Below are positions 1 through 64,000 of a DNA stretch of 64,000 nucleotides, in pieces (position 1 is the first letter of the stretch; every line of letters starts with the position of its first letter). This DNA comes from Candidatus Acidiferrales bacterium (GTDB lineage: Bacteria > Acidobacteriota > Terriglobia > Acidiferrales > UBA7541), in the NCBI GenBank assembly GCA_963776365.1, contig CAVZMQ010000004.1:2054-66053 (forward strand). The letters are read 5' to 3'. A program made the translations under genes and the position numbers. A model generated the notes under the pieces. That model worked only from the letters and a program-made list of their open reading frames with translations, was not told where the DNA came from and did no database searches.

Positions 1-879
1 TCCCTGAAATACTCCGAATACGCGATCGTAGAGGTTCAGTTGGAGGCGCCCTTCGAAGGCGACTGGGACGTTTTCTTGGCGCAGACCTCCCGCTGGATGG
101 ATGCGCCAGAAATCGAGCCGGAGGGGCGTGCCGCGGCCGCCAAGCATCTCCAGAAAATCGCCGGAACGGTAATCAAACCCAGGGAAGAGTGGCTCCAGGA
201 GAATTTTCTCGTCGTGGAACTGAACGAAATTCGCGGCGACAACGGGGAAGCGTTGACCGCCGAGCAACTGCTCGCTTCCCACGGCGCCCAGATTGTTCAA
301 CTTATTCGCGGCGAGGCCACGCCGTTGGCGCGCAGCACTGCCGACCGCCTGCTCGAAGGCAGCTTGTCCTACTATCCTTCGGACTTGCTGGTGGTCGCGG
401 CTACCGCGGCGTTCGTCTACGACCGTCCGGAAGAGGCGGCCTGGACCGTTCAAATTCTCGAATACGCAAAAATGCAATTGCTGGAGTTTCGCTACTACGA
501 TAATTTCATGACCCGCGTGCTCAGTGATGTGTACAACACCTTGGACCGCAAGAAAAATGTCTTGCTCTCGCGATGGACGCTCCCCGGCGAAGCCAATCGT
601 TTAAACACGATCCGGTTGGACGTCATGGAGTTGACTGAGCGCATTGATAATGCCGTGAAATTCGTAAGCGATACCTTTTACGCGCGTGCCTACCGCCTGG
701 CGGCAGCTCGCGTGGGCGTTGCCGAATATCGCGATTTGGTCGAGAAAAAATTACAAACGGCTGGCGAATTGTACGGCTTCATGATGGCGCAGTTCAATGA
801 GGCGCGATTATTTTTGTTGGAGGCGGCCATCACGGTGTTGTGCCTGTTGGATGTATTGCTATTGTTGCGGGGAAGATAA
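1..879 (+). CDS. Conserved hypothetical protein with C-terminal hydrophobic helix (RMD1/DUF155- or CorA-like architecture), 5' end outside window
   Basis: Frame 1 is open from base 1 (SLKYSEY...) to TAA 877-879; helical C-terminus ends in a TM-like segment (FLLEAAITVLCLLDVLLLL). Confidence 0.65.
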   Translation, partial: SLKYSEYAIVEVQLEAPFEGDWDVFLAQTSRWMDAPEIEPEGRAAAAKHLQKIAGTVIKPREEWLQENFLVVELNEIRGDNGEALTAEQLLASHGAQIVQLIRGEATPLARSTADRLLEGSLSYYPSDLLVVAATAAFVYDRPEEAAWTVQILEYAKMQLLEFRYYDNFMTRVLSDVYNTLDRKKNVLLSRWTLPGEANRLNTIRLDVMELTERIDNAVKFVSDTFYARAYRLAAARVGVAEYRDLVEKKLQTAGELYGFMMAQFNEARLFLLEAAITVLCLLDVLLLLRGR

Positions 880-917
880 AAAGCTAACCGCGTAGAGCGG
901 TCTCCAAAGGGGGCTCA

Positions 918-1235
918 ATGCGTGTGACCATTGCGCACAAGAAGACGAAGGCGGAAGTGAAGGACACCGTCGACCGCACCTTCGACAAAATGTTCGAGGG
1001 CGCGGGCGGCATGCCCGTGCAGGTGGAGGTGCAGCAGAAGGGTTGGAACGGAGATGTGCTGACTTTTGCGGTCATCGCTAAAATGGCATTTATGAGCACG
1101 CCCATCAAGGGAACCGTCGAAGTGACCGAGCGCGATGTCACCGTGGATGCCGATCTGGGTATTCTCGGAAACCTTGTAGGTGGAAAAAAAGCTCAGGAAA
1201 TTGTGGAGAAGCAGGTCAGAGGCTTTTTGAATTAA
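918..1235 (+). CDS. Polyhydroxyalkanoic acid system family small protein
   Basis: 105 aa, GGGG RBS-like sequence upstream; pattern typical of the family (W.GD.LTF...IKGTVEV....V.VDADL). Confidence 0.7.
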   Translation: MRVTIAHKKTKAEVKDTVDRTFDKMFEGAGGMPVQVEVQQKGWNGDVLTFAVIAKMAFMSTPIKGTVEVTERDVTVDADLGILGNLVGGKKAQEIVEKQVRGFLN

Positions 1236-1462
1236 ACATGTTCCTTATCGGGACGTCCTTCCGCGGCCGTCCGTCACCCGACCCTTCCACCCCCCCGTAT
1301 CGTCTGCAGCCTCCATCGGTATTCCAGGGGCATCGCAACCGGCCCTCCCCGGAAGGCGCACTCCACCCGCATAAAATGCGGCTGAATGTACACCACGAAC
1401 TGGCCGCTGCCTGTTGACTCGAAGGTAAAGGAAAGCTACGATGCCGCCAAGGTTCCGGGGTA

Positions 1463-4099
1463 ATGGTCGAAGGAAAATTTGCTCACTATGTAGTGCTGGA
1501 CCAGGCCGGCGCGGGGGCGATGGGTGTGGTTTATCGCGCCCGCGATGAGCGGCTACAGCGCGAAGTCGCCTTGAAAATCCCGGTGGAAGGCGCAGTTCTG
1601 ACGGAGGCGTTGCGCGAGAAGTGGTTGGCGGAAGCTCGCGCCGCATCAGGACTCAATCATCCAAACATCTGCACCATCTATGAAGTCGGCGAGTACGAGG
1701 GTCAGCCGTACATCGCCATGGAATACCTGCCTGGGCGTCCACTGAACGCCTGCATCCCCGACGATGGATTACCCACAGAAACGGTGCTGGAGTATGGAGC
1801 GGAAATCGCCAGCGCGCTGGAGCACGCGCATAGCCACAATGTGCTGCACCGGGATCTGAAGTCGGCGAACGTGCGCAAGTCCGCGAACGGCCAAGTAAAA
1901 GTGTTGGATTTTGGCCTGGCTGCCAGCCTCAAGGACAAACCCCTCGAGGGCGCCACCGATTCCAAGGCCACCGATACAGGCGGAGCGCCCGGTACACTCG
2001 CGTATTTGGCCCCGGAAGTTTTGACCGGAACGCCGGCGGACGCCCGCGCCGATATCTGGGCGTTGGGCGTGCTCCTATACGAGATGGCTTCGCGCGCCCA
2101 CCCGTTTCCAGGGCGCACCACCTACGAACTCTGTAGCGCCATTTTGAAAGAAGCTCCGCGGCCGTTGCCCATGCATGTGCCGCCAGGTTTGCGCGCCATT
2201 ATTTTGCGCTGTCTGGCCAAGCAGCCGGAACAGCGCTACCAACATGCTGGCGAAGTCAAAGCAGCGCTGGAGGCCCTGCATTCCAATGGCGGCATGATGG
2301 CCTCGGTGGCCGCTGCTGCGGCGGGTGCCGCATTCACCGAAAAGAATACCAATAGCCACGCTAAAACTGTTAGCGCGCGGCACGCACACCTGGCGAGCTA
2401 CTTATTGATGGCGGGCGGCCTTCTCGCTTTGATTGCCGCCGGCATTTATTTCATGGTTGGCGCCACGCCGAAAGTGGGCAGGCCCGAGCCAGGCGGGAAA
2501 TTGCGCCAGTTGCTGGCCACCCAGAAAACTATTTTAGGTCCGGCGCTTTCTCCTGATGGGAAGATGCTGGCGTATATGGAGGAAGGCGAGAACGGAGACG
2601 ATTTGTATTTGACGCGGGTGGCGGGCGGAGAGCGGATGAGGTTGACGAAGGAGGTATCGTACAAAGGCGAGCCAGTGTTTTCGCCGGATGGGGAGAAGGT
2701 CGCGTTCGCGCGAAAACTCCCGGGAGAAGACGAAGGAGAGATTTGCACCATTGCGACGCTGGGCGGCGAGATTACCACGGTGATCAAGGGCGGGTCGATG
2801 CCCGCATGGTCGCCGGACGGTACCCGCTTGACATTTGTGCGTGGGAAAGCGGGAGAGCCGGAAACGCTGGCGATTGTGGCCATCGATGGATCGGAATTGC
2901 GGACCATCGTGGCGGGCGATGCCATTTATCCGTTCTTGGGAAGGCCCGCGTGGTCTCCCGATGGCCACACCATTGCCGTGGCGCGCAGCCGTGGCGGAGA
3001 TAGCCGCGACATTTGGCTGGTGGGCGTGGCTGGCGGAAGCGCAACGCTGCTGACGCACGGCACCCCGGGAGAATCCGACGATATGCCGGTGTTTGCCGCC
3101 GACGGACAGGGGCTGGTGGTTCGCTCGAACCGGCGCGGGGCGCGCAATATCTGGTATCTGGACTTGAGCGGGAAGGGAGCGACACAGCTAACCACCGGCG
3201 CAGGGCCAGACTCAACGCCAAGCGTGGCGCGCGACGGCTCCATGGCCTTTCTGAATTCGCGAACGCGCTATGTGCTGGTGCTGTATGAACTAGCGACAGC
3301 ACGTAGCAAAACGCTTCTGGCGGACGCGGGAATTTTGTGGGCTCCCGCTTTTTCGCCCGACGCCAAGGAAGTGGCGTACTCCCGGGGCGAGCCCGACGGT
3401 GCCTGGCACCTGTGGACGGTGCCGGCCGATGGAGGCATGGCGCGGCAGTTGACCTCGGGGAAGTTGCTGGAGATCTATGGACGCTATGCACCCGATGGAC
3501 AAGAAATTATCTATAGCACCTGGGGGCCGGAGCCCTTGACCATAGGGAAAGTGTCGCGGGTCGGGGGAGCGACGCGAGCGTTGGCGCCGAAAGCGACCAC
3601 CAGCGATTCCTACGCGGATATTTCATCGGATGGCAAGTGGGTGGTGTTTGCGCGCACCGAAAATAAGGCGTCGCACTTATATGTGCGCGCGTCAGATGGA
3701 ACCGGCGAGGCCCGGCGCGTCGGAACCGTCGAAGGAACCGTGCCCCGCTGGTCCCCGGATGGAAAGTGGATTGCCTTCAGTCCCAACCGCGGATTCCGGG
3801 ATGGCGTCTTTATCGTCCATGCCGATGGCAGCGGATTGCAACGCGTAGCCGAACGCGGTGGCTGGCCGGTATGGTGGCCCAAGGGCAATCAGATTGGTAT
3901 GCAAACCGTGGGACCAGAGGGGAATACCGAGTTCACCGTGGTCACGCTCAAGACCGGAGAGTCGCGGGTGTTGCCGGGTCTGAAGTTGCAGGGCACCAAT
4001 TTTCCTTTTGACGTGTCCAAGGATGGCAAATGGTTGGTGACCACCAATTCCGTGGATGAGTCCAACGAGATTTGGCTGCTGGAAGGCGAGCCAAAGTGA
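1463..4099 (+). CDS. Ser/Thr protein kinase with TM helix and TolB/PD40 beta-propeller repeats
   Basis: GAGAMGVVY, VALK, HRDLKSANV, DFG, GTLAYLAPE motifs; TM at about aa 310-335; repeated WSPDG/FSPDG motifs. Confidence 0.95.
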   Translation: MVEGKFAHYVVLDQAGAGAMGVVYRARDERLQREVALKIPVEGAVLTEALREKWLAEARAASGLNHPNICTIYEVGEYEGQPYIAMEYLPGRPLNACIPDDGLPTETVLEYGAEIASALEHAHSHNVLHRDLKSANVRKSANGQVKVLDFGLAASLKDKPLEGATDSKATDTGGAPGTLAYLAPEVLTGTPADARADIWALGVLLYEMASRAHPFPGRTTYELCSAILKEAPRPLPMHVPPGLRAIILRCLAKQPEQRYQHAGEVKAALEALHSNGGMMASVAAAAAGAAFTEKNTNSHAKTVSARHAHLASYLLMAGGLLALIAAGIYFMVGATPKVGRPEPGGKLRQLLATQKTILGPALSPDGKMLAYMEEGENGDDLYLTRVAGGERMRLTKEVSYKGEPVFSPDGEKVAFARKLPGEDEGEICTIATLGGEITTVIKGGSMPAWSPDGTRLTFVRGKAGEPETLAIVAIDGSELRTIVAGDAIYPFLGRPAWSPDGHTIAVARSRGGDSRDIWLVGVAGGSATLLTHGTPGESDDMPVFAADGQGLVVRSNRRGARNIWYLDLSGKGATQLTTGAGPDSTPSVARDGSMAFLNSRTRYVLVLYELATARSKTLLADAGILWAPAFSPDAKEVAYSRGEPDGAWHLWTVPADGGMARQLTSGKLLEIYGRYAPDGQEIIYSTWGPEPLTIGKVSRVGGATRALAPKATTSDSYADISSDGKWVVFARTENKASHLYVRASDGTGEARRVGTVEGTVPRWSPDGKWIAFSPNRGFRDGVFIVHADGSGLQRVAERGGWPVWWPKGNQIGMQTVGPEGNTEFTVVTLKTGESRVLPGLKLQGTNFPFDVSKDGKWLVTTNSVDESNEIWLLEGEPK

Positions 4100-4332
4100 C
4101 CGGGACCCAGTTGCGCAAAGGCCTCTGAGGTTGTTCTTCGGTTTCCCTTCCCGTGTTTTCTGTGACTCGATGTCTCCCGCTCCTTGAACCCCCAGGTTTT
4201 AACTTCAAACTTTGAACTCTTAACTCTGAGCGGCACTCGCGGCCGCTCCGCGCGTGTTGAACCTCGGTGATAATGTCCCCTTTTGTCCTCGATAGAAATG
4301 TCCCCATAAGCTGACTCCTTGCGGAGGTCAGC

Positions 4333-5655
4333 TTGAGGCGGACGGAGATGAGCAAGCGAGAGTTGGCAAGGGTAGAAGTTCTGGCTCGGGTGCGAAGCAA
4401 GCAACTGCGGGTGGTCGATGCCGGGCGGCTGATGCGGGTGAGCTACCGACAAGCGAAGCGACTGTGGAAGCGCTATCGCGAGGAAGGGGCTGCCGGGCTG
4501 CAGCACCGCAGCGCGGGGCGGCCTTCGAATCACGGTCACGAGAAGAAGTTTCGGCAGAAGGTGCTCGGGCTGGTGCGGGAGAAGTACGGGGGAGAGGTGG
4601 GCGAACGGTTTGGGCCGACGCTGGCCGCCGAGCACTTGGCGGCTGAGGATAGATTGCAGGTCGATGCCGAAACACTGCGACGCTGGATGCTGGCCGAAGG
4701 TTTATGGAGTCGGGAGCGGAGGAGGAGGCGCCATCGGCGGCGGCGCGACCGCAAGGAACATTTTGGGGAGATGGTGCAGATGGACGGAAGTTTTCACGCC
4801 TGGCTGGAGGAGCGTGGACCGGAGGGGTGCCTGATCGACATGGTCGATGACGCCACCAACAAGACGTGGGCGCAACTGGGGGAGCAAGAGACGATCTGGG
4901 CGGTGGCGGATGCGCTGCGAGCGTGGATCGAGCGCTACGGGGTGCCGCAGGCGCTGTACGTGGATTGGAAGAACTTGTACAAGCGGCCGGCGAATGCAGG
5001 GGAGCGGTTGCGTGGAGAAGAGCCGGTGACGCAGTTTGGACGGATGTGCGCGAAGTTGGGGATCACGCTGATTGCCGCGAATTCCCCGCAAGCCAAGGGG
5101 CGAGTGGAACGCCAGCACGGCACCCATCAGGATCGCTTGGTGAAGAAGCTACGCCGGAGGGGGATTTACAGTTACGAGGGGAGCAACGTTTTTCTGGAGC
5201 GGGAGTATTTGCCGGAACACAACGAGCGTTTCGCACGGGGCGCAGCGCGGCCGGAGGACTATCACCGTAAGGCACCGTGCGCGGCGGAACTGGAGCGGAT
5301 CTTTCGACTGGAGAGTGAACGCACGGTCAGTGACGATTGGGTGGTGCGGTACGACAACCGTTTTTTCCAACTGGAACCGCAGAGCGGGCACATCGTGCCG
5401 GCGCGGAGCAAAGTGTGGGTATGCGAGGGGCGGTACGGCAGGATGAGCATCGAGTCTGGAGGGCGTGCGTTGCGCTGGCGGGAGATTGCCGCGCCAGCAC
5501 CGCCGCAGGGTCTGGAGACAGCAGCCCGCCCGGCGACCCCACGGGTGCCGATTTCGGTGAAGAAACGGAAGTGGACGCCGCCGCCCAGCCATCCGTGGCA
5601 TGAACCGCCCCGCCCGAAGGTGCAGAAGCGAGCCAGGAGGCTAGCGGCCAGCTAA
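4333..5655 (+). CDS. DDE (rve) transposase with N-terminal HTH, IS1202/ISNCY family
   Basis: HTH region, QMDGS.H.W, VDDAT, LYVD, SPQAKGRVER motifs. Confidence 0.92.
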   Translation: MRRTEMSKRELARVEVLARVRSKQLRVVDAGRLMRVSYRQAKRLWKRYREEGAAGLQHRSAGRPSNHGHEKKFRQKVLGLVREKYGGEVGERFGPTLAAEHLAAEDRLQVDAETLRRWMLAEGLWSRERRRRRHRRRRDRKEHFGEMVQMDGSFHAWLEERGPEGCLIDMVDDATNKTWAQLGEQETIWAVADALRAWIERYGVPQALYVDWKNLYKRPANAGERLRGEEPVTQFGRMCAKLGITLIAANSPQAKGRVERQHGTHQDRLVKKLRRRGIYSYEGSNVFLEREYLPEHNERFARGAARPEDYHRKAPCAAELERIFRLESERTVSDDWVVRYDNRFFQLEPQSGHIVPARSKVWVCEGRYGRMSIESGGRALRWREIAAPAPPQGLETAARPATPRVPISVKKRKWTPPPSHPWHEPPRPKVQKRARRLAAS

Positions 5656-5665
5656 CCGCGGCCGT

Positions 5666-5744
5666 CGTTGGCTTGGCCCTACGCTTGGCCCTAAGCGCTC
5701 CGCCCTACGGGCTACGCAGGGCGGCGCTCCGGGCCAAGCCAACG
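5666..5744. repeat. Nested stem-loop in the IS 3' non-coding region
   Basis: Perfect 14-bp inverted repeat CGTTGGCTTGGCCC / GGGCCAAGCCAACG enclosing a second hairpin (CCGCCCT...AGGGCGG). Confidence 0.8.
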
Positions 5745-5977
5745 GATCGGAAAAACCGGGATCCCGTAAGTCGACCGAGAAAAGGATCGTCGTTCCTGGG
5801 GCATCCTGAAGCGAGATTTTTGAGAAAACAACCATAGGAAGCAAAAAGAGGCAGACAACAAAAAAAGGGGACATTTCTATTGAGGTAAGGAAGGGGACAT
5901 TTCTAAAGAGCTTTGACATCGTCAGTTCGGTTCGTTGACTTGGCATATTTCGCACTCTCCCCAGAAACTCCGGTGTC

Positions 5978-7439
5978 TTAGGCAGCTTGAGCTTCGACAA
6001 CGCGAAATCCAAGCTTGGTGGCTTTCCACTTGAGCTGCTTGATCTGTAGTTGGCGGTGTTGAGCTTGGTAGAGTAGCGCTCCTTTGTCCACGTATTTCAT
6101 TCCGTAGCGCAGCATGCGGTAGACCAAGCGGGCCAGTTTGGCGGCCATGGCCTTGATCGCGATGGGGCCACCCAGCTTGGTCCTTAGACGTCGGAACTGT
6201 GCTCCCAGATAGGTATTGCTTAACCGCAAGCTGCTGGCCGCCATCTTTAAAGCGATGGTCACCCTGTTGTTGGTTCGCAGCCGCCCTTTTCCAATGATCC
6301 GGTCACCACTGATGCGATTGTCCGGGCACAGGCGCAACCAGGAAACAAAATGGTCCTCGGTTTTCCATTTGCTCATATCCCATCCCGCTTCGCTAAGGAT
6401 GGTGGTCGCGGTCATGACATCGATGCTGTCGATCCGGGTCAGGTCCGTACCGCTCATGCGAAACAACCCTTCCCGCAAGTCGAACTGTGGCGCATTCCCC
6501 TTCTTCTTCCTGCGTCGTCCCTTGCGCTTTTCTTCCGGCAAAGGTGCACTTTGGCTCCGATTCTCTCGCTGCTGGAGATACTGCTGCGAGTTGGTGATCG
6601 CACTCGGCCATCTGCTTTTGACAAAACTCGTAACCATCCTGTTCCTGCTTCAGCACAAACAGCAAATCTAGTTGCCAGTTGCCTTCCAGACTTTGCGCGA
6701 TCTGCTCCTCGCTGGCTTTCACCCGAAGATCTCGCAGTGCCGCCAGCTTATGGGGATCGCGTTCGCCTTTCAGAATGGCCTTAATGATCGCTTGTCCGGT
6801 CATTCCGCTCACATCGCTCAATACATTGGCCAGCTGAATATTCATCTGCGTCAGCGCCTTCTGCATCCGCTGGATGTGTCGGCCCGCACTGCGCACTAGA
6901 TCATTCCGTTGCCGCCAGTAAGTCCGCATCATGCGAATCTCCTGCGACGGTCGAAACGAATTTCGCAACAATCCATAAGTGTGCAGCTTCATCAGCCACT
7001 GACTCTCCTGTACGTCGCTTTTGCGCCCGGGCAGATTCTTCGTGTCTCGGGCATTCACCAGGTACACTTCTAAACCTGCTTGCTCCAGAATGTCGTATAC
7101 GGCGACCCAATAGACTCCAGTGGATTGCATCGCCACGGTCTGGATCCGGCATTGCTTGAGCCACTCGGCCATCGCTTGCAATTCCCCAGTGGTGCACCCG
7201 AATCGTCGCACCGGTTGGCTATCGCGTGTCGACGGTACCGCTACGTAGTGGGATTCGTTGCCGATATCGATGCCTGCGGCATCGGGGTGCACGACCTCCA
7301 GGCTGAGGTCTTGGCTCTGAATCTTGCGCGTCAGCTCCCGTCGTTGCTTGCGGTTCATTTCCTCCCAGTGGTGTGTTCGCGGTTTAGTTATTTTCTCGGT
7401 TTTCTCCTGTGGTTTGGGTTTCATGCTAACCTTCTCCAT
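5978..7439 (-). pseudogene. IS110 family transposase with one frameshift near 6588
   Basis: N-terminal DEDD domain (AAGIDIG, MQSTGVYW, KSDVQES) in ORF 6393-7439; C-terminal IS110 domain (SWLRLCP...ISG, AMAAKLARLVY) in ORF 5978-6637; one extra base at DHQL/QQYL. Confidence 0.9.
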
Positions 7440-7667
7440 GGTGAATTCAACAGGGCCCGGCCCGGGTGGCGAAACTCATCCAATCTCCCCATCGGGGTGG
7501 GGTCGTTCTCCTTTTCAGGACAACACCCGCCACCATCCACACAATCGCCAATACCGGAGCCACGCTAAGATTCGGGCAGAAACGCTCCAAGGTAAAAACG
7601 GCCTTAACTGCCGAGCCATGTCGTGCCCCGCATTGTAGCTGCACTACTCAACCGTCATCGAGCTCTC
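7440..7667 (-). ncRNA. Candidate IS110 bridge RNA in the left non-coding end
   Basis: ~230-nt non-coding region upstream of the transposase, as in IS110 elements; contains TGGGGAGA (7484-7491, minus) identical to the inferred element right end (5957-5964). Confidence 0.5.
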
Positions 7668-7680
7668 TACAGGAGTTTCA

Positions 7681-7726
7681 GGGTCATACAACCACCCCGA
7701 AGGGGTGGCCGGTGCTAAGATGACCC
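7681..7726. repeat. REP-like hairpin beside the IS110 end
   Basis: GGGTCAT...ATGACCC outer arms; inner CCACCCC-TTCG-GGGTGG stem-loop (minus strand). Confidence 0.65.
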
Positions 7727-7730
7727 CACA

Positions 7731-10178
7731 ATGGCGGATTTCGGACCACTCATCGGCCAGACCATTTCGCATTACCGCATCACCGAAAAAATCGGGGGCG
7801 GTGGTATGGGTGTGGTTTATGAGGCGGAAGACCTCAAGTTAGGTCGCCACGTTGCGCTAAAGTTCCTCCCTGACGAACTCGCCCACGACGCGCAAGCACT
7901 TGGCCGTTTTCAGAGGGAAGCCAAAGCTGCTTCATCCTTGAATCATCAGAACATTTGCACCATCTACGAAATCGACGAGGCCAATGGACGAGCGTTCATC
8001 GCCATGGAGTTGCTGGAGGGGAAAACTCTCAAACACCGTATTGCCGGGAAGCCGCTGGCGATCCAACAAGTTCTGGAGTTGGGAATTCAGATTGCCGAGG
8101 CACTGGACGCCGCACATGCAAAAGGCATCATTCATCGTGACATCAAACCAGCCAACATCTTTGTAACGCAGCGTGGACATGCAAAGATTCTTGATTTCGG
8201 CTTGGCGAAATTGGCTCCCGAGCGACACCTTGCCCCTGACGAAGCCTCCGAACTGCCCACCCTCACGGAACAGGAGCATCTCACCAGCCCGGGCACAGCT
8301 CTGGGTACGGTGGCTTATATGTCGCCTGAGCAAGCCCTAGGAAGAGAACTAGATTCTCGCACGGACATCTTTTCGTTTGGCGTGACGCTGTATGAACTTA
8401 CAACCGGACTCCAGCCATTCCGCGGAACGACGGCCGCGGAGGTGTACGATGCCATTTTGCATCGCGTAGCTACTCCTGCGATGCAACGGAATCCGGACAT
8501 TCCCCCCAAGCTGCAAGACGTCATCGAGAAGTGCCTGGAGAAAGATTCAAAACTGCGTTATCAGAGCGCGGCGGAAATAGCCACAGACTTGCGCCGCTTG
8601 AAGCGTGATAGCTCTGTTGGTTGTGAAAGCTCCGCTACCCACGGGAGTCAAATTCGGCAACCTCCAAAGCCGAAACTTGCCCTGCTGGGCACAACCATCG
8701 TAGTGACGTTACTTCTCGTCGCTGGAGTCGCCTGGCGGATCTGGCATTTTTCCAATCCGTCCATTGCGGCTCCTGCACCTACCCCTGCAGTTGCCGTTCC
8801 TGGAATACATTCCTTAGCTGTGCTCCCGTTGAAAAACCTGTCGGGTGACCCCAAGCAAGAATACTTCGCCGATGGAACGACGCTGGAGCTGATCACAACG
8901 CTGACTAAAATCAACAATCTGAGCGTGATCTCCTGGACTTCAGTTCGTGGGTATAAGGACAGCACGAAGACTTTGCCCGAAATCGCAAAAGAGTTGAATA
9001 CGGATGCAGTCATTGATGGGTCAGTGGAGCGCTCCGGTAACCGGGTGAAAATCACCATACAGTTGATCCAGGGGGCCAGCGATCACACCCTGTGGGCGCA
9101 AAGTTACGACCGAGAGTTGCGCGACATCCTGAGCCTGCAGGAAGAAGTGGCTGGTACGATCGCCGAGGAGGTTCGGGTCGCACTGACGCCCCAAGACCGT
9201 GTGCGTCTCTCGGGAGCCCGTCCGGTAGATCCGGAAGCCTATTTACTCTACATGCGAGGTCGCTCAAATCTGCAGCGCTGGACGAAGGACACATGGCGGA
9301 TGGCACGCCAGAGTTTTCACCAGGCGATAGAGAAAGACCCTACCTACGCTCTCGCTTACGCTGGACTGGCGGAGACTTACATCACGGGGGACACGAGCCT
9401 CGATCCGAAGATCAGCGTTCCGCTCGCCCGAGCCGCCGCCGCCAAAGCCCTGGCACTAGACGACACAGTTGGCGACGCTCATGTCGCGTCTGCACAAGTG
9501 AAGTACCAGGAGGATTGGGACTGGAACGGAGCAGAAAAAGAATTTAAGCGTGCTATCGAGCTGAACCCCGGAGATACACTTGCCCATCACCTGTACTCCC
9601 ATCTGCTCTTGGCAATGGGCCGAAACCAGGAATCGCTAAAAGAAAGCGAGCTCTACGTTCGGCTAGACCCCGTTTCGCCCGCTGCTTACGATCATCTCGG
9701 TTTCCATTACGCCGCTGATAGGCAGTTCGAACTGGCAATTGCGGCGTACCGCAAGACCCAATTATTGGACCCGACTTGGGAATCTTCGCATCAGTGGCTT
9801 GGGGATGCCTATCGTCACCAGGGAATGTCTCAGGAAGCTCTGGTCGAATATGAACGGGCCATGGAACTGGACAAAACTAGCTCAGAATTCGTGAGTGCAC
9901 TGCGAAAGGCATTCGAGTCAGAAGGATGGAAGGGCTACTGGGAGAAGACTTTGAGTTCGCGACTGGAAGAGGCTAGGCGCGAGTATGTTTCTCCGAGCGA
10001 TATCGCGATCCTCTATGCGCGATTGGGCGACAAAGAGAATGCCTTTCGCTATCTGGACAAGGCATACGCAAATCACGATGAGGCGTTAACTAACATCAAA
10101 ACCGAGTGCGACTTTGATCTGCTGCACGCAGATCCGCGCTACGCTGCTCTGCTCCGACGAATGGGTTTGCCACAATAA
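7731..10178 (+). CDS. Ser/Thr protein kinase with TM helix, TolB-N-like domain and TPR repeats
   Basis: [26 protein letters not shown]; [11 protein letters not shown]; TPR helices ([30 protein letters not shown]). Confidence 0.95.
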
Positions 10179-10331
10179 TTCCTCGCGCTCCGAGGATTGA
10201 CCGGATAGCCGACGTGAGTTCGTGAGCTCTTCAACTGCAATTTCACCTGTAAAAATTCAGCTTACACGCATTTTGGCGTACTTAGGCGGTCCTCGTCGCT
10301 TCGCGAGTTGTCGGAAGTTCGCAATCCCGTA

Positions 10332-10379
10332 GCGTTTACACGGTAGAGGTCGATGGTTCGAGCCCCCACGGGCCTGCCA
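10332..10379 (+). pseudogene. Degenerate 3' part of tRNA-Val(TAC), probable att-site scar
   Basis: TTTACAC anticodon loop, GAGGTC, T-loop GGTTCGAGCCC, terminal CCA; no 5' half. Confidence 0.6.
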
Positions 10380-10453
10380 TATCATTGCGATGGACTTAAC
10401 CACGTTTTCAGCACCTCGTTTTTATTCCATTCCGTACCGTTCTCCGTACCGTC

Positions 10454-10600
10454 CTAATTCGGGCGTCTGGTCGTCGGCTGCTCCAGAATTGCATTGAGCA
10501 CCTGCTCCTGCGCTGCGATCCGCTGCTCCATGGGCGATTGCGTATAAAGCTCAAGCGTAGTGGCGGAGCTGCTGTGGCGACCGATCACCTCCTCACGCGT
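10454..10600 (-). pseudogene. C-terminal remnant of a tyrosine integrase
   Basis: HSSSATTLELYTQ resembles the integrase H...T...Y catalytic box; lies next to the tRNA fragment. Confidence 0.55.
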
Positions 10601-10764
10601 CACTGCGAGTAAATCTGGCTTGACTTCGGCCTCAGCGAGCATATCGTATGCGTATCTTGCCGAGCTCATCTAACTTTTCCTCGGCCAGGCTTGATTTGGG
10701 CTCCCGCCCGTAAACAACCTTTGGGACGGCGTTAGGTTCACCTTAAACGCCAGGGAGGTCTACA

Positions 10765-11088
10765 ATGGCCGAAGCGCCGCTGGCAACCCCGGAACTAAGA
10801 CTCGAAGTAGCGGCCACTCCGGAAGAAACTCTTGTCCGATGCATCGGCAAGATGACCTTTACAGGTGCCGGTGCACTACAGGCCGAATTGCGCAGATTAA
10901 TACATGAGACAAAGCGCCTGGTGCTGGACTTGGCAGAAATGACCTATCTGGACAGTTTTGGTCTCGGTGTGCTGGTGGGTGCCCACTTGTCCGCCAAAAG
11001 GCAGCAACGCCAACTGAGGCTCATAAATATGAGTCCGCAGGCGCGGCAACTCGTGCAAGTCACGCATTTGACTTATCTCCTCGAGTGA
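10765..11088 (+). CDS. STAS-domain anti-sigma factor antagonist
   Basis: RBS GGGAGG; LVLDLAEMTYLDSFGLGVLV with the phosphorylatable Ser. Confidence 0.92.
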   Translation: MAEAPLATPELRLEVAATPEETLVRCIGKMTFTGAGALQAELRRLIHETKRLVLDLAEMTYLDSFGLGVLVGAHLSAKRQQRQLRLINMSPQARQLVQVTHLTYLLE

Positions 11089-11154
11089 CACTTCGCGGAA
11101 GTTTGCAAAACGGATTCATGATTCTGCCCTGAGTCGTCGGAACCTAAGCGTCTG

Positions 11155-11577
11155 GTGCTGGAACCTTTGCCCTGGGATACGGAGGCGTCATGCGACCTTC
11201 ACGGGCTCCCTGGTGGCTTTACAGCAGGATCTTTCCTCTGTAGCTTTTCGCTACTGGTCTACAACTCTATCTGGGGTATCGCACCACTTGGCTTTGATTT
11301 CGAAGCAAGCACTGGCTCTATGATTGTCAGTCGAGTTGCTCCTGGCGGAGCTGCAGAGCGGGCCGGGCTTCGTACGGGGGATCGATTCATCGCTGTGGCT
11401 GGAGTTCCTATCCGCAAAGAAAAGGAAATTTTTGACTTCTACTATCGCGCAGGGGCAAATTTTGAATCTGACCATCCGATCCGGCTCGAAGTTGAGCGTC
11501 AGGGAGCACCAGTCGAACTTAGCGTTAACCTCCGAAAAGGAACTCCGAGAGACTTGGGGTGGGTTGACTTACTTTGA
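11155..11577 (+). pseudogene. PDZ-domain protein fragment, truncated
   Basis: PLGF...VSRVAPGGAAERAGLRTGDRFIAVAG PDZ signature; ends abruptly just after the domain. Confidence 0.65.
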
Positions 11578-11989
11578 GCCAATAAAGCATCCTCCCGAAC
11601 CTGCCAAGGATCACGAACGCCTGAAAAGAATATTGCAGAATAAGCGCAAACAATTGCCGAGCGGAGCAAGGGGAATTATCCTCTTTGATGTGTCAGAACT
11701 CTTCATGCTCAGTGAGTTCTCCATTGAGCGGGCGCTGTATGGGGACACACTCGTCGAGTTCCCGCGTGTGGACAGTCCGGGACAAGCAGTGGGGCAAGAA
11801 AACTGGAGAAGAAGCAGGAATGGATTTCTTCTGCAAACTTCTCGCGTGTCCGCAGTTGTGTTCCAAAGACGAGAAATTAAAGACGGATCATCTAAGATCG
11901 CCCGACAAGTTTATCCGACAAATCGAGCAGACGCCGATACGATTCGCCTCAATCTGGCAGAGCTAAAGCGTTTGTTAGCGCCGGTTTAA
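11570..11989 (+). pseudogene. C-terminal fragment of an unknown protein fused at a junction near 11570
   Basis: Protein-like sequence (LKRILQNKRKQLP...GIILFD...SAVVF) only after 11570; the upstream part of ORF 11324 overlaps the PDZ gene in another frame. Confidence 0.4.
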
Positions 11990-12585
11990 AAGGGATCCAC
12001 TTTCGCCGTTTTGCGCTGAGCCATTTGTCTGAAGGGCTGCCTTGGGGCACACCCACACTCTGACTGTGCATGAAGCGAGCAGTCTCAGTTCCGAGTTTAT
12101 TTTCCGCCAGATCACGCTGTCAGCTCACTGGCGTTCCTCCCGCGCCGTCAGCAGGATCGTGATTCGTAGAATGTCGGTTGTGTTCGGTGTGCCATCTTGA
12201 CCGACTCGATGACCGAGTGCAATTTTTCTGCCCGCTGATCCTTCCCGACACGCAGCAGTAGTAGTCTGGCGTGATCTGTTGAGATATGGGAAAGTCACGC
12301 AGGCGTAGACTCGGCGGCTGGAGTGGTCTTGCATGAGGAACACTACACAGCTCCGGCATTCCTTCCGCGAGAGCAAGAGAGAGTTTGGCGCTGGAGTTGA
12401 ACATTGAAAGCCAAAAACGGAAGTTCGTTAAACTCCTGACGAGAATTTAAATCGAAGCGCGTCGGCGTGCAAGATTTAGAAACTTATTTAGTCACAATGG
12501 AATGACCGGCTCCGATTCGCAGTCGTGGGTTATGCTGCGAATCGGAAGACAAGCAGTACAGAGCCACAAGCGAAGGAGCCGGTCG

Positions 12586-13719
12586 ATGAAAAGAATAAAA
12601 TTTGTTGGTTTGGATGTCCATGCCGAAACGATTGCGGTGGCGGTTGCCGAGCAGGACGGGGAGGTGAGAACGCTCGGGGTCATTCCGAATCGGGAGGAGT
12701 CGATTCGGAAGCTGGTCAAGAAACTGGGACCTGTGGAGCAGCTGTGTTTCTGCTATGAGGCGGGCCCAACAGGTTATGTCGTGTACTGGCAGCTGACGGC
12801 ACTGGGGGCGAAGTGCGAAGTAGTGGCCCCAACGCTGGTACCGGTGAAATCGGGCGAGCGGGTGAAGACTGATCGACGCGATGCGGTAAAGCTGGCGCGG
12901 AATTATCGGGCCGGAGAGTTGACGGCGGTGTGGGTACCGGATGCGGCCCAGGAGGCCTTGCGAGATCTGGTACGAGCCCGGGAGGCGGCTAAGAAAGATC
13001 AGTTGCGGGCGAAACACCGGCTAAGCAAGTTTCTCTTGCGGCACGGGAGGCGGCCGGCAAGCGGTGTGAAGCCTTGGACATTGAATTACATGGCGTGGGT
13101 AAAAAAGGAAGTCCACTTCGAACAAGCGGCGCAGGAAGCCACCTTATTGGATTACTTACACGAGGTGGAGCACGCAGAAACCCGCATCACACGGCTGGAC
13201 CAGGCCATCGATGAAGCAGTGAAGTCGACAACACCGAAGATGCGTGCGGTGATCGAGGGATTGCAAGCCCTGCGGGGGTTGGCTCAAGTCGCGGCGGTGA
13301 CGATCGTGGCGGAACTGGGAGAAATATCGCGATTCCCAGGGGCTCGGGAGTTGATGGGCTACGGCGGGATCGTCGCGAGCGAACATTCCAGTGGAGAAAG
13401 TAGCCGGCGAGGGGGCATCACTAAGACCGGGAATGCGCACGTACGGCGCGTGGTCGTGGAGGCCGCCTGGGCGTACCGCCACCGGCCAAACGTAGGTGCA
13501 GCTTTACGCAAGCGGCAAGAGTTGGTCAGCGAAGAAGTGCGAGAGATCGCCTGGAAAGCGCAGCATCGGTTGCATGCGCGTTATCGGAAGCTGACGGCAC
13601 GAGGAAAGGAAAAAGGGAAGGTTGTGACCGCGATCGGGCGTGAGCTATTGGGTTTTATCTGGGCCATTGGGGTAAAAGTAGAGGCAGCACAGAAGGAACC
13701 CGAACGGCGGGCGGCATGA
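12586..13719 (+). CDS. IS110/IS1111 family transposase, intact
   Basis: FVGLDVH, CYEAGPTG, KTDRRDA (DEDD); SEHSSG, GGITKTGN; RBS AGGAG before ATG 12586. Confidence 0.95.
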   Translation: MKRIKFVGLDVHAETIAVAVAEQDGEVRTLGVIPNREESIRKLVKKLGPVEQLCFCYEAGPTGYVVYWQLTALGAKCEVVAPTLVPVKSGERVKTDRRDAVKLARNYRAGELTAVWVPDAAQEALRDLVRAREAAKKDQLRAKHRLSKFLLRHGRRPASGVKPWTLNYMAWVKKEVHFEQAAQEATLLDYLHEVEHAETRITRLDQAIDEAVKSTTPKMRAVIEGLQALRGLAQVAAVTIVAELGEISRFPGARELMGYGGIVASEHSSGESSRRGGITKTGNAHVRRVVVEAAWAYRHRPNVGAALRKRQELVSEEVREIAWKAQHRLHARYRKLTARGKEKGKVVTAIGRELLGFIWAIGVKVEAAQKEPERRAA

Positions 13720-14010
13720 GGTGAGTTTTTTATGCAGCAAGAATTTTCCAGGAGGCAGCGTGAGTAGCGGTCGAGAGGCGCATGGAAAGGAGAATCCTCG
13801 AAAACTCTATGCGGTAGGTCTGCGGACCGAACCCGCGCCTTTAGTCCGAGGCAGCTCCCGACGGATCACGATTATGCGGTTTCGACCCGCGAATATCAGA
13901 GTGATCAACCGTCGCAATAGCCGCCTCGACCGCGACTTGCGCTGCCTCACAAGGAAGGATCACAGGGGAAGAGAGGAAGAAAAGAAAAAAACAGGAGATT
14001 GCACTTGACA
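13720..14010 (+). ncRNA. Candidate seekRNA/bridge RNA of the IS1111-type element
   Basis: ~290-nt region between the stop codon and the right IR, where IS1111-type elements carry their guide RNA; structure not computed. Confidence 0.55.
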
Positions 14011-14670
14011 GGTCATTCCATATCAGAGTTCGTACTGCATCCTTGCCAGCGGGCTCTGGTGGATCACCGGCCCCGTCCAACACCGGCCAGAATGGCTCCG
14101 TTTTTCGCTGGCGTCGACAAGCGTTTTGGAGATTTAGGGGACCATGATCATCTTTCAGCGGAGAATGCACCATGACCCGACAGTCCGCCCCCGGCCAGAA
14201 TTGAAGCGACTGATGGATGAAGGAAAGACTTTCGAAATATCCCTGACAGACAAAGCGTTCTTAGAATTTTATTTGAATCATCGATTCGGTGTCGCTGACC
14301 CAGTTTATGGCGGGCAGATTCCGCGCCGAATTGGCTGCCCGGAGGGGTTGGGGGCGGCAGGGGCGTTTCCGAGGCGGTGGAGGGCTTTGTGACCAGCTTG
14401 GGACGAATGTCTGGTGTCCGCGACGATCGTCGTTGCAGCAACCGTTTGTGATACGTTCGAAAGGCCCTCTGTCAGCACCGCTGTAAAGTGCTGATCCTGA
14501 GATGGGTGCCACTTCTACGGATGGCGCGTCTCCCAAGTGACCTGTTTCTGTTTACGCACCACGCCTTGAGTCCAGAACAGACTTGACGCCCAACCCCACA
14601 GTGGACTGCTGTATTGTGCAGACCCCTGGAAGGAATTGCTCAGCATTACATCCTTCCGCAAATCCCGATT

Positions 14671-15060
14671 TCAAATGTTGTTCTTGACCCCATCCTGCCG
14701 AATGCAGGAGGGGTACAGGAAGCTCTTCGTGGAAGAGGTTGAACACGCCGCGCGCAATGACGTCGCGTTCGATCTTGGCGAACCAGAGTTCAATCTGGTT
14801 GAGCCAGGAGGAATAGGTCGGGGTGAAGTGCTGATGGCCTCTTGCCCGGCGTGCCTGCTGAACAGCCCTGCCAGCCGCTCTTCCCGAAATCGCTTGTTGC
14901 AGCGATCGATAAACGCGTCATTACAGTCCAACTTGTCACGAATCGCGACCCAGATATGGCCTGCCTCCAGCAACAACAGCAGCCGCGCCCTGCGGGCGTC
15001 ATCGGTGCGCCCACTGCGGCTAGCCTCTCGCTGGTTGAGTTCCATGCCCTCCAAGTAGGC
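14671..15060 (-). pseudogene. IS630 family transposase remnant with internal deletion
   Basis: N-terminal RRARLLLLL...KRF.EERLAGL..RH.G joined to a degenerate C-terminal (W)LN-type motif region. Confidence 0.7.
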
Positions 15061-15266
15061 CAGCAATTTCACCATAGCGACCCAATGGAACGCTTCTTCT
15101 GGGAAGACCGCATGATGTGAGGCAGGCCAGACTCTACATGGATACCTCAGCTCTGACGCACCCGATAAATCCAAGTTTCTGGCACTTTCACAACAACGAG
15201 ATTAGCCACACCTCGCTTTTCAGCGTTCGCTACTACCTCGTCGTAAGTCGCGCCGTAAGCAATAAG

Positions 15267-16726
15267 GTATTTGTTTAGCGTCTAGACACTTTTTCTCAAG
15301 AATGTAGTTGTCTGCATCCGCGAAGCGGTTATTTTGTCGATGTGGCGGAAGAGCATACCGCAGAAAAGATCGCGCAGCTCGAGCAAGAAATTGAAGCATT
15401 GAAGAAAGAGAACGAACGTCTGCGGCGGCTGTTGGAAGAGGCGCTACGAGCCGCGAAGCGACAAGCGGCCCCCTTCTCGCGGCAGAAACCCAAAGCCCAG
15501 CCCCAAAGACCCGGACGCAAAGCAGGAAAGCAGTATGGGCGCCGCTATCGCCGGCCCCTTCCCGACACCGTTGATGAAGTTGTCGAGGTACCGCTGCCAG
15601 CCCGCTGTCCGCGATGCGGAGGCGGGCTGGAAGAGTGCCAGACCGTTGCGCAGTTCCAAACCGAGATTCCGGAACCGCGGGTGCAGCGCATTGAGTTTCG
15701 CATTTCTGTCGGGCGCTGTAGGCGTTGCCGACGGCGAGTGCAGGGGCGACATCCACGGCAAACCTCGGATGCCCTCGGCAGTGCCTCGTCGCAACTCGGA
15801 CCGCGAGCGCTGGCCCTGGCCACGCAACTCAAGAAAGGTTTAGGACTGCCCTACGGCAAGACGGTCACGGTGCTCCAGCAAGCCTTCGGATTACAGGTGA
15901 GTCGCGGCGGCTTGTGCCAGGCCCTGGCGCGGGTGGCGAGTAAAGCAGAACCAACGTATAACGCGTTGGTAGAAGAGGTTCGCCGCAGTGCGAGTGTAAC
16001 CCCGGACGAAACCGGCTGGAGAGTAGGTGGAGAGCTATGGTGGATGTGGGCCTTCAGCACTTCGCAGGTTACCGTCTATAGCATTCAGCCAGGACGCGGA
16101 TTCGAACAAGCGGCCCTGGTGTTGGGAGCGGACTTCGCAGGATTCTTGGTGCGCGACGGGTGGAGCATCTATCGTCAGTTTATCCACGCTCTGCACCAAA
16201 CCTGCTTAGCGCACCTGCTGCGGCGCTGTCGGGAGATGATTCTGGTGGCGAGAAGACGGGAAGCGGAATTCCCGCGCACCATCGAAACCATCTTGCAGGA
16301 ATCTTTGCAGCTGCGCGATCGTCGTCAGCAACGACAGATCAGCGAACACGGATTAGCGGTGGCCCGGGGAAGGTTGGAAGTGCGGATGGATCGGACCTTG
16401 GAACGGCGCTATCGCTCACCGCAGAATCGCCGTTTGGCCAACCATCTGTTACGGGAGCGGGAGGCTCTATTTACGTTCCTGAGCTGTCCCGGTCTGGAAG
16501 CGACGAACTGGCGAGCCGAACAGGCCATCCGCCCGATGGTGGTGACCCGCAAAGTCTGGGGCGGGAATCGAACCTCGCGCGGAGCGCACACGCAAAGCAT
16601 TCTCGTTAGCATTCTGCAAACTTGCCGTCAGCAACTCCGCTCCGCTTCTTCTATTCTTCAAAAGCTGATCTGTGCTTCTCAGCCCAAGCCTTTGGACTTA
16701 ACTGTCCCTATGCGCTAAACAAGTAC
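15267..16726 (+). mobile_element. Single-ORF IS66 family element, 1460 bp
   Basis: TIRs GTA(T/C)TTGTTTAGCG; 8-bp TSD GCAATAAG at 15259-15266 and 16727-16734. Confidence 0.93.
15342..16718 (+). CDS. IS66 family transposase (TnpC-like)
   Basis: Coiled coil, CPRCG zinc finger, PDETGWR, RDGWSIY, QTCLAHLLR, ATNWRAEQAIRP. Confidence 0.95.
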   Translation: MAEEHTAEKIAQLEQEIEALKKENERLRRLLEEALRAAKRQAAPFSRQKPKAQPQRPGRKAGKQYGRRYRRPLPDTVDEVVEVPLPARCPRCGGGLEECQTVAQFQTEIPEPRVQRIEFRISVGRCRRCRRRVQGRHPRQTSDALGSASSQLGPRALALATQLKKGLGLPYGKTVTVLQQAFGLQVSRGGLCQALARVASKAEPTYNALVEEVRRSASVTPDETGWRVGGELWWMWAFSTSQVTVYSIQPGRGFEQAALVLGADFAGFLVRDGWSIYRQFIHALHQTCLAHLLRRCREMILVARRREAEFPRTIETILQESLQLRDRRQQRQISEHGLAVARGRLEVRMDRTLERRYRSPQNRRLANHLLREREALFTFLSCPGLEATNWRAEQAIRPMVVTRKVWGGNRTSRGAHTQSILVSILQTCRQQLRSASSILQKLICASQPKPLDLTVPMR

Positions 16727-17004
16727 GCAATAAGTTGCTCTTCATCTTCAGAGAAGGCAATCCATCCATTTGAGGGCGCTTTGCGTAAAGTTTCTACCTT
16801 AGCCAGGGAGCTCATCTTCGGGTACCTCATTTTCCTCTCTAGACTTTGTATGATGTGGGAAGTTCGGATTAGTTTCATTTGAAATGCGAAATGATGAACT
16901 GCTCGCAAGTTGCGGGGTGTCACCTACAATGACCTGCGCAAAGTCAAACGATTGATCAACACGACAGAAATCATAGAACTGCAAGAGGGATTCAGTGCGC
17001 GCCT

Positions 17005-17469
17005 TTACCAGGGGATTGCGCCGATCTCCGACTCTCTGCCCCGAAACGAGCGGTAGATATTACGAAGGATTCTGTTGCAGGCTCTGAGATAAAGAGAAGA
17101 TGACAGCGCGCTGTAAACCTGCAACCTCGCCCGTAGCAACCGAGCTCGTGCGGCTCCAGTTGTAATGTTCAAGATCCATGCGGTCTCCGATGTATTGAGA
17201 TTCTTGACGTCCCCAAGGAAGAGCACTTCCCTGTATTTCATGGGCAGACTCACAATTGCTCTCCAAAGCGCGTCACCCAATTCTTTCTTCTCAAAGGCCC
17301 TACAGGCAATCTCGCGCCAGTCCACCAAACCCTGATACCACTTCGCGGTTTTCAGCATGAATTTATCCGCGTTTCGATGTTCGCGGTGGCACATAGTCCC
17401 GTTAATGGCATTCCGCAGGAAAACCTTTTCAAAACTCACCGCGGTTATCGGAAGTGTTCTTGTAACCAT
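17005..17469 (-). pseudogene. Degenerate ECF sigma factor (region 4 remnant)
   Basis: SLPMKYREVLFLGDVKNLNTSETAWILNITTGAARARLLRAR; no region 2. Confidence 0.65.
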
Positions 17470-17659
17470 GCCAATGAGATGAGGGCGACCGTAGAAAGTT
17501 GCAGTAAAAAAATCGAATCAGCTTATTCGTTTCGGAAAAATCGGAAGCGTGCGCTTTACCCGAGCTTTGTAAGATGTAGAGGGGTTCATAAGTGGCGAGT
17601 ACTTTCTTTTAAACTTTTGAAACTTTTGCCTCTCTTCGTTCTCCAACTTACTAACAAGG

Positions 17660-17862
17660 CGAAGAGTCTCACAAGATGCATCACTGGAAATCGTGAGGAT
17701 GCCGAAGATGCGATGCAGGAGGCTTTTCTGAAGGCTTACCTACACCTCCAAGATTTCCACGGTGATTCTCGGTTCTGTACATGGCTCGTACGAATCGCTG
17801 CTAATGAAGCGTTGATGCGGCTGCGCAAACGCCGGCCGAATCAGTTCTCACTGGATGCGTGA
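17660..17862 (+). pseudogene. ECF sigma factor region 2 fragment
   Basis: GNREDAEDAMQEAFLKAYLHLQDFHGDSRFCTWLVRIAANEALMRLRK; both ends truncated. Confidence 0.7.
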
Positions 17863-18047
17863 CTTGCCCGTGGCATGGCTATCAGTACTTGCCGGAGACA
17901 GGAGCTTCGCCACCGCCGTTTACCGAAAAGGTCTCAACCTTCCATACCCGAATCGTAAACGGACGCGTTTGGATCGACCCAAAACCGAACCCGCCGGGTA
18001 CCCCCGTCGAACCAGCCAGAATTCCGGACGCAGGGGTGCAGGCATGA
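17859..18047 (+). pseudogene. C-terminal fragment of a Rieske (2Fe-2S) protein
   Basis: TCPWHGYQY second Rieske box; first box missing. Confidence 0.75.
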
Positions 18048-18798
18048 ACGAATTCTATGTCGGGTCGGGTATCTTCCAAAAGCACCTGTTGGGATCGCAC
18101 GCCGAATCCGGACCGTAGTGGTGCTGCTGTTTATTTTCGCGGCGATCGCGGCGATAGTGTTTGCTAGAGTCCAACGCACATTCGCTCCGTCGGTTTTCGA
18201 ATACGGCAAAGTAGCTACCTTTGAAGGCACCATTGAAACGAACCCGTATCCAATCCTGATTGTGACGGGGCCGAGTTCGCCAGAGCCTAAGGTTTTGCGT
18301 TATTTGCTGGTCGCGGAAGGCAAGCATGGCGCCGATAGCCAAGTGGCTGCGTTTACTGGAAAGACCGTGCAACTCCGCGGCACGAAGATCTATCGCGATA
18401 ACCAGACGATGATTGAAGTCGTGACCGGTTCGATATCGGTGATGGGTGACTCGAAGCAACCTCGGCAGACAAGCAAGGAATTAGGAAATTTCGAGCTAAC
18501 TGGTGAGATTGTAGACAGCAAGTGTTACTTGGGAGTGATGAACCCGGGCAACGGCAAAGTGCACCGTGATTGCGCGGTGCGTTGCCTTAGCGGGGGCATC
18601 CCACCTGTGTTTGCGACCAACGATTTCGATGGCCGTCCCGCGATCCTTATCCTCACTGATCACAGCAAAGCTCCCCTGCCCAAGGAAGCATTTCTAGGCC
18701 GAGTAGCCCAACCAGTTCGCATTCGTGGGACGGTCACCCAGACAGGGGACACCTTATTCCTCGAAACAGAGCCATCCGCAATTTCACCCCTCCCTTAA
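18044..18798 (+). pseudogene. Conserved membrane-anchored protein, frameshifted by a 5-bp duplication (TCGGG) near 18061
   Basis: Removing 5 bp joins MNEFYVGYLPKAP... in frame to ORF 18118; DSKCYLGVMNPG...HRDCAVRCLSGGIPP motif. Confidence 0.7.
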
Positions 18799-18892
18799 GC
18801 TGGGTTACCCTGAATTGTCCCCTGATTCCCTGAATCCGGAAGGAGTTCGGTAGCATCGGATTTGACTAAGGAATGCCAGGAGGCTCGCTCCC

Positions 18893-19290
18893 ATGGACGA
18901 CGTTCGCGAAATCAATGCTGCCAAGACCGAACTTCGAGAAGCCTATAACACGGGAGATGTAGATCGGCTTCTCGCCATTTATGCGCCCTGGGGCTTTACG
19001 GACATGTCCGAGGGCGGACCCAACAAGTACCGCGAGGACGCCAAACTGAATTTACGCGTCAAGCTATCGGAACTCTTCAAAGAATATCTGGTGAAGTTCT
19101 TTCCTATCGTGAACAGAGTCACCGTTCTCGGCGACACCGCCTATGATTACGGCTGGCATGAGTTCATTCTGACGCCAAAATGTGGCGGACCGCCGATTCG
19201 AAAGCGGCAGCGCTATTTTGAGTTGTGGACCAAGGACGGAATCGCGAGATTGGAAAATCTCACTTCATATCAATAATGAAGATGTATGAG
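18893..19290 (+). CDS. NTF2-like/DUF4440 protein, probable frameshift near the C-terminus
   Basis: RBS AGGAGG; NTF2-like pattern (V.VLGDTAYDYGW); expected terminal strand DWKISLHINN lies in another frame. Confidence 0.7.
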
Positions 19291-19412
19291 AGGAGTTAGG
19301 TGGTTGCACAAGCCACTGGTTCATGGGCGAGGAGACAGGCCCGGCGCAGTTAAATTGAGGATCGGATGTGCTGTTTGGCAGCGGGTGCGCCGGCAGTCTG
19401 TAGTGTGACGTG

Positions 19413-19649
19413 CTACTTATTCTTGATTTTGGCGTACAGGCGCTTGCTAAAACCTTCGGGCATCTGGTACTCAACACCATCAGCTACGAGTTTCACGACG
19501 TTCTTGGTCCCATCGAGGATGGCTGTGCAGTGGGCGCAGGCCCTGAAATGCGCTTCCATACGGCCGCGCATCTCCGGGTCAACATCTCCGTCCAAGTAAT
19601 TGGAGATCTCCCGCCAGACCTCAAGGCAGCTTATTTCAATCACCTTCAT
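19413..19649 (-). CDS. zf-HC2 anti-sigma factor
   Basis: ISNYLDG...EAHFRACAHC (HxxxCxxC); directly downstream of the ECF sigma factor. Confidence 0.9.
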   Translation of the reverse strand: MKVIEISCLEVWREISNYLDGDVDPEMRGRMEAHFRACAHCTAILDGTKNVVKLVADGVEYQMPEGFSKRLYAKIKNK

Positions 19650-19698
19650 TGGATTCCGAGGGTCCCTTTTAGTTTCATGCTGCCCGGCGCAAGCTTAC

Positions 19699-20475
19699 CT
19701 ACCACGGTCGAACTTTCTCGAATTCTTGCTTGCCGGAGCTCCAGCTTCCGTCAATACCCGGTGCCAGAGCATCCCGCATCTGTAAGCGCGCCCGGAGAAG
19801 CCTGGTCTTCACACTCCCTTCTGTAATTCCCAGGACCTGAGCAGTTTCCTGGACACTGAGGTGCTGGACGTCCCTTAGTATAAGCACTTCTCTGTATTTC
19901 GGGAGTAGGGAGTTTAAGGCTCTCTTCAACGCCTCACGTAACTCCTCCCGATGGAGTGTTTCGGATGGGATTTCCCGCCAGTCGGCATAGTCTTTGGGAA
20001 AATAGTCCCCCTGATCGTCCGTCTGGTGTTGGTCAACGGACTCATAGAGGTGTCTGCGGTCCTTGCGGAGCTTTAGCCGGGCTTCATTGATGGTGATTTG
20101 AATCAGCCAAGTGCTGAATTTGGCCTCCCCGCGGAATCGGGGTAGGGCTGAGAACGCCTTAAGAACAGCTTCTTGTGCCACTTCTTCAGCGTCTGCGGGA
20201 TTATTGAGAATCGACATGGCGGCGGTAAAGACACCGCGTTCACAAGGTCGTACAAGGCTATAGAAAGCTTCCTTGTCGCCCTGACAGACGCGCTGGATCA
20301 GCTCCGACTCTGTTGTATCAAAGTTTGGCTTGGCTGATCCCGTCGACACGACTTCAGCCTCGGACGCAGCCCCCGATCGTTTAATGAGAACGACGCTGGT
20401 CGTGGCCGAAGACCCCGGTGGGGCTCCCGTTTGAAGATTCTCTTTTTCACCACGGGGCGAGTGGTTGTTCTGCAT
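19699..20475 (-). CDS. ECF sigma-70 factor
   Basis: DAEEVAQEAVLKAF, AKFSTWLIQI, LPKYREVLILRD, VKTRLLRAR. Confidence 0.93.
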   Translation of the reverse strand: MQNNHSPRGEKENLQTGAPPGSSATTSVVLIKRSGAASEAEVVSTGSAKPNFDTTESELIQRVCQGDKEAFYSLVRPCERGVFTAAMSILNNPADAEEVAQEAVLKAFSALPRFRGEAKFSTWLIQITINEARLKLRKDRRHLYESVDQHQTDDQGDYFPKDYADWREIPSETLHREELREALKRALNSLLPKYREVLILRDVQHLSVQETAQVLGITEGSVKTRLLRARLQMRDALAPGIDGSWSSGKQEFEKVRPW

Positions 20476-20669
20476 AAGCCCTCCTCGGTAGACGGTGTGC
20501 ACCTTGTGTTCTTGTGGTTCACTCTGCGCGATGGAAATCAAGAACACATCAGGAGATATGGAGTTTTTGTGCTAATACTATAGACTTGCTGGTTGGTAAC
20601 ACTTTTGGGGTTGCCGAAAGCTTCCCTGCGAACGCGTGAAGCAAAGTGATCGGAGATGACTAGCACGGC

Positions 20670-21092
20670 TCAGGATTTCCGCGAAGATGAAGGCTTACGA
20701 ATGACGATCTCGCGGCGTCCGAACAGGCGCGCATCAAGTGAAAACGCTCCTGGGCCGAGGCAGACGATGGCGATTGCGATCGCGGCGGCCAGGAAAGTTG
20801 CCAGCCTTGTGAGGAACAGACTTGGAGCGTGCGCATGAAACCACGGCGTCCAAGTGGCTACGGTAAGGAGGCCCCCAACAATGGCAGCGAGAGGCGTCCT
20901 ATACCCGATCAGGGCCAAGGTGCCACTCGCGACCATCAGCAGAGCAACTGCCCACATCGCGAGACTTGGAGTATGCGAGTCCGATAGGTAGAGGATCCCT
21001 TGACTGACCAGTGTGACGCCAATGGCAGCTCGCAAGACCAGCAAGCCAAGGCCGGGTCCACCCCCGGGAAAAGTTGAGAATATCCTTCGCAG
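20670..21092 (-). CDS. DoxX-like membrane protein
   Basis: In-frame upstream RIFSTFPGGGPGLGLLVLR; C-terminal LGPGAFSLDARLFG; start codon uncertain. Confidence 0.7.
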   Translation of the reverse strand: MRRIFSTFPGGGPGLGLLVLRAAIGVTLVSQGILYLSDSHTPSLAMWAVALLMVASGTLALIGYRTPLAAIVGGLLTVATWTPWFHAHAPSLFLTRLATFLAAAIAIAIVCLGPGAFSLDARLFGRREIVIRKPSSSRKS

Positions 21093-21231
21093 TCTTGGCC
21101 TCCGGGGTATTCGTTTGCAATGACCAAACGAGTCCGTGGCTAGAGTAGCTTCTACGATTTAAGACCGCATCTGTAGGTTGTGGAATGTTTTCATACTACT
21201 TTCAGAGGATTGGCCGCAGGCCGACGCACCT

Positions 21232-21861
21232 TCAGAGTTGGATAATCCCACGGCGCAATCCGATGGCGACCGCCTGGGTGCGATCGTTGGCGCCCAGCTT
21301 CTCCATGATGTGTTGGATGTGAACCTTAACGGTTCCTTCCGAAATGAAGAGTTTCTCGGCGATGTCACGATTGCCGTTGCCGCCAGCGATCTGTTGGAGA
21401 ACCTCAACCTCGCGAGCGGTGAGAGCATCGTCACTGTAATGGTTGGCTAGATGAGCCGCAATTTCGGGCAGAACCCGTTTTTTCCCTGCATGGACCTGCC
21501 GGATCACTTCCACCAATTCCGTGGCAGGCATACTTTTCAGCACATAAGCACGGGCTCCAGCTTCGAGGGCCCGGTGGATCTCCACGTCGCCTTCAAAGGT
21601 TGTCAACATGATGACTCGAGCTTCGGGAACTTCCGTTCGGATGGCAATCATGGCGTCGATGCCGCTCATATCAGGAAGTCTGAGGTCCATGAGAGTAACA
21701 TCGGGCTGGTGTTCCCGAAACCCTTGAATGGCTTCGCGTCCGTTCGAGGCCTCGCCCACCACCTGCATGTCAGGCTGATCATTGATGACCATCACAATTC
21801 CCTTGCGTATCAGTTGATGGTCATCCACGCTGAAGACGCGGATGGTTGTGCTTTTGCTCAT
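21232..21861 (-). CDS. NarL/LuxR family response regulator (in frame with the upstream kinase)
   Basis: VDDH, DVTLMDL, VLK receiver motifs; LTAREVEVL...SEGTVKVH HTH; own ATG at 21861. Confidence 0.92.
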   Translation of the reverse strand: MSKSTTIRVFSVDDHQLIRKGIVMVINDQPDMQVVGEASNGREAIQGFREHQPDVTLMDLRLPDMSGIDAMIAIRTEVPEARVIMLTTFEGDVEIHRALEAGARAYVLKSMPATELVEVIRQVHAGKKRVLPEIAAHLANHYSDDALTAREVEVLQQIAGGNGNRDIAEKLFISEGTVKVHIQHIMEKLGANDRTQAVAIGLRRGIIQL

Positions 21862-24800
21862 GATTTTCGCTCGTTGGGCTGCCCGTGGATGCTGGGCTGT
21901 GCCTTGCGTCGGATGCCGTCTGGCTAGCCATCCAAACCGATCTCGAGAGTAAGACCGAAAAGCCACATTGTTCGGCACGGACAGTTCAACTTCCGTTCCG
22001 CCAGCGGGGCGGCTCAACACTTTGAGTTTGGCTCCGATTCTTTCCGCCCGCTCGCGCATGCCCGAGAGTCCCCAGTGTCCTTCGCGTCCCGCACGCTGCA
22101 CCTGCGGGTCGATGCCGCAACCGTCGTCAGAGACAAGAATCCGCAACTGGTCCGTGGCATAGTGCAGTTCCACTTCGATGGCCCTCGCTCCGGAGTGGCG
22201 AAAGGCATTGACCAACGCTTCGTGCCCGATCCGGTAGACCTCATCCCGCACCAGCGGGTGTAATGGCCGGGGTTGCCCTTCCACTGTCACGCGATAACCC
22301 ACCTCTTGCTGCATGGCGAGTTCCTGCTGAATCCGGGAGAATGCCTGAGTGAGATCGCCCGTTTCTTCCTGCCACGAGCGCAGGCCTCGAACCGCTTTTC
22401 TACCACCTTCAATTGCGCTTCCCATCAGATTCAGAACCTCGCCTACGATGGTTTTCGCCTGCGAACCGCCGGGCAAGTGTGCCTCGGCAACCTGAAGCTG
22501 CAGGGAAGCGCTGAGAACATCTTGCAACAAGGTGTCGTGCAAGTCCTGCGCCACCCGTGTCCGTTCCGACAGGCGCTCCCGGAATTGCAGATCTAGGCGA
22601 GCTGTTACTTGACGCACTCGCCACCGATAAGCCGCCCACGCTAACCACCCGCCCGCGGTTAGACACAACAGAAGGAACCATTTGGTCTGGTAAAACGCGG
22701 GAAGGATGTCGAACTGCAATGCGGCGCCTTCTTCGTTCCAAACGCCGTCGCTGTTGCACGCGATCACGTGGAACCGATAATGTCCCGGCCGCAGGTTGGT
22801 GTAGAAGGCTTCGCGACGCGTCCCTACGTCTTGCCAATCCTTGTCCGTTCCTTCCAGCTTGTAGCGAAAGCGAACTCGCTCCGGCACCGAAAAATTCAAG
22901 GCCGTGTATTCGATGTGGACCCTTGTGGTTCGAACTGGCAGCTTTAAGTCCGTCGTTAGCGCATACTCCCTGCCCTCCGAGTCCAGCGATCGAACGAAGA
23001 CAGGAGGTGGAATCGCATTTCTGGAAAGGTGCTCGGGATCAATCTGGACCGCGCCGCCAGTGGTTCTAAACCAAAGCCTCCCGTCGGAACTCGCCAGAGC
23101 GGACGGGGAGGGGAGCACCCTGCTCAGCCGTTCCAGGAAGGCCGTCTCTGAAATCGAACAGTTCACAATGCACGTGCCGGTCAGGTTTTTCCAATGCCCG
23201 CTGGATTTCTGCGGCCGGGATATGAATTATCCCTGGCCTGGCGTTTAACCACAAATCCCCGCCAGCCGTCTCAACAATGCCTGAGATTCCCTTCAATTCA
23301 ATGTCGCCATCAGCGGTCAGGGACTGAAAACGGCTACCCTGAAAGACAGCCAGCCCGCGTTCACCCCCAGCCCAGATGTGCCCCGCGTGTTCGTAGATCG
23401 CCTCAACGTTGACTATACTCAGTCCATCCTCGGACGAAAATGTCTTGAGTGTGCTGCCGTCGAGCACAGCAATCGTGCTGCCCAGATAGCCAAACCATAC
23501 CCGGCCGGCGGAATCGGTTAGCAGGGTCACCGCCGCTGGATTCGGCACGTCCGTCGGGTTGCCAAAATGCGTCCAAACGCCATTCGCCCACCGAAAGACC
23601 CCGTTGCGAATGATGGATACCCACAGACCTCCGGAGCGGTCTTTGGTGATGGCTTGAACATCGAAATTCCTGGTCCCCTCCGGGAGTGGAATCTGCAGAA
23701 CCCGTCCGCTGGTGAGCCGCCAGAGGCCTCCACCATATCCAACTCCTAACCAAATATTGCCGTCCGCGTCGCGATACGCGCAACGTATATATCCCCGACT
23801 CGCAATCCCGTGCGCGGTAGTTGCCATACCGCTGGTATCCATCAAGGACACCTCGTTCCGTCCGAACGTCGGACGCACTCCCCAAACACCACCTGGCTCG
23901 CCCCCCACCAACGTCGGGATTCTACCTGGAAAGAGCGTAATGGGCACAAGATTGCTTGCGCGGAAGCGATCCAATCCATTATCTGTGCCGACCCAGATAT
24001 TTCCCTACCGGTCCTCTAGAACTGGGATTGGAGTTTCAGATGTGAGACCTCTGTGAGTAAAGACTTCAGCTGTCTGGCTCAACTGCACGATCTTTCCAAC
24101 TTTCAGCTCCGGAAAAGACACACGATGAACTCCGTCATCGGAGGCAATCCATAAGCTGCCCTCGCGGTCAAAAAGGAGTTCGTACGGTTTCACATGGATC
24201 GGGGACGGCCGGCTGTTTTCTCTTCCGCGTATAGGGATCGGCATTACGCCGCTGCCCTGATCTGCCATCCACAAGGTTCCATCCGGCGCTTGGGCGATTT
24301 GGAGAACCGTACTAGCGACGTGCGCGCCGGTTTTTTGGAAGATTCGTTGACCTCGCGGGAGAAAAACTACAGTGTCTTCGCTGGCCACCCAAAGCGTTCC
24401 CTCGCGATCCACGAACACCGTCGTTGCGGATTTTCCGGGGTATGCCCAATCTTCCCCAATTCGTTTCCAGCGTGTACCTTCGAGCCGGGCGAGACCACCC
24501 CCGACCGCCGCCCAAACCGCGCCTTCCCGATCTACGATGAACCGGTAGACCGTCCCCGATGGCAGTCCCTCCGACTCGCCATAACTGATGATTCGCCCAT
24601 CTTTCATGAAGGCCACGTTGCCGTAGTGAAAGCCAATCCAAAGGCCTCCGTCGGAGGTAGCCATAAGCGAATAAATATCGTCTGAATTGAGCTTCTCGCC
24701 TGACGGCAGCTTATAACGGTCGAAATGCACGCCGTCAAAGCGGAATAGCCCGCTAGACGTTCCCAACCACAGATAACCATCCGTTGTTTGCGCCAGCGAG

Positions 24801-24952
24801 TTAATCGACCCAGGAGCGCCTTCTCTGGCGGTCCAGCTGGTGTGCTGCAACTGGAAGAGGGTTCGATGCTGAGTGTCAGCAGGCGCCCTCACGCAGGAAA
24901 GCATTCCCAGCAAGCAGACGAAAAGAGTTCGCGGAATGGGAGCCGGTTTCAT
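21862..24952 (-). pseudogene. Beta-propeller/Y_Y_Y sensor histidine kinase (HisKA_3), disrupted
   Basis: Propeller repeats, YTNLRPG.Y.F.V, DLHDTLLQ, NAFRH, DDGCG, HWGLSGMRER; in-frame TAG at 24005-24007 and a frameshift near 23115. Confidence 0.88.
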
Positions 24953-25055
24953 CGCTTCAACCCGGAGTATTATCGCGTGCAAAAGCCACCGACGATCCAA
25001 CCGCGGACGTAGTCCGCACGCAGTCATTGGTAGCACGGAAACTGGCCGCAGAAGA

Positions 25056-25117
25056 TGCAGGAACCTCAGTGGTCAGGTCAAAACCGGCCATACGTGGTCA
25101 CTTCAAAACCGGCCATA
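25056..25117 (+). mobile_element. Isolated IS21-like terminal region
   Basis: Two tandem 24-bp repeats GTGGTCA(GG/CT)TCAAAACCGGCCATA with 25-bp period after a TG; no istA/istB follows. Confidence 0.6.
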
Positions 25118-25738
25118 GGATGTGGCCCTGGACTTAGATGTTGTACTCTGCTGTTCGCTTTCCGGGCAAGTCTAATCTCCTAAATTTTGATGTGGAGGGC
25201 TATTTCCTCCTCGAATCTCAAAAGAATCTCGTTTGTAAGGCCGTGGCTGCATTTTCTCGGGGTCTCCTGTAGTTCGGGTTGTGGTTTTTCGGCTATTCTT
25301 CGGGCTCATGATTCCGCCGGCAGCTTGGTCCTCCAGCTCCGCGGCCCACATTTGAGGATATGGCCGTGGTGCAGGAAATGTAGCTTGCCGCGCTTATCGG
25401 TCACTTAGAGACCGAGATCGCTCAATCCTAGATACCCATCCGGGCGGCGTCCCAGCTGCCAATAATACTTACGCTCTGATTCCTTGATCGGCAGATCGTT
25501 GATACACGCAAAACGTAAACGCATCAAGCCCTGTTCGTCAAATTCTCATGCGGAAATGCTTTGATGATTCCTCCCAGTAGCGAAACCGGCTTGCTGCATT
25601 GCGATCATTCGGGAGTGATCGACTTCAGCGGCAGGAAATCGTACTTCGCGTCGTTGTTCACTTGAATTGTGATCTTTAGGTCCGTCGCATCAGAGTCGCA
25701 GCTCCGTGCGATGGCTCGGTGTCAGTATAGTTGCGAAT

Positions 25739-26377
25739 TCACTTTGACGCGGCCGCACGCCTGGCGCGAAACGCTGCAACCCGGGCTCTGGTGCCGCAGC
25801 CTTCCGCAGTGCACCAGCGGCGGCGATGCCCCTTTGTTCGGTCGTAGAACCAAAGAACGCACTTCTCGCCTTCGCAATGTCGTACCAAATCAAAGTCGCC
25901 GTGGGCCAACAAATCTGCGATCGCCTCCGCTACTGGAGCAAGATATTGCTTGGCGTTGCGACCGAGATAGACATGTTGGAGATCTAATCGGCCCTCCCGC
26001 GCTCTCAACTGAAGGCGGCTGATCGCGTCAACGAGGAACGAATTCAGACCATCCAAACGGACGCGTCTGCCCGCTTTCCTCTGTTCTAAGGCTCGCAATG
26101 CCAGAGTCCGCAGATTTCGAGCAGTGCGAACTAGCGCCTTCGGTCTAAGAGGCTTCCGGAGCAATGGCAGGCAAATGTTCATTTTTCTCATCCACGCGAT
26201 GACATTTTCATCGCTCTGCAGCGTGTCCGTGAGAACACCTTCGTGCATACGCCTTGTGTTGATGAAGTTGATCGCAACGTGATCGCCGACAAAATCCAGG
26301 TTGCCCTTGTCGCTGTCGCTCACCCTCGCATTGGCCCTCACATCTCCTCCGATCGTCACTTCAGAATCGATCTTCAC
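25739..26377 (-). CDS. ABATE/CGNR zinc-finger transcriptional regulator
   Basis: HVAINFINT; CEGEKCVLWFYDRTKGHRRRWC...CG.RARVAAFRAR. Confidence 0.92.
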   Translation of the reverse strand: MKIDSEVTIGGDVRANARVSDSDKGNLDFVGDHVAINFINTRRMHEGVLTDTLQSDENVIAWMRKMNICLPLLRKPLRPKALVRTARNLRTLALRALEQRKAGRRVRLDGLNSFLVDAISRLQLRAREGRLDLQHVYLGRNAKQYLAPVAEAIADLLAHGDFDLVRHCEGEKCVLWFYDRTKGHRRRWCTAEGCGTRARVAAFRARRAAASK

Positions 26378-26586
26378 ACGTTACAAGAATATGCCTGACT
26401 TCCTCCAACAGGTGTGGATGGCGGGGTTCTCCCGTTCCGGTGATTTGATGAAACCCCGGCCATCCCGTGACTTCTTGTTCCGGGACTGGATCTGCCAGAG
26501 GTCGCTAAGCAGCTCAATTCAGAACACCTGCAGGTTTCGCTATTTTTTTCGTAACCTGCATCGCCCTGGAATCATCTCATCTCTAT

Positions 26587-26616
26587 GTAACGGTAAAGTA
26601 CTATTTTACGCGTTAC
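26587..26616. promoter_or_regulatory. Imperfect palindrome, candidate operator between the regulator and hydrolase genes
   Basis: GTAACGGTAAA-GTACTAT-TTTACGCGTTAC in the divergent intergenic region. Confidence 0.5.
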
Positions 26617-26729
26617 AACGGCTCCAGCAATATGGAAACTCTTCAACGCGATAAAGGGCATTCCTCGAATGTCCGCAGGCATCATCTTCCATCAGTCACA
26701 GTGCGAATCTAAGGAGGCTTGTCTACATC

Positions 26730-27692
26730 ATGGATCGCAGATCGTTTCTCAACAGCGCTGCTGTGTTGGGCGTGGGAGCTTCAGTCCTCGGCAAACGAAC
26801 CGAAACAGATAAGAAGAGCACCCGATCGGCGGCTTCGATTCCGCAGATTTCAATCGGGTTCGTTGAAGCGGACGGAATAAAAATATTCTATCGGGAGGCC
26901 GGCGCCAAGGACGCACCAGTGATCTTGCTGCTACACGGGTTTCCGGCCTCGTCGTTCCAATACCGCGAGCTGATGCCGCTGCTGGCGGACCGGTATCGGG
27001 TGATCGCGCCGGATCTTCCGGGCTTCGGTTTCACGGAGGTGCCGGCATCGCGGATCTACCGCTATAACTTCGATAATCTGGCGGCGACGATCACGGCGTT
27101 CGTGCAGGAGATGCAACTGGAAAAGTTTGCCCTGTACGTATTCGACTACGGAGCGCCGACGGGATTCCGGGTCGCCATGGCGCATCCGGAGAAGATCAGC
27201 GCGATTATCACGCAGAACGGGAATGCGTATGAGGAAGGATTGGGGGACGCCTGGTCGCCGATCCAAAGATATTGGCGTGACCCCAGCGCGGAGAACCGCA
27301 ACGCTGTGCGTGAGGACGCTCTGAGTCCGGAGGCGATCAAACAGCAATACGTGGATGGGCCGCATCCCGAGCTTGTGAAACCAGAAGGCTACACACTGGA
27401 CGTGGCGTTGATGGCGAGGCCCGGGAATATCGACATTCAGCTGGACCTGTTTCTAGACTATGCGAACAATGTGAAGCTGTATCCCGCGTTCCAACGTTAC
27501 TTCCGCGAGCACAAACCGAAAACACTGGCAGTGTGGGGCCGGCTTGATCCGTTCTTTATTCCGGCAGGGGCGAAAGCCTTTGTTCGCGATAATCCGAACG
27601 CCACGGTGCATCTGATCGACGCGGGCCATTTTGCGTTGGAGACCCAGGTGGTGACGGTTGCGGAGATCATGCGGAGCTTTCTTGCAAGCTGA
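26730..27692 (+). CDS. Alpha/beta hydrolase (epoxide hydrolase/dehalogenase-like) with probable Tat signal
   Basis: MDRRSFL twin-arginine motif; LLLHGFP, APDLPGFG, FDYGAP, GHFALE. Confidence 0.92.
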   Translation: MDRRSFLNSAAVLGVGASVLGKRTETDKKSTRSAASIPQISIGFVEADGIKIFYREAGAKDAPVILLLHGFPASSFQYRELMPLLADRYRVIAPDLPGFGFTEVPASRIYRYNFDNLAATITAFVQEMQLEKFALYVFDYGAPTGFRVAMAHPEKISAIITQNGNAYEEGLGDAWSPIQRYWRDPSAENRNAVREDALSPEAIKQQYVDGPHPELVKPEGYTLDVALMARPGNIDIQLDLFLDYANNVKLYPAFQRYFREHKPKTLAVWGRLDPFFIPAGAKAFVRDNPNATVHLIDAGHFALETQVVTVAEIMRSFLAS

Positions 27693-27806
27693 GGAAAAAG
27701 GGTCTGCGATTTGCGCAGGGCTGGGAGTGATGAGCTGAACGGGGAAGAGGGCCTGGGAGCACACTACGGGCGCACCGACTGGCGCTCGCGAAAAGGAGTT
27801 AGCACG

Positions 27807-28778
27807 ATGTACCTGCTTCGATCGTTTCGTTCGATTCGCCGCCTGGCGTGCATGCTGTTTCTTGCTGCTGTGACGCTCGCATCATATGCCTTGCCCACCA
27901 AAGGCGAAGGAAAGGAGTCAAAGGTGGAACACCCGACGGTTTACCGCACCATACAGGTCGATGGGCTCTCGATTTTTTACCGAGAAGCCGGACCGAAAGA
28001 TGCGCCGACACTGCTGCTGTTGCACGGACTGCCGTCTTCGTCGCGGATGTTCGAACCGCTGTTGGCGAGGCTTTCTGACCGCTATCACCTAGTCGCGCCG
28101 GATTATCCCGGCTTCGGTCACAGCGATTGGCCCGACACGAAGAAGTTTTCGTACACATTCGATCACATTGCCCAGGTAATGGATAAGTTCACTGAAGCGC
28201 TTGGGATTTCACGGTACACACTGTACATGCAGGATTACGGCGGTCCGGTGGGTTTTCGCATGGTCTTGGCGCATCCGGAAAGGGTCGAGGCAGTGATCAT
28301 GCAGGACGCCGTAGCCCATAACACAGGGTTGGGTGTGAATTGGAAGACGCGGCGGGCGTTTTGGGCGGATCGCGCGGCTAACGAAGCGACGCTGCGGGCG
28401 AATCTATTGTCGCTACAAGCGACGCGGACGCGGCATGTGGGAAATGACCCCAATGTCGAGCGATACAATCCGGATCTGTGGACGGATGAATTTTATTTTC
28501 TGAACCAGCCGGGACAGGCGGATATTCAGTCCGATCTGTTCTACGACTATCGCACGAACGTGGACAACTACCCGAAATGGCAGGCGTGGATGCGGGAGAA
28601 ACAGCCGCGTCTCCTGGTGATCTGGGGCAAGTACGAGCTGTCGTTTGATTCATCTGAGCCGGAGGCGTATCGGAGGGACGTGCCGGACGCGCAGGTGTAC
28701 ATCGTCGATGGAGGGCACTTCGCGCTCGATACCGCCGCCGATCAAATCGCGCAACTCGTTCGCGGGTTTGTAAAGTAA
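27807..28778 (+). CDS. Alpha/beta hydrolase paralogue with signal peptide
   Basis: RBS AAGGAG; LLLHGLP, APDYPGFG, QDYGGP, GHFALD. Confidence 0.92.
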   Translation: MYLLRSFRSIRRLACMLFLAAVTLASYALPTKGEGKESKVEHPTVYRTIQVDGLSIFYREAGPKDAPTLLLLHGLPSSSRMFEPLLARLSDRYHLVAPDYPGFGHSDWPDTKKFSYTFDHIAQVMDKFTEALGISRYTLYMQDYGGPVGFRMVLAHPERVEAVIMQDAVAHNTGLGVNWKTRRAFWADRAANEATLRANLLSLQATRTRHVGNDPNVERYNPDLWTDEFYFLNQPGQADIQSDLFYDYRTNVDNYPKWQAWMREKQPRLLVIWGKYELSFDSSEPEAYRRDVPDAQVYIVDGGHFALDTAADQIAQLVRGFVK

Positions 28779-29183
28779 CTTGCGAGTCCGCATGTTTTCG
28801 GATTAATGTTTTCGGCAAAAGTTCGTGCTGTTGCGATCTTCGGCTTTTAGGCAAGTCTCTTTCCGGAACGTGAGCCGGACCATTTCGTTTTTCCTGCGGA
28901 ACGTTACGGAGCATCCGGGGACGGTTCGACCGTCGTATACGAAAGTGATCCGACAAAACTGATTGGCCGCTGGAAGGAAGCTTGGCAATAGGCAAAAATT
29001 CACGCGGGTGTTTTGCGGCTTCTTTTCATGACAGTGCAAGAAGAGTTAAAGATAGTATGGCGGGGACGACACAGCTCGACCTTCAGGGCCTATGCCGTGA
29101 CAGGCAGGGGTTTTAGCCAGCTGATTTGGTATGCGTCTGGGACGGTTTGGCGATCAAGTCTGTATCCTGGTCCACAGACTCCT

Positions 29184-29640
29184 TCAGTTGGCTGTAGCCA
29201 AACCGGTCGAATTGTCTGTCGCGAAAGGACGACCGATTTCAGGAGTGCTCGATACTGCAGTTTCTTGGGCGATCATGGGGCCGGCCAGAAAAGCGCTGCG
29301 ACCAGCTCTAATTGCGCTAGCAAAGGCTTCCGCCATTCGAACCGGATCATCCGCACGTGAAACAGCTGTATTCAAGAGCACGCCGTCGAATCCCCATTCC
29401 ATAACCTGGCACGCGTGAGACGGGAGTCCGATCCCCGCGTCAACAATCAGCGGAGTGTTCGCCGCGCGTTCCCGCAGTTCGCGCAATGCTCGGGCGTTGC
29501 GGGGTCCTTGGCCGGTTCCGATGGGAGCGGCCCATGGCATGAGAACCTGACAGCCAACGTCCATCAGTCGCCTACAAAGGATCCAGTCTTCTGTGCAATA
29601 CGGGAAGACCTGGAAGCCAAGTCTTACAAGTTCCCCTGGA
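29184..29640 (-). pseudogene. thiG: Thiazole synthase C-terminal fragment
   Basis: [43 protein letters not shown]; N-terminal half absent. Confidence 0.88.
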
Positions 29641-30397
29641 TCTTCCCGGCTTGGATGTGGTGTCCGCTGCAAAAGCCTTACTCCGTGGCGTTCGCGGAGA
29701 GATTACCATCCACACGAGAAGCTCTTGATGTGCAGGAGCGAGCAAGATTGTGAAGATTAGACTTAACGCCATATGGGCGCCTCATTTTGTTGGCGCACGC
29801 GTCCAGTCTTAAAGAGCGCTGGCCGAGTGTGCCACTGATTCGGTTCTCGCCGACAAGTCGGAAGAATTGTTGCGCTCGTTCCAGAATGATGTCGAAGACG
29901 CAAATTCACGTTGGGTCTTGTCAAACCAAGGATATCCGATCAAGCAAAGGGAGGGTGTAATGGGGCCAGCGCCAGGCTCATCCCCGCGACCGCGTATTAT
30001 CGGGTGCTTCTATGATACTCAATCATCTACAGACTAAAGATTTATGTCGGTGACCGTGATCACCGATCGAGGCGCGCAGAGGCAAGGATTGTTCTGAGAG
30101 ACGATCTGGGAGATCATGCTCAATCGCTTTGCGCGGGTGGTCGGCTTAACAGGCCAATCCTGACGCCTGGCCGCAACTAGCCCGAACGGAATGTCAACAT
30201 TGTCGGCACATGCAAATATTGCGCCAGTTGTGCTGAAAATAGCCTAACTACTTGGTCATCGACGGGCTTCGTCAACTCTAGAATGCCGCAAACAACTGAA
30301 GGACCTTTGCAGAAGGGTATCCGCAGCGCCCGTTATTGTGTAGGCACGAATATGTCTGGCCAAAGCGTCCATTACCCCACTCAAGAAACCCGACCAG

Positions 30398-30619
30398 TCA
30401 TTTCCTTCTGAATGAAACTGTGATTGTATCTCGCTTCGCGAATGTCCGCAGGATTCTGCGATCCCCGGTATGTGCGGTCTGGGTAAGGATTCCCCAACCC
30501 TCATTTAACATCTTGGAGATATGATCATCCATTTTTTGCAGGTTGAGTAGTCCCCGCTTGTAGTAGGTGCCGAACACGCTCTTTTGATAGGTGAAGGATT
30601 TCACTTCCATAGTTGGCAT
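30398..30619 (-). CDS. Small hypothetical protein
   Basis: 73-aa ORF with AAGGA RBS; no recognisable family. Confidence 0.5.
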   Translation of the reverse strand: MPTMEVKSFTYQKSVFGTYYKRGLLNLQKMDDHISKMLNEGWGILTQTAHTGDRRILRTFAKRDTITVSFRRK

Positions 30620-31066
30620 CCTTACTCAGCAACGAAGCCGCCGGTTGAATTTTCTCACATTTTTCAAAGCTTTACTTTTCGCTTTTTCTTCCCCTATGGT
30701 ATCACGATCGGCGTTCGGAGAAAGACGCACCCGCCATGAAACGGTCACGGCCAAGCATTCCAGTCCCGCCGTTGTTCCTTCAGACCCCTTCAAGACCAAA
30801 GCTCCGTTCGCCAATCCTCTTCTCGCTCGACCATCGCCGCATTGGGAAACGCAACTGGAATGGCCTTGCGGAATACGTGACCGACAAACTGAAGAAGCGC
30901 CACCGTCAATGTCGTGGGGACGCTCGTAAGCAGCGTCTACGACGACGAAGTGGGCAAGGGAAAACCGAAGCCAAGGCGCAGGTCAAGTCGTGGCAAATCA
31001 AGGCATTCTCACGAAACTGTGGGGGAGACGCTTATCAACAGATGAACAACTGTGAAGGCATTTTGC

Positions 31067-31363
31067 TCAACCGCGTCTAGCAGATATAGAGCGGGATTTC
31101 TTGTTCGCCCTGAGAAAGCCGCTATAGTCCCGGTAGCACGGCGAGCAGTGCGCGATGTGATCGAGGACGAATTCCTTTGCATCCCGCGGTTTCTCGGCCA
31201 GCAGCTTGAGCTCATCCCTTTGCGGACAACCCTTGCGTTCGGGATTCGGAAAATCCTCGGCAAAATGATTGCGCCCCAACTCGCGAAGCTTCTCTTCGGA
31301 GAACGCTTTCTTTCGCTTTTTCTGCTTGGTCCGCGATCCCGGCAAGGCAGCAGCCCTCCTCAA
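31067..31363 (-). CDS. Putative zinc-binding anti-sigma factor (FPNPERKGCP...HIAHCSPCY)
   Basis: HxxxCxxC-like motif; start overlaps the stop of the upstream ECF-like gene. Confidence 0.7.
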   Translation of the reverse strand: MRRAAALPGSRTKQKKRKKAFSEEKLRELGRNHFAEDFPNPERKGCPQRDELKLLAEKPRDAKEFVLDHIAHCSPCYRDYSGFLRANKKSRSISARRG

Positions 31364-31935
31364 ACCAGAGATCGTCGTTTGGGGGCGAGGACTTTGCGTG
31401 CCTTGGCCAGAGCCCTGCTATAACGCATTTCCGCGGTGTGAGGCTTGAGGCCGAACTCTGCGCCAATCTCGTCCCACGAAAAGCCCTCTAGATGGAGGCA
31501 GACGATCTGCCGCGTAACCTTATCATAGGTCGCCATCACCTCGTCGAACAACACGGAGGTTTCCGCCCAAGTGGTCTCGGCCGCGCATGCCTCGGTGCGC
31601 GCTTGGTCGCTAAGAGAGCAGTCGAGACGGATTTGCCGGCCTCTAAAGAGATTTACTTTCCGAAAGTAGGTGCGGAACAGATATCCCGCCAGGTCCCACA
31701 CGGGGCTGTCGCCGCTCGCCTTTCTCTTGAGGGCCTGGGTAACGGCCGCCGCGGACTCTTCCAAGAGATCGAGCGCGAGGGCCCGGTCGCCGAGGAGTCG
31801 TTCGGCGTAGCTCGCCGCACGTGAACCCACTTCGTGTGCGACGGCGAGAACGAGCGGGTCAATGGTCCTGCCCATCCTATCGACGGAATGCAAGAAGAAT
31901 GCGGCAGAGACAATCCGTGCCCGCGGCGATCTCAT
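31360..31935 (-). CDS. Divergent ECF-like sigma factor
   Basis: LDLLEESAAAV, LAGYLFRTY, region 4 LEGFSWDEIGAEFG...AEMRYSRAL. Confidence 0.7.
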   Translation of the reverse strand: MRSPRARIVSAAFFLHSVDRMGRTIDPLVLAVAHEVGSRAASYAERLLGDRALALDLLEESAAAVTQALKRKASGDSPVWDLAGYLFRTYFRKVNLFRGRQIRLDCSLSDQARTEACAAETTWAETSVLFDEVMATYDKVTRQIVCLHLEGFSWDEIGAEFGLKPHTAEMRYSRALAKARKVLAPKRRSLV

Positions 31936-32455
31936 CGGGGACTCCTCGTTTTGTCGACATGCCGAGGGGAACGGCACCTCTCCCTGAGATCGTTGATCGA
32001 CACTAGCAGGAATGCCACGGATGGTGTTATCTCGCGTGGTACGATGCAGCATTGAATTCCGTTCGTAAATTTCATTGGGGAGTCGCCCTCACGGTTCCAG
32101 AGATTTCACCGCCAAGCGAAGAGTAGTTACACACCGACACTCTGGTCCAATACTTCCTGCGATTGGCCCTATAACTCGCGGTTATAGGCCGGGTGGGCAC
32201 GAAAAACGGCCCCGCTGACTTCCGAAGGGAAAGTGGAGCGGGTAAGATGGAAGGAGCGGAATTGCGCCTAAAGTGTCGAGCTACGTCGGTTGGTCATGGA
32301 AGATCAGGCGTTCTGGGTCAGACAGGGGTTGAGACGACACGGCCACGATTTATAGCTCGTTTTGATGCTGCGTCACGACAAGCCCCGGCAAACTTTCCGT
32401 TTCCGAACGGCAACGCAAGGCTAAGGAAATCATCGAAGCCAGCGGGGCGGATACC

Positions 32456-33508
32456 GTGGAGTACTTCAACAAAGTCGTACGGTCCAACCACGGTGTCACC
32501 TTCCGCGAGCAAGCGATTACTTGGCTAGCACAAATGCAGGATCGTAAACGTAAGCCCGTGGCTCCTTCGACGCTTGGTATTTGGGAAAGTGCGTTGAGAA
32601 ACTGGCTCAATCCAAACATCGGAGACATTCCGCTTGAATCCATCGGCAATCTCGCGCTGAAGAATCTTGGTGCAACGATGGTCAAAGGTGGGCTGGGAGC
32701 GTCGGCGATTAGGTCATACACAAACGCGGTGAAAATGGTTGTAGCATCGGCGGTCAATGAAGAAGGGGATGCGCTGTACCCCCGGAAATGGAATCACGAC
32801 TTCATTGATTTACCAGAAGACAAGAAACAAAGACAACCAAACTTCACTTCCGAAGTAGTGACCGGGATCATCGCCGCGTCACAGAAAGAGCAGATGTCGG
32901 TGTTCTATGTACTCTGTGCTGCTGGCGGATTGCGATTTGGAGAAGCCCTGGGGATCGACATCGGAAACATTTCCCCCGACTGCTCAACGATCAAAATTGA
33001 CCAGAAGGCATGGAGGGGCCAGGTACATACCTTCCTGAAGAGTGATGCCGCCAAGCGGGAGATTGACTTGCACTCTACGGTTGCGGCGATCCTCAAGGAG
33101 TGCATCGGCCAGCGGGAGTCTGGACTGTTGTTCTGTTCCAGTACCGGCAAGCAACTCTGGCAGACAAACCTCCTACGTCGGTCCTTGCACCCTATTCTCA
33201 AAGATCTAGGCTGGGAAGATCCTGAGAGTGGATGCAAAAAGACTGGCGCTCATGCCTTCCGACGCTTCCGTTTAACATGGCTTCGGAAGAACGATGTCCC
33301 GAAAGACTTGGAACATTTCTGGATGGGCCACGAGGACGAAGAGATCGGGGACATCTACTCCAAGTTGAAACAGGACGTTGCTTTCCGCAGAAAAGTGGTG
33401 GAAAGGATTGGTTTGGGCTTCGAACTTCCGTCCAAAAAGGTCGTTGTTGGATCGAATGGACCGAAAATCGAAGTTGGTGATGTCGAATTGTTGGCTGTAA
33501 ACGCTTGA
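32456..33508 (+). CDS. Tyrosine integrase; N-terminal arm-binding region decayed
   Basis: GLRFGEALG, HAFRRFR, WMGH, DIYS; the frame extends only ~27 codons upstream before a TGA. Confidence 0.88.
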   Translation: MEYFNKVVRSNHGVTFREQAITWLAQMQDRKRKPVAPSTLGIWESALRNWLNPNIGDIPLESIGNLALKNLGATMVKGGLGASAIRSYTNAVKMVVASAVNEEGDALYPRKWNHDFIDLPEDKKQRQPNFTSEVVTGIIAASQKEQMSVFYVLCAAGGLRFGEALGIDIGNISPDCSTIKIDQKAWRGQVHTFLKSDAAKREIDLHSTVAAILKECIGQRESGLLFCSSTGKQLWQTNLLRRSLHPILKDLGWEDPESGCKKTGAHAFRRFRLTWLRKNDVPKDLEHFWMGHEDEEIGDIYSKLKQDVAFRRKVVERIGLGFELPSKKVVVGSNGPKIEVGDVELLAVNA

Positions 33509-33517
33509 GGGTATAAT
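33488..33517 (+). promoter_or_regulatory. Sigma70-type promoter for tRNA-Ala
   Basis: Perfect TATAAT at 33512-33517, TTGTTG 18 bp upstream within the integrase 3' end. Confidence 0.6.
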
Positions 33518-33530
33518 GGTTACACCGCGT

Positions 33531-33606
33531 GGGCGTGTAGCTCAGCTGGGAGAGCACCTGCTTTGCAAGCAGGGGGTCGCCGGTTCGAACCCGGCCACGT
33601 CCACCA
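33531..33606 (+). tRNA. tRNA-Ala(TGC)
   Basis: 76-nt cloverleaf GGGCGTG/CACGTCC, G3:U70 pair, anticodon stem CCTGC/GCAGG, TTCGAA T-loop, encoded CCA. Confidence 0.97.
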
Positions 33607-33631
33607 ACTTAATTCCCGCTCTCATAACCAG

Positions 33632-34681
33632 TTACGCTGCTTTTTCTGCTGCACTATTTTGGTGCAATTTCGGGACATTCGGTACAACAGTCTCGCTGGC
33701 TTCTGGAAGATTGAAGCCATACCCTACTCGCTCAGCCTCTTTGAGGCGTGTCTCAAGTTCCTCGTGAAGGTGTGAGTAGAGTTCAGACATTGTTTGCGGA
33801 CGGTGTGCCATCCAGAAGTTGTTTATGTCTTCCAGGCAGCGGCCACCCCGCAACCATGTCTTACGGAACCGCTTGAATGCGTGCCAACCCATTCCTTCCT
33901 CATCGAGCCCCATTTCACTGAGGCGAGGCGTAAGCCAGCGGTCCGCCAGATTGCCGTAAAGATGAGGAGTTCCGCTTGCTGTGTGGAACAGGAGCCCCGT
34001 CTTCTCAGCCGTATAACGTCGCAGGTACTCTGCGATGTCTGGATGCAAGTCAATCTGCCTCCTCGCAGCGTCAGTCTTGAGATAACTAACGATACGAGCA
34101 GAATCCTTCTCGACTTGCTGCTCAACCCTTATGGTTTTGAAATCATTCGTGAATTGCCGGGTTCCGACCGCCAACGCTTCAGAAATTCTCATCCCAGTTG
34201 CCGCGAGCAGCACATATAACGCCTGTTCCTGACCGCTGCTAGACAGAATGAGTTCTGAAATTGTGTCCGCTTTGAGCGATGGACGTTTCTGTTCCGAATG
34301 CACTACCACAGGCAAGTCCATTACCTCAGCGTCCCATGTTCTCTTATGGACAGGCTCACCGTTCGGGTGCTTCAACGACTCCACCACCTGTTTAACATGT
34401 TCGATGTACTTGTTTACAGTTCGCGGTTTGAGTTTCGCAGAAGACATTTTGTCAATCAACGGCCTCACCGAGAGATTGTCCACTTGCCCGACAGGAATAT
34501 CGCCAATAGCAGGGAGAATCCATTTGTCCATCGCGCCCTGAATGGAGACTGCATAACTCCGTCGGATGGGCTTGCGTTTGCGGTTTTGCAATTGCTTCAG
34601 CCACACTTCTGATTGTTCACGGAACGTAATCTCACCTGATTTTGGTTGAACAACTTTGTTGAAATATTCAGGAGAGTCCAC
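33632..34681 (-). CDS. Tyrosine integrase related to 32456-33508, 5' truncated
   Basis: EYFNKVV...TFREQ shared with the other integrase; GMRISEAL, HAFKRFR, WMAH, ELYS. Confidence 0.88.
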   Translation of the reverse strand: MDSPEYFNKVVQPKSGEITFREQSEVWLKQLQNRKRKPIRRSYAVSIQGAMDKWILPAIGDIPVGQVDNLSVRPLIDKMSSAKLKPRTVNKYIEHVKQVVESLKHPNGEPVHKRTWDAEVMDLPVVVHSEQKRPSLKADTISELILSSSGQEQALYVLLAATGMRISEALAVGTRQFTNDFKTIRVEQQVEKDSARIVSYLKTDAARRQIDLHPDIAEYLRRYTAEKTGLLFHTASGTPHLYGNLADRWLTPRLSEMGLDEEGMGWHAFKRFRKTWLRGGRCLEDINNFWMAHRPQTMSELYSHLHEELETRLKEAERVGYGFNLPEASETVVPNVPKLHQNSAAEKAA

Positions 34682-34689
34682 TCCGCTTT

Positions 34690-35059
34690 GTTGAACAATC
34701 TCCCTCGCTTTCCGTTGCGGTTGCTGCCCAAAAATTCGAGCGAGCGCGTGGTGTGGGTCGTTGTGTCAATCACTGCCGGAGTTTGTGAGGAGATTCTCTA
34801 TCGCGGATGGCTGCTCGGCTTTTTTGGCGCAGTTTTGGGTTCGGTTTGGCTGGGATTGCTGATTTCGTCGATACTTTTCGGCTTCGCACACGCGTATCAA
34901 GGACAAAGCGCGATCATCGGGACAGGGGTGGTCGGCGCGATCTTTGGCGTTGTGTTCGTCGTCTGTGGCAGCCTGATTCCAGGACAGGTACTCCACACAG
35001 TCATGGACTTGAACAGCGGTCTCGCGTTGGGAAGAGCGCAAAAACTACCAGAAGTATGA
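34690..35059 (+). pseudogene. CPBP/Abi (CAAX protease-like) membrane protease, 5' truncated
   Basis: AGVCEEILYRG, FGFAH.YQG, H..MD motifs. Confidence 0.8.
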
Positions 35060-35151
35060 GCGGCAAATCGGCGGCAGAGTCCGTACCATGACCCACTTGT
35101 CCGGGAACGTCGTAAACAGGCATATGGGCAGTATCGTCTCGAATCGAATGG

Positions 35152-35886
35152 TCAGGATTTGTGGCCGCGGGCAACTCGAACAGGCGGGAAAATCCAAAAG
35201 ATAGATCCGGAAGCGCTGGCATCGCAAATACCGTTCTTCTTCAAGTCTTCGCAATATTGGCCCACGTGCTTGAAATCCATCAGCGCAACTTGTCCACCGA
35301 ATTTCAGGACGCGTACAATTTCGGAGATGGCTTCGCGGCGTCCGTCGCGGCTGGAAATGTTGTGGATTGCAAGATTGGCCACAACAACATCAACGGAGGC
35401 GTCGGCGAAGGGCAACTTTCGCATGTCGCCATCTCGCACTTCCACGCGTTCGGCAACTCCTTCGAGCGTCGCATTTTGTAGTGTTGCTTCCCGCGAGTTG
35501 TTTCCCTGATCCACCTGAGACCAGAGATCGATCCCGATGCTGCGACCGCGCGGAAGTCTTTTCGCGGCGGCGATCAGCAGTAGCCCATGGCCGCAACCCA
35601 CATCGAGCACCGTTTCATCCCCGCGAAGATGCAGACTGTCGAGGAGCCGGTCGCGCGCGCGAAATTTCCCGTAATAGCTGCTGCCCATCATCAGGAAAGA
35701 TTCGATGAAGAGAACGATGCCGCAATAAATCATCGAATAACCAATGCCGATCAAAGGTCCGAAATTTCGTGGCGTAGCCCATTCGAGCGAGAAATACCCC
35801 ACCGCAAACAGCGCGGGGCCGCCAAACAGAAATCCGCGGACAAGGCCCGGAGCGTCCAATCCGTAATCAGGTCTTTTCTTTTGCAT
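35152..35886 (-). CDS. Class I SAM-dependent methyltransferase with N-terminal TM helices
   Basis: VLDVGCGHG, GDMRKLPF.D.SVDVV, VLKFGG. Confidence 0.92.
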   Translation of the reverse strand: MQKKRPDYGLDAPGLVRGFLFGGPALFAVGYFSLEWATPRNFGPLIGIGYSMIYCGIVLFIESFLMMGSSYYGKFRARDRLLDSLHLRGDETVLDVGCGHGLLLIAAAKRLPRGRSIGIDLWSQVDQGNNSREATLQNATLEGVAERVEVRDGDMRKLPFADASVDVVVANLAIHNISSRDGRREAISEIVRVLKFGGQVALMDFKHVGQYCEDLKKNGICDASASGSIFWIFPPVRVARGHKS

Positions 35887-36038
35887 TCAATTGCACTGGA
35901 AAGGGATAGTAGCAGAAAACATTCTCAACTCCCGATTTGTCGCGTTACCGGACATGTGGCTACCAGAACTTGACCTTACCGGTAAGCGCTAACCGGGACT
36001 TTGGAGCAAAAATATGTTATTCAGGTCACCGGGTAGTG

Positions 36039-36467
36039 ATGGCTGTAGTGCGAGGCTCTATGCAACCGCCCGTTGCCTCCACATCAGTTGGTTTTCCGAC
36101 ATCTTCGCCTGAGAGTCCGCGGATTTCGTGGTTCATGGTCGTTGTGGGCTGCCTCTATTTCATCTCGTTGGCCCTCGGTGCCACCAGAGCAATTCCGCAC
36201 TTTGCCAAGCTGTATGGGGAGGCGGGAGTCGGACTTCCTCTGCTCACCCGTATCTTGCTTTCCTCTCATTTTTGGTTTCTGCCAATGGCGTTCACCGTTG
36301 GTGCGATACTCACTGTCGCAAAGAAACTGGCGGAGTTCAGCAGGCGACAACTTCGTGTCGTCAATATTGTTCTCATCTGCCTTGGAGCCGTTTTGCCCGC
36401 TTTGCTTCTGTGGTTTTTGTGTTCGCCTCTGGTTAGCTTGATTGGAAAACTCGATGGGGCTCACTGA
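36039..36467 (+). CDS. Hypothetical membrane protein
   Basis: Three hydrophobic segments; LP.LTR.LL pattern. Confidence 0.6.
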   Translation: MAVVRGSMQPPVASTSVGFPTSSPESPRISWFMVVVGCLYFISLALGATRAIPHFAKLYGEAGVGLPLLTRILLSSHFWFLPMAFTVGAILTVAKKLAEFSRRQLRVVNIVLICLGAVLPALLLWFLCSPLVSLIGKLDGAH

Positions 36468-36589
36468 CGGGAGAACGAGCGAGTCCTACGCAGTTTGTTC
36501 CAATAACTCCTGGTTTGTCGATTATTACCGGCCAATTCTTTGAATCACACCCGTAAAAGCTGTAGGCGAGAAGGGTTATTCTCTTTCAG

Positions 36590-37204
36590 TTGGATTTTGG
36601 TCAGGAGGAAGGAGCTCCGCTTCCGGCTCAGATCTTGGCAGGTCAAGCCGGGGCAGAGCTCCAAGGAAGTACGATTCTGTTTATCCCACTTTGCGTCCCG
36701 CCTCACAAGCTCGAAACGGATTGGGCCGCGAGCTGCGCCGAAGTCATCTTGCGGCGATGCCCGGTTTGCGAGCGCGATTCGATCATCGGCCATGGACACC
36801 GCCGCAAACAGGCGCACGATGAACACCACGATTGGATCGGGATCCGGCGCGGTTGCTGTCCCGGTTGCAAGAAAACCTTCACCTTTCTCCCGCTGCTTTC
36901 TCTCCCCTACACGCACTACAGTTTGCTGGCACGCTGTCAGGCCTTGTGGCGGCGCTTTGTGGAGCACTGCTCCTGGGAAGAAGCAACGCCTCCGCTCAAA
37001 GACCCTAACCGCGTGCCTGATTCCTCCACACTTCGCCGCTGGGCCCACGGCCTGGACCGCTCCCAACCGGCACTTTCCTTTCTCCATCAAACGCTCGCCT
37101 CCGTAGCTCACTGGCTGGCGCGCGGTGATCCAGCCGATCACCAAGCGGGGCTTTTGTCTCAGCTGACTCCGGTTCTGCAAATTCTCTGGCCCCTGCGTCT
37201 CTGA
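36590..37204 (+). CDS. DUF6431-like zinc-ribbon/HTH protein (start uncertain)
   Basis: CPVC...GHG.R.K...IRRG.CP.C.KTFT.LP....PY..Y; STLRRW. Confidence 0.7.
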   Translation: MDFGQEEGAPLPAQILAGQAGAELQGSTILFIPLCVPPHKLETDWAASCAEVILRRCPVCERDSIIGHGHRRKQAHDEHHDWIGIRRGCCPGCKKTFTFLPLLSLPYTHYSLLARCQALWRRFVEHCSWEEATPPLKDPNRVPDSSTLRRWAHGLDRSQPALSFLHQTLASVAHWLARGDPADHQAGLLSQLTPVLQILWPLRL

Positions 37205-37237
37205 GAAAATTTCTCCAACCACCATCCTTGCCTGGGA

Positions 37238-38278
37238 ATGCTGTCCACCTTCTCCTACGTTGACTTCCAGAGGCAAAACTGCGCCGTGGGCGAGGACGTC
37301 GAAAAACTGAAACAGCGTCTTTCGCTGCTCGATTATCTGCGGCAGCAGAACTGGGTCGCCCGGCCTGCCACTCACGGCCCCGAGTTCGTCGGACTTTGTC
37401 CCCTGCATCCGGAAACCCAGCCTTCGTTCTATGTCAATGCCCACAAAAATCTCTTCTACTGTCACGGTTGCGGCCAGGGCGGCGATCTCATTCGCTTTGT
37501 CCAGTTGTCCCGCCAGCTATCCTTCCGCCAAAGTCTCGCCTACCTCGAGCAGCAAAGCGCTCCTCCCACCGACCCTGCCGCCGTGCTCGAGCAAGCTGCC
37601 ACTTTTTATCAACAGCAACTCGATCGCTACCCCGAGGCACGGCGCTATCTGGAGCAACGAGGACTGCGCGATCCTGTCCTGCTCCAAGAACTGCGGATCG
37701 GGTATGCCCCTGGGGGGAGCTTGCGCCGTCATCTCGCGGCTCGAGGCTACTCTTGCGAGCTCCTACGACGTCTCGGCCTGCTCAATTCGCAGGGTCACGA
37801 TGCCTTCTACCGGCGCGTCATCTTCCCGTGCTGCCAAGGCGGACGCGTCGTCAACCTCTACGGCCGCAGTGTCGCGGCCGCCTTTGCCCATCGATTCCTA
37901 CCCGGCTCCAAGGGCGGCTTGTTCGCCTGGGAATCGGTTCGCCAGTTTCCCGCGGTGATTCTGGTTGAAGGTCTGTTCGATCTTGCGGTGTTGTGGCAGG
38001 CTGGTTTTCGCCACGCCACCTGTTCGTTAGGCACTCATCTCAGCGCTGAACAGTTTCAACAGCTGTGCGATCGTCCACGCACGGTTTATCTCATCTTCGA
38101 TGTCGACGCCAACGGCAGCGGACAACAAGCCTCGCGGCGGCTAGCACCACGTCTGCGCGCACAAGGCATCTCCACTCGTCGCGTCTTCCTGCCCGATGGC
38201 CACGATCCGAACTCCTTCTTCGTCCAGGGCGGTGATGCGGGACAGTTTCAAGCTCTCCTGGAGGCTGCTCCGCCATGA
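37238..38278 (+). CDS. DnaG-like primase (CHC2 zinc finger + TOPRIM), no helicase-binding domain
   Basis: CPLH.ET.PSF...FYCHGC..GGDLI; RRVIFP; LVEGLFD; FDVDANGSG; PDGHDPN. Confidence 0.9.
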   Translation: MLSTFSYVDFQRQNCAVGEDVEKLKQRLSLLDYLRQQNWVARPATHGPEFVGLCPLHPETQPSFYVNAHKNLFYCHGCGQGGDLIRFVQLSRQLSFRQSLAYLEQQSAPPTDPAAVLEQAATFYQQQLDRYPEARRYLEQRGLRDPVLLQELRIGYAPGGSLRRHLAARGYSCELLRRLGLLNSQGHDAFYRRVIFPCCQGGRVVNLYGRSVAAAFAHRFLPGSKGGLFAWESVRQFPAVILVEGLFDLAVLWQAGFRHATCSLGTHLSAEQFQQLCDRPRTVYLIFDVDANGSGQQASRRLAPRLRAQGISTRRVFLPDGHDPNSFFVQGGDAGQFQALLEAAPP

Positions 38279-39321
38279 AGTTCTGCGTGATCTACCAGCA
38301 GACCCCCCACAACGCACATAGTCCAGTTCGTGTCGTCGAGCAGAGCACCGGTCAGGGAGTTGGCTGGATCAATCGTTATCTGGACCGCGAATATGTCCGC
38401 CGCCTAGCGAACACCACCCTGCGCACCTTCGCTTACAACCTGCTGCACTTTGTTCGCTGGTGGGAGAGTGTTCATCACACCGGCGACATCCGGGGAGGTG
38501 ACCTTACCGAGTCCACGCTCCTGGACTATGTGCGCTTCCAGTCCAGCCAACAATCGCGGGGTTCCCCTTCGACCATTAATGACCGCGTGGCCGTCGCCGA
38601 GCGCGCCATCCGCAACGAGTTCCCCAATGCTCCCTGCCAAATCGCCCGCGGTTTTCATCAAGCTTTTTTGCGGCGAACGCCAATGGGGCTCGGCCGGCGG
38701 CAAGTAGCGATGAGTCGGTTGCGAGTGAAAGTGCCCAAACGCAACATCGTGCCACTGTCGGTAGATGAAGTAGCACGCTTCTGGTCCAGTTTCAGCTCTT
38801 CACGGGACTTGGCCATCGTGGGCTTGATGCTATTGCAAGGGCTCCGGTCCGCCGAAGTATTAGCTTTGAATCGCGATGACGCGTTGCTCTCCGAAGCACA
38901 GCTTCGTGTCCGTGGCAAAGGCAATAAATTTCGCTTCCTGCCGCTGGCGCCGGAAACGGTGCAACTACTCGAACACTACCTGCGCCTGGAACGGCCCAAT
39001 CCCTGCTCCGCCGCGCTCTTCGTCTCAATCAAAGGCCACGCGCGCGGACGGCGCATGACCGTTGCGGGATTACGTTCCTTATTCCGCTACCATCGTCAGG
39101 CCACCGGCGTCCAGCTCGCCAATCCGCATCGATTTCGACACACCTTTGCTTCCGACATGATCCGTGCCGGTATGAGTCTGCCCGCGCTCATGCAGTTGAT
39201 GGGTCACGCTGATATCCAAACTACGCTGCTCTACGTGCAGGTCACCCCACAAGACGTCTACCTTCAGTACGCACGTGCCGTGGCACAGCACATCCGCCCC
39301 CTTCCGGTGACCTCCTCATGA
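38275..39321 (+). CDS. Tyrosine recombinase A
   Basis: GLRSAE, VRGKG, HRFRH, LMGH, TLLY; ATGA overlap with the primase. Confidence 0.93.
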   Translation: MKFCVIYQQTPHNAHSPVRVVEQSTGQGVGWINRYLDREYVRRLANTTLRTFAYNLLHFVRWWESVHHTGDIRGGDLTESTLLDYVRFQSSQQSRGSPSTINDRVAVAERAIRNEFPNAPCQIARGFHQAFLRRTPMGLGRRQVAMSRLRVKVPKRNIVPLSVDEVARFWSSFSSSRDLAIVGLMLLQGLRSAEVLALNRDDALLSEAQLRVRGKGNKFRFLPLAPETVQLLEHYLRLERPNPCSAALFVSIKGHARGRRMTVAGLRSLFRYHRQATGVQLANPHRFRHTFASDMIRAGMSLPALMQLMGHADIQTTLLYVQVTPQDVYLQYARAVAQHIRPLPVTSS

Positions 39322-40457
39322 ACCGTGCGCGACGCCCTCCACTGCAACATTCTCTGGCGCCGGTCTTCGACCGCGCCGTCGATTCCCTCAGCACTGCACT
39401 CAACCCCGAAACCACTCGTCACCACCGTGGGACTGCCCGCAACTTTCTGACCTATCTCGGCGCTGATCATCCGGAGGTGCAGCACCTGGACCAGCTACGC
39501 CGTGAACCCCACATCCTCGGTTGGATGTCCTGCCTGCACTCGCAAGCGTCGCCGCTATCAACCGCGTCCTATATCGGCCGGCTTATCGCTCTACGGTCCA
39601 TCTTCAACGAGCTGGCTTGGACCGAACAGCTTTCTGAACTCGCTCATCTGATCCGCCGCGTGGACATTCCGCGGCCGCCGCAAAGACTTCCACGGCCGCT
39701 CACGGCAGAGCAGGATCAACTCCTGCAACAGGAGTTCCGCTTGCGCAATGATCTGGGCGGCAACGTCTTTTTGTTGATTCGCCACACCGGCATGCGTATC
39801 GGTGAGTGTGCCGATCTGTCCTCCGACTGCCTTCGCTCCACCGGCCCAAGTCAATGGGCGATTCATGTGCCGCTCGGCAAACTTAAAACGGAACGTATGG
39901 TCCCCGTAGATCTCTTTGTGTGCGAACTCGTCCAACGCCTCCGCTTCTTTCGTTTTCTTGATCCGCTGCCTGCCGATGGACGGCTCCTGGCTCGTCCGGG
40001 CGCCAAAGACACGCTCCTTCGTCATTTTCGTGATTACTTGCATCAAGTCTGCCATTCACTTGGCCTTTCCACCCGCATCGTCCCACATCAGCTTCGCCAC
40101 ACCTATGCCACGGAGATGCTTCGAGCCGGTGTTGGCTTTCCCGCGGTAATGAAATTACTCGGGCACACCTCTCCCGAGATGACCATGCAATATCTGGATG
40201 TGACGTTGAATGATCTCCAGCGAGCATTCGAGCTGGCTCGCTCAAAACCGCGGCATCTTGTTCCGCAACCCAGGGTCTCGTCTGCCCCACATCGAGAGGG
40301 CCTCGATGGAGTGATCGATTCTTTGCTCGCCGCTCAACATGTACTAGAGATGTTCCGCCGCACGCTGCCAAAAGACACGACTCGCAATCGCCTCAATCGC
40401 CTCTCCAACCGCCTCACCAAAATCCTTATCGAAGCACGCGACCTTGTGACGCCCTGA
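39318..40457 (+). CDS. Tyrosine recombinase B
   Basis: GMRIGE, GKLK, HQLRH, LLGH, TMQY; ATGA overlap with recombinase A. Confidence 0.93.
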   Translation: MNRARRPPLQHSLAPVFDRAVDSLSTALNPETTRHHRGTARNFLTYLGADHPEVQHLDQLRREPHILGWMSCLHSQASPLSTASYIGRLIALRSIFNELAWTEQLSELAHLIRRVDIPRPPQRLPRPLTAEQDQLLQQEFRLRNDLGGNVFLLIRHTGMRIGECADLSSDCLRSTGPSQWAIHVPLGKLKTERMVPVDLFVCELVQRLRFFRFLDPLPADGRLLARPGAKDTLLRHFRDYLHQVCHSLGLSTRIVPHQLRHTYATEMLRAGVGFPAVMKLLGHTSPEMTMQYLDVTLNDLQRAFELARSKPRHLVPQPRVSSAPHREGLDGVIDSLLAAQHVLEMFRRTLPKDTTRNRLNRLSNRLTKILIEARDLVTP

Positions 40458-40636
40458 GAACGGGCAGAGATTGGCCGGTAATGTCGGGTTACCGGAAATG
40501 TTCCCCATAGTACCGGTCTACTTTAAAGGTGAGCGCGCTTACAAGGCACCACAACATTGGACTCCTGACGATATACTGTGGGCAGCTTCCTTCCTTTCTT
40601 GAAACTCATACGTGTTCATGAGCAAAAAGGTGCACG

Positions 40637-41263
40637 ATGGTGGAACCCATCCCACGGTACGAAGTGAGGCAATCGTTGCAAGCCGTAAAGATCGGCATAA
40701 TTTTTGGATTTGTGGCCTGTTTAGCATACCCACTCGCTGTTTTCGGCCATCTACCAAAGCTGGCGACCGTGACGTTGGTGGCGTGCTTCGGTCCTGCCCT
40801 AGGTCTCGCGTGCTACGGCCTCCGCCGACTGCTCGATTGGGAAAGACCGACGATTTCTAGTTCACTGGGTCTGATGTTGAACGCACTTGCGGGCGCACTG
40901 TTTTCCGTCATGGCTTTCGTCCAACTGGCCGTTGGATACTCGGCAAATGGTGACAAAGTCTCGTCGCAATTCGTGGCCATCTGGTTGGGGCTGGATGTAG
41001 CTTGGGATGCCTACATCGGTATCGGAACCGTGTTCTTCGCAGTGGCGATGCTTCGCCATCCGCGCTTTGGGGCAATCTTCACCGTTTTTGGAGTCGGCAT
41101 CGGCGCCGGTTTATTGGTGCTCCATCTTTATTCATTTCCGACTCCGCCGCAGAATGCAGGTCTTATCGACCTCGGTCCAGCGTTGGGCCTTTGGTACTTC
41201 GTCGTTACCATTCAAATGTGGCGCTCCCTTCGTTGGGCAACGCAACATACCCCTACAACCTAG
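40637..41263 (+). CDS. Hypothetical multi-pass membrane protein
   Basis: Six to seven hydrophobic segments. Confidence 0.7.
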   Translation: MVEPIPRYEVRQSLQAVKIGIIFGFVACLAYPLAVFGHLPKLATVTLVACFGPALGLACYGLRRLLDWERPTISSSLGLMLNALAGALFSVMAFVQLAVGYSANGDKVSSQFVAIWLGLDVAWDAYIGIGTVFFAVAMLRHPRFGAIFTVFGVGIGAGLLVLHLYSFPTPPQNAGLIDLGPALGLWYFVVTIQMWRSLRWATQHTPTT

Positions 41264-41462
41264 GTGCCAAAGTTTATCGCGCTGTTCTTGCTCCTGCGTC
41301 TAGGTCCCGGTTAGTCGCCTAATCGGTAAAGTCAAGAGCTGGGAACCAAGTTACCGATTTCGTCGTTTTTACCAGATGGGACCGTTCGGGTGTAGACTCT
41401 GCCGTGTCTTTTGCTAGAAGGTGTTATGTCGAATTCGCTATCTCGGTAAGGGAGCGTGTTGA

Positions 41463-42095
41463 TTGCGGTACATCATTTTGGCTCAAATACTGCTCTCTGC
41501 TTCCGTCACATTCGCCAGCGACATACGTCCTTCCTGCGAGCTTGCGAAAGAAAGCATTTTGAGCCGATCTTCTTCCGGGCTCGCTCAGGTCAGCAATTTG
41601 GGCAGCATCCGCATAACGTGCCGCGTGCCGGCGCGGCCATTCCCGTCCAAACCGGGTGAGAGCCGGAACGGTCTCACAGCGGCGACCACCGCCTATGAAG
41701 TCTTGGCGAGTGGTAGCAGGAAGTCGGTCGCCGCAGAAGTTTACCTTGTTGGCGGCGGCTTCGGACCTGAACCGGAACCGGAACCGGAATGGGTTGATTT
41801 CTATGTACATATTCCACTCGACTCCGAGGAACTTGACACAGAGGTGCGTAGGTATCTCGCTAAGCTCGAAGAGTCGATGACACCAGAGCAAAAAGCACAA
41901 TTCACAGAGGACGCTCGAAAGAAGGCACTTGAGAATCTTCGAGAGGTGGTCTACCAACATCGTGTCGGCCATTTCCAAGTGGAGTGCCGCGTCTTGGATG
42001 GTTCTCGCGTGATGGGTGCGGACGTCGTCGAACTTGAAGTGCTGTTTAAGGGACGCTTCTCTGACATCGGACCGCGCCCGTCTCCCCCAGCCTAG
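41463..42095 (+). CDS. Hypothetical exported protein
   Basis: Signal-peptide-like N-terminus, RBS GGGAG; PEPEPEPE from GAACCG repeats. Confidence 0.65.
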   Translation: MRYIILAQILLSASVTFASDIRPSCELAKESILSRSSSGLAQVSNLGSIRITCRVPARPFPSKPGESRNGLTAATTAYEVLASGSRKSVAAEVYLVGGGFGPEPEPEPEWVDFYVHIPLDSEELDTEVRRYLAKLEESMTPEQKAQFTEDARKKALENLREVVYQHRVGHFQVECRVLDGSRVMGADVVELEVLFKGRFSDIGPRPSPPA

Positions 42096-42325
42096 AAACT
42101 CGCAGCGGAGGGATAAGTCCCGATTGCGTCGCGTTACCGGTAAAGTCCTATAAAAAGGAATGTCAAGAAAAAAGTACTCTCCTTCGGCTCAATGCCGATC
42201 TTTTTTTCTCGGCATTCAGCCCAACTGTTTGGACGTAGGTTTTGCGGCGACTCCGCTGCTGCGGGGTGACGTGGAACAGAATCTTCGACGTCATCACAAC
42301 AGAATCAATGAGACGCTTTGGCTTT

Positions 42326-42751
42326 TCAGGTATCGGTGAACTTGAAACCGTTTGAGCTAAATTGCTCCCCACGAAGAACCGCATCCACGGCAGGCAGTAG
42401 TTCGCGTCCGGCATCTTTCTTACGAACATAACCCAACGCGCCCGTGCCCAAAGCTGCCCGGACGACGTCGAGGTCATTGTTCTGACTTAGGAAGACAATC
42501 TTGGAGCTGGGGGAGCGTTGTCGTATCTGCCGGGCGGCTTCGATTCCATCTAACTTGGGTAGGCCGATGTCCAGCAGAACTAAGTCCGGCTTCAGGTCTT
42601 CGGCCTTCTGAACGGCTTCTAGTCCATCCGACGTTTCAGCGATGACCTGGCAATCTGGGCGCGGCTGAAGCAGCAAACGGACTTGGTATAGCCAAGCCTT
42701 GAAATCGTCAACTACGAGGATGCGAATTGATGACGACAGTTGCTACCCCAT
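42326..42751 (-). CDS. Stand-alone receiver-domain response regulator; TAG at codon 3, so alternative start or pseudogene
   Basis: IRILVVDD, PDLVLLDIGLPKLDG, FLSQ, YVRK motifs. Confidence 0.75.
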
Positions 42752-43060
42752 TTCTATGTATGGAAAAATACGCCGCACGCGGGTTAGTTGCTTGACCTAC
42801 AGTTCTAGTGCGCCCGGACACCAATCGTCAGTGACCCACGCACGCACCAATGTGACCCGTGAGCACACAAATGGAGTGCTGCCCGCGAATCGGCGGCTCT
42901 CAAATCCTGGTAACGGCATTATCGGAAACTCAGCTAATCAGCGGCGCGGTCCGACGTCCACACGCAATTTCGCTTCTACTTCGCTCCCGCTGTGGTGGAC
43001 AGCGAGGCAGCGGGGGCTTAGCATGAAATTTCCCCAGTGTTTCGCTCCAGAGGTTGTGCC

Positions 43061-43357
43061 ATGAGATGTTTAGTTCCTATTCCTATTGAGTTTGTCGATA
43101 CCCTGAAACAGTCTGGAGAAACAGGCATCGGTTACCAAGTGATTTCTGTCGAACTGAAAGACGGCAGGTGCTTTGACCAAGTCCTGGCCAGCGAGGGTTG
43201 CATCATTGAAGTGCGAGGACACAAAGAGATTCCTTTTGGGGCAAAAGATGTGACATCCGTGAGGGTAAATCACAAGCGGTGGAATTTCAGAGGTTGGTCG
43301 GACTCACGCGCCCAGAGAGGGATGTCTTCGCTTGGGCTTTTGATTCTTAGTGCCTGA
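43061..43357 (+). CDS. Small hypothetical protein
   Basis: GAGG RBS, ATG 43061; beta-rich globular pattern (ETGIGYQVISVELKDG). Confidence 0.6.
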   Translation: MRCLVPIPIEFVDTLKQSGETGIGYQVISVELKDGRCFDQVLASEGCIIEVRGHKEIPFGAKDVTSVRVNHKRWNFRGWSDSRAQRGMSSLGLLILSA

Positions 43358-43517
43358 GTAACGCTTACCGTATATCTTGGTACAAACCGCTGCTCATTCG
43401 GTTACCGACGATAGGAGTTGGATTGCGACACCACGCTGGCCGATACTGATTCGGTGGTTCCGACGATGATACTGCCGGGCGGTTTCCTGCATAACAAAAT
43501 CAGACCATAGTTTCAGC

Positions 43518-43940
43518 CTATGGTGGAATTAGAAGAGTCATTATGGTGCCCAGCATGGTCGCGATCAATTTCTCTCGATCCCCATTTATGGCGAATGCGT
43601 CGGCAGCGCACACTGTGAGTGTCTTCCCACGACGCTTGACTTGCGCTTTGGCTGCGAACTTTTGTCCTATCGCCGGCACCAGCAGGCTGACCTTGAATTC
43701 TACGGTCAGGACGTTGCAACCTTCAGGCGCAACGCTGTAGGCAGCGTAACCACACGCTGAGTCCATGATGCTGGCGAGGACACCGGCATGCAAAAAGCCA
43801 TCTTGTTGCGTGTATCTCTGGTTGAACGGCACGCGAATCTCTACTGTCCCCGGCGCGATACAGTCGATTTCAGCGCCGAGCGTGGTCATGAATGCCTGGT
43901 GCCCGAAGCTTTCTCGAACTTTGCTCTCAAATGGCTCCAC
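43518..43940 (-). CDS. PaaI family thioesterase
   Basis: QQDGFLHAGVLASIMDSACG, LTVEFKVSLL hot-dog fold motifs. Confidence 0.92.
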   Translation of the reverse strand: MEPFESKVRESFGHQAFMTTLGAEIDCIAPGTVEIRVPFNQRYTQQDGFLHAGVLASIMDSACGYAAYSVAPEGCNVLTVEFKVSLLVPAIGQKFAAKAQVKRRGKTLTVCAADAFAINGDREKLIATMLGTIMTLLIPP

Positions 43941-44194
43941 AATGCCTCCCGCGGCTTGTTTTGTTGCATTTGGCCCCTGCTCCCTTGCGAGTCTACTAGA
44001 CTTAGACCACTCGATCCGGGTCGTGGCAAGTCTTTACTTTCAGCACGGGCTCCGGCTCTTTTCACAGCGGATTGACAAGCACTTGCGTCGCGAGGGCGCC
44101 TACCCCTTACGTTTTTCCGTAAAAGGTAGGCTTTAGGCTTTTCGTCTTCTCTTTCGTCAGAAGTGCTCCGAATAATGAAGGTCGCGCTCTATTT

Positions 44195-44680
44195 TCAGTT
44201 ATCGTCGGAATCCTTCGCGACGGCGGAAGCGGCGATCCAAGGACCCGGAGCGGAAAGTGTCGCGCCATTCACGCCAGCGACACGGACCAGAATGACGGTG
44301 CCGAAACAAGGAGAAGGAACCTGCAACTTGGAGTGAATCTCCGCGTTGCCTTCTTGACTGAGCGGAAAGGCAGCGCTGGTTACCGCCACAGCGTCCGAGC
44401 ACACGACGCTGGCGGACACCGCAGTGACCGGGCCAGTGTTGCCGGTGCTCGGGAGGATCAACCCGAGTACATCGACGCGCAGGTGGCCGTCATCCGTCAG
44501 GACCGCAAACGCGTGTTTCACCACCCACGGCGCCCCGCCGCTGGCTACCCCGGCGATGGTGATGCCCGGATTCGAACCGAGAACTGGCGCAAAGAAGGCC
44601 AACTCTTCGGCAAACGTATTAATGGCAAACATTCCGGCCACCAAGCAAGTCAGGATTGTTACTGAAAGTGTTTTTTTCAT
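44195..44680 (-). CDS. Hypothetical secreted protein
   Basis: Signal peptide MKKTLSV...TFA; RBS; GVASGGAPWVV. Confidence 0.7.
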   Translation of the reverse strand: MKKTLSVTILTCLVAGMFAINTFAEELAFFAPVLGSNPGITIAGVASGGAPWVVKHAFAVLTDDGHLRVDVLGLILPSTGNTGPVTAVSASVVCSDAVAVTSAAFPLSQEGNAEIHSKLQVPSPCFGTVILVRVAGVNGATLSAPGPWIAASAVAKDSDDN

Positions 44681-45337
44681 TGAGGAATTCCTTTATTTTC
44701 TTGAGATCGCACGAGTTCCAGTTGGGCTCCGCGCGTGAACTGCTGAAATCGGCTTCGAAAACCAAACCCCGAGGGTGGGAAATGATTTAGCTCATAAGCC
44801 GCTCGGGAAGCATAAGGCTTGCTCCGCCATGGGTTGTCTGGAAATTGTCAAAACAATGTCGAGTTTTGAACCGTTCGATGACTTTGCAGCGTTGATGATC
44901 ACGATGTTAGGGTCGGCTTCCATCTCGAACTTGAGGAAATCCTGATGTTTGCCCTAGAGCACAAACAAACCGCCGGTACCCAAGTTACCGGTTTGCCGAA
45001 TCGGGAGTCAGGACACTTTACATTCCTAGCTCTTTACTAGGAAATTCCCATCTGACTTCGGGACACTGAGATTCAGGTATGCGGGTTTCGTCCGAAATCG
45101 CTTTTCATGGAAAACCAGAAAACCATAAGTAATTAACCAACCTCGAGCTGAAATTTCCGAAATCGTATAGCTAACCGCCGAATGTGTGGGTACCGGGCCG
45201 GATTATTTCTCGGGAAGTTTATCTTCAAGCTGACTGGCAAGCGTGTGTATTTCCGTTGTTCTAGTAAATAGCCCGGAGCAGCTTCAAAGCGCGAACTCCC
45301 TCTTTGGCGGGCGCGCAAAATCGTTTCAAATCGTGGA

Positions 45338-45568
45338 CTATGGCGGCCTCAACGAGTGATGGGAGCAAGTCCCCGATGCCACGAAGAACTCCCAGCCGGG
45401 CCGGCTGGTGGGCAGCAACTCCGCCAGCACGTCCACGTTGCTCCGCGCCGGATCGAAGTCATCGCGAAGCACTGAGCCGAACAGGCTCAAGTTGCGAAAG
45501 CCCCGCGCGCGGCAGAACTCCGCGACCTTCTCGCGGTCAATCTGGATGGGCAATTCGGCGACGCTCAT
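45338..45568 (-). pseudogene. Minimal nucleotidyltransferase (MNT antitoxin-like), truncated
   Basis: LSLFGSVLRDDF...S.VDVLAE motif; C-terminus degenerate; no HEPN partner seen. Confidence 0.75.
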
Positions 45569-45910
45569 GGCTCAAATCATCACGCAAAACCCCTTTTCCC
45601 GCAATCCTCATTCCCCATTCCGCACTTCGATTTCAGCCTTCAGCTTTGCGAATTCCAGCGTTTAAGCTTCGCCCTCCGCTCGCTGCCGGAAGTGTCGAAA
45701 GTGAGGACTGACGCCGGCGCACAATCGGAAAGCCCCGCCGGCCTGGAGGCTGGAGGCCATGGCGTCTTCCGGCTCCGGTCCGCTCCTGCGGGCCGCAGTG
45801 CGGTGCCGCCAGACAAACCTCCGGTTTGACCGCGCGCCCCCTTTCCGGTCTGGGCGGTTTTAGCGCCCGAGAGTGTAGAAAGTGAGGACCGACACCGGCA
45901 CGACACCGGC

Positions 45911-46612
45911 ATGGGCGACCTCTACGACACCGGTGCCTGGTTCTCGATGACGATTCCGCACGCCACGCTGGACTTGGCCGCCCTGTGGCCGGAGATGACG
46001 CAAGCAGCTTCCTACAACACGATGATCCACCGGACCGGCGAGCCGGGCCGCCCGACCAAGCTGGCGGTGATGGCCGAAGCGGGGGAAGTCATGCCGGAAC
46101 TGCTCTTTCCCGAGCAGCACGAGAACCTGGAGCGGGTGCGCCAGGCGATTCGGGACTGGTGCGCGATGGAGAAGAACCTGGACCCGGAGCGCGACCAGAA
46201 TAAAGACGGGTCGTGGAAGACGCCCGATGAAATGGCCGAGCGGGTTATGGAGATCCTGGGGGTGGGCCACTCAGTCGTGCCGCGCACGAACCTGATGGAT
46301 GACGCCGCCAAGAGCCTGGCCGGGGCGATTGAAGCCTGGCTGGTGGGTGACGAGATGACACCCGGCTTCAGTGGCAAGAGCAACGGGACCCCGATCAATA
46401 GCTCGCCCGAGACAGTCCGCGAGACGCAGATGGGGGAAGCCCGCCAGTATGGCGAGCCGGCGGTAACGACGCTGCACCCGGAAGTTGCCGAGCAATGGCT
46501 TAAGGCCGTGCTGGCCGAGTGGGTGGCCGTGGTCCGGCAACGGCTGCCGCTCCGCATCGAGAAGGAACTCGACAAGGTGCGGCGCACGATGGGGAAAGCG
46601 TTAGAGCGTTAA
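45911..46612 (+). CDS. Phage-like hypothetical protein (possible neck/morphogenesis protein)
   Basis: GC-rich 233-aa ORF co-oriented with tail genes; function inferred from position only. Confidence 0.5.
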   Translation: MGDLYDTGAWFSMTIPHATLDLAALWPEMTQAASYNTMIHRTGEPGRPTKLAVMAEAGEVMPELLFPEQHENLERVRQAIRDWCAMEKNLDPERDQNKDGSWKTPDEMAERVMEILGVGHSVVPRTNLMDDAAKSLAGAIEAWLVGDEMTPGFSGKSNGTPINSSPETVRETQMGEARQYGEPAVTTLHPEVAEQWLKAVLAEWVAVVRQRLPLRIEKELDKVRRTMGKALER

Positions 46613-46716
46613 GGCGTTGAAGCGTTAAATCGTGAAACGTGAAACGCTGAAATGCTGAAACGCTGAAAAGCTGAAATGAAAACATCCAACATCCAACATC
46701 CAACATCGAACATCCA
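46600..46716. repeat. Short tandem repeats (GCGTTRA, TGAAACG(C), AACATCC)
   Basis: Runs of 7-8-mer units directly visible between two phage-like genes. Confidence 0.85.
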
Positions 46717-47277
46717 ATGCAGGAATTGACCTCACCGGCGTTGACGCAACTCACCCTCGCCTCGGGGGTGCCGACCTTACTCGATGAATGGCTCGGGCTG
46801 TGGTTCGACGGCGGCACGCACCAGTTAGGCGCGGAGCCTGCCTGTTTATGGCCTGCCGTCACGAGGCGCTTCGGGCAGAGCCAGGTCGCGGCGCAACCCC
46901 TCAACAGCGTGGTGGAAATGCGCGTGGTGATTAGTCCGCGGGCGGAAGCGCGGGCGGTGGTGGATACGGCGCTCTACCAGGGGCGGCTCATCACGGACTA
47001 TGTGATGTTCAACTTCTGGATTCGGGCCAAGACGCCGGGCCAGGCCCAGGCCCAACTCGCGGCGCAAACGGTGGCGCAACTCCTGCATGGGCTGCTCACG
47101 CACCCGAGCACGCGGGCGGCCCTGGCCGAGAAGGGCATCGCCCACCTGCAACCCCAGGGCCCGGCCTCAGTCATGCCCAGCGTGGACTATGCGGAGCGGC
47201 TGCTGATCTGCGCGGCGCAGTTGCAATACCCGGTGATCCAGACCGATCCGGCGGCTGATCTGCCGACCCCGGCCTGA
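46717..47277 (+). CDS. Phage tail terminator/completion-like protein (copy 1)
   Basis: Position before chaperone and tape measure; beta-rich pattern (VMFNFWIRAK...AQTVAQLL). Confidence 0.5.
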   Translation: MQELTSPALTQLTLASGVPTLLDEWLGLWFDGGTHQLGAEPACLWPAVTRRFGQSQVAAQPLNSVVEMRVVISPRAEARAVVDTALYQGRLITDYVMFNFWIRAKTPGQAQAQLAAQTVAQLLHGLLTHPSTRAALAEKGIAHLQPQGPASVMPSVDYAERLLICAAQLQYPVIQTDPAADLPTPA

Positions 47278-47399
47278 CTAAGCAAGCAGGGAGATTCGCG
47301 TTCTGTTCCCATTGCCATCTCCCCGCAAACGGTGCACTCAATTCAGGTTGTGTCAATAGTGAGTGAGGACACTTGCTCGGCCTGCCCTCGTCAAACCTG

Positions 47400-48215
47400 C
47401 GCATCGGCAATTGTGGAGAAATTTGTTCTGACCCGGCTGAACCAGACGGGTCATCCACAGCGAGCCAATCCCTGACACATCCGCTGCCTTACCCGCTCTC
47501 GCAGCGGCTGGAAGTTTTGAGCCGCAGTTCCAGGCTCCCGGCGCTGCCGCATGCGCTGGGTGGGGTGCTACACTGGTTCACGGATGTAGGTGGCCACCTC
47601 CTTGGCCATGAGCAGCCGAACGTTCCACGGTTTGTCGGCCTGGCTGATACCCAAGGCGTCTTTGAAGAATCCCGTGGCGTCAAGTCCAGCAGGACGGGTG
47701 AAGTACTGACCCGTGCCGGCCAGTTTGCGGCAGCGGGAAAAGGGCGAAGCTCTCGATGCACCCCGCAGCCTGGGTTGAGCGCCAGCAGATACCAGTTCCC
47801 GTGATAGGCAACCAAGAGATACGGCTCCAGTAGGTAGTCCCGCGTAGCGCCGTCAAAGCGCTGATAGCGCAGGCGAAGGCGCTCGCTCTGGTTGATGGCC
47901 CGTCCCGCCCGCTGCCAAACCCCTGGGTCCATCCGGGTATAGTCTTCCCCCAGCACCGTGAACCGGGGTGAGCGAATCCAGCTCCAGCGAGACGGTGCCG
48001 CGCAGACTATCGGCGATCTTGCTCAGCACCGAGCGCATATCCAAGGCCAGGGGTGTGCCTTCGAAACACTCCAGGAGTTTTCGGGCAATGGAGAAACTGA
48101 AAAATGGATGAAGAAAAGTTCTTGCCATCCCCATAGGCGGAGGTAACATCGATCGCGTCATTCTCCCGAGAGTAGGGTGCTCTTCGGGTCCGCCCTGTAA
48201 TGCAAGTTGCTTCTC
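47400..48215 (-). pseudogene. WYL-domain transcriptional regulator (PafB-like), fragmented
   Basis: AINQSERLRLRYQRFDG.TRDYLLEPYLLVAYHGNWYLLA; several frameshifts; N-terminal HTH missing. Confidence 0.8.
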
Positions 48216-50059
48216 CGGTGGAGGATCCGTTCTTATCAGTCCGGAATATGCAAAGCCTGCCGAGAAGGTGCCATGTTGCAACCTTGAGCTAAGTCAATAC
48301 TTATGAATAAAACCGAATGCGCGAAGGACAGCTTCCCTCTAACTGCCCGTGGAGCCCCCAGATTCGATTTTACGGACATCGTGATCGCCGTACATGGAAT
48401 CGGGGAGCAGAGTCGGTTTTCCACGGTCCAGTCTGTAGCCGTGCGGCTGGCGCGGTCCAAAATACTGTTGAGATCCATAACCGGCAGTCCTTGGATTCCG
48501 CCAGTTGCTCCGCAGCCCCTGGGATACTTCCACACGGATGTCAAAAGCCTGACCTCGGTCCTGCCGGTGGACGACCTAGACGGTCTGAAGAGCTCTGACT
48601 TCACGAAGATCGGTTTTTCTGAAGTTTATTGGGCAGACATTCCTGACGAAGTGCTGACGGAGGGCAAAACGTTGGAAGAGATTAAGGCTTGGGCCCGAAC
48701 TGTGGTGGCACGCGCCAATGCCCTGTATGCCCGGGCCAGCGCGAACCCTAAGGCGAATAGGTTAGTTAAACCGGATTTCGCTCTGGCTGGCGACGTGCTT
48801 GATGAAATCATTGATACCGTCCACGTGCTCGAAAACCTCACCTTCCTGGCGGATAAGGCAGGCATATTCCACTTCGACCTGCGAAAGCTCCTGGACCAAT
48901 ACCTCGGGGATGTCCAACTCGTGACCGAATTTGCCGAGTACCCGTATGGGAATCGTCGGGCGCTTCCACGAAGCCTTGCGCAGCATTCACGATCAATTCC
49001 CGAACGCACACGTCCACATCGTAGCGCACAGCGAAGGGACGGTGGTCAGTCTCCTGGGCATGCTCGAAGCAATGTCCGGCAACAGCGTGTTTCCTGCCGA
49101 CCCTACGAAGCACCAACCCGCAACAAAGCAAGCGTCCGGCACCGTCCCGGGTTGGCTCAAGCAGGTAAAAGGGTTCATCACGATCGGGTCCCCGATTGAC
49201 AAGCACCTGCTGCTCTGGCCGCGACTGTGGAACGATTTCCATTCAAGCGTTGCGGAGGAGATTCCTGCCAAGACTGCGGAGGAGATTCCCGCGAAGGTTG
49301 CGGAGCAGATTCCTGCCAAACAGATCCATTGGCGCAATTATTATGACTACGGCGATCCGGTCGGGTTTCAGCTTGATACCGCCAAGGAGTGGTTACGTGA
49401 GACTGGAATCACCATGTTCGACTTCCCTGACGAAAACGACATCGGCTTTTCGCGATATTTGCTCCCGGGTGAGGCGGACAACGAATACTGGAATGACCCG
49501 GCGGTGTTTGAAGATTTCATTGTCAACGTTGTAAAAGACCAGCCATCGGAAAACACCCGGCCAAAGACCAAACCCCTCATTGCCGTGTTAAGTCCGACCC
49601 TTCCGTACCTGCTCAGCTTCATCGTCCTGCTGTGCGGCGTGTTTATCCTCAACAAGGCGCTAAACGCATACACGCATCCGTCGTTGGATCCGCTCCAAAG
49701 GTTCGTTCGCTTCAGAGAACTTGGAGTAAAGCCGCAAGCCGAGCTTGCAGGCTGGCCACTGTTCTCTGGCGTCTTTGGCCTCGGCGCTTTACTTTTTGGT
49801 GTGACGCTCATTGGCCGGATTCCGCGACTGGCTGGGGGACTGATCTGGAACTTCGTTGGCCTGGGAGCGTTTATAGTTGGAGCCATACTGTACTGGTTGT
49901 GCGTTCCCGGTGCTTTACGGGGGGAGATTGGAGGTCATTTCTCGGACGTATTCCCCTTGGTGCGCCACATGCCAACGATTGGGGTCGTCGGCGTCGCGCT
50001 ATTATCCGGGCTGACGGGATATCTGGTGACGCCGCCCCGTATGCGTAATCGAAAGGATA

Positions 50060-51356
50060 AGTCGGCGATAATCAATGAAGGTATCAAGTCGCGCTTAGGA
50101 GTTAGGCTCAATGACATAGTTCCAGTCGCCATGAAACGTGTTGCGTTTTAGGTTCACTCGTTTCATCTCCTCATCGGAGACCCTCCTGCCGGTTGGATAC
50201 TTGCGACGATCCAAGCGACACCTCACTTTCAGTCCTTTCGCCGTAGTCGTTCGAGCAATTAGGTTGACGATGGTTTCGTAATCCCGCAACGGCTCACCCC
50301 GCCAGTTGGAGGAAATGAACGAAAAGAGCCGATGCTCGATCTTGTTCCACTTGCTGGTGCCCGGCGGAAAGTGGCAGATGGAAAGCGCCAGTCCGGTTTC
50401 ATCCGCAAACCCTTGCAGTTTCAGTTTCCAGAGTCGCAATCGCGAACCATTGCTGCCCCCGCCATCGGCCGTGATCAGAAGTGTATCGGCCTCGGGATAG
50501 AGGTGTCGGCCTTCAAAGCGCCACCAACCGCGAATCGACGCCACCGCAAACGCTCCGGTGTCATGGTCAGTGCCCACGTTCACAAAGCCTTCGTTCCGCC
50601 CCAGGTCATAGATGCCATAGGGAAAGGCCCGGGGTACTTCGGGACCCGGGAAGTCGTGCCCCTTGACCTTCCGGGGTTGTTTGGCCGCAAGCCATTGCTG
50701 GCCAGCATTCACGTAGTTGCCCACCAGTTCCTTCTTCTTGGTGTCCACCGAAATGACTGGCCTGCCCGCCGCCAGAGCCCGCTTCACGCAGGCGCTGATA
50801 TGCCGAAACTGGGCATCCCGGTCGGGGTGATCCTCGCCCTCCTCCACCTTCCGATTGCTTTGCAGGCTGTAGTTCTGCTCGTGGAGGAGTTGCCCGACTC
50901 TCACATAGCTGATCGGATGATGTTGCCGCCTGAGTTCGGCGGCGAGCATCCGGGTGCTTTTGCAGATCCACCGCAAGGGAGATTCAGGATCGCCACGGGT
51001 TCCACCGTCAATCAAGTCGTCCAGCGCTGCCACCAACCCGGGATCCGATACGGTGAGGTTCTTGCGTCCTGCACCCGGGCGGCGAATGCGTCCTGCCACA
51101 GGAGAGTCTCCCGCTTGGATTTCGCCAATACCCTTGGCGATGGCCTTCCGGGACAAGCCACAAGCACGGTGGACCATTGATACTCCGCCATAACCCAAGC
51201 CCATAGCTTCGTTGGCTGCCAGGATACGCCGGGTCCGCTCATCCAGAAGTGGCCAAACGGGCCTGAACTTCTGCACCAGCACCGTAATTGAACTCATGGA
51301 CCATGATCATATCCGATCTCTTCCACGGATGCTACCATTATTTATTACCGCCGTCT
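50060..51356 (-). mobile_element. ISAzo13 family insertion sequence
   Basis: Imperfect IRs AG(A/T)CGGCG(G/A)TAAT; direct repeat AAGGATA at 50053-50059 and 51357-51363. Confidence 0.88.
50095..51297 (-). CDS. ISAzo13 family transposase, intact
   Basis: LDERTRR, RGDPESPLRW, PVISVDTKKKELVG, ITADGGGSN, PGTSKWNKIEHRLFS. Confidence 0.95.
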   Translation of the reverse strand: MSSITVLVQKFRPVWPLLDERTRRILAANEAMGLGYGGVSMVHRACGLSRKAIAKGIGEIQAGDSPVAGRIRRPGAGRKNLTVSDPGLVAALDDLIDGGTRGDPESPLRWICKSTRMLAAELRRQHHPISYVRVGQLLHEQNYSLQSNRKVEEGEDHPDRDAQFRHISACVKRALAAGRPVISVDTKKKELVGNYVNAGQQWLAAKQPRKVKGHDFPGPEVPRAFPYGIYDLGRNEGFVNVGTDHDTGAFAVASIRGWWRFEGRHLYPEADTLLITADGGGSNGSRLRLWKLKLQGFADETGLALSICHFPPGTSKWNKIEHRLFSFISSNWRGEPLRDYETIVNLIARTTTAKGLKVRCRLDRRKYPTGRRVSDEEMKRVNLKRNTFHGDWNYVIEPNS

Positions 51357-52268
51357 AAGGATAACCCACAGAAGAGGGACGGACTCGACCGGGAGAAGAA
51401 ATGGTTCTGGACTGGGATGCGGCCACTCATGGCGGTATATATCGTCGGTGTGGGTTTCGTGGTTGTTATGCAACTCCATCCCACGCCCATCAAGGAGGTG
51501 TGGGTTAAGGAAAAACCAGTTAAGTTTGACGCCCGTCAAATAGAGCTCATCAGTAGCGCCCGGCTCAGCTCCCGACGAGGTGCGGCAACTGGTTGCTGGC
51601 AACGGCGCTGCCTGGACAAACGTCGTGCAATCCGTCCAGCCTGTACTCTCCACCACCCCACAAGTGTGGCCGGTGCTGATTGCGGCAGCAGCGTTCCTCT
51701 ATTTGTGGTGGCTCTCGACTTTGCTGTTCGATCTCGCGTTCATTTGGCAACGTTACACGCGAAACTCAATAACGAATAAGCGGCTTTACGAGTGGAGGCA
51801 GCTCGCGAAGGAAACCGAAAAAAAGGTCCTGCCGGCTTAGGGAGTCCTTCCCACGAATAATGGAACTCACCGGCGCCGCCCTCGAACCTGGCTGCCCGCA
51901 GTTGGGTCGAATGCGCCAACTACGTTCTGAGCAGCCCGACGCAAGTTATCGTGCTGCCCTTTGACAAGAACGCCCAGGGCCAGTTCTAAGGCATTAGCTT
52001 CCCCTGAAATCGGCTTGCGACTTAATTGCAGCCAGCGGAAACCGGGCCAAGCAGGCCCCAGTTGGCTGTCGGAATGACGAAATTTCGACACCTGCCTCAG
52101 GTTGCCGCCCATAATGATTGTTGGAAAAGCCAATCCGCAATTTGACCGCGCAAGGGGTGTTGGACCGTCCGAGACGCGCCGGGGGAGGTCCGGTAGCGGT
52201 GGGGGGGCGGAGAGATGTTGGGGAGGATTGATGAGCAACGGAGCATAACCAGCACATTGCAGACGCCT

Positions 52269-52740
52269 GCACGCACCAGTTAGGCGCGGAGCCTGCCTGT
52301 TTATGGCCTGCCGTCACGCGGCGCTTCGGCCAGGACCAGGTGGCGGCGCAACCCCTCAACAGCGTGGTGGAAATGCGCGTGGTGATTAGCCCGCGGGCGG
52401 AGACGCGGGCGGTGGTGGATACGGCGCTCTACCAGGGGCGGCTTATCACCGATTATGGGATGTTCAACTTCTGGATTCGGGCCAAGACGCCGGGCCACGC
52501 CCAGGCCCAGCTCGCGGCGCAAACGGTGGCGCAACTCCTGCATGGGCTGCTCACGCACCCGAGCACGCGGGCGGCCCTGGCCGAGAAGGGGATCGCGCAC
52601 CTGCAACCCTAGGGCCCGGCCTCGGTCATGCCCAGCGTGGACCATGCGGAGCGGCTGCTGATCTGCGCGGCGCAGTTGCAATACCCGGTGATCCAGACCG
52701 ACCCGGCGGCTGATCTGCCGACCCCGGCACCCACGCCTTG
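52269..52740 (+). pseudogene. Second, 5'-truncated copy of the tail terminator-like gene
   Basis: 52269-52728 matches 46814-47273 with scattered substitutions; CAG>TAG at 52609-52611. Confidence 0.85.
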
Positions 52741-53406
52741 ACGTGCAGACGCCTGCAGTTAATGGCCAGGTACGGCGTGGAGCAGGTTCGCAGGCCTTGG
52801 CGATGACTCGGCGGCAGCCGCCCAGCAGCATATCATTTCCGACGTCCGAATGGGTTCGTTTTAGCGGGCGGCGGGGAATGCGTCCAAGGGCCGAGCACGG
52901 GGTTCAGGTCTTTTTGAAACCCCTGAGCGCCGTCTGGATTACCTTCTGGTCGACCTCGGACATATCAGGTGCGGCTTTCTTCATCATCTGCGCGACCCAG
53001 TCGATCTCAGCAGATTGCGAGGGATATCCGATGTTCTCGCCACCGTTCGTGGAGTTGACCATCAGCATGCCCTTCGGACACCGAGCTTCTTGAACAAGGC
53101 GTCAGCACCGGGATTCTCCAAGGCTGTGAAGGCGTTTGTGGAGAATAACACTTACGAATGATAGGTGAAAATTATAGTTGCTTGTCGCACCGTCATGGCT
53201 ATTATTGAGACTAAGGTAAATCGCCGCCACGAGCCGCTGACTCGCTTCGTTCAGCCAACGAACCGCGTGCGGAAAACAACTTAACCGAAGGGCATGAACT
53301 GCCAGGTTCAAATCTGGCGTGGGCAGGGTGAAAGGTTTCCAGATGTCACCCGACCGACTTCCAGCATCTTCTCCCGGCCATTTCATGCCGAGCAGGCAAA
53401 GGACGT

Positions 53407-56087
53407 ATGAGCTTACGAACACTCGGTGGCGTGTGCAGGTTAGCTTGGGTTGGCGCCGGAATCCAACTTGGCGTCACGGGCGTGTTGGCGACCCAGGGGC
53501 AGCGGGCCGATGGGCCACGTCCCGGGCGCAGTCAAAGAACTGAACTTGAAGCCGGCGGGTCCGCTGCCAGGCGCCCAGCCCATGCGCATCTCGATTGGAC
53601 TTCCGTTGCGCAACCGCCAAGAGTTGGACCGATTCCTGGAGCAGCTTTACGATCCCGCCAGCCCCAGCTACCGGCATTATCTGACCCCAGCCCAATTCAC
53701 CGAGCGCTTCGGCCCCACGGAAGAGGATTACCAGGCGGTTGTCGCTTTCGCCCGGTCAAACGGGCTGGCGGTCACCTCTATAGACCCGGGCCGGGTTCTT
53801 GTGGACGTGAGGGCGTCGGTCGCGGACATCGAACGAGTCTGCCATGTCAGACTCCAGGTCTACCCACATCCAACCGAGTCGCGCCTTTTTTACGCGCCGG
53901 ACTCCGAGCCATGGCTCGATCTCAAGACGTCGGTCCTCCATATCACGGGCTTGGACAATCTGTCCCTTCCGCATCCGGCCCTCGGGGGTCCGGGCTCAGT
54001 CAACGCCTCGTCGGGAGCGGGTTCCGGGCCGGGCGGCACTCTCATGGGCTACGATTTCCGCGCCGCCTACGTCCCGGGCGTCTCCCAAACGGGCGCCGGC
54101 CAGACAGTCGCGCTGGTCGAGTTCGACGGGTATTACCCAAGCGACATCACCGATTACGAACAGCAGGCCGGACTGCCCTCAGTGCTCCTGGCCAACGTGC
54201 CTCTGGACGGCTTCGACATGACGCCCTCGACCCATGCGAAGGAAGTGTCGATGGACATCGAGCTGGTGATCTCGATGGCGCCGGGGTTGGCCGGTGTCCT
54301 GGTTTATGCCGCCCCGAGCTGGGACGTCAATAGTTACGTCAATGATGTCCTCGAGCGCATCGCCACGGACAACCTGGCGCAACAAATCAGCGCTTCGTGG
54401 ACCCTTACGCCGGATGTCGTGGGCCTCGCGTTTCTGCAGCAGATGGCCGCCCAAGGCCAATCGTTCTTCTTGGCTTCCGGGGACGGCGGGGCCTACGTTA
54501 ATGGCAGCGATCCCCGCTGGTGGTGGGAACCTAACGACAACCCGTACGTCACCAGTGTAGGCGGAACGACCTTGACAACGAGCGGCCCTGGCGGCTTCTG
54601 GCTTTCGGAAACCACCTGGACCGGGTACACGAGCGGATACGGAACCAACGCCAGCGGAGGTGGAATCAGCACGAACTACACGATCCCCTTTTGGCAAACG
54701 AATACGAGCATGGCATCCAACGGCGGCTCGACCCGCATGCGGAACTGCCCCGATGTAGCCATGGTGGCGGAGAACGTTTGGGTCGTTTACGACAACGGAA
54801 AGACCGGGTCCAGCGGCGGAACGAGCGCTTCCGCCCCGCTCTGGGCCGGGTTCACCGCTTTGGTTAACGAGACGGCCGCAAGCTACGGCCTGAGGAAGGT
54901 GGGTTTTCTCAACCCGGCGCTTTACCGATTGGGGAACAGCTCGGTATACTCCTCATTTTTCCACGACATCACGAGTGGCAACAACACCAACTTGTCCAGC
55001 CATAACCTTTTTTACGCCTGCCCGGGGTACGACCTTTGCACCGGCTGGGGCAGCCCGAAGGGCATGAATCTGATCAACGCGCTCGTCTTTCAAGACCCCC
55101 TGAGTGTGTCGCCGGAAACTGATTTCCGCCTCAGCGGGGGTGCTGGGGGTCCGTTCAGCCTGACCAACCAGACGTTCTTGTTGCTCAACACAGGTTCGTC
55201 AAATTTGACTTGGTCGGCGGCCAGTTCGAGCGCCTGGCTTATCGCTTCCCCCGGCTCAGGTGTCTTGGTGGGTGGGGCCTCAACCAATGTCACGGTGAGC
55301 CTCGCCCCGTTGACGGCGGAACTCGCGGAAGGAAGTGTACTCCGGCGGCATCGTTTTCAGCAATCGCACACTCAGAAGCCAGAGACTCCGCTCCTTCACG
55401 TTGCAAGTTGGGCTGTTGCCAGTCACTTTCGACGACCTCAGCGGCCCGGGCGGCTCCGTTCCCGCCGGTTACGCAGGCATGGACTGGGAGAATTTTCACT
55501 ATCTCAACGCCATCGATACCATTGAACCTCCCAGTGGATACCAGAAAGGTCTGATCTCACCGCCGAACGTTATTTACAATGGGTCTGGAAGACCGGCCAG
55601 TATCGTGGGCGTTGTTCCCTTCGACCTGCTTTCCGCCTACGTGACCGCGGCTTGGCGGGACAATCTTGCACTCTATGCAGCCGGTTCCTTGGCCGGCAAG
55701 ACAAACTTCACCCTCACCACCAACTTGTCCACAACCACGCCGCTCCTGCTGCAGTTTGGTTTTTTCGGCGTGGACAGGGTTGATTTTACGACTTCTGGAG
55801 GGACCAACAGCGACCAGTTCGTCATGGATAACGTTTTGATCGTGCCGCACTGGTCTGCCCCCACGCCGCCCACGCTCGACACCTGGATCTGGTCCGAAGG
55901 CTGGGTTGGCCTCCGCTGGGGGGCGCAATTGGGCCAGACTTATCAAATTGAATCCGCCGCCGAGCTTCCGCCGCAGCACTGGATGCGGCTTGGCCCGCCC
56001 ATCACCGCGACGAGCGCGCTCATCAGTCGAATCACCACATCCACCAACAATCAAGGGAAATTCTACCGCCTCAACTTGTTCCCCTAA
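53407..56087 (+). CDS. S53 (sedolisin/kumamolisin) peptidase with pro-domain, BACON-like and C-terminal domains; two apparent frameshifts
   Basis: EVSMDIE, ASGDGG, GGTSASAPLWAG, YDLCTGWGSP; signal peptide from ATG 53407; frameshifts near 53509 and 55332. Confidence 0.88.
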
Positions 56088-56760
56088 CGACCTTTCCCCA
56101 GTTCACCTGGTGGCGGAGACCCTCAGTGCAACTCGGCGGGAATGAAGTGGCTGCCGGGCGCCGACACCGGCTGCTGCCGCCGGCGGCACCATCGCTCATA
56201 AAATCAGTGCCCCATGCTATACCAACACCATGCTATACCAACATAGAATCGAAGGGCTGGGATGCATCGCCGGAAGAATTGCCTTGAGCAGGAATTGGAT
56301 GGGTGTCTGGCAAAGCGCTTGGACGCTGCGGTGAGGCGCGAGCCTTCGAGCCCGGTCAACCCTCCGTCCACCACGCCGCAGGATTACTGAGCCGCCCCGC
56401 ATCACCCGGCCATAGGAGTAATGGGAATGATGGGAGAGATGGGTAACTGGCGCTGGTCAGTACATGCGCAGCCTTTTAGCGGAAGCTGAGGCGGCTTGCA
56501 ATAGCAGATTGCGCAAGAGGCAATCCAGGCTCATTATGCGGCGGTGGCTACGGGTGGCGAGACGCGAGGAGCCAGGCTCGCAGCCACTTCCGGTACCGGC
56601 TCGGTAGCGTAGACCTCGTGGCAGCTTAGCCAAGAGCGCGCGGCGCTTCTAAGGGAAGCCCTCAGGGCCTAGACAAGGCACAGGTTCGTATGGATTGAGC
56701 GAACACTCCATCCAAAGGCGTTTGCACTTGGTCCTTTGCGCGGACCGTAGCTACGACGAT

Positions 56761-58953
56761 TCAACGAACAATTGTCGTGGTCTTGGGAGGAGGCTCACTC
56801 CTTTCAAGCACGGTTTTGATGGCATCAAGCAATTGTTGTTCGCTGAGATTCTCCCCATGCTTGACTGTTAGCCCCGTAACTTTCCCGGACGTGTCCCGGT
56901 TGACAGCGACTGCGGCCTCGGCGGACAACCGGCCCTGTAGCGGCATGGCAATCGCCTTATTGATGGGGGCCGCGTTCTTCGCCAACACTACAAACTCCAC
57001 GGTGTTGGTGGAATTCGTTGTGCCCAAAAACCTAGGTGGAAGAGTGGCATTGAAAGCAATATTATTTGTAAAGTAAAGGATTACGGTGTTGGTCTTAGAA
57101 TTGACAACCGTGTTGGTGATCACGGTAGTGGGGAACACATAGATGTTGCTGGGTTGGCAGCTCACTCCAGCAATTGTGACACCAGTCACGTCTTGTGGAT
57201 TGGTAAGTCCTCGGACCAGAATTGTGAAGGTGGTATTGGTATCGCGCCACACAACGTGCGGGAAAACATCGGTTATACTGGGCTTGTTGGTGTCTGTTTT
57301 CTCAACAGGGAAGAGATCAGTTATCGGTAACCGGATTGCCGTCCTATGGCTCATGGCGGAAGTTTTCAACAAATCCAGGGCGATCTGCATTTGAAGATAC
57401 TGGTTTCGAATGTCGGGTGGAACGTTGGTTGGATACTCCTCTCCGTGCGCGCTCACCTGGTCTAGCAGTTTGGAGGCCGAATCGAGTGCGGCGGCTCTGA
57501 CGAACCGCTCGAAGAGGGGGTAGTGTTTTCCGAGGAACGATGCCACATCCGCGGATGGCACAAAAAAGGTGCTCGGCTTCTTAATGGGTATCCAGCGCGT
57601 TTGAACTTCTGTAACTAGCAGGCTCCAAGGCCCGCCATCGGCAATGGAATTCGTACCGACTAAGTCGTCCTTATCGACAAGGACGACCACGACGAGCGGG
57701 AACGTGATGGGTTGTAGAACGTTTCCAGGTGAACCTGCCTTGCTTGGATCCTCCATTGCTTGAAGAGACGGGTAAACCTGGAATCCGAAATGCCGTCCAT
57801 CAGCGTAAGTCGTCGCTACAGGCAGAGAGTTCCTTGTATCAATATCAAATTCGTGCTTCGCCACGTAATCTGCCAAGCTTTTAGCCGCTGCATTAAGTCC
57901 TTTTGCGGCGAATGCCAATGAGAGCGCAGAGGCGAGCTCAACTTGGCTTCGGCTGCTTGTGCTCAGAGCCGTATTGCGACTATCCATCAGAGGCAAGACC
58001 GCCAACACCCTAGGCTGATCATGCTGGCTTACGTGATATACGGTATTGCTCTTGCCGACGGCGTAAAGCGTTTGACCGCTCTCGCTGACGACCTTATCCG
58101 TGAGGTTTCGGACTCCCACCTCTTTTTTGATGCGAACGATGTTGCGCGACTCCGCGTCGATACCCAAGGTCGTAGTCGAATCTGCGTAAGCTGCATTAGT
58201 GGTGTAGAGGGGCAACGAGACATCCTCCCGGCAGTATTTCAAGGAGACATCCAATTCTGCTATATAATGCTTCCTTGTGAGCTGCCCAGGCTGGCAAGTG
58301 ACCTGCATGGCCCCAAACAAAACAGCCTGCTGGTTCGTGCCTGAATCGGGATTTGCCATTAATTTCAGTATCTGCTCCGCAATCTTGTCGTTGATCCCCT
58401 TTAACACAGCTTGTCGCTCATCAATCGTGGGGTTAAGGCCGCTGAGGGTGAGGCCCGGCGTAAAACCAGTCATGGCGGCCTGGGCCTGGGTTGGTACCTC
58501 CAACTGGCCCGGACTGTTTGTTGAAGTCGAAGCCAAACCGGGTGCAACGGGGGGTGTAACCTGACCTTGCGCGGCGAAGGCAAGGTACAGACTGCTTTCA
58601 GAAAGCGCCCGTGCATCGCTACTGACGTTGTTTCGGGCAGCTTGAACGTAATTGGTCGCATCCTCCTCGAAAGGCACTTTGAACTGCCCCTTGTTGGGGA
58701 CCAATTCCAAGTCTGAGACGGTGATTTTGCCCCACGCGTTCAGGGACATCTCGATCTTGTTTAGACACCACCCCGCCTCCACCATCTTCTTCTCTTCTGG
58801 CGTGCCGCAACTTGATGCCAGAACGATCGTCAAAAGCACGAGAATGAGACGAATTAGCTGGGGCGCGTTACCCTTAGAAACTCGCTGGCGAGGGTAGTAG
58901 AGAGGAGTCCTCAGCGTGCGAAGATCACGATACAGATGGTAGGAGTGGTTCAT
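56761..58953 (-). CDS. Large hypothetical lipoprotein (~730 aa)
   Basis: Long uninterrupted ORF; lipobox-like LTIVLASSC; Thr/Asn-rich Ig-like C-terminal part. Confidence 0.7.
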   Translation of the reverse strand: MNHSYHLYRDLRTLRTPLYYPRQRVSKGNAPQLIRLILVLLTIVLASSCGTPEEKKMVEAGWCLNKIEMSLNAWGKITVSDLELVPNKGQFKVPFEEDATNYVQAARNNVSSDARALSESSLYLAFAAQGQVTPPVAPGLASTSTNSPGQLEVPTQAQAAMTGFTPGLTLSGLNPTIDERQAVLKGINDKIAEQILKLMANPDSGTNQQAVLFGAMQVTCQPGQLTRKHYIAELDVSLKYCREDVSLPLYTTNAAYADSTTTLGIDAESRNIVRIKKEVGVRNLTDKVVSESGQTLYAVGKSNTVYHVSQHDQPRVLAVLPLMDSRNTALSTSSRSQVELASALSLAFAAKGLNAAAKSLADYVAKHEFDIDTRNSLPVATTYADGRHFGFQVYPSLQAMEDPSKAGSPGNVLQPITFPLVVVVLVDKDDLVGTNSIADGGPWSLLVTEVQTRWIPIKKPSTFFVPSADVASFLGKHYPLFERFVRAAALDSASKLLDQVSAHGEEYPTNVPPDIRNQYLQMQIALDLLKTSAMSHRTAIRLPITDLFPVEKTDTNKPSITDVFPHVVWRDTNTTFTILVRGLTNPQDVTGVTIAGVSCQPSNIYVFPTTVITNTVVNSKTNTVILYFTNNIAFNATLPPRFLGTTNSTNTVEFVVLAKNAAPINKAIAMPLQGRLSAEAAVAVNRDTSGKVTGLTVKHGENLSEQQLLDAIKTVLERSEPPPKTTTIVR

Positions 58954-59486
58954 AATGCCTAGTTTATGCAAGCCTTGTCGTCCCACTAGTTTGATTAGGA
59001 AACAGAATCGATTAAACATTATGATATTAGCGTTCGGGGTCGGTCTATGGGGTATTCACCCCATATTGACAGCCAGCCCCTTTCTGCTCTTTGCGCCTGA
59101 CATCAAGGCGAAGTGTCCTGCCGCCAATCGCGACCTCGTAGCGTTCTCAGGTGATGTTTTCAATCATCACGCGCTCGCAGGCCTCACAGAGGAGGAAGCC
59201 CTGGACGTTCCTCGCCGCGGTGTGCCAGCGCTGCTGATTGGCTCCCTGTTGCGTGTTGGTCAAGCCTTCGCGCCCTTGCTGCCGAGGATCATCATCGAGA
59301 CACCGGGCGACGTGCTGTTGAAGGTCCTGCAAACGGGGCACTCGCCGGCTGCTACAACGGTGCGTCGCGCAGCCACCAAGACGGGCACGTCGGTGCCTGG
59401 CAGTTCAGAACCCAGGCCGCTTGCTCTACCGTAAGCCGGGCAGGCACTTGCCTCAGCAATCTCATGAAGCGATAGTTGATCCTCGC

Positions 59487-59790
59487 TCATGCCGAACCAC
59501 TCGAAAGCACGTACTGCGTTGCGAATTGCGGGTGACGTTGGCTCAGCAGCTTTACATTCCACCACGCGCCCGCTTTCGTGACGTACTTCGCGCAGTAGTC
59601 CGACACATCACCCGGCTGTTCACCGGCTCAATCCGGTTGCGGCCGTACCGCTCAAACCAGGTTCGCCAAATGTCCGCCGCCGCACATTGCGGCAATCCAC
59701 CCACAGCGCGTGCACGTGCTAACCATCCCGCCCCGGATTCGGCTCCAGCGCGTAGAAATACGACACCCCGCCCCACAACTCGCTCCGCAT
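59487..59790 (-). pseudogene. HUH rolling-circle replication initiator remnant
   Basis: Across one stop and two frameshifts: YFYALEPNPGRDG*HVHALW ... DIWRTWFERYGRNRIEPV ... DVSDYCAKYVTK (HUH and YxxKY motifs). Confidence 0.65.
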
Positions 59791-60012
59791 GAACTTCTCA
59801 TAGCATCGAATGGATCGCGATCCTAGTGATTTGGTGCGCGGTTGCCTTTATGCCAAGACCGACTCCGATGGAGGCTCATGGTAGAGAATGGATAACCAGC
59901 CTGCAGACGCCTGCACGAAAGTGCGCTTTGCAGTTGACGGCGGGTGGGAAATATGCCGCAATGCTGGCAAGGGACCTCTCCGGTCCCTCCTGCCGTTTAA
60001 GGGGGCTATCTG

Positions 60013-60516
60013 ATGAAGACTACCAGTAAGCCCAAACCCGTGACTGCCGTGCCGCCCGTTCCGCCTAAGGCAGTCACTAACCTTTCCCAACTCGAACAGC
60101 TTTCCAACGGGGCTCCGTTGATCGTGGACTTGAAGATCCGCGACCAGGTCGTGCGCTTCACGGGGCGACGGCTCAAGCCGGTGGAGTCCAAGGAAGTGAA
60201 GCTGATCCTGGAACGGGCGTTACCGCCGATCCTGCCCCCGGAGAAGGAAGGGATGCCGGCGCGCTACGATTACCGGGACCCGGGTTATCTGCGCCGCCTG
60301 GAAGAAGACAAGCGTCAGGCCCGCGCCTTGGCCCTGCACACGGCCTTCCCCTTGTTCGCGGAAGCCCTGGCCCAGGAATCGCCCAATGACCCGGTGGATG
60401 CCCAGCGGATTTGCCAGTTCATCGAATCGCGCCGCCTCGATGATGACATTCTCGATGCGTTGTTTGCCCGCGTCTATGAACGGCAGGTGGACGCGGCGAC
60501 GGTCAGTTTTTCCTAA
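60013..60516 (+). CDS. Phage tail assembly chaperone (gpG-like)
   Basis: Lies just before the tape measure; ends at a T-rich run GTTTTTCC-TAA. Confidence 0.6.
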   Translation: MKTTSKPKPVTAVPPVPPKAVTNLSQLEQLSNGAPLIVDLKIRDQVVRFTGRRLKPVESKEVKLILERALPPILPPEKEGMPARYDYRDPGYLRRLEEDKRQARALALHTAFPLFAEALAQESPNDPVDAQRICQFIESRRLDDDILDALFARVYERQVDAATVSFS

Positions 60517-60818
60517 GGCAGCAACTTCCGGAGCGGCTTGAACACTACGAGTTCAAGAAGCTGCTGCCGGATGACAAAGCCCTGCCGCCGCCATCCGATG
60601 AATACCTGGAGATGGAGACCGCCAAAGCCTTTGGCTACCGCTGGGGCGATTGGCTGGTGGAACATCCCCGCTTGAGGGCGCAGATGATGGCTCACGAACT
60701 GGTCAAGGGCATGCGCGACGCCTACCTGATGGAGCAACGCCAGGCCGTGGCCGAGAAGGGACCCAATCCCAAACAGCCGGCAGTGTGGGACACCATTCGC
60801 AGCCGGTTCTTTCGGTAA
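60500..60818 (+). CDS. -1 frame extension of the tail chaperone (gpGT-like)
   Basis: The -1 frame is open from the T-run (FFLRQQLPERL...) through ORF 60612-60818. Confidence 0.55.
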
Positions 60819-60839
60819 TGGGAAGTATGGGAAGAATGC

Positions 60840-60902
60840 GAGTGATGAAGCCGCCTCAGCCATAGCTGATAGCCAATAGCCAATAGCCGATAGCCAAGCG
60901 CC
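60840..60902. repeat. Heptamer tandem repeat (ATAGCCA/ATAGCYG)
   Basis: CATAGCTGATAGCCAATAGCCAATAGCCGATAGCCA between the chaperone and tape measure genes. Confidence 0.85.
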
Positions 60903-63120
60903 ATGAGCGAGAGTAATCCGATCTTGCAGGACACCATCCGGCTGGACGTGGAAGTACCGCAGCAGGTCAAGGGGTTGAGCGACCTGCTGACGCAGTTGGA
61001 GCAGGTGAAGCGGGCGGCGCTGGCGGTGGATGCCGCGCTGAAAAGGCGGCGGCGGCAAGCCGGCGCTGAACGGCGCGGCGACTGGTGGCCGAGATCAAGG
61101 AACTCCAGAAAGGCTCAGCGGCAGGCCGCTGGACCTGAACTTGAAGGGGTTGAGCCAAGCTTTTGATGTGCCGCTGCGGCAGTTCAAGGCGTTACGTCCG
61201 CCACAAAAGGACCTCAAAGCGGGAGTTTGCCTGAGCCAGTGACGGGGATGTTGCGCTCGGCGGAAGCCGCGGGGCGGGTGCTGGATGCCTTCTATACGCA
61301 CCAGGCGGCCCAACGCCAGGCGCAACTCAAGCAACTGCAAACGCCGACCTTGACCTCCGTCCACGGCAGCGGGGAAGCGAAGGTGGACGGGCCGGTGAAG
61401 CTCGCTGTCCTGGCCGACCAGGTGCAGGCGTCTGTAAGCGGGACGGTCAGCTGGTGATCCCCGCCGAGCAAATCATCGCGACGGGCCTGGCCCGCAATGA
61501 GAAAGGGCAGTTCGTCGGGGCGGAGGAGGACAAAGTGGAGGACAAAGTGGGGGACGAAGTGGAGGACGAAGTGGTAAAGGGCCGCTCGATGTGGGGCCGC
61601 AGCCGGGCGAGTATGCGCGGCATCGGGTCGAGAACCTTCAGAGTGGAGCGATCCGGGAGACGATTTCGCGGCGGGATGCCGCTGGCCGCCTGGTCCATGA
61701 AACCTGGACCAACCTGAAAGGGGAGATCACGCGGCGGGCCTCCGAATCCACAACCGGCGAAAGTCCGATGCAGGAATTCAACCGGCTGCGCAAAAGCCTG
61801 GTCGAGAAATATAACTTGGGCGTCGCGCATCTGCCGCTCGATGACCGGATTGCGCATGACCTGGGGCTGAGTCATGTGCTGGGCCAGCACGCGAACGAGC
61901 TGGAGAATCTGCTGAGCGGGTCGGGCTACCTGCAAAAGGCGCTGGGACCGGTGCAGGCGCAGAACCTCCAGGCCGCGCTGAGCGAGCGGGCGGCGGTCCT
62001 GCGAGCGCGGGCGGGCTCCTTGGCCAGCGGTGCGCAGAGTGCGCTGGACCGCGTCGTCGAGCGCAAGGTGCAGCAAGAGTCGAAGCGCACGGTGCGCGAG
62101 CAGGGTCAAGCTCTGGCGGCGGCGGGTGAGGAAGCGGGTCACCGGGCGGCGTTGGCGGGATCGGCGGCTACCGAATACAAGAACTCCAACAAGGACATCT
62201 TCCGCACGGGCGCGGTGCAAACCCGTTACTTCGGGATGAAGGCGACGGGCTCCGAGGAAGCGGCGCGCATCATCGAGGCGGCGCTGGCGGCCAATCCCAA
62301 TGCGGCCCCACGCTTGCGGCGGCGGATGCAGATGCGGATGGAGGAACACTTCGCGGATGCGCGGGTCTTCCGGTCCACGGCAGGGGGTGACGACGTGCAT
62401 CCCAGCGGCGAATACGGCCGCTTTCTGGCCGGGTTGAAGGCCTTCACGCCGATGGGGATGCTGGCCAACATCACCAAGGTCTCGGGCTGGGCGGCGGCGG
62501 TGACCATGCTCTACAAGAGCGTGGAGTTGGCGCGTTACTCGCTGGAACGCTTCATTGAAGTGGGCGAGCAAACGGCGCGGTTGGATGTGGTCTTTCGCAA
62601 GGTCGGCGGCTCGACGGAGGAATTGACCAGCGACATTCTGAAGCTGGCCGCTGCCAACGCCACCGACACCGGCAAGGCGATGGAGAGCGCGACGGAGTGG
62701 GCGCGGCTGGGCCTGTCCCGCTCCGGGGTGGCGGAAGCAACGCGGGTGTCGCTGGCGGCGGCGAACGTGGCGCACATGAAGCCCGAGGAGACCACAAGCA
62801 ACTCAGCACGTTGATGCACGTCTTTGAGCTGGATGCTTCGGACCTCAACGGCGTGCTCGGGATGCTGACGGCGACCTCGCAGCGTTACAACGTCACTCTC
62901 GAGGATTTGTTTACCGGCCTTGACCGTTCGGCGGCGACCGCCAAACAGGCGCGGGTGAGCCTGGCCGAGTTGCAGGCGTTGCTCGCCGTGATGGTCGGCC
63001 GGACCGGGCAGACCGGCATCATTGTCGGCAACACGCTCAAGAACATCTTCACCCAATTCAACAACCCCACAATCCAGCGGTATTTGCGCCAGCAGTATGG
63101 CGTCGAGACGATGGTGACGG
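60903..63120 (+). pseudogene. Phage tail tape measure protein (TP901-like core), fragmented and 3' truncated
   Basis: RNEKGQF motif; AMESATEWARLG, LTATSQRYNVTLEDL..GL.RSAATAKQA.VSL.EL.AL, VGNTLKNIF; many frameshifts. Confidence 0.8.
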
Positions 63121-63278
63121 CGTGCTGGTGTCGGTCCTCACTATTGATACTTCCGGCGGGAATCCCCTGGGCGATTGCCGCGTCCGGCTTTACCGGGGCC
63201 AGTGGCTGTGGTCGGACTCGGCGAGAGGCCTTGGCGCGCACGGAAACGACCTTGTTCCAGGCTCTGTCAATGTTCTAG

Positions 63279-63938
63279 CTAAGCCTTTTGCCGCTTCCTG
63301 ACACGGTAACGGACGGCGTCTTCTTTGACGTGGAAGCCGATTTCAGGTTTAGGCGGCTGCGGAGGCGGTTCCAACAGGGGGCGGAGCTTCTGGAGGATCT
63401 CCCGCAGCGTCACATCGTGAACCAGCAACGTTTTGTCTATCTCGGCCAGGCGTCGGAGAATGGCCGCATTCGCGGCGACATCCTGGCGCATTTTGACGAA
63501 AGCACGAATGACATAGACGCTCATGGCGACGGCGCGGGGGCTGTTGAGGATATTGGCGGCCATGAGCGCGCCGTGTTCGGTGAAGACCACAGGCAGGTGG
63601 CGGACATTGCGTTTGGATGCGGTCGCAAATTGCGACCGCATACTTCCGTCTATGTTCAGGGCCGCAATTTGCGACCTTAAAGCGGCCCATTCCTCTAGCT
63701 TGAGCTGGAATGCGAAATCTCCCGGGAAGCGGTCGAGATTGCGGCGGTACTGCTCGTTGAGCCGTTTAGTCGGCACGCCATACAACCCTGCCAGGTCGGC
63801 ATCGAGGATAACACGTTGGTCCCGGACGGAATGAATCAGGTGGACTACGTCAGGGGCAAGCATCAACTCGGTTTTGCTCATCATGCAGCAGGGGGTTATC
63901 AGGGTGCCATCGCCTTGGCCAGCCGATTCGGAGCTCAT
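63279..63938 (-). CDS. ORF6N/KilA-like DNA-binding domain protein
   Basis: VILDADLAGLYGVPTKRLNEQ.RRNLDRFP.DFAFQL, PVVFTEHGALMAA.ILNSPRA; true start may be downstream. Confidence 0.92.
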   Translation of the reverse strand: MSSESAGQGDGTLITPCCMMSKTELMLAPDVVHLIHSVRDQRVILDADLAGLYGVPTKRLNEQYRRNLDRFPGDFAFQLKLEEWAALRSQIAALNIDGSMRSQFATASKRNVRHLPVVFTEHGALMAANILNSPRAVAMSVYVIRAFVKMRQDVAANAAILRRLAEIDKTLLVHDVTLREILQKLRPLLEPPPQPPKPEIGFHVKEDAVRYRVRKRQKA

Positions 63939-64000
63939 GCCTTAACAGAAAGGCGCAGGACGAGGGCAGCCATATCGGGGTCAGCCGGAGGTTAGGCTCA

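Follow-up and report, generated by a model that had tools for sequence, protein, structure and literature searches.

Genomic organization of the locus

Between 35.9 and 42.1 kb of the window (the whole 64-kb stretch of DNA analyzed here), all genes lie on the plus strand and are divided over three single-ORF modules (M1, M3, and M4) and a mobile element, E1. M1 (35991 to 36518, + strand) contains a small membrane-protein ORF running from an ATG at 36039 to 36467, M3 (40475 to 41306, + strand) a 208-amino-acid membrane-protein ORF (40637 to 41263), and M4 (41380 to 42096, + strand) a 210-amino-acid ORF (41463 to 42095); none of the three ORFs has a Pfam match. E1 (36524 to 40482, + strand) measures 3,959 bp, ends in perfect 13-bp terminal inverted repeats, ATTACCGGCCAAT (36524 to 36536) and ATTGGCCGGTAAT (40470 to 40482), and carries four plus-strand genes assigned with Pfam and NCBIfam: a DUF6431 gene (36590 to 37204), a DnaG-like primase gene (37238 to 38278), and genes for two Xer-like tyrosine recombinases, A (38275 to 39321) and B (39318 to 40457).

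Further downstream, a 115-bp unit (42131 to 42245, + strand) with a terminator-like hairpin (42184 to 42198) precedes a 3-kb segment (42247 to 45269) with four ORFs. Three of these, annotated with the aid of Pfam, are on the minus strand: a response regulator (42326 to 42676), a 4HBT thioesterase (43518 to 43940), and a secreted-type ORF (44195 to 44680); the fourth (43037 to 43357) is on the plus strand. The segment has a 100% duplicate on contig C21, and comparison of the two copies reveals a 1.2-kb insertion at 42619 to 42623. The initial annotation had described the entire interval from 35.9 to 45.0 kb as an array of unrelated single-ORF cassettes in both orientations. This description is correct only in part: one of the "cassettes" is the four-gene E1, orientations are mixed only after 42.1 kb, and the part from 42.1 to 45.0 kb is less clearly cassette-structured.

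The recurrent heptamer is part of a putative recombination site

Nine exact matches to TTACCGG (either strand) occur at seven places between 35.9 and 45.0 kb (35945, 35976/35979, 36525, 40475, 40489, 42134/42137, and 44985), with palindromes at 35976/35979 (TTACCGGTAA) and 42134/42137, and all of them are intergenic, as had been noted. Five other positions proposed to carry the motif are inexact, namely 41323 (TAATCGG), 41350 (TTACCGA), 41443 (CTCGGTAA), 43365 (CTTACCGT), and 43401 (GGTTACCGA). Four of these are degenerate site arms from the same family; 41443 is doubtful as a site arm. The motif lies well above the genome background, both in heptamer density and in a scan with a position weight matrix (PWM). 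The entire window holds 13 matches versus 4.7 expected from shuffles, and the region reaches 8 to 9 matches versus a genome mean of 1.33 per 9.08-kb window. The sole denser locus, on contig C15, is a 249-bp coding tandem repeat that happens to include the heptamer. When the full site was modeled as a 32-nt PWM, approximately 21 sites scored beyond the null maximum in the 6.78-Mb genome, 4 to 5 of which fall inside 6.2 kb of the window.

TTACCGG/CCGGTAA is the conserved arm of a quasi-palindromic core site of ~30 bp with the consensus AACTCCyGrTww-GTCGss-TwACCGGAmA. Its layout, an 11- to 12-bp arm (A), a 6- to 7-bp spacer (GTCGss), and an 11- to 12-bp inverted arm (B), is lox/dif-like, and the site is predicted to serve tyrosine recombinases. 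Five direct (+) core sites are present in the window, at 35927, 36505, 40471, 41302, and 42117. Among these first-type sites, S1 (35927 to 35958, + strand; AACTCCCGATTT-GTCGCG-TTACCGGACATGTG) has the best PWM score of the genome (36.3 bits), S3 (41302 to 41333, + strand; AGGTCCCGGTTA-GTCGCC-TAATCGGTAAAGTC) scores 30.2 bits, and S4 (42115 to 42148, + strand; AAGTCCCGATTGC-GTCGCG-TTACCGGTAAAGTC) contains one extra base. A longer block recognized earlier, CCCGATT..GTCGCGTTACCGG at 35931 and 42119, corresponds to two first-type sites.

Most first-type sites are followed, 5 to 25 nt downstream, by an inverted second site with spacer CGGCGT, giving composites of 60 to 90 nt whose four arms run A, B, B', A'. 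The gene modules are thus flanked by sites of alternating orientation, as in the dif modules of Acinetobacter, and the proposed analogy to pdif modules is apt in this respect. The second half of composite 1 (35974 to 36002, - strand; CCTTACCGGTAAGCGCTAACCGGGACTTT) includes the palindrome TTACCGGTAA and folds against S1 with a z-score of -1.96; that of composite 3 (41346 to 41383, - strand; CCAAGTTACCGATTTCGTCGTTTTTACCAGATGGGACC) was read from the sequence, and that accompanying M3 (~40522 to 40552) is degenerate. The sequence CCAAGTTACCGATTTCGTCGTTTTTACCAGATGGGACC is also very like the right flank of two E1 copies elsewhere (L018 and L021). The other longer block, CCAAGTTACCG at 41346 and 44980, likewise proved genuine and represents inverted-arm copies. 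At 43349 to 43422 (+ strand), a degenerate composite (AGTGCCTGAGTAACGCTTACCGTATATCTTG ... CATTCGGTTACCGACGATAGGAGTTGG) covering 43365 and 43401 was assigned by comparison with the consensus and is tentative because it falls under the PWM thresholds. A variant site at 44980 to 45009 (- strand; GACTCCCGATT-CGGCAA-ACCGGTAACTTGG) is also part of a terminator-like hairpin and has kindred CGGC-spacer variants at C7:5889 and C7:7936.

Module boundaries coincide with the sites

The five direct sites delimit M1, M3, M4, and E1, and the sites in general bound small modules, mostly single ORFs without assigned function. For each of M1, M3, and M4, a homology block exists in one or a few other genomes or species among unrelated neighbors, and at least one of its ends falls at or next to a site. 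The M1 block, bordered on both sides by an A-type arm, is 92% identical in G465 (L119) and 82% identical in G357 (L120); it starts at 35991, inside the second half of composite 1, and at its other end reaches into the following site, through the A arm and the initial bases of the spacer. The M3 block is 91% identical in G206, where it begins within a site and stops at the first bases of the next. Of 259 congeneric genomes, only 5 have homologues of M3. Some M3 homologues (those in G516, G420, and G418) lack a detectable site in their vicinity. M4, present in a single one of 300 genomes of the family, starts at 41380 and is 77% identical in G352 (L113, 9635 to 10352), where it lies between a half site of the second type (9601) and a site of the first type (10386) and no further homology to the window exists within 20 kb. 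No DNA match to M3 or M4 was found among 40 relatives; the homologues obtained by protein search lie in unrelated contexts, and gene order is not conserved.

Within the same genome, the 115-bp unit starts exactly at a B arm and is 99% identical at C33:4079-4193 and partially so at C26:1548-1580. Identity begins at GTTACCGG, and the A arm and spacer differ across all three loci. Breakpoints coincide with first-type and second-type sites alike; the difference between their spacers is a puzzle that a simple conservative model leaves unexplained.

E1 occupies one of the array sites

Recombinases A (348 amino acids) and B (379 amino acids) retain all catalytic residues (R..K..HxxR..H..Y) in an alignment to XerD and XerA. 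Among plasmid sequences, they best match recombinase pairs of Rhodococcus (33 to 38% identity). E1 has 436 relatives in reference genomes, and its own genome contains a second copy as well as ~250-bp MITE-like derivatives. As had been suggested, the ends of E1 contain the TTACCGG core within the terminal repeats, and the element abuts a site. Its attL (36505 to 36536, + strand) consists of the target A arm AACTCCTGGTTT, the element-borne spacer GTCGATT, and ATTACCGGCCAAT; its attR (40471 to 40502, + strand) consists of the right terminal repeat, the target spacer GTCGGG, and the target B arm TTACCGGAAATGTT. In G206 (L114, 7759), the place taken by E1 in the window is an intact, empty orthologous site, AACTCCCGGTTAGTCGGGTTACCGGAAAGGTT, joined to M3.

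In other genomes, 42 E1 copies for which both ends were recovered each reside in a different variant of the core site. The left-junction 7-mer is near constant (GTCGATT in 24 of 42), the right-junction 7-mer takes more than 20 forms, and the first 3 nt match between the two junctions in every one of the 42 copies and covary between E1 subfamilies (GTC, GCC, and GAC). Integration always leaves the E1 spacer at the left junction and the target spacer at the right, with the first 3 to 4 bases common to both. Further free sites are often found in the flanks of E1 copies, versus a background of ~3 per Mb. E1 is best viewed as an autonomous member of the site-bounded modules.

Site arrays in congeneric genomes

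The genomes compared are all metagenome-assembled, one per species, so that the comparison is between species. The core-site pattern gives 92 matches in 31 congeneric genomes versus 2 for a reversed control, and 10 of the 31 have no core site. Array-type organization recurs outside the window: 24 of 29 pairs of neighboring sites less than 10 kb apart are on one strand (our count from the site list), and the largest array, in G001, comprises 14 sites across 18 kb on a single strand. Even where the ORFs point both ways, the sites keep a single orientation. At the place of the 24-kb G001 island, G010 has 204 bp without a site, and the island is missing from the same locus in 11 further genomes of the genus; the arrays examined (the window and the G001 island) are on accessory islands that relatives lack. 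Eight array ORFs have no Pfam match, which is typical of cassette cargo. Neither a recombinase gene adjoining the arrays nor a gene family recurring within them was found. One G010 array has an IS110-family element 36 nt past a site, and another array contains a copy of this element at 99% identity.

Homologues of recombinase A (E ≤ 1e-60) are present in only 4 of the 31 genomes. The genomes richest in sites (20 in G001 and 13 in G010, as well as G003, G020, and G023) encode only two to three housekeeping Xer-like recombinases and lack E1, which indicates that arrays persist, and may be built, without it.

Proposed mechanism and alternative explanations

Enrichment, unconserved gene order, the empty site, and the arrays elsewhere largely support the earlier view of the locus as a cassette array or integration hotspot. 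We consider it probable that these arrays represent an integron-like gene-collecting system of soil Acidobacteriota in which ~30-bp recombinase sites bound swappable cassettes and are targeted by E1. The ends of circularized E1 would form a 13-7-13 site, ATTGGCCGGTAAT-GTCGATT-ATTACCGGCCAAT, and the element integrates into an array site between its A and B arms, probably through a single-strand exchange at the GTCG side of the spacer and subsequent replication. The primase may prime this replicative step, which would explain copy numbers of at least 8 per genome. Recombinases that pair the E1 site with an array site should pair two array sites too. The E1 recombinases could therefore be the cassette-moving enzyme, acting in trans to excise and reinsert cassettes and the ~250-bp MITE-like derivatives, and arrays may grow by accretion.

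Alternatively, host XerC/XerD could serve the sites, as proposed for the dif modules of Acinetobacter, with E1 as a parasite targeting them. The largest arrays do occur where only housekeeping Xer-like recombinases are encoded, the layout is 11-6-11-like, sites alternate in orientation around gene modules, like dif modules (PMC6449649, PMC13141974), and the A arm equals the XerC-side arm of the candidate dif at 7 of 11 positions (GCGTCCCATAA versus ACTCCCGATAA). However, the B arm, TwACCGGAmA, is unlike the candidate XerD arm TTATGTTAACT, and the 10 genomes without a site presumably all have XerCD. Moreover, the ends of E1 bear the same CCGGTAA arm, so the E1 recombinases are predicted to bind such arms. 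This leaves the host-driven explanation unlikely. The site is distinct from the genome's own dif.

We regard it as quite improbable that the sites represent an intergenic palindrome of REP-like or regulatory nature (an operator, a terminator, or an RNA element) that serves E1 as a landing pad, the cassette pattern being coincidental. Several insertion-sequence families target REP elements, and the sites are imperfect intergenic palindromes, with a terminator-like copy at 44973 to 44991 and the IS110-family element near a site and copied in a second array. Yet the 6.8-Mb genome has only ~21 sites and a third of the congeneric genomes has none, the examined arrays are on islands missing from relatives, site orientation stays uniform despite mixed ORFs, homology blocks break at site spacers, and no promoter or terminator consensus or Rfam match coincides with the sites. 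A canonical integron array that lost its integrase (CALIN), with the composites as divergent attC sites, would account for the same-strand arrays of mostly unannotated single-ORF cassettes and for arms A, B, B', A' mimicking R''-L''...L'-R', but is very improbable given that RYYYAAC/GTTRRRY core sequences are missing, composite halves show no covariation (65.3% of cells pair versus 68.5% in shuffles), the observed crossover falls within the first half, between arms A and B, and not in an outer R' box, recombinase A scores 56 bits with the integron-integrase model (cutoff, 265), and no recombinase adjoins the arrays. An integron was thus rejected, in agreement with the "non-integron" label of the initial annotation, since IntI, an attC consensus, and hairpin covariation are all absent.

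Comparison with known systems

The proposed cassette system appears undescribed, although it shares features with several known ones. Like integrons and CALINs, it has directly oriented, species-specific sites that bound short, mostly single-ORF cassettes without assigned function, in arrays without an adjoining recombinase. The IS110-family element beside the sites recalls the IS1111-attC group, and the asymmetric junctions point to an exchange of single strands that is resolved by replication. In contrast, IntI, attI, Pc, and an attC consensus are lacking here, nothing indicates that the site functions in folded, single-stranded form, the orientation of cassette ORFs does not follow that of the sites, and the recombinases ride a cassette-sized mobile element with its own primase. 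The rAID-1 clusters of Bacteroidales likewise associate a non-IntI recombinase of the XerD family with accessory-gene arrays between repetitive, integron-like intergenic sequences (bioRxiv 10.1101/471110); they differ in three features that are not seen here: a fixed recombinase gene heads the array at its 5' end, the genes are codirectional, and they encode immunity proteins.

Acinetobacter dif modules are bounded by arm-spacer-arm pdif sites of ~28 to 30 bp and shuffled between replicons (PMC6449649, PMC13141974, PMC11705084), and insertion sequences target these sites (PMC10132070). Site architecture, alternating orientation, module shuffling between replicons, and insertion sequences at the sites are shared with the present arrays. 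However, those modules are plasmid-borne whereas ours are chromosomal; here, the sites do not match the XerD side of the host dif, a mobile element encodes a dedicated recombinase pair, and every second "module" is a mere 5- to 25-nt loop.

E1 itself resembles Tn554-type elements in its two tyrosine-recombinase genes, which overlap, are likely coupled, and encode complete catalytic motifs, its terminal inverted repeats (13 to 19 bp), its strict target specificity without target duplication, and its junctions, one with an element-borne 6- to 7-bp spacer and the other with the target spacer. By features, as opposed to TnpA/TnpB sequence, it differs in that both recombinases are of ordinary size, neither being of the ~600-amino-acid TnpB/IntB type, in having a DnaG-like primase and DUF6431 in place of TnpC/Srap/Tfp, and in targeting a site family in cassette arrays. 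For both, multicopy spread implies a copy-out step.

Recombination sites of the cassette region

The heptamer TTACCGG is ordinary across the 6.78-Mb metagenome-assembled genome (33 contigs), where 1,004 copies amount to 9.5 per 64 kb. The window, positions 2054-66053 of contig C4, holds 13 exact matches, compared to 4.7 expected from shuffled sequences. Nine of the exact matches, located at seven places that are all intergenic, fall between 35,945 and 44,991. In the initial annotation, TTACCGG/CCGGTAA spacers were described as recurring between single genes from 35.9 to 45.0 kb; the motif is exact at seven places, and the positions 41323, 41350, 41443, 43365, and 43401 are one-off, inexact variants. 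The proposed enrichment over the genome was confirmed, with 8-9 matches in the cassette region against a mean of 1.33 per 9.08-kb window. The densest locus of the genome, and the only one above the cassette region, is a series of nine tandem 249-bp coding repeats with TTACCGG in each (contig C15, 82207-84199). This locus was set aside as unrelated to the recombination sites.

A target site of ~30 bp with the consensus AAnTCCcGgtTa-GTCG-gcTAAcCGGAAat was rebuilt by taking E1, a 3.96-kb element at 36524-40482 (+ strand), and its spacer out of the junctions. Free copies of the motif at 35927, 41302, and 42117 match this rebuilt target in sequence and spacing. The layout is that of a tyrosine-recombinase core site, with a 6-7-bp spacer between the inverted arms CCyGrTwA and TwACCGG. 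With a 32-nt weight matrix, about 21 sites of the 6.78-Mb genome scored higher than the null maximum, not the hundreds of copies in core intergenic regions of every strain by which REP/BIME repeats are recognized. In the window, the matrix marks 35927, 36505 (attL of E1), 40471 (attR), 41302, and 42117 (with one extra base), all on the + strand. Promoter and terminator consensus scans and Rfam searches gave no match at the sites, except for a terminator-like hairpin at 44973-44991, and a promoter, terminator, or known RNA was therefore rejected as an explanation.

Element E1 and its use of the site

E1 is 3,959 bp long and bracketed by a perfect 13-bp inverted repeat, ATTACCGGCCAAT at 36524 and ATTGGCCGGTAAT at 40470. 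It encodes a DUF6431 protein (36590-37204) upstream of a DnaG-like primase with Zn-ribbon and Toprim domains and two overlapping tyrosine recombinases (37238-40457). The recombinase genes A and B (38275-39321 and 39318-40457) specify proteins of 348 and 379 aa, respectively, in which all catalytic residues (RHRY) are present when aligned to the XerD and XerA structures. At the family level, only generic Xer matches were obtained, which are sub-threshold in NCBIfam, and the scores against the integron integrase model TIGR02249 (cutoff, 265) equal 55.9 bits for recombinase A and 34.3 bits for recombinase B. Recombinase pairs of Rhodococcus match those of E1 at 33-38% identity.

The ends of E1 occur about 27 times in the genome. 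In addition to a second full copy at about C9:6892-10878 (84% identical), a 640-bp deletion derivative and about eight MITE-like copies of 245-257 bp were found. Searching reference genomes with recombinase A returned 436 relatives, and among the best 80 of these, which were fetched, the length and ends of the element are conserved. The close relatives retrieved belong to the soil Acidobacteriota (Terriglobia, 'Acidoferrales'), and all data derive from metagenome-assembled genomes, one per species. Outside the ends of E1, the DNA is patterned, with variable positions that change from copy to copy, and it therefore represents target DNA rather than element DNA. A joint of the two ends would read ATTGGCCGGTAAT-GTCGATT-ATTACCGGCCAAT, with the 13-7-13 layout of a loxP/FRT-type site.

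Junctions were compared across the 42 E1 copies for which both ends were recovered. The left 7 nt are near-constant (GTCGATT in 24 copies; GCCGTTT or GCCCATT in subfamilies), whereas the right 7 nt take more than 20 forms, indicating that attL retains the spacer of the element and attR that of the target. The first three spacer bases agree between left and right in every copy and co-vary across subfamilies (GTC, 28; GCC, 13; GAC, 1). Such a pattern would be expected from the exchange of one strand at the edge of GTCG, followed by replication. We consider the site and its use by E1 to be well established.

Several E1 subfamilies have variant ends (ATTAGCGGCCAAT, or CCGGTTAA at the right end) and GCCG or GCCC spacers. 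They comprise loci L009, L016, L020, L036, L045-L049, and L059-L072 of other genomes and the C9 copy (6913-10874), and, with respect to the asymmetric target, they are inserted the other way around. The combination of variant spacers and reversed orientation suggests that the spacer sequence sets the target choice and orientation of E1.

Three further loci (C1:94187, C8:118942, and C9:670) have the left 60 nt of E1 and a near-identical target arm A in common before they diverge, and may represent either an element that is related but differs in its interior or a repeat collapsed by assembly at contig ends. On contig C24, two direct sites with a GTCC spacer (3550 and 12193, 8.6 kb apart) surround a distant E1 homologue, the recombinase of which is 51% identical; a search for terminal inverted repeats in this homologue found none.

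Composite sites

Most first-type sites (arm A, spacer GTCGss, arm B) are followed 5-25 nt further on by an inverted second-type site with the consensus cTTGtCCGGTaACGGCGTTTATCgGGAgTT and a different spacer, and 26 such composites were identified. The composites at 35927-36002 and 41302-41383 are clear, those at 40471-40552 and 43349-43422 are degenerate, and none follows the site at 42117.

The arm order of the composites (A, B, B', A') resembles the layout of an integron attC site, and their consensus, AACTCCCGATAAGTCGCGTAACCGGA...TCCGGTTACGGCGTTTATCGGGAGTT, is devoid of the attC core sequences (R'' RYYYAAC ... R' GTTRRRY). As single-stranded DNA, the composites fold to a moderate degree, with z-scores from -1.2 to -6.4 for five array composites of relatives and from +0.3 to -2.0 for four window sequences. 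Across 25 composites, the two halves pair in 65.3% of cells, compared to 68.5% in shuffles, with no covariation between them. A folded, attC-like hairpin was dropped as the preferred reading because the halves do not covary. With pairing no better than in shuffled sequences, we interpret the composite as a pair of double-stranded sites, independent of each other and inverted, as around the dif modules of Acinetobacter.

Cassette boundaries as homology breakpoints

Three single-ORF cassettes of the window, M1, M3, and M4, were followed into other genomes of the genus or family by searching with their proteins. M3 (40637-41263) is present in 5 of 259 other genomes. In genome G206, its homology spans window positions 40475-41306 (91% identity), with unrelated DNA upstream. 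The homologous block starts inside an intact site, AACTCCCGGTTA-GTCGGG-TTACCGGAAAGGTT, exactly where the window has E1, and ends a few bases into the next site. At M3, G206 and the window form a matched pair of empty and occupied sites.

M4 (41463-42095) was found in a single one of 300 other genomes. In G352, the homology covers 41380-42096 at 77% identity and is the only match to the window within 20 kb; the block is immediately preceded by a second-type half site and followed, after 34 nt, by a first-type site. M1 (36039-36467) matches G465 over 35991-36518 (92%) and G357 over 35993-36510 (82%). Its block opens at the A' arm of a second-type site and closes in the following first-type site, after the A arm and the initial spacer bases; in G465, this first-type site is intact, and another cassette follows it. 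For M1 as for M4, the left boundary is a second-type site and the right boundary a first-type site. Finally, a 115-bp unit (42131-42245) recurs on contig C33 (99% identical) and partly on C26. The match sets in precisely at the B arm, and each of the three loci has its own A arm and spacer.

Both site classes thus coincide with homology breakpoints, and these four independent cases, all drawn from assembled sequences, support cassette mobility at the sites. M3 and M4 have no DNA match in 40 relatives, in line with the expectation of the initial annotation that gene order would not be kept, and the sites do not mark conserved gene order. Comparative evidence backs the cassette array that was proposed for this region, and the underlying motif finding is real.

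The region lies in a variable genomic context. A tRNA-Ala(TGC) gene (33531-33606) is located between two convergent integrase genes (32456-34681), and the cassette region begins 2.3 kb downstream of it, which makes the whole stretch a tRNA-linked hypervariable zone. The 3-kb segment at 42247-45269, encoding a response regulator, a small ORF, a thioesterase, and a secreted-type ORF, has a 100% identical duplicate at C21:11057-15287, either a strain variant or a recent duplication. In this duplicate, the response-regulator gene is interrupted by a 1.2-kb insertion (at window positions 42619-42623), and the left end runs on into a small Cys-rich ORF, of which the window has a truncated version. 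The response-regulator gene (within 42247-42755) belongs to a ten-copy family in the genome, the C21 duplicate and the window's own copy included, with members on C1 (two), C2 (two), C8, C12, C18, C19, and C21. Eight diverged copies show 78-88% DNA identity, and the family is multi-copy in relatives as well. Considered as a possible recurrent cassette, the gene has only 4-5 of its ten copies within 1.5 kb of a recombination site.

Arrays in related genomes

The pattern CCYGNNNNGTCGNNWWAYCGGA has 92 matches in 31 genomes of the genus, compared to 2 for the reversed control, and ten of these genomes have zero matches. By our own count from the match list, neighboring sites less than 10 kb apart are on the same strand in 24 of 29 pairs. 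In genome G001, 14 sites extend across 18 kb of contig C10, all on the - strand, and nine share a single strand on C2; contig C7 of G010 has three + sites followed by five - sites. Sites within arrays are mostly spaced 0.35-1.5 kb apart, with ORFs in mixed orientation between them. Eight array ORFs lack a Pfam match, and four larger ones are recognizable as a PQQ dehydrogenase, a MacB-type permease, a FAD-binding protein, and a formamidase-family protein.

Housekeeping genes border the G001 and G010 arrays, and no recombinase is located within 7-8 kb of them. An all-against-all BLAST of the array ORFs revealed no recurrent gene family or hidden recombinase, only IS copies. The arrays examined are located on accessory islands. 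That of G001 spans 24.0 kb and has a DAHP synthase gene on one side and a conserved 402-aa ORF on the other. The corresponding interval of G010 measures 204 bp and contains no site, and eleven more congeneric genomes are without the island at this locus; array gain or loss is seen here as the presence or absence of a whole island, with one genome per species. Free sites often also flank E1 copies elsewhere, as at locus L001, where all five are in the orientation of the element.

In G010, a 1.5-kb IS110-family element with a DEDD transposase (L095, 4113-5585) lies 36 nt past a first-type site. A 99% identical copy in a second array of this genome (L096, 12571-14046) abuts a weak site (14.7 bits). 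These insertions recall the IS1111-attC elements, which target integron sites.

Candidate drivers of cassette movement

The co-occurrence of sites and E1 recombinases is negative, as homologues of recombinase A (E <= 1e-60) are present in only 4 of the 31 congeneric genomes. The site-rich genomes G001, G010, G003, G020, and G023 contain only two or three housekeeping Xer-like recombinases of ~320 aa, at 30-36% identity. Consequently, arrays persist without E1, the idea of E1 as their driver is weakened, and the arrays may be served by an enzyme other than that of E1.

Host XerC/XerD acting on the sites is a possible model, which we do not favor. The genome contains a single strong match to the classical dif consensus of XerC/XerD, a candidate chromosomal dif at C20:393603-393630 (GCGTCCCATAAGCTATATTATGTTAACT, composed of GCGTCCCATAA-GCTATA-TTATGTTAACT). 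It shares 7 of 11 positions with arm A of the site, but arm B is unlike the XerD arm. The sites themselves are not the host dif, since this candidate lies elsewhere and differs in sequence.

Tentatively, and with the odds somewhat against it, the observations could reflect a third, independent gene-capture system of soil Acidobacteriota, characterized by cassettes between heterospecific site pairs, a driver with two recombinases and a primase, and arrays left without recombinase. In such a system, the cassettes would be promoterless or unannotated single genes between pairs of heterospecific lox-like sites. A cassette-sized driver with two recombinases and its own primase would travel between genomes, insert into arrays, and mobilize resident cassettes in trans through single-strand exchange and subsequent primase-dependent replication. 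Its departure would leave arrays devoid of a recombinase. For the arrays in general, which enzyme moves the cassettes and what the second site and the primase do are inferences.

Comparison with known systems

The textbook example of how bacteria stockpile and shuffle single genes is the integron. To our knowledge, few integron analogues are known, dif modules and rAID-1 among them, and their mechanisms are poorly understood. A literature search retrieved no description of E1 or of these arrays. The present system adds a sharply defined recombination site with matched empty and occupied versions and traceable cassette breakpoints, together with an autonomous element that is abundant and has junctions indicative of single-strand exchange and replication. 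It would help explain accessory-gene uptake by uncultured soil Acidobacteriota, and the 13-7-13 site with its two small recombinases might serve as a new recombination tool.

The arrays have their grammar in common with integrons and CALINs, namely, same-orientation sites bounding short, mostly single-gene cassettes, and E1-less arrays persist as CALINs persist without IntI. However, the comparison fails for the IntI integrase, the attC consensus, and the folded-site behavior, and a canonical integron was rejected, as neither IntI nor the attC consensus was found. The rAID-1 system illustrates that XerD-family recombinases can head integron-like arrays, with a fixed recombinase and co-directional immunity genes (bioRxiv 10.1101/471110). 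In contrast, the arrays described here have no recombinase at their end, and their ORFs are in mixed orientation. The plasmid-borne dif modules of Acinetobacter are delimited by dif-like sites in alternating orientation (PMC6449649, PMC13141974). Site architecture and alternating (inverted) orientation are common to both systems, but the sites of this system do not resemble the host dif on both the XerC and XerD arms.

E1 itself works most like Tn554-related elements and SEs, given its recombinase pair, short inverted ends, target specificity, and asymmetric spacer (PMC10214605). For SEs, a similar asymmetry has been documented in which the spacer carried by the element lies at attR, and it has also been reported for Tn554-related elements (PMC10214605). 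Like these elements, E1 combines two tyrosine-recombinase genes in a single operon, each encoding the catalytic RHRY residues, and it inserts site specifically without target duplication, leaving the 6-7-bp element spacer at one junction and the spacer of the target at the other. It differs in its gene content: Tn554 and SEs encode one ordinary and one ~600-aa recombinase along with a TnpC/Srap-type accessory protein, whereas E1 encodes two ordinary-sized recombinases, a primase, and a DUF6431 protein. The presence of a primase in E1 suggests a possible route by which Tn554/SE-type tyrosine-recombinase elements make copies of themselves.

Follow-up and report, generated by a model that had tools for sequence, protein, structure and literature searches.

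Organization of the element and its ends

The window, that is, the whole 64,000-nt stretch of Candidatus Acidiferrales DNA that was analysed, contains a mobile unit of 3,970 bp at 36517-40486, in which four intact, co-oriented genes are located between perfect 13-bp inverted repeats (Table 1). The genes encode, in this order, a DUF6431 zinc-ribbon protein, a short DnaG-type primase, and the tyrosine recombinases A and B. A first-pass annotation had described four intact, co-oriented genes with ATGA overlaps inside 13-bp inverted ends, and we found all of these features in the window: the stop and start codons overlap at 38275 and 39318, the four frames are uninterrupted, and ATTACCGGCCAAT and ATTGGCCGGTAAT form a perfect inverted repeat. 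Such 13-bp inverted pairs are expected by chance at ~0.2 per 5 kb; the repeat is significant because the same two positions hold repeats in 54 other complete copies of the element.

The first-pass annotation had taken the repeats themselves as the ends (36524-40482). The repeats are indeed at these positions, but they are not the outermost part of the element. Because otherwise 100% identical copies diverge exactly at 36517 and 40486, and because several short-read contigs start precisely at the GYCG of the left boundary, the unit is slightly larger. In general, the left end consists of GYCG(WTT) followed by the repeat and the right end of the repeat followed by GYC(G), and in the window copy these outer parts are GTCGATT and GTCG, respectively. 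The left 7-mer is invariant inside each subfamily. One position of the repeat varies (C or G) and switches jointly at both ends, with the same variant pairing in other genomes. In almost every copy the GYC at the left junction equals that at the right junction; GTC-type and GCC-type elements switch both together. The GC skew of the element is no outlier (12th percentile among the ORFs of the genome).

Table 1. Features of the element and its surroundings (positions in the window)
Feature	Position	Strand	Description
Vacant target-like site	35924..35957	+	CTCAACTCCCGATTT-GTCG-CGTTACCGGACATGT; best match to the target model genome-wide, 28.4 bits (training median 24.3)
Left target arm (B), outside the element	36502..36516	+	AATAACTCCTGGTTT; flank logo; otherwise identical copies differ here
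Left terminus	36517..36523	+	7-bp spacer GTCGATT, moves together with the left end; its GYCG is the core common to the target
Left inverted repeat, putative recombinase-binding arm C'	36524..36536	+	ATTACCGGCCAAT; kept in 54 complete copies, with compensatory variants
Conserved non-coding leader	36537..36748	+	first ~115 nt retained in miniatures; hairpin 36611-36662 inside
DUF6431 zinc-ribbon protein, 151 aa	36749..37204 (alternative start 36590)	+	Pfam PF20020, E 1.7e-9
Short DnaG-type primase, 346 aa (330 aa from GTG at 37286)	37238..38278	+	Pfam and NCBIfam matches
Tyrosine recombinase A, Tn554-family TnpA orthologue	38275..39321	+	Pfam Phage_integrase
Tyrosine recombinase B, Tn554-family TnpB orthologue	39318..40457	+	Pfam Phage_integrase
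Right inverted repeat, arm C	40470..40482	+	ATTGGCCGGTAAT; kept in 54 other complete copies
Right-junction GTCG core	40483..40486	+	direct repeat of 36517-36520
Right target arm (B'), outside the element	40487..40501	+	GGTTACCGGAAATGT; flank logo gctAacCGGaaat
Second vacant target-like site	41299..41332	+	TCTAGGTCCCGGTTA-GTCG-CCTAATCGGTAAAGT; 26.9 bits, third best in the genome

Copies in this genome and in other Acidobacteriota

The same genome contains a second full copy that is 84% identical to the window copy, two copies of a diverged subfamily, a deletion derivative, and miniatures of 265 bp that share the ends of the element. Among the miniatures, three at separate loci are 100% identical, and two further ones, which are of the C-type that matches the window copy, are 98.9% identical at two loci. 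The 265-bp miniatures have been mobilised in trans very recently. For the window copy itself a recent arrival had been suggested, which finds no support in this copy, as the closest relative that the genome contains shares just 84% identity with it; it is the miniatures that point to recent activity.

A search of genomes for the four-gene synteny and both inverted repeats, as the first-pass annotation had proposed, recovered 54 complete copies in other Acidobacteriota genomes with the same size, gene order and ends, and with compensatory changes in the repeats. These copies are cargo-free; from one repeat end to the other they span 3,775-3,969 bp, and all except a single copy are longer than 3,935 bp. 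All four genes are intact in 49 of the 56 copies formed by these 54 and the two full copies of this genome, and all four are under purifying selection (dN/dS 0.16-0.20). The distribution of the family is patchy in Acidobacteriota, and the family is common in some soil Acidobacteria. With copies in this and other genomes that share their ends and keep intact genes, the earlier claim of a recombinase-driven mobile element is borne out, and we consider the element almost certainly mobile. In the literature searched, we found no published description of a Tn554-type recombinase pair with a primase. On balance, the window copy appears to belong, as an intact and autonomous member, to a family of ~3.96-kb integrative transposons that is apparently undescribed.

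Target sites and the joined form

The insertion target is a loose palindrome, AAyTnCCGgnTt-GTCG-gctAacCGGaaat. In the flank logo of 57 distinct insertions, the information is confined to ~20 nt around the junctions, and on the left side it is found only at ~-21 to -8, where it reads ctAAyT.CCGg.Tt. With a target model derived solely from other genomes, the rejoined flanks of the window copy reach 30.7 bits, and the window also contains two vacant target-like sites. Matches to a model of the arms only peak at a spacing of 4 nt (300 versus 137 in the null), for which GTCG is the commonest filler. The target palindromes contain a single GYCG between their arms, as in an attB, and TWACCGG is common to the arms and the repeats of the element. 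At the left junction the element's own 7-mer is always retained, and at the right junction the last 3 nt of the target are; among 48 distinct insertions, only 2 have identical last 3 nt at the left and right junctions. The 3-4-bp GYC(G) at both junctions may be read as a core shared by attP and attB, and a short duplication would look alike. Rather than as a random transposon, the element behaves as an integrative element with a site preference, in which attP and attB would share a GYCG core.

In a metagenome collection of 241 million records, three contigs (L108, L117 and L125) contain a head-to-tail junction. L117 has a full element, then repeat-GGCGGAG-repeat, after which a second left end begins; the 7-mer filling this junction is the same as the left 7-mer, and L108 has the same junction. 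The third contig, L125 (3,973 bp), is a closed circular permutation in which the joined ends restore the frame of recombinase A (362 codons). The head-to-tail junction in these relatives is laid out as repeat, 7 bp and repeat (13-7-13) and resembles an attP core. The circular intermediate proposed in the first-pass annotation, or a head-to-tail form, finds support in relatives of the element, at 60-75% protein identity, whose contigs could be tandem insertions instead of free circles. We think it likely that the element passes through a circular intermediate.

The leader, the DUF6431 protein and the primase

Many blocks of the leader are ≥95% conserved among 39 distinct copies, exceeding the wobble positions of the coding sequence. 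In the hairpin at 36611-36662, 95.8% of cells pair, compared with 24-54% in slid controls, and covariation is weak (one pair, A-T/G-C). The DUF6431 gene starts with TTG in the window copy and with ATG at the same place in most homologues. There are 1,241 homologues, many of them called as 151-152 aa. The CxxC...CxxC of the protein is invariant (dN/dS 0.16), and its predicted structure is poor (pLDDT 52).

The primase contains a CHC2 zinc finger, a DNAG_N domain and a Toprim domain, and it can be aligned with DnaG of Aquifex (2au3, E 4e-38) as well as with the core of the E. coli protein. CHC2, E244, D248, D288, D290 and D323 are invariant, and dN/dS is 0.19. As in bacterial DnaG, the CHC2 zinc-binding domain, the RNA-polymerase core, the Toprim fold and every acidic metal-binding residue are present. 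It differs from the host DnaG (606 aa) in being about half as long (330-346 aa) and only 28% identical, it scores 174 bits, below the NCBIfam DnaG cut-off of 284, and the KYLNSPE motif of DnaG is RFLPGSK. The 346-aa protein stops directly after the Toprim domain and has no C-terminal helicase (DnaB)-binding domain. DnaG-like domains occur in defence-associated proteins too (PADLOC match).

The primase had been placed inside the mobile unit, and it lies within the unit in all 54 complete copies elsewhere, which contain no cargo. Relatives of the primase at 33-40% identity likewise lie upstream of two or three recombinases, and distant relatives of the DUF6431-primase pair immediately precede a RitA/B/C-like trio in L133 and a RitA/B-like pair in L134.

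The recombinases

Both recombinases retain R...K...HxxR...H...Y, in agreement with the catalytic set assigned to them at first. The motifs are GLRSAE, GKGNK, HRFRH, GHAD and LLY in recombinase A, and GMRIGE, GKLKTE, HQLRH, GHTS and MQY in recombinase B. The comparison with Tn554 and the recombinase phylogeny that had been suggested identify A as a TnpA orthologue and B as a TnpB orthologue, by similarity and by tree. Recombinase A is similar to TnpA over its full length (38% identity to the TnpA-like protein of Rhodococcus pBD2, 26% to that of pW51A and 24% to that of Tn558) and groups as the sister of actinobacterial TnpA (97-98% support); the tree leaves the link to staphylococcal TnpA open. 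Recombinase B (379 aa, compared with 484-687 aa in TnpB) is 34% identical to residues 139-458 of the pBD2 TnpB-like protein and is located within the TnpB clade together with all four TnpB proteins, including that of Tn558 (97-99% support). The recombinase module is thus very probably related to Tn554.

Transposition of Tn554 requires a third gene product, TnpC (DUF6262). There were zero matches to TnpC/DUF6262 in the four proteins, phmmer searches with the TnpC of Tn558 and pBD2 were empty, and the unit contains no further ORF.

A model for movement and its alternatives

As a whole, the observations are best explained, in our moderately confident view, by a Tn554-type integrative transposon that moves by copy-out and is primed by its own primase. 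The TnpA/TnpB-like proteins, placed on the repeat arms, would swap one specific strand during excision and integration, at the edge of the spacer that is formed by GYCG. DNA synthesis, with no second strand exchange, would complete the intermediate in a copy-out manner, as proposed for the SEs (strand-biased circularising integrative elements) of Vibrio. The helicase-independent DnaG-type primase of the element would supply the primer for this synthesis, perhaps at the conserved leader hairpin, and the DUF6431 zinc-ribbon protein may be an accessory DNA-binding factor that substitutes for TnpC.

For the primase, the conserved catalytic residues and the purifying selection suggest a role in priming a replicative step, to which we give even chances. 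More tentatively, DUF6431 and the short DnaG could form a portable 'priming module', acquired by at least two multi-recombinase lineages, the Tn554-type pair and the trio, because single-strand exchange would create the need for a fresh primer on the copy-out intermediate; the primase could then recognise a specific single-stranded site in the left leader. We regard this wider proposal as possible rather than probable. The primase is dispensable for some elements of the class, because the recombinase-trio element of this genome is present in three copies, all without a primase.

An ordinary exchange of both strands would, if its overlap were as short as 3-4 bp, produce the asymmetry of the junctions as well. 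The element could be a small integrative plasmid, in which a conservative double-stranded circle is formed by two-strand exchange at a GYCG overlap and the primase is an origin-specific initiator like ColE2 Rep, allowing temporary replication before reintegration. This is consistent with the circularly permuted contig, whose length is exactly one unit, with the fit of the junction pattern to a short overlap, with a primase that lacks the helicase-binding domain, as expected of a dedicated initiator, and with a 225-nt leader conserved above the coding sequence, whose hairpin could serve as an origin. However, the miniatures have spread although their leader is cut down to its first ~115 nt and their hairpin to one half, and neither a helicase nor any Rep, partition or copy-control function is encoded in the unit, which would not have the space for them. 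In addition, tyrosine recombinase overlaps are normally 6-8 bp, and only three head-to-tail contigs among the 241 million records indicate that free circles are not abundant. We consider a plasmid unlikely.

It also seems quite improbable that the primase and DUF6431 act outside the transposition chemistry and serve the element or its host otherwise, for example in the restart of host forks stalled at the recombinase-DNA complex, in anti-defence or in a non-catalytic assembly. Relatives without a primase do exist (classical Tn554/Tn558 with TnpC, and the recombinase trio of this genome), and the PADLOC match to defence-associated proteins points in the same direction, but both genes are constant within a minimal, cargo-free unit, are translationally coupled to the recombinases through the ATGA overlap and are as constrained as the recombinases. 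The same gene pair accompanies two different recombinase modules, and the invariant catalytic residues speak against a purely structural role. Finally, the window copy is hardly an immobile relic or a domesticated gene cluster with a coincidental inverted repeat: the genome holds no identical second full copy of its subfamily (the nearest being 84% identical), but the four intact frames, the two perfect ends, the closely matching C-type miniatures, a 97%-identical primase in another sample and rejoined flanks that form a top-scoring target site argue against it.

Implications

The movement mechanism of multi-tyrosine-recombinase transposons (Tn554, RIT, SE and GInt) is unsettled, and the element makes this question testable. 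Relationships among these transposons have been called 'vague', and the SE copy-out model has no source of a primer or 3'-OH (PMC10214605). A minimal, cargo-free element with TnpA/TnpB orthologues and a primase predicted to be catalytically intact is well suited to the mechanism question. All four of its genes are equally constrained, and the element may help to explain self-copying in this class. The presence of the same primase pair beside a recombinase trio ties together two families that were only loosely associated. If the primed copy-out reading is true, the priming module would be the first direct genetic evidence of a replicative mechanism common to the Tn554, RIT and SE groups. The family also extends Tn554-type elements to a major soil phylum and, in soil metagenomes, accounts for numerous orphan contigs of ~4 kb as well as contig breaks. 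As the elements are very small and combine a defined 13-7-13 site with a loose target, they are candidate tools for Acidobacteria, in which genetic work is difficult.

Comparison with known elements

Movement of the Vibrio SEs is by copy-out, with a single-strand bridge, and the priming of the synthesis is unexplained (PMC9345347, PMC10214605). Like SE-6283 and SE-6945, the present element has a four-gene core with two tyrosine recombinases, short inverted end motifs, imperfect in the SEs, around a 6-7-bp spacer in the joined form, and preferred targets, and its junction pattern fits the exchange of one specific strand, as in the SE model (PMC9345347, PMC10214605). The strand bias is demonstrated in the SEs and inferred here. 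The SE gene set, intA-tfp-intB-srap, contains no primase and, by its description, differs from ours; the SE core layout is absent here, with no gene between the recombinases and none after them. The SE spacer shifts from the left to the right junction with each move, whereas the spacer of the present element stays on the left.

Recombinase-in-trio (RIT) elements (Van Houdt et al., PMC3414803; Ricker et al. 2013) are likewise compact, cargo-poor and multi-recombinase, with terminal inverted repeats. They encode three recombinases (RitA, RitB and RitC) rather than two, and A and B fall into the TnpA and TnpB clades, apart from the trio proteins of this genome and of L133.

The closest correspondence in the recombinases is with the Tn554 family (Tn554, Tn558, Tn553/'Tn552-II', and the tnpA-tnpB-DUF6262 modules of Rhodococcus and Mycobacterium plasmids), in which they are adjacent, co-oriented, in the same order and one-to-one orthologous. 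Both show site-preferring insertion, in the present element apparently with no classical target duplication, and neither encodes conjugation functions. The present element differs in having perfect 13-bp terminal inverted repeats and zero cargo, in a recombinase B without the ~130-aa N-terminal and ~100-aa C-terminal extensions of Tn554 TnpB, and in carrying DUF6431 and the DnaG-type primase upstream in place of TnpC/DUF6262. Moreover, the left 6-7 bp of the donor are not transferred to the new right junction (2/48), and its mechanism therefore differs at least partly from those of Tn554 and the SEs. The hosts differ as well, the published hosts of the Tn554 family being Staphylococcus and Enterococcus (PMC10214605) and those of the present element Acidobacteriota.

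Gene content and surroundings of the element

The window region 36500-40500 contains four open frames, all in the same orientation, that encode a DUF6431 protein, a primase and recombinases A and B. The primase and the two recombinases are linked by ATGA stop/start overlaps at 38275 and 39318, and both recombinases retain the catalytic R, K, HxxR, H and Y. Every feature that the first-pass annotation had described here, namely the four co-oriented genes, the overlaps, the catalytic residues and the flanking inverted repeats, is present. The G+C content of the element is 0.59-0.62, compared with ~0.52-0.55 in its surroundings. The idea that GC skew might record a single-stranded phase was discarded because the skew of the element is not an outlier.

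Just upstream of the element, the window carries two more tyrosine recombinase genes, which form their own well-supported pair in the tree and are unrelated to TnpA/TnpB. Truncated genes lie near them, encoding a 137-aa Rce1-like fragment and a 116-aa response-regulator fragment, and the region looks like a mobile-element hotspot.

Positions of the element's features, related copies and modules (G000, the window's own assembly; C, its contigs; L, loci from other genomes or metagenomes)
Feature	Position or size	Description
Inverted repeats	window 36524-36536 / 40470-40482	ATTACCGGCCAAT and its exact reverse complement; the pair encloses the four genes
Leader hairpin	window 36611-36662	in the leader before DUF6431
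DUF6431 protein	first of four frames	Pfam PF20020, E 1.7e-9
Primase	346 aa	CHC2 zinc finger, DnaG N-terminal catalytic domain, Toprim
Recombinases A / B	348 / 379 aa	Phage_integrase family
Upstream recombinase genes	window 32366-33508 (+), 33632-34681 (-)	tyrosine recombinases
Unoccupied target-like site	window 35924-35957	best in genome, 28.4 bits
Unoccupied target-like site	window 41299-41332	third best in genome
Diverged subfamily copies	G000 C24:6851-10841 and C25:166337-170326	62% primase identity
Left-end relic	G000 C1:94169-94246	78 bp
Common flank	G000 C1:87682-87956, C8:112498-112780, left flank of C9:6892	~110 bp
Trio element copies	G000 C5:84080-87457, C9:318976-322353, C20:358814-362191	all minus strand
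Primase module	L133:1659-7034 (JGI Ga0136652_1002295)	DUF6431, primase directly upstream of RitA/B/C-like trio
Primase module	L134:845-4452 (Logan SRR22808074_476707)	DUF6431, primase, RitA-like and RitB-like recombinase at contig end
Primase modules	L136 and L138	primase, one or two unknown genes, two recombinases

Copies in the same genome

Searching the 6.78-Mb assembly of the window's own genome, we found a second full copy on contig 9, which is 84% identical to the window copy and has four intact frames, and a diverged subfamily of two copies on contigs 24 and 25, with 65-69% nucleotide identity to the window copy and 99.9% to each other. The assembly also contains a deletion derivative on contig 1, in which the first 55 bp are fused to the last 626 bp, several solo ends, and at least seven miniatures of ~265 bp in which only ~115-130 bp remain at the left and 40-50 bp at the right. 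Among the miniatures, a set of three at loci with unrelated flanks shows 100% identity and a further pair shows 98.9% identity, which indicates that the miniatures were mobilised in trans very recently. Base 6 of the left repeat, C or G, always covaries with its partner base at the other end: the C type (ATTACC.../...GGTAAT) comprises the window copy with the miniatures that match it, and the G type (ATTAGC.../...GCTAAT) comprises the contig 9 copy with its miniatures.

The left-end relic on contig 1 is 99% identical to the window copy and ends after GGGTTATTCTC. Its sequence recurs identically at the end of contig 8 and the start of contig 9, and 2.87 kb around it is identical on the three contigs, at contig ends in two of them; the relic is probably a single locus or an assembly overlap. 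The common flank (...CAACCGGAAGTAATCCTGAAAATTACAAATTGAGCGG...) lies next to three different elements, a pair of diverged miniatures and, in inverted orientation, the full copy on contig 9, and reflects either repeated hits on one site in a duplicated region or resident ends swapped by recombination with incoming elements.

Exact ends and target site

Matching among the three identical miniatures ceases immediately beyond GCCG at the left end and past GCC at the right end, six short-read contigs start exactly at GYCG(WTT)ATTACC..., and one contig of 3,971 bp comprises exactly one unit. These break points and contig starts place the window unit at 36517-40486. The 13-bp repeats, which had been taken as its bounds in the first-pass annotation, do flank the genes, but the unit is larger and has extra, GYCG-bearing ends.

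The flanks of 57 distinct insertions have only a loose consensus in common (left, ctAAyT.CCGg.Tt; right, gctAacCGGaaat), whose information reaches zero beyond ~20 nt; this confinement indicates that the consensus is a preferred target and not element sequence. Reading the flanking arms as a ~35-bp terminal repeat of the element fails, since the identical miniatures differ there and the arms carry 0.3-1.5 bits per position.

We trained a target position-weight matrix on 48 insertions, all from other genomes, on which the rejoined window flanks, AATAACTCCTGGTTT-GTCG-GGTTACCGG, score 30.7 bits. Sites of at least 14 bits number 141 in the window's own assembly, compared with 45 in a reversed-sequence control, and two high-ranking unoccupied sites lie in the window itself. 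With arm-only matrices, the matches peak sharply at a 4-nt arm spacing (300 versus 137 in the control; 175-248 at other spacings), and the commonest 4-mer between the arms is GTCG, which is absent from the arm-only model. The spacing peak and this filler imply that the target is one GYCG between two arms. TWACCGG is common to the target arms and the element repeats, and the recurring TTACCGG/CCGGTAA motifs of the window are target-like sites. Strict palindrome patterns for unoccupied targets matched almost nothing because they were too strict; the weight matrix later found such sites. The rejoined flanks of ten insertions gave no match across a junction in 40 relatives, which we attribute to the distance of these species and to the position of the window insertion within a strain-specific region.

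Distribution and conservation of the family

Primase homologues number >6,000 at E below 1e-10, and hundreds of them show 82-97% identity, most of these being located on soil metagenome contigs of 2-6 kb. Among species-representative genomes, a scan yielded 80 loci, nearly all in Acidobacteriota MAGs, with Terriglobales, Acidoferrales, Sulfotelmatobacter and Bryobacteraceae as host groups; one 6.6-Mb contig carries at least seven copies. Outside the Acidobacteriota, three loci come from one Acidimicrobiia MAG (L071-L073) and one from a Methylomirabilota MAG (L053). These are complete copies with 81-84% primase identity, reflecting either inter-phylum transfer or mis-binned contigs. At E below 1e-60, 2 of the 301 genomes in a phylum-wide sample had the primase, as did 6 of 151 within the family (4 of 29 genera), a patchy distribution that fits horizontal spread, with the caveat that short-read MAGs are prone to losing repeats.

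Complete elements occur at 54 loci and have their repeats at the same positions; all except one measure 3,939-3,969 bp between repeat ends, and none of the 54 carries cargo. Their repeat variants are matched between the ends (ATAACC/GGTTAT, TTAACC/GGTTAA or GGTTAT, ATTAGC/GCTAAT). A primase lying consistently outside the mobile unit would have spoken against the initial reading, and the opposite was found: at these loci the primase and the zinc-ribbon (DUF6431) protein are always inside the unit and the ends are conserved. Of 56 elements, 49 retain all four frames intact. The median dN/dS is 0.16 for DUF6431, 0.19 for the primase, 0.18 for recombinase A and 0.20 for recombinase B, so the constraint on the primase and on the zinc-ribbon protein matches that on the recombinases.

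A joined, head-to-tail form

We scanned metagenome contigs for a right repeat followed by a left repeat within 30 nt. Most of the 24 matches were ruled out as joined forms, being palindromes with no relation to the element or pairs of right ends in facing orientation, and three were informative (L108, L117 and L125). L117 (4,503 bp) contains a complete four-gene element with 70-75% protein identity to that of the window, followed by TTGGCCGGTTAT-GGCGGAG-ATAACCGGCCAAT and then by 96 nt from the start of another left end. The junction 7-mer is the same as that preceding the left repeat of its first copy, and the junction in L108, from a different sample, is identical. L125 (3,973 bp, 60% primase identity) is a circular permutation, running from a partial recombinase A through recombinase B and right repeat-TAGTTTG-left repeat to the primase, and joining its ends gives an intact recombinase A frame of 362 codons. 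A head-to-tail form with a 13-7-13 core exists in these three contigs, as a free circle or a tandem. The circular intermediate proposed earlier gains these junctions from other samples in its favor; the contigs do not separate a free circle from a tandem.

In the diverged subfamily, the full 7-mer CTCATGG stands at both junctions, with GGCCTT and AAGG as its palindromic flanks. Compared with the window subfamily, this one seems to follow a stricter target rule, and the repeated 7-mer again points to a 7-bp spacer. In the metagenome contigs L111, L114 and L123, a perfect palindrome, TTGGCCGGTTAT-GCCGAGCTCGGC-ATAACCGGCCAA, brings together two right ends in facing orientation, an arrangement that may represent tail-to-tail insertions or a target site of two end-like half-sites.

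Junction pattern and strand exchange

The left 7-mer is constant within a subfamily (GTCGATT, GTCGAAA, GTCGGAA or GCCGTTT). On the right side, the fixed part is limited to the first 3-4 letters, which match the element type (GTC with GTC, GCC with GCC), and the last three letters equal those of the left in only 2 of 48 insertions. Exactly this pattern is predicted if excision and integration each exchanged the same single strand at the GYCG edge and DNA synthesis then followed. It would also arise from a two-strand exchange whose overlap is unusually short, at 3-4 bp, and the two models are inseparable by sequence. A two-strand exchange over a 7-bp overlap with mismatches predicts heteroduplex, with either version about half the time per junction, and this is not seen. 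The footprint rule of Tn554 and of the strand-biased circularising integrative elements of Vibrio (SE), by which the donor left spacer appears at the new right junction, is ruled out for this family by the same 48 insertions. We regard single-strand copy-out, with a priming role for the primase, as the best-fitting reading and give it roughly an even chance of being correct. For the SE, the copy-out model has been noted to need a source of the priming 3'-OH (PMC10214605).

The primase, its partners and the leader

The primase aligns to Aquifex DnaG (2au3, E 4e-38) over the zinc-binding and catalytic domains, and also to the catalytic core of the E. coli enzyme. Neither the CHC2 ligands nor the Toprim glutamate nor any of the aspartates varies within the family, in its distant relatives or in the host DnaG. 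The element primase ends directly after Toprim; the host DnaG has 606 aa and is only 28% identical. A search of 1.8 billion cluster representatives gave 731 matches below 1e-30, and short relatives (~330-390 aa, 33-40% identity) occupy similar modules at L133, L134, L136 and L138, so that the primase pair travels with two different recombinase modules. The L133 trio is orthologous in order to the recombinase-in-trio (RIT) proteins of the window's own genome (98-99% support), and the ends of L133 bear a weak 40-nt inverted repeat (73%, 72-111 / 7143-7182). The RIT-like element of the window's own genome occurs in three identical copies with three overlapping tyrosine recombinase genes, and none of the three copies has a primase or DUF6431 gene.

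In the DUF6431 protein the CxxC...CxxC zinc ribbon is invariant and the C-terminal half is helical; its AlphaFold model (pLDDT 52) is too poor for fold comparison. Between the left repeat and the DUF6431 start lies a leader of ~225 nt with long blocks at least 95% conserved, above the level of the genes' synonymous sites. A 52-nt hairpin in this leader is preserved across 26 distinct sequences; 95.8% of its cells are paired, compared with 24-54% for slid controls, and covariation is seen at one A-T/G-C pair. We consider this hairpin a candidate protein-binding or priming site. The leader matched no sigma-70-like promoter, terminator or Rfam family.

Relation to Tn554 and other known elements

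The best annotated relatives of recombinase A lie on Rhodococcus and Mycobacterium plasmids, in modules where a 360-aa recombinase is followed by a 484-564-aa recombinase and by a third gene, encoding DUF6262 on pBD2 and an unannotated small ORF on the Mycobacterium plasmid. Tn558 from a staphylococcal plasmid has the same architecture, TnpA-TnpB-TnpC(DUF6262). Recombinase A is 38% identical over its full length to the TnpA-like protein of pBD2, recombinase B shares 34% identity with the TnpB-like protein over residues 139-458 of the latter, and A scores higher with TnpA proteins and B with TnpB proteins. In the trees, B falls within a well-supported TnpB clade that includes Tn558 and A is sister to actinobacterial TnpA proteins, in agreement with the comparison to Tn554 made in the first-pass annotation. 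These identities, score preferences and tree positions indicate that the recombinase module is of the Tn554 type.

Tyrosine-recombinase transposons have been grouped as ICE/IME, SE, GInt, RIT and Tn554-related elements; the relationships among the groups were called vague, and Tn554-related elements were reported only from Staphylococcus and Enterococcus (PMC10214605). Our full-text literature search found no description of the window element, the closest being the two papers on Vibrio SE, both of which leave a primase unmentioned (PMC9345347, PMC10214605). The family is apparently unpublished.

In summary, the element is real, mobile and intact, and is probably active; its mobility, boundaries, target preference, joined form and recombinase orthology rest on computed results. 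The comparisons identify it as a Tn554-related two-recombinase integrative transposon in which TnpC appears replaced by a zinc-ribbon protein and a DnaG-type primase, predicted to be helicase-independent; no element protein shows homology to TnpC. In contrast to the Tn554 family, it has neither TnpC nor footprint transfer, two defining features of that family, and it adds perfect inverted repeats and two new genes.
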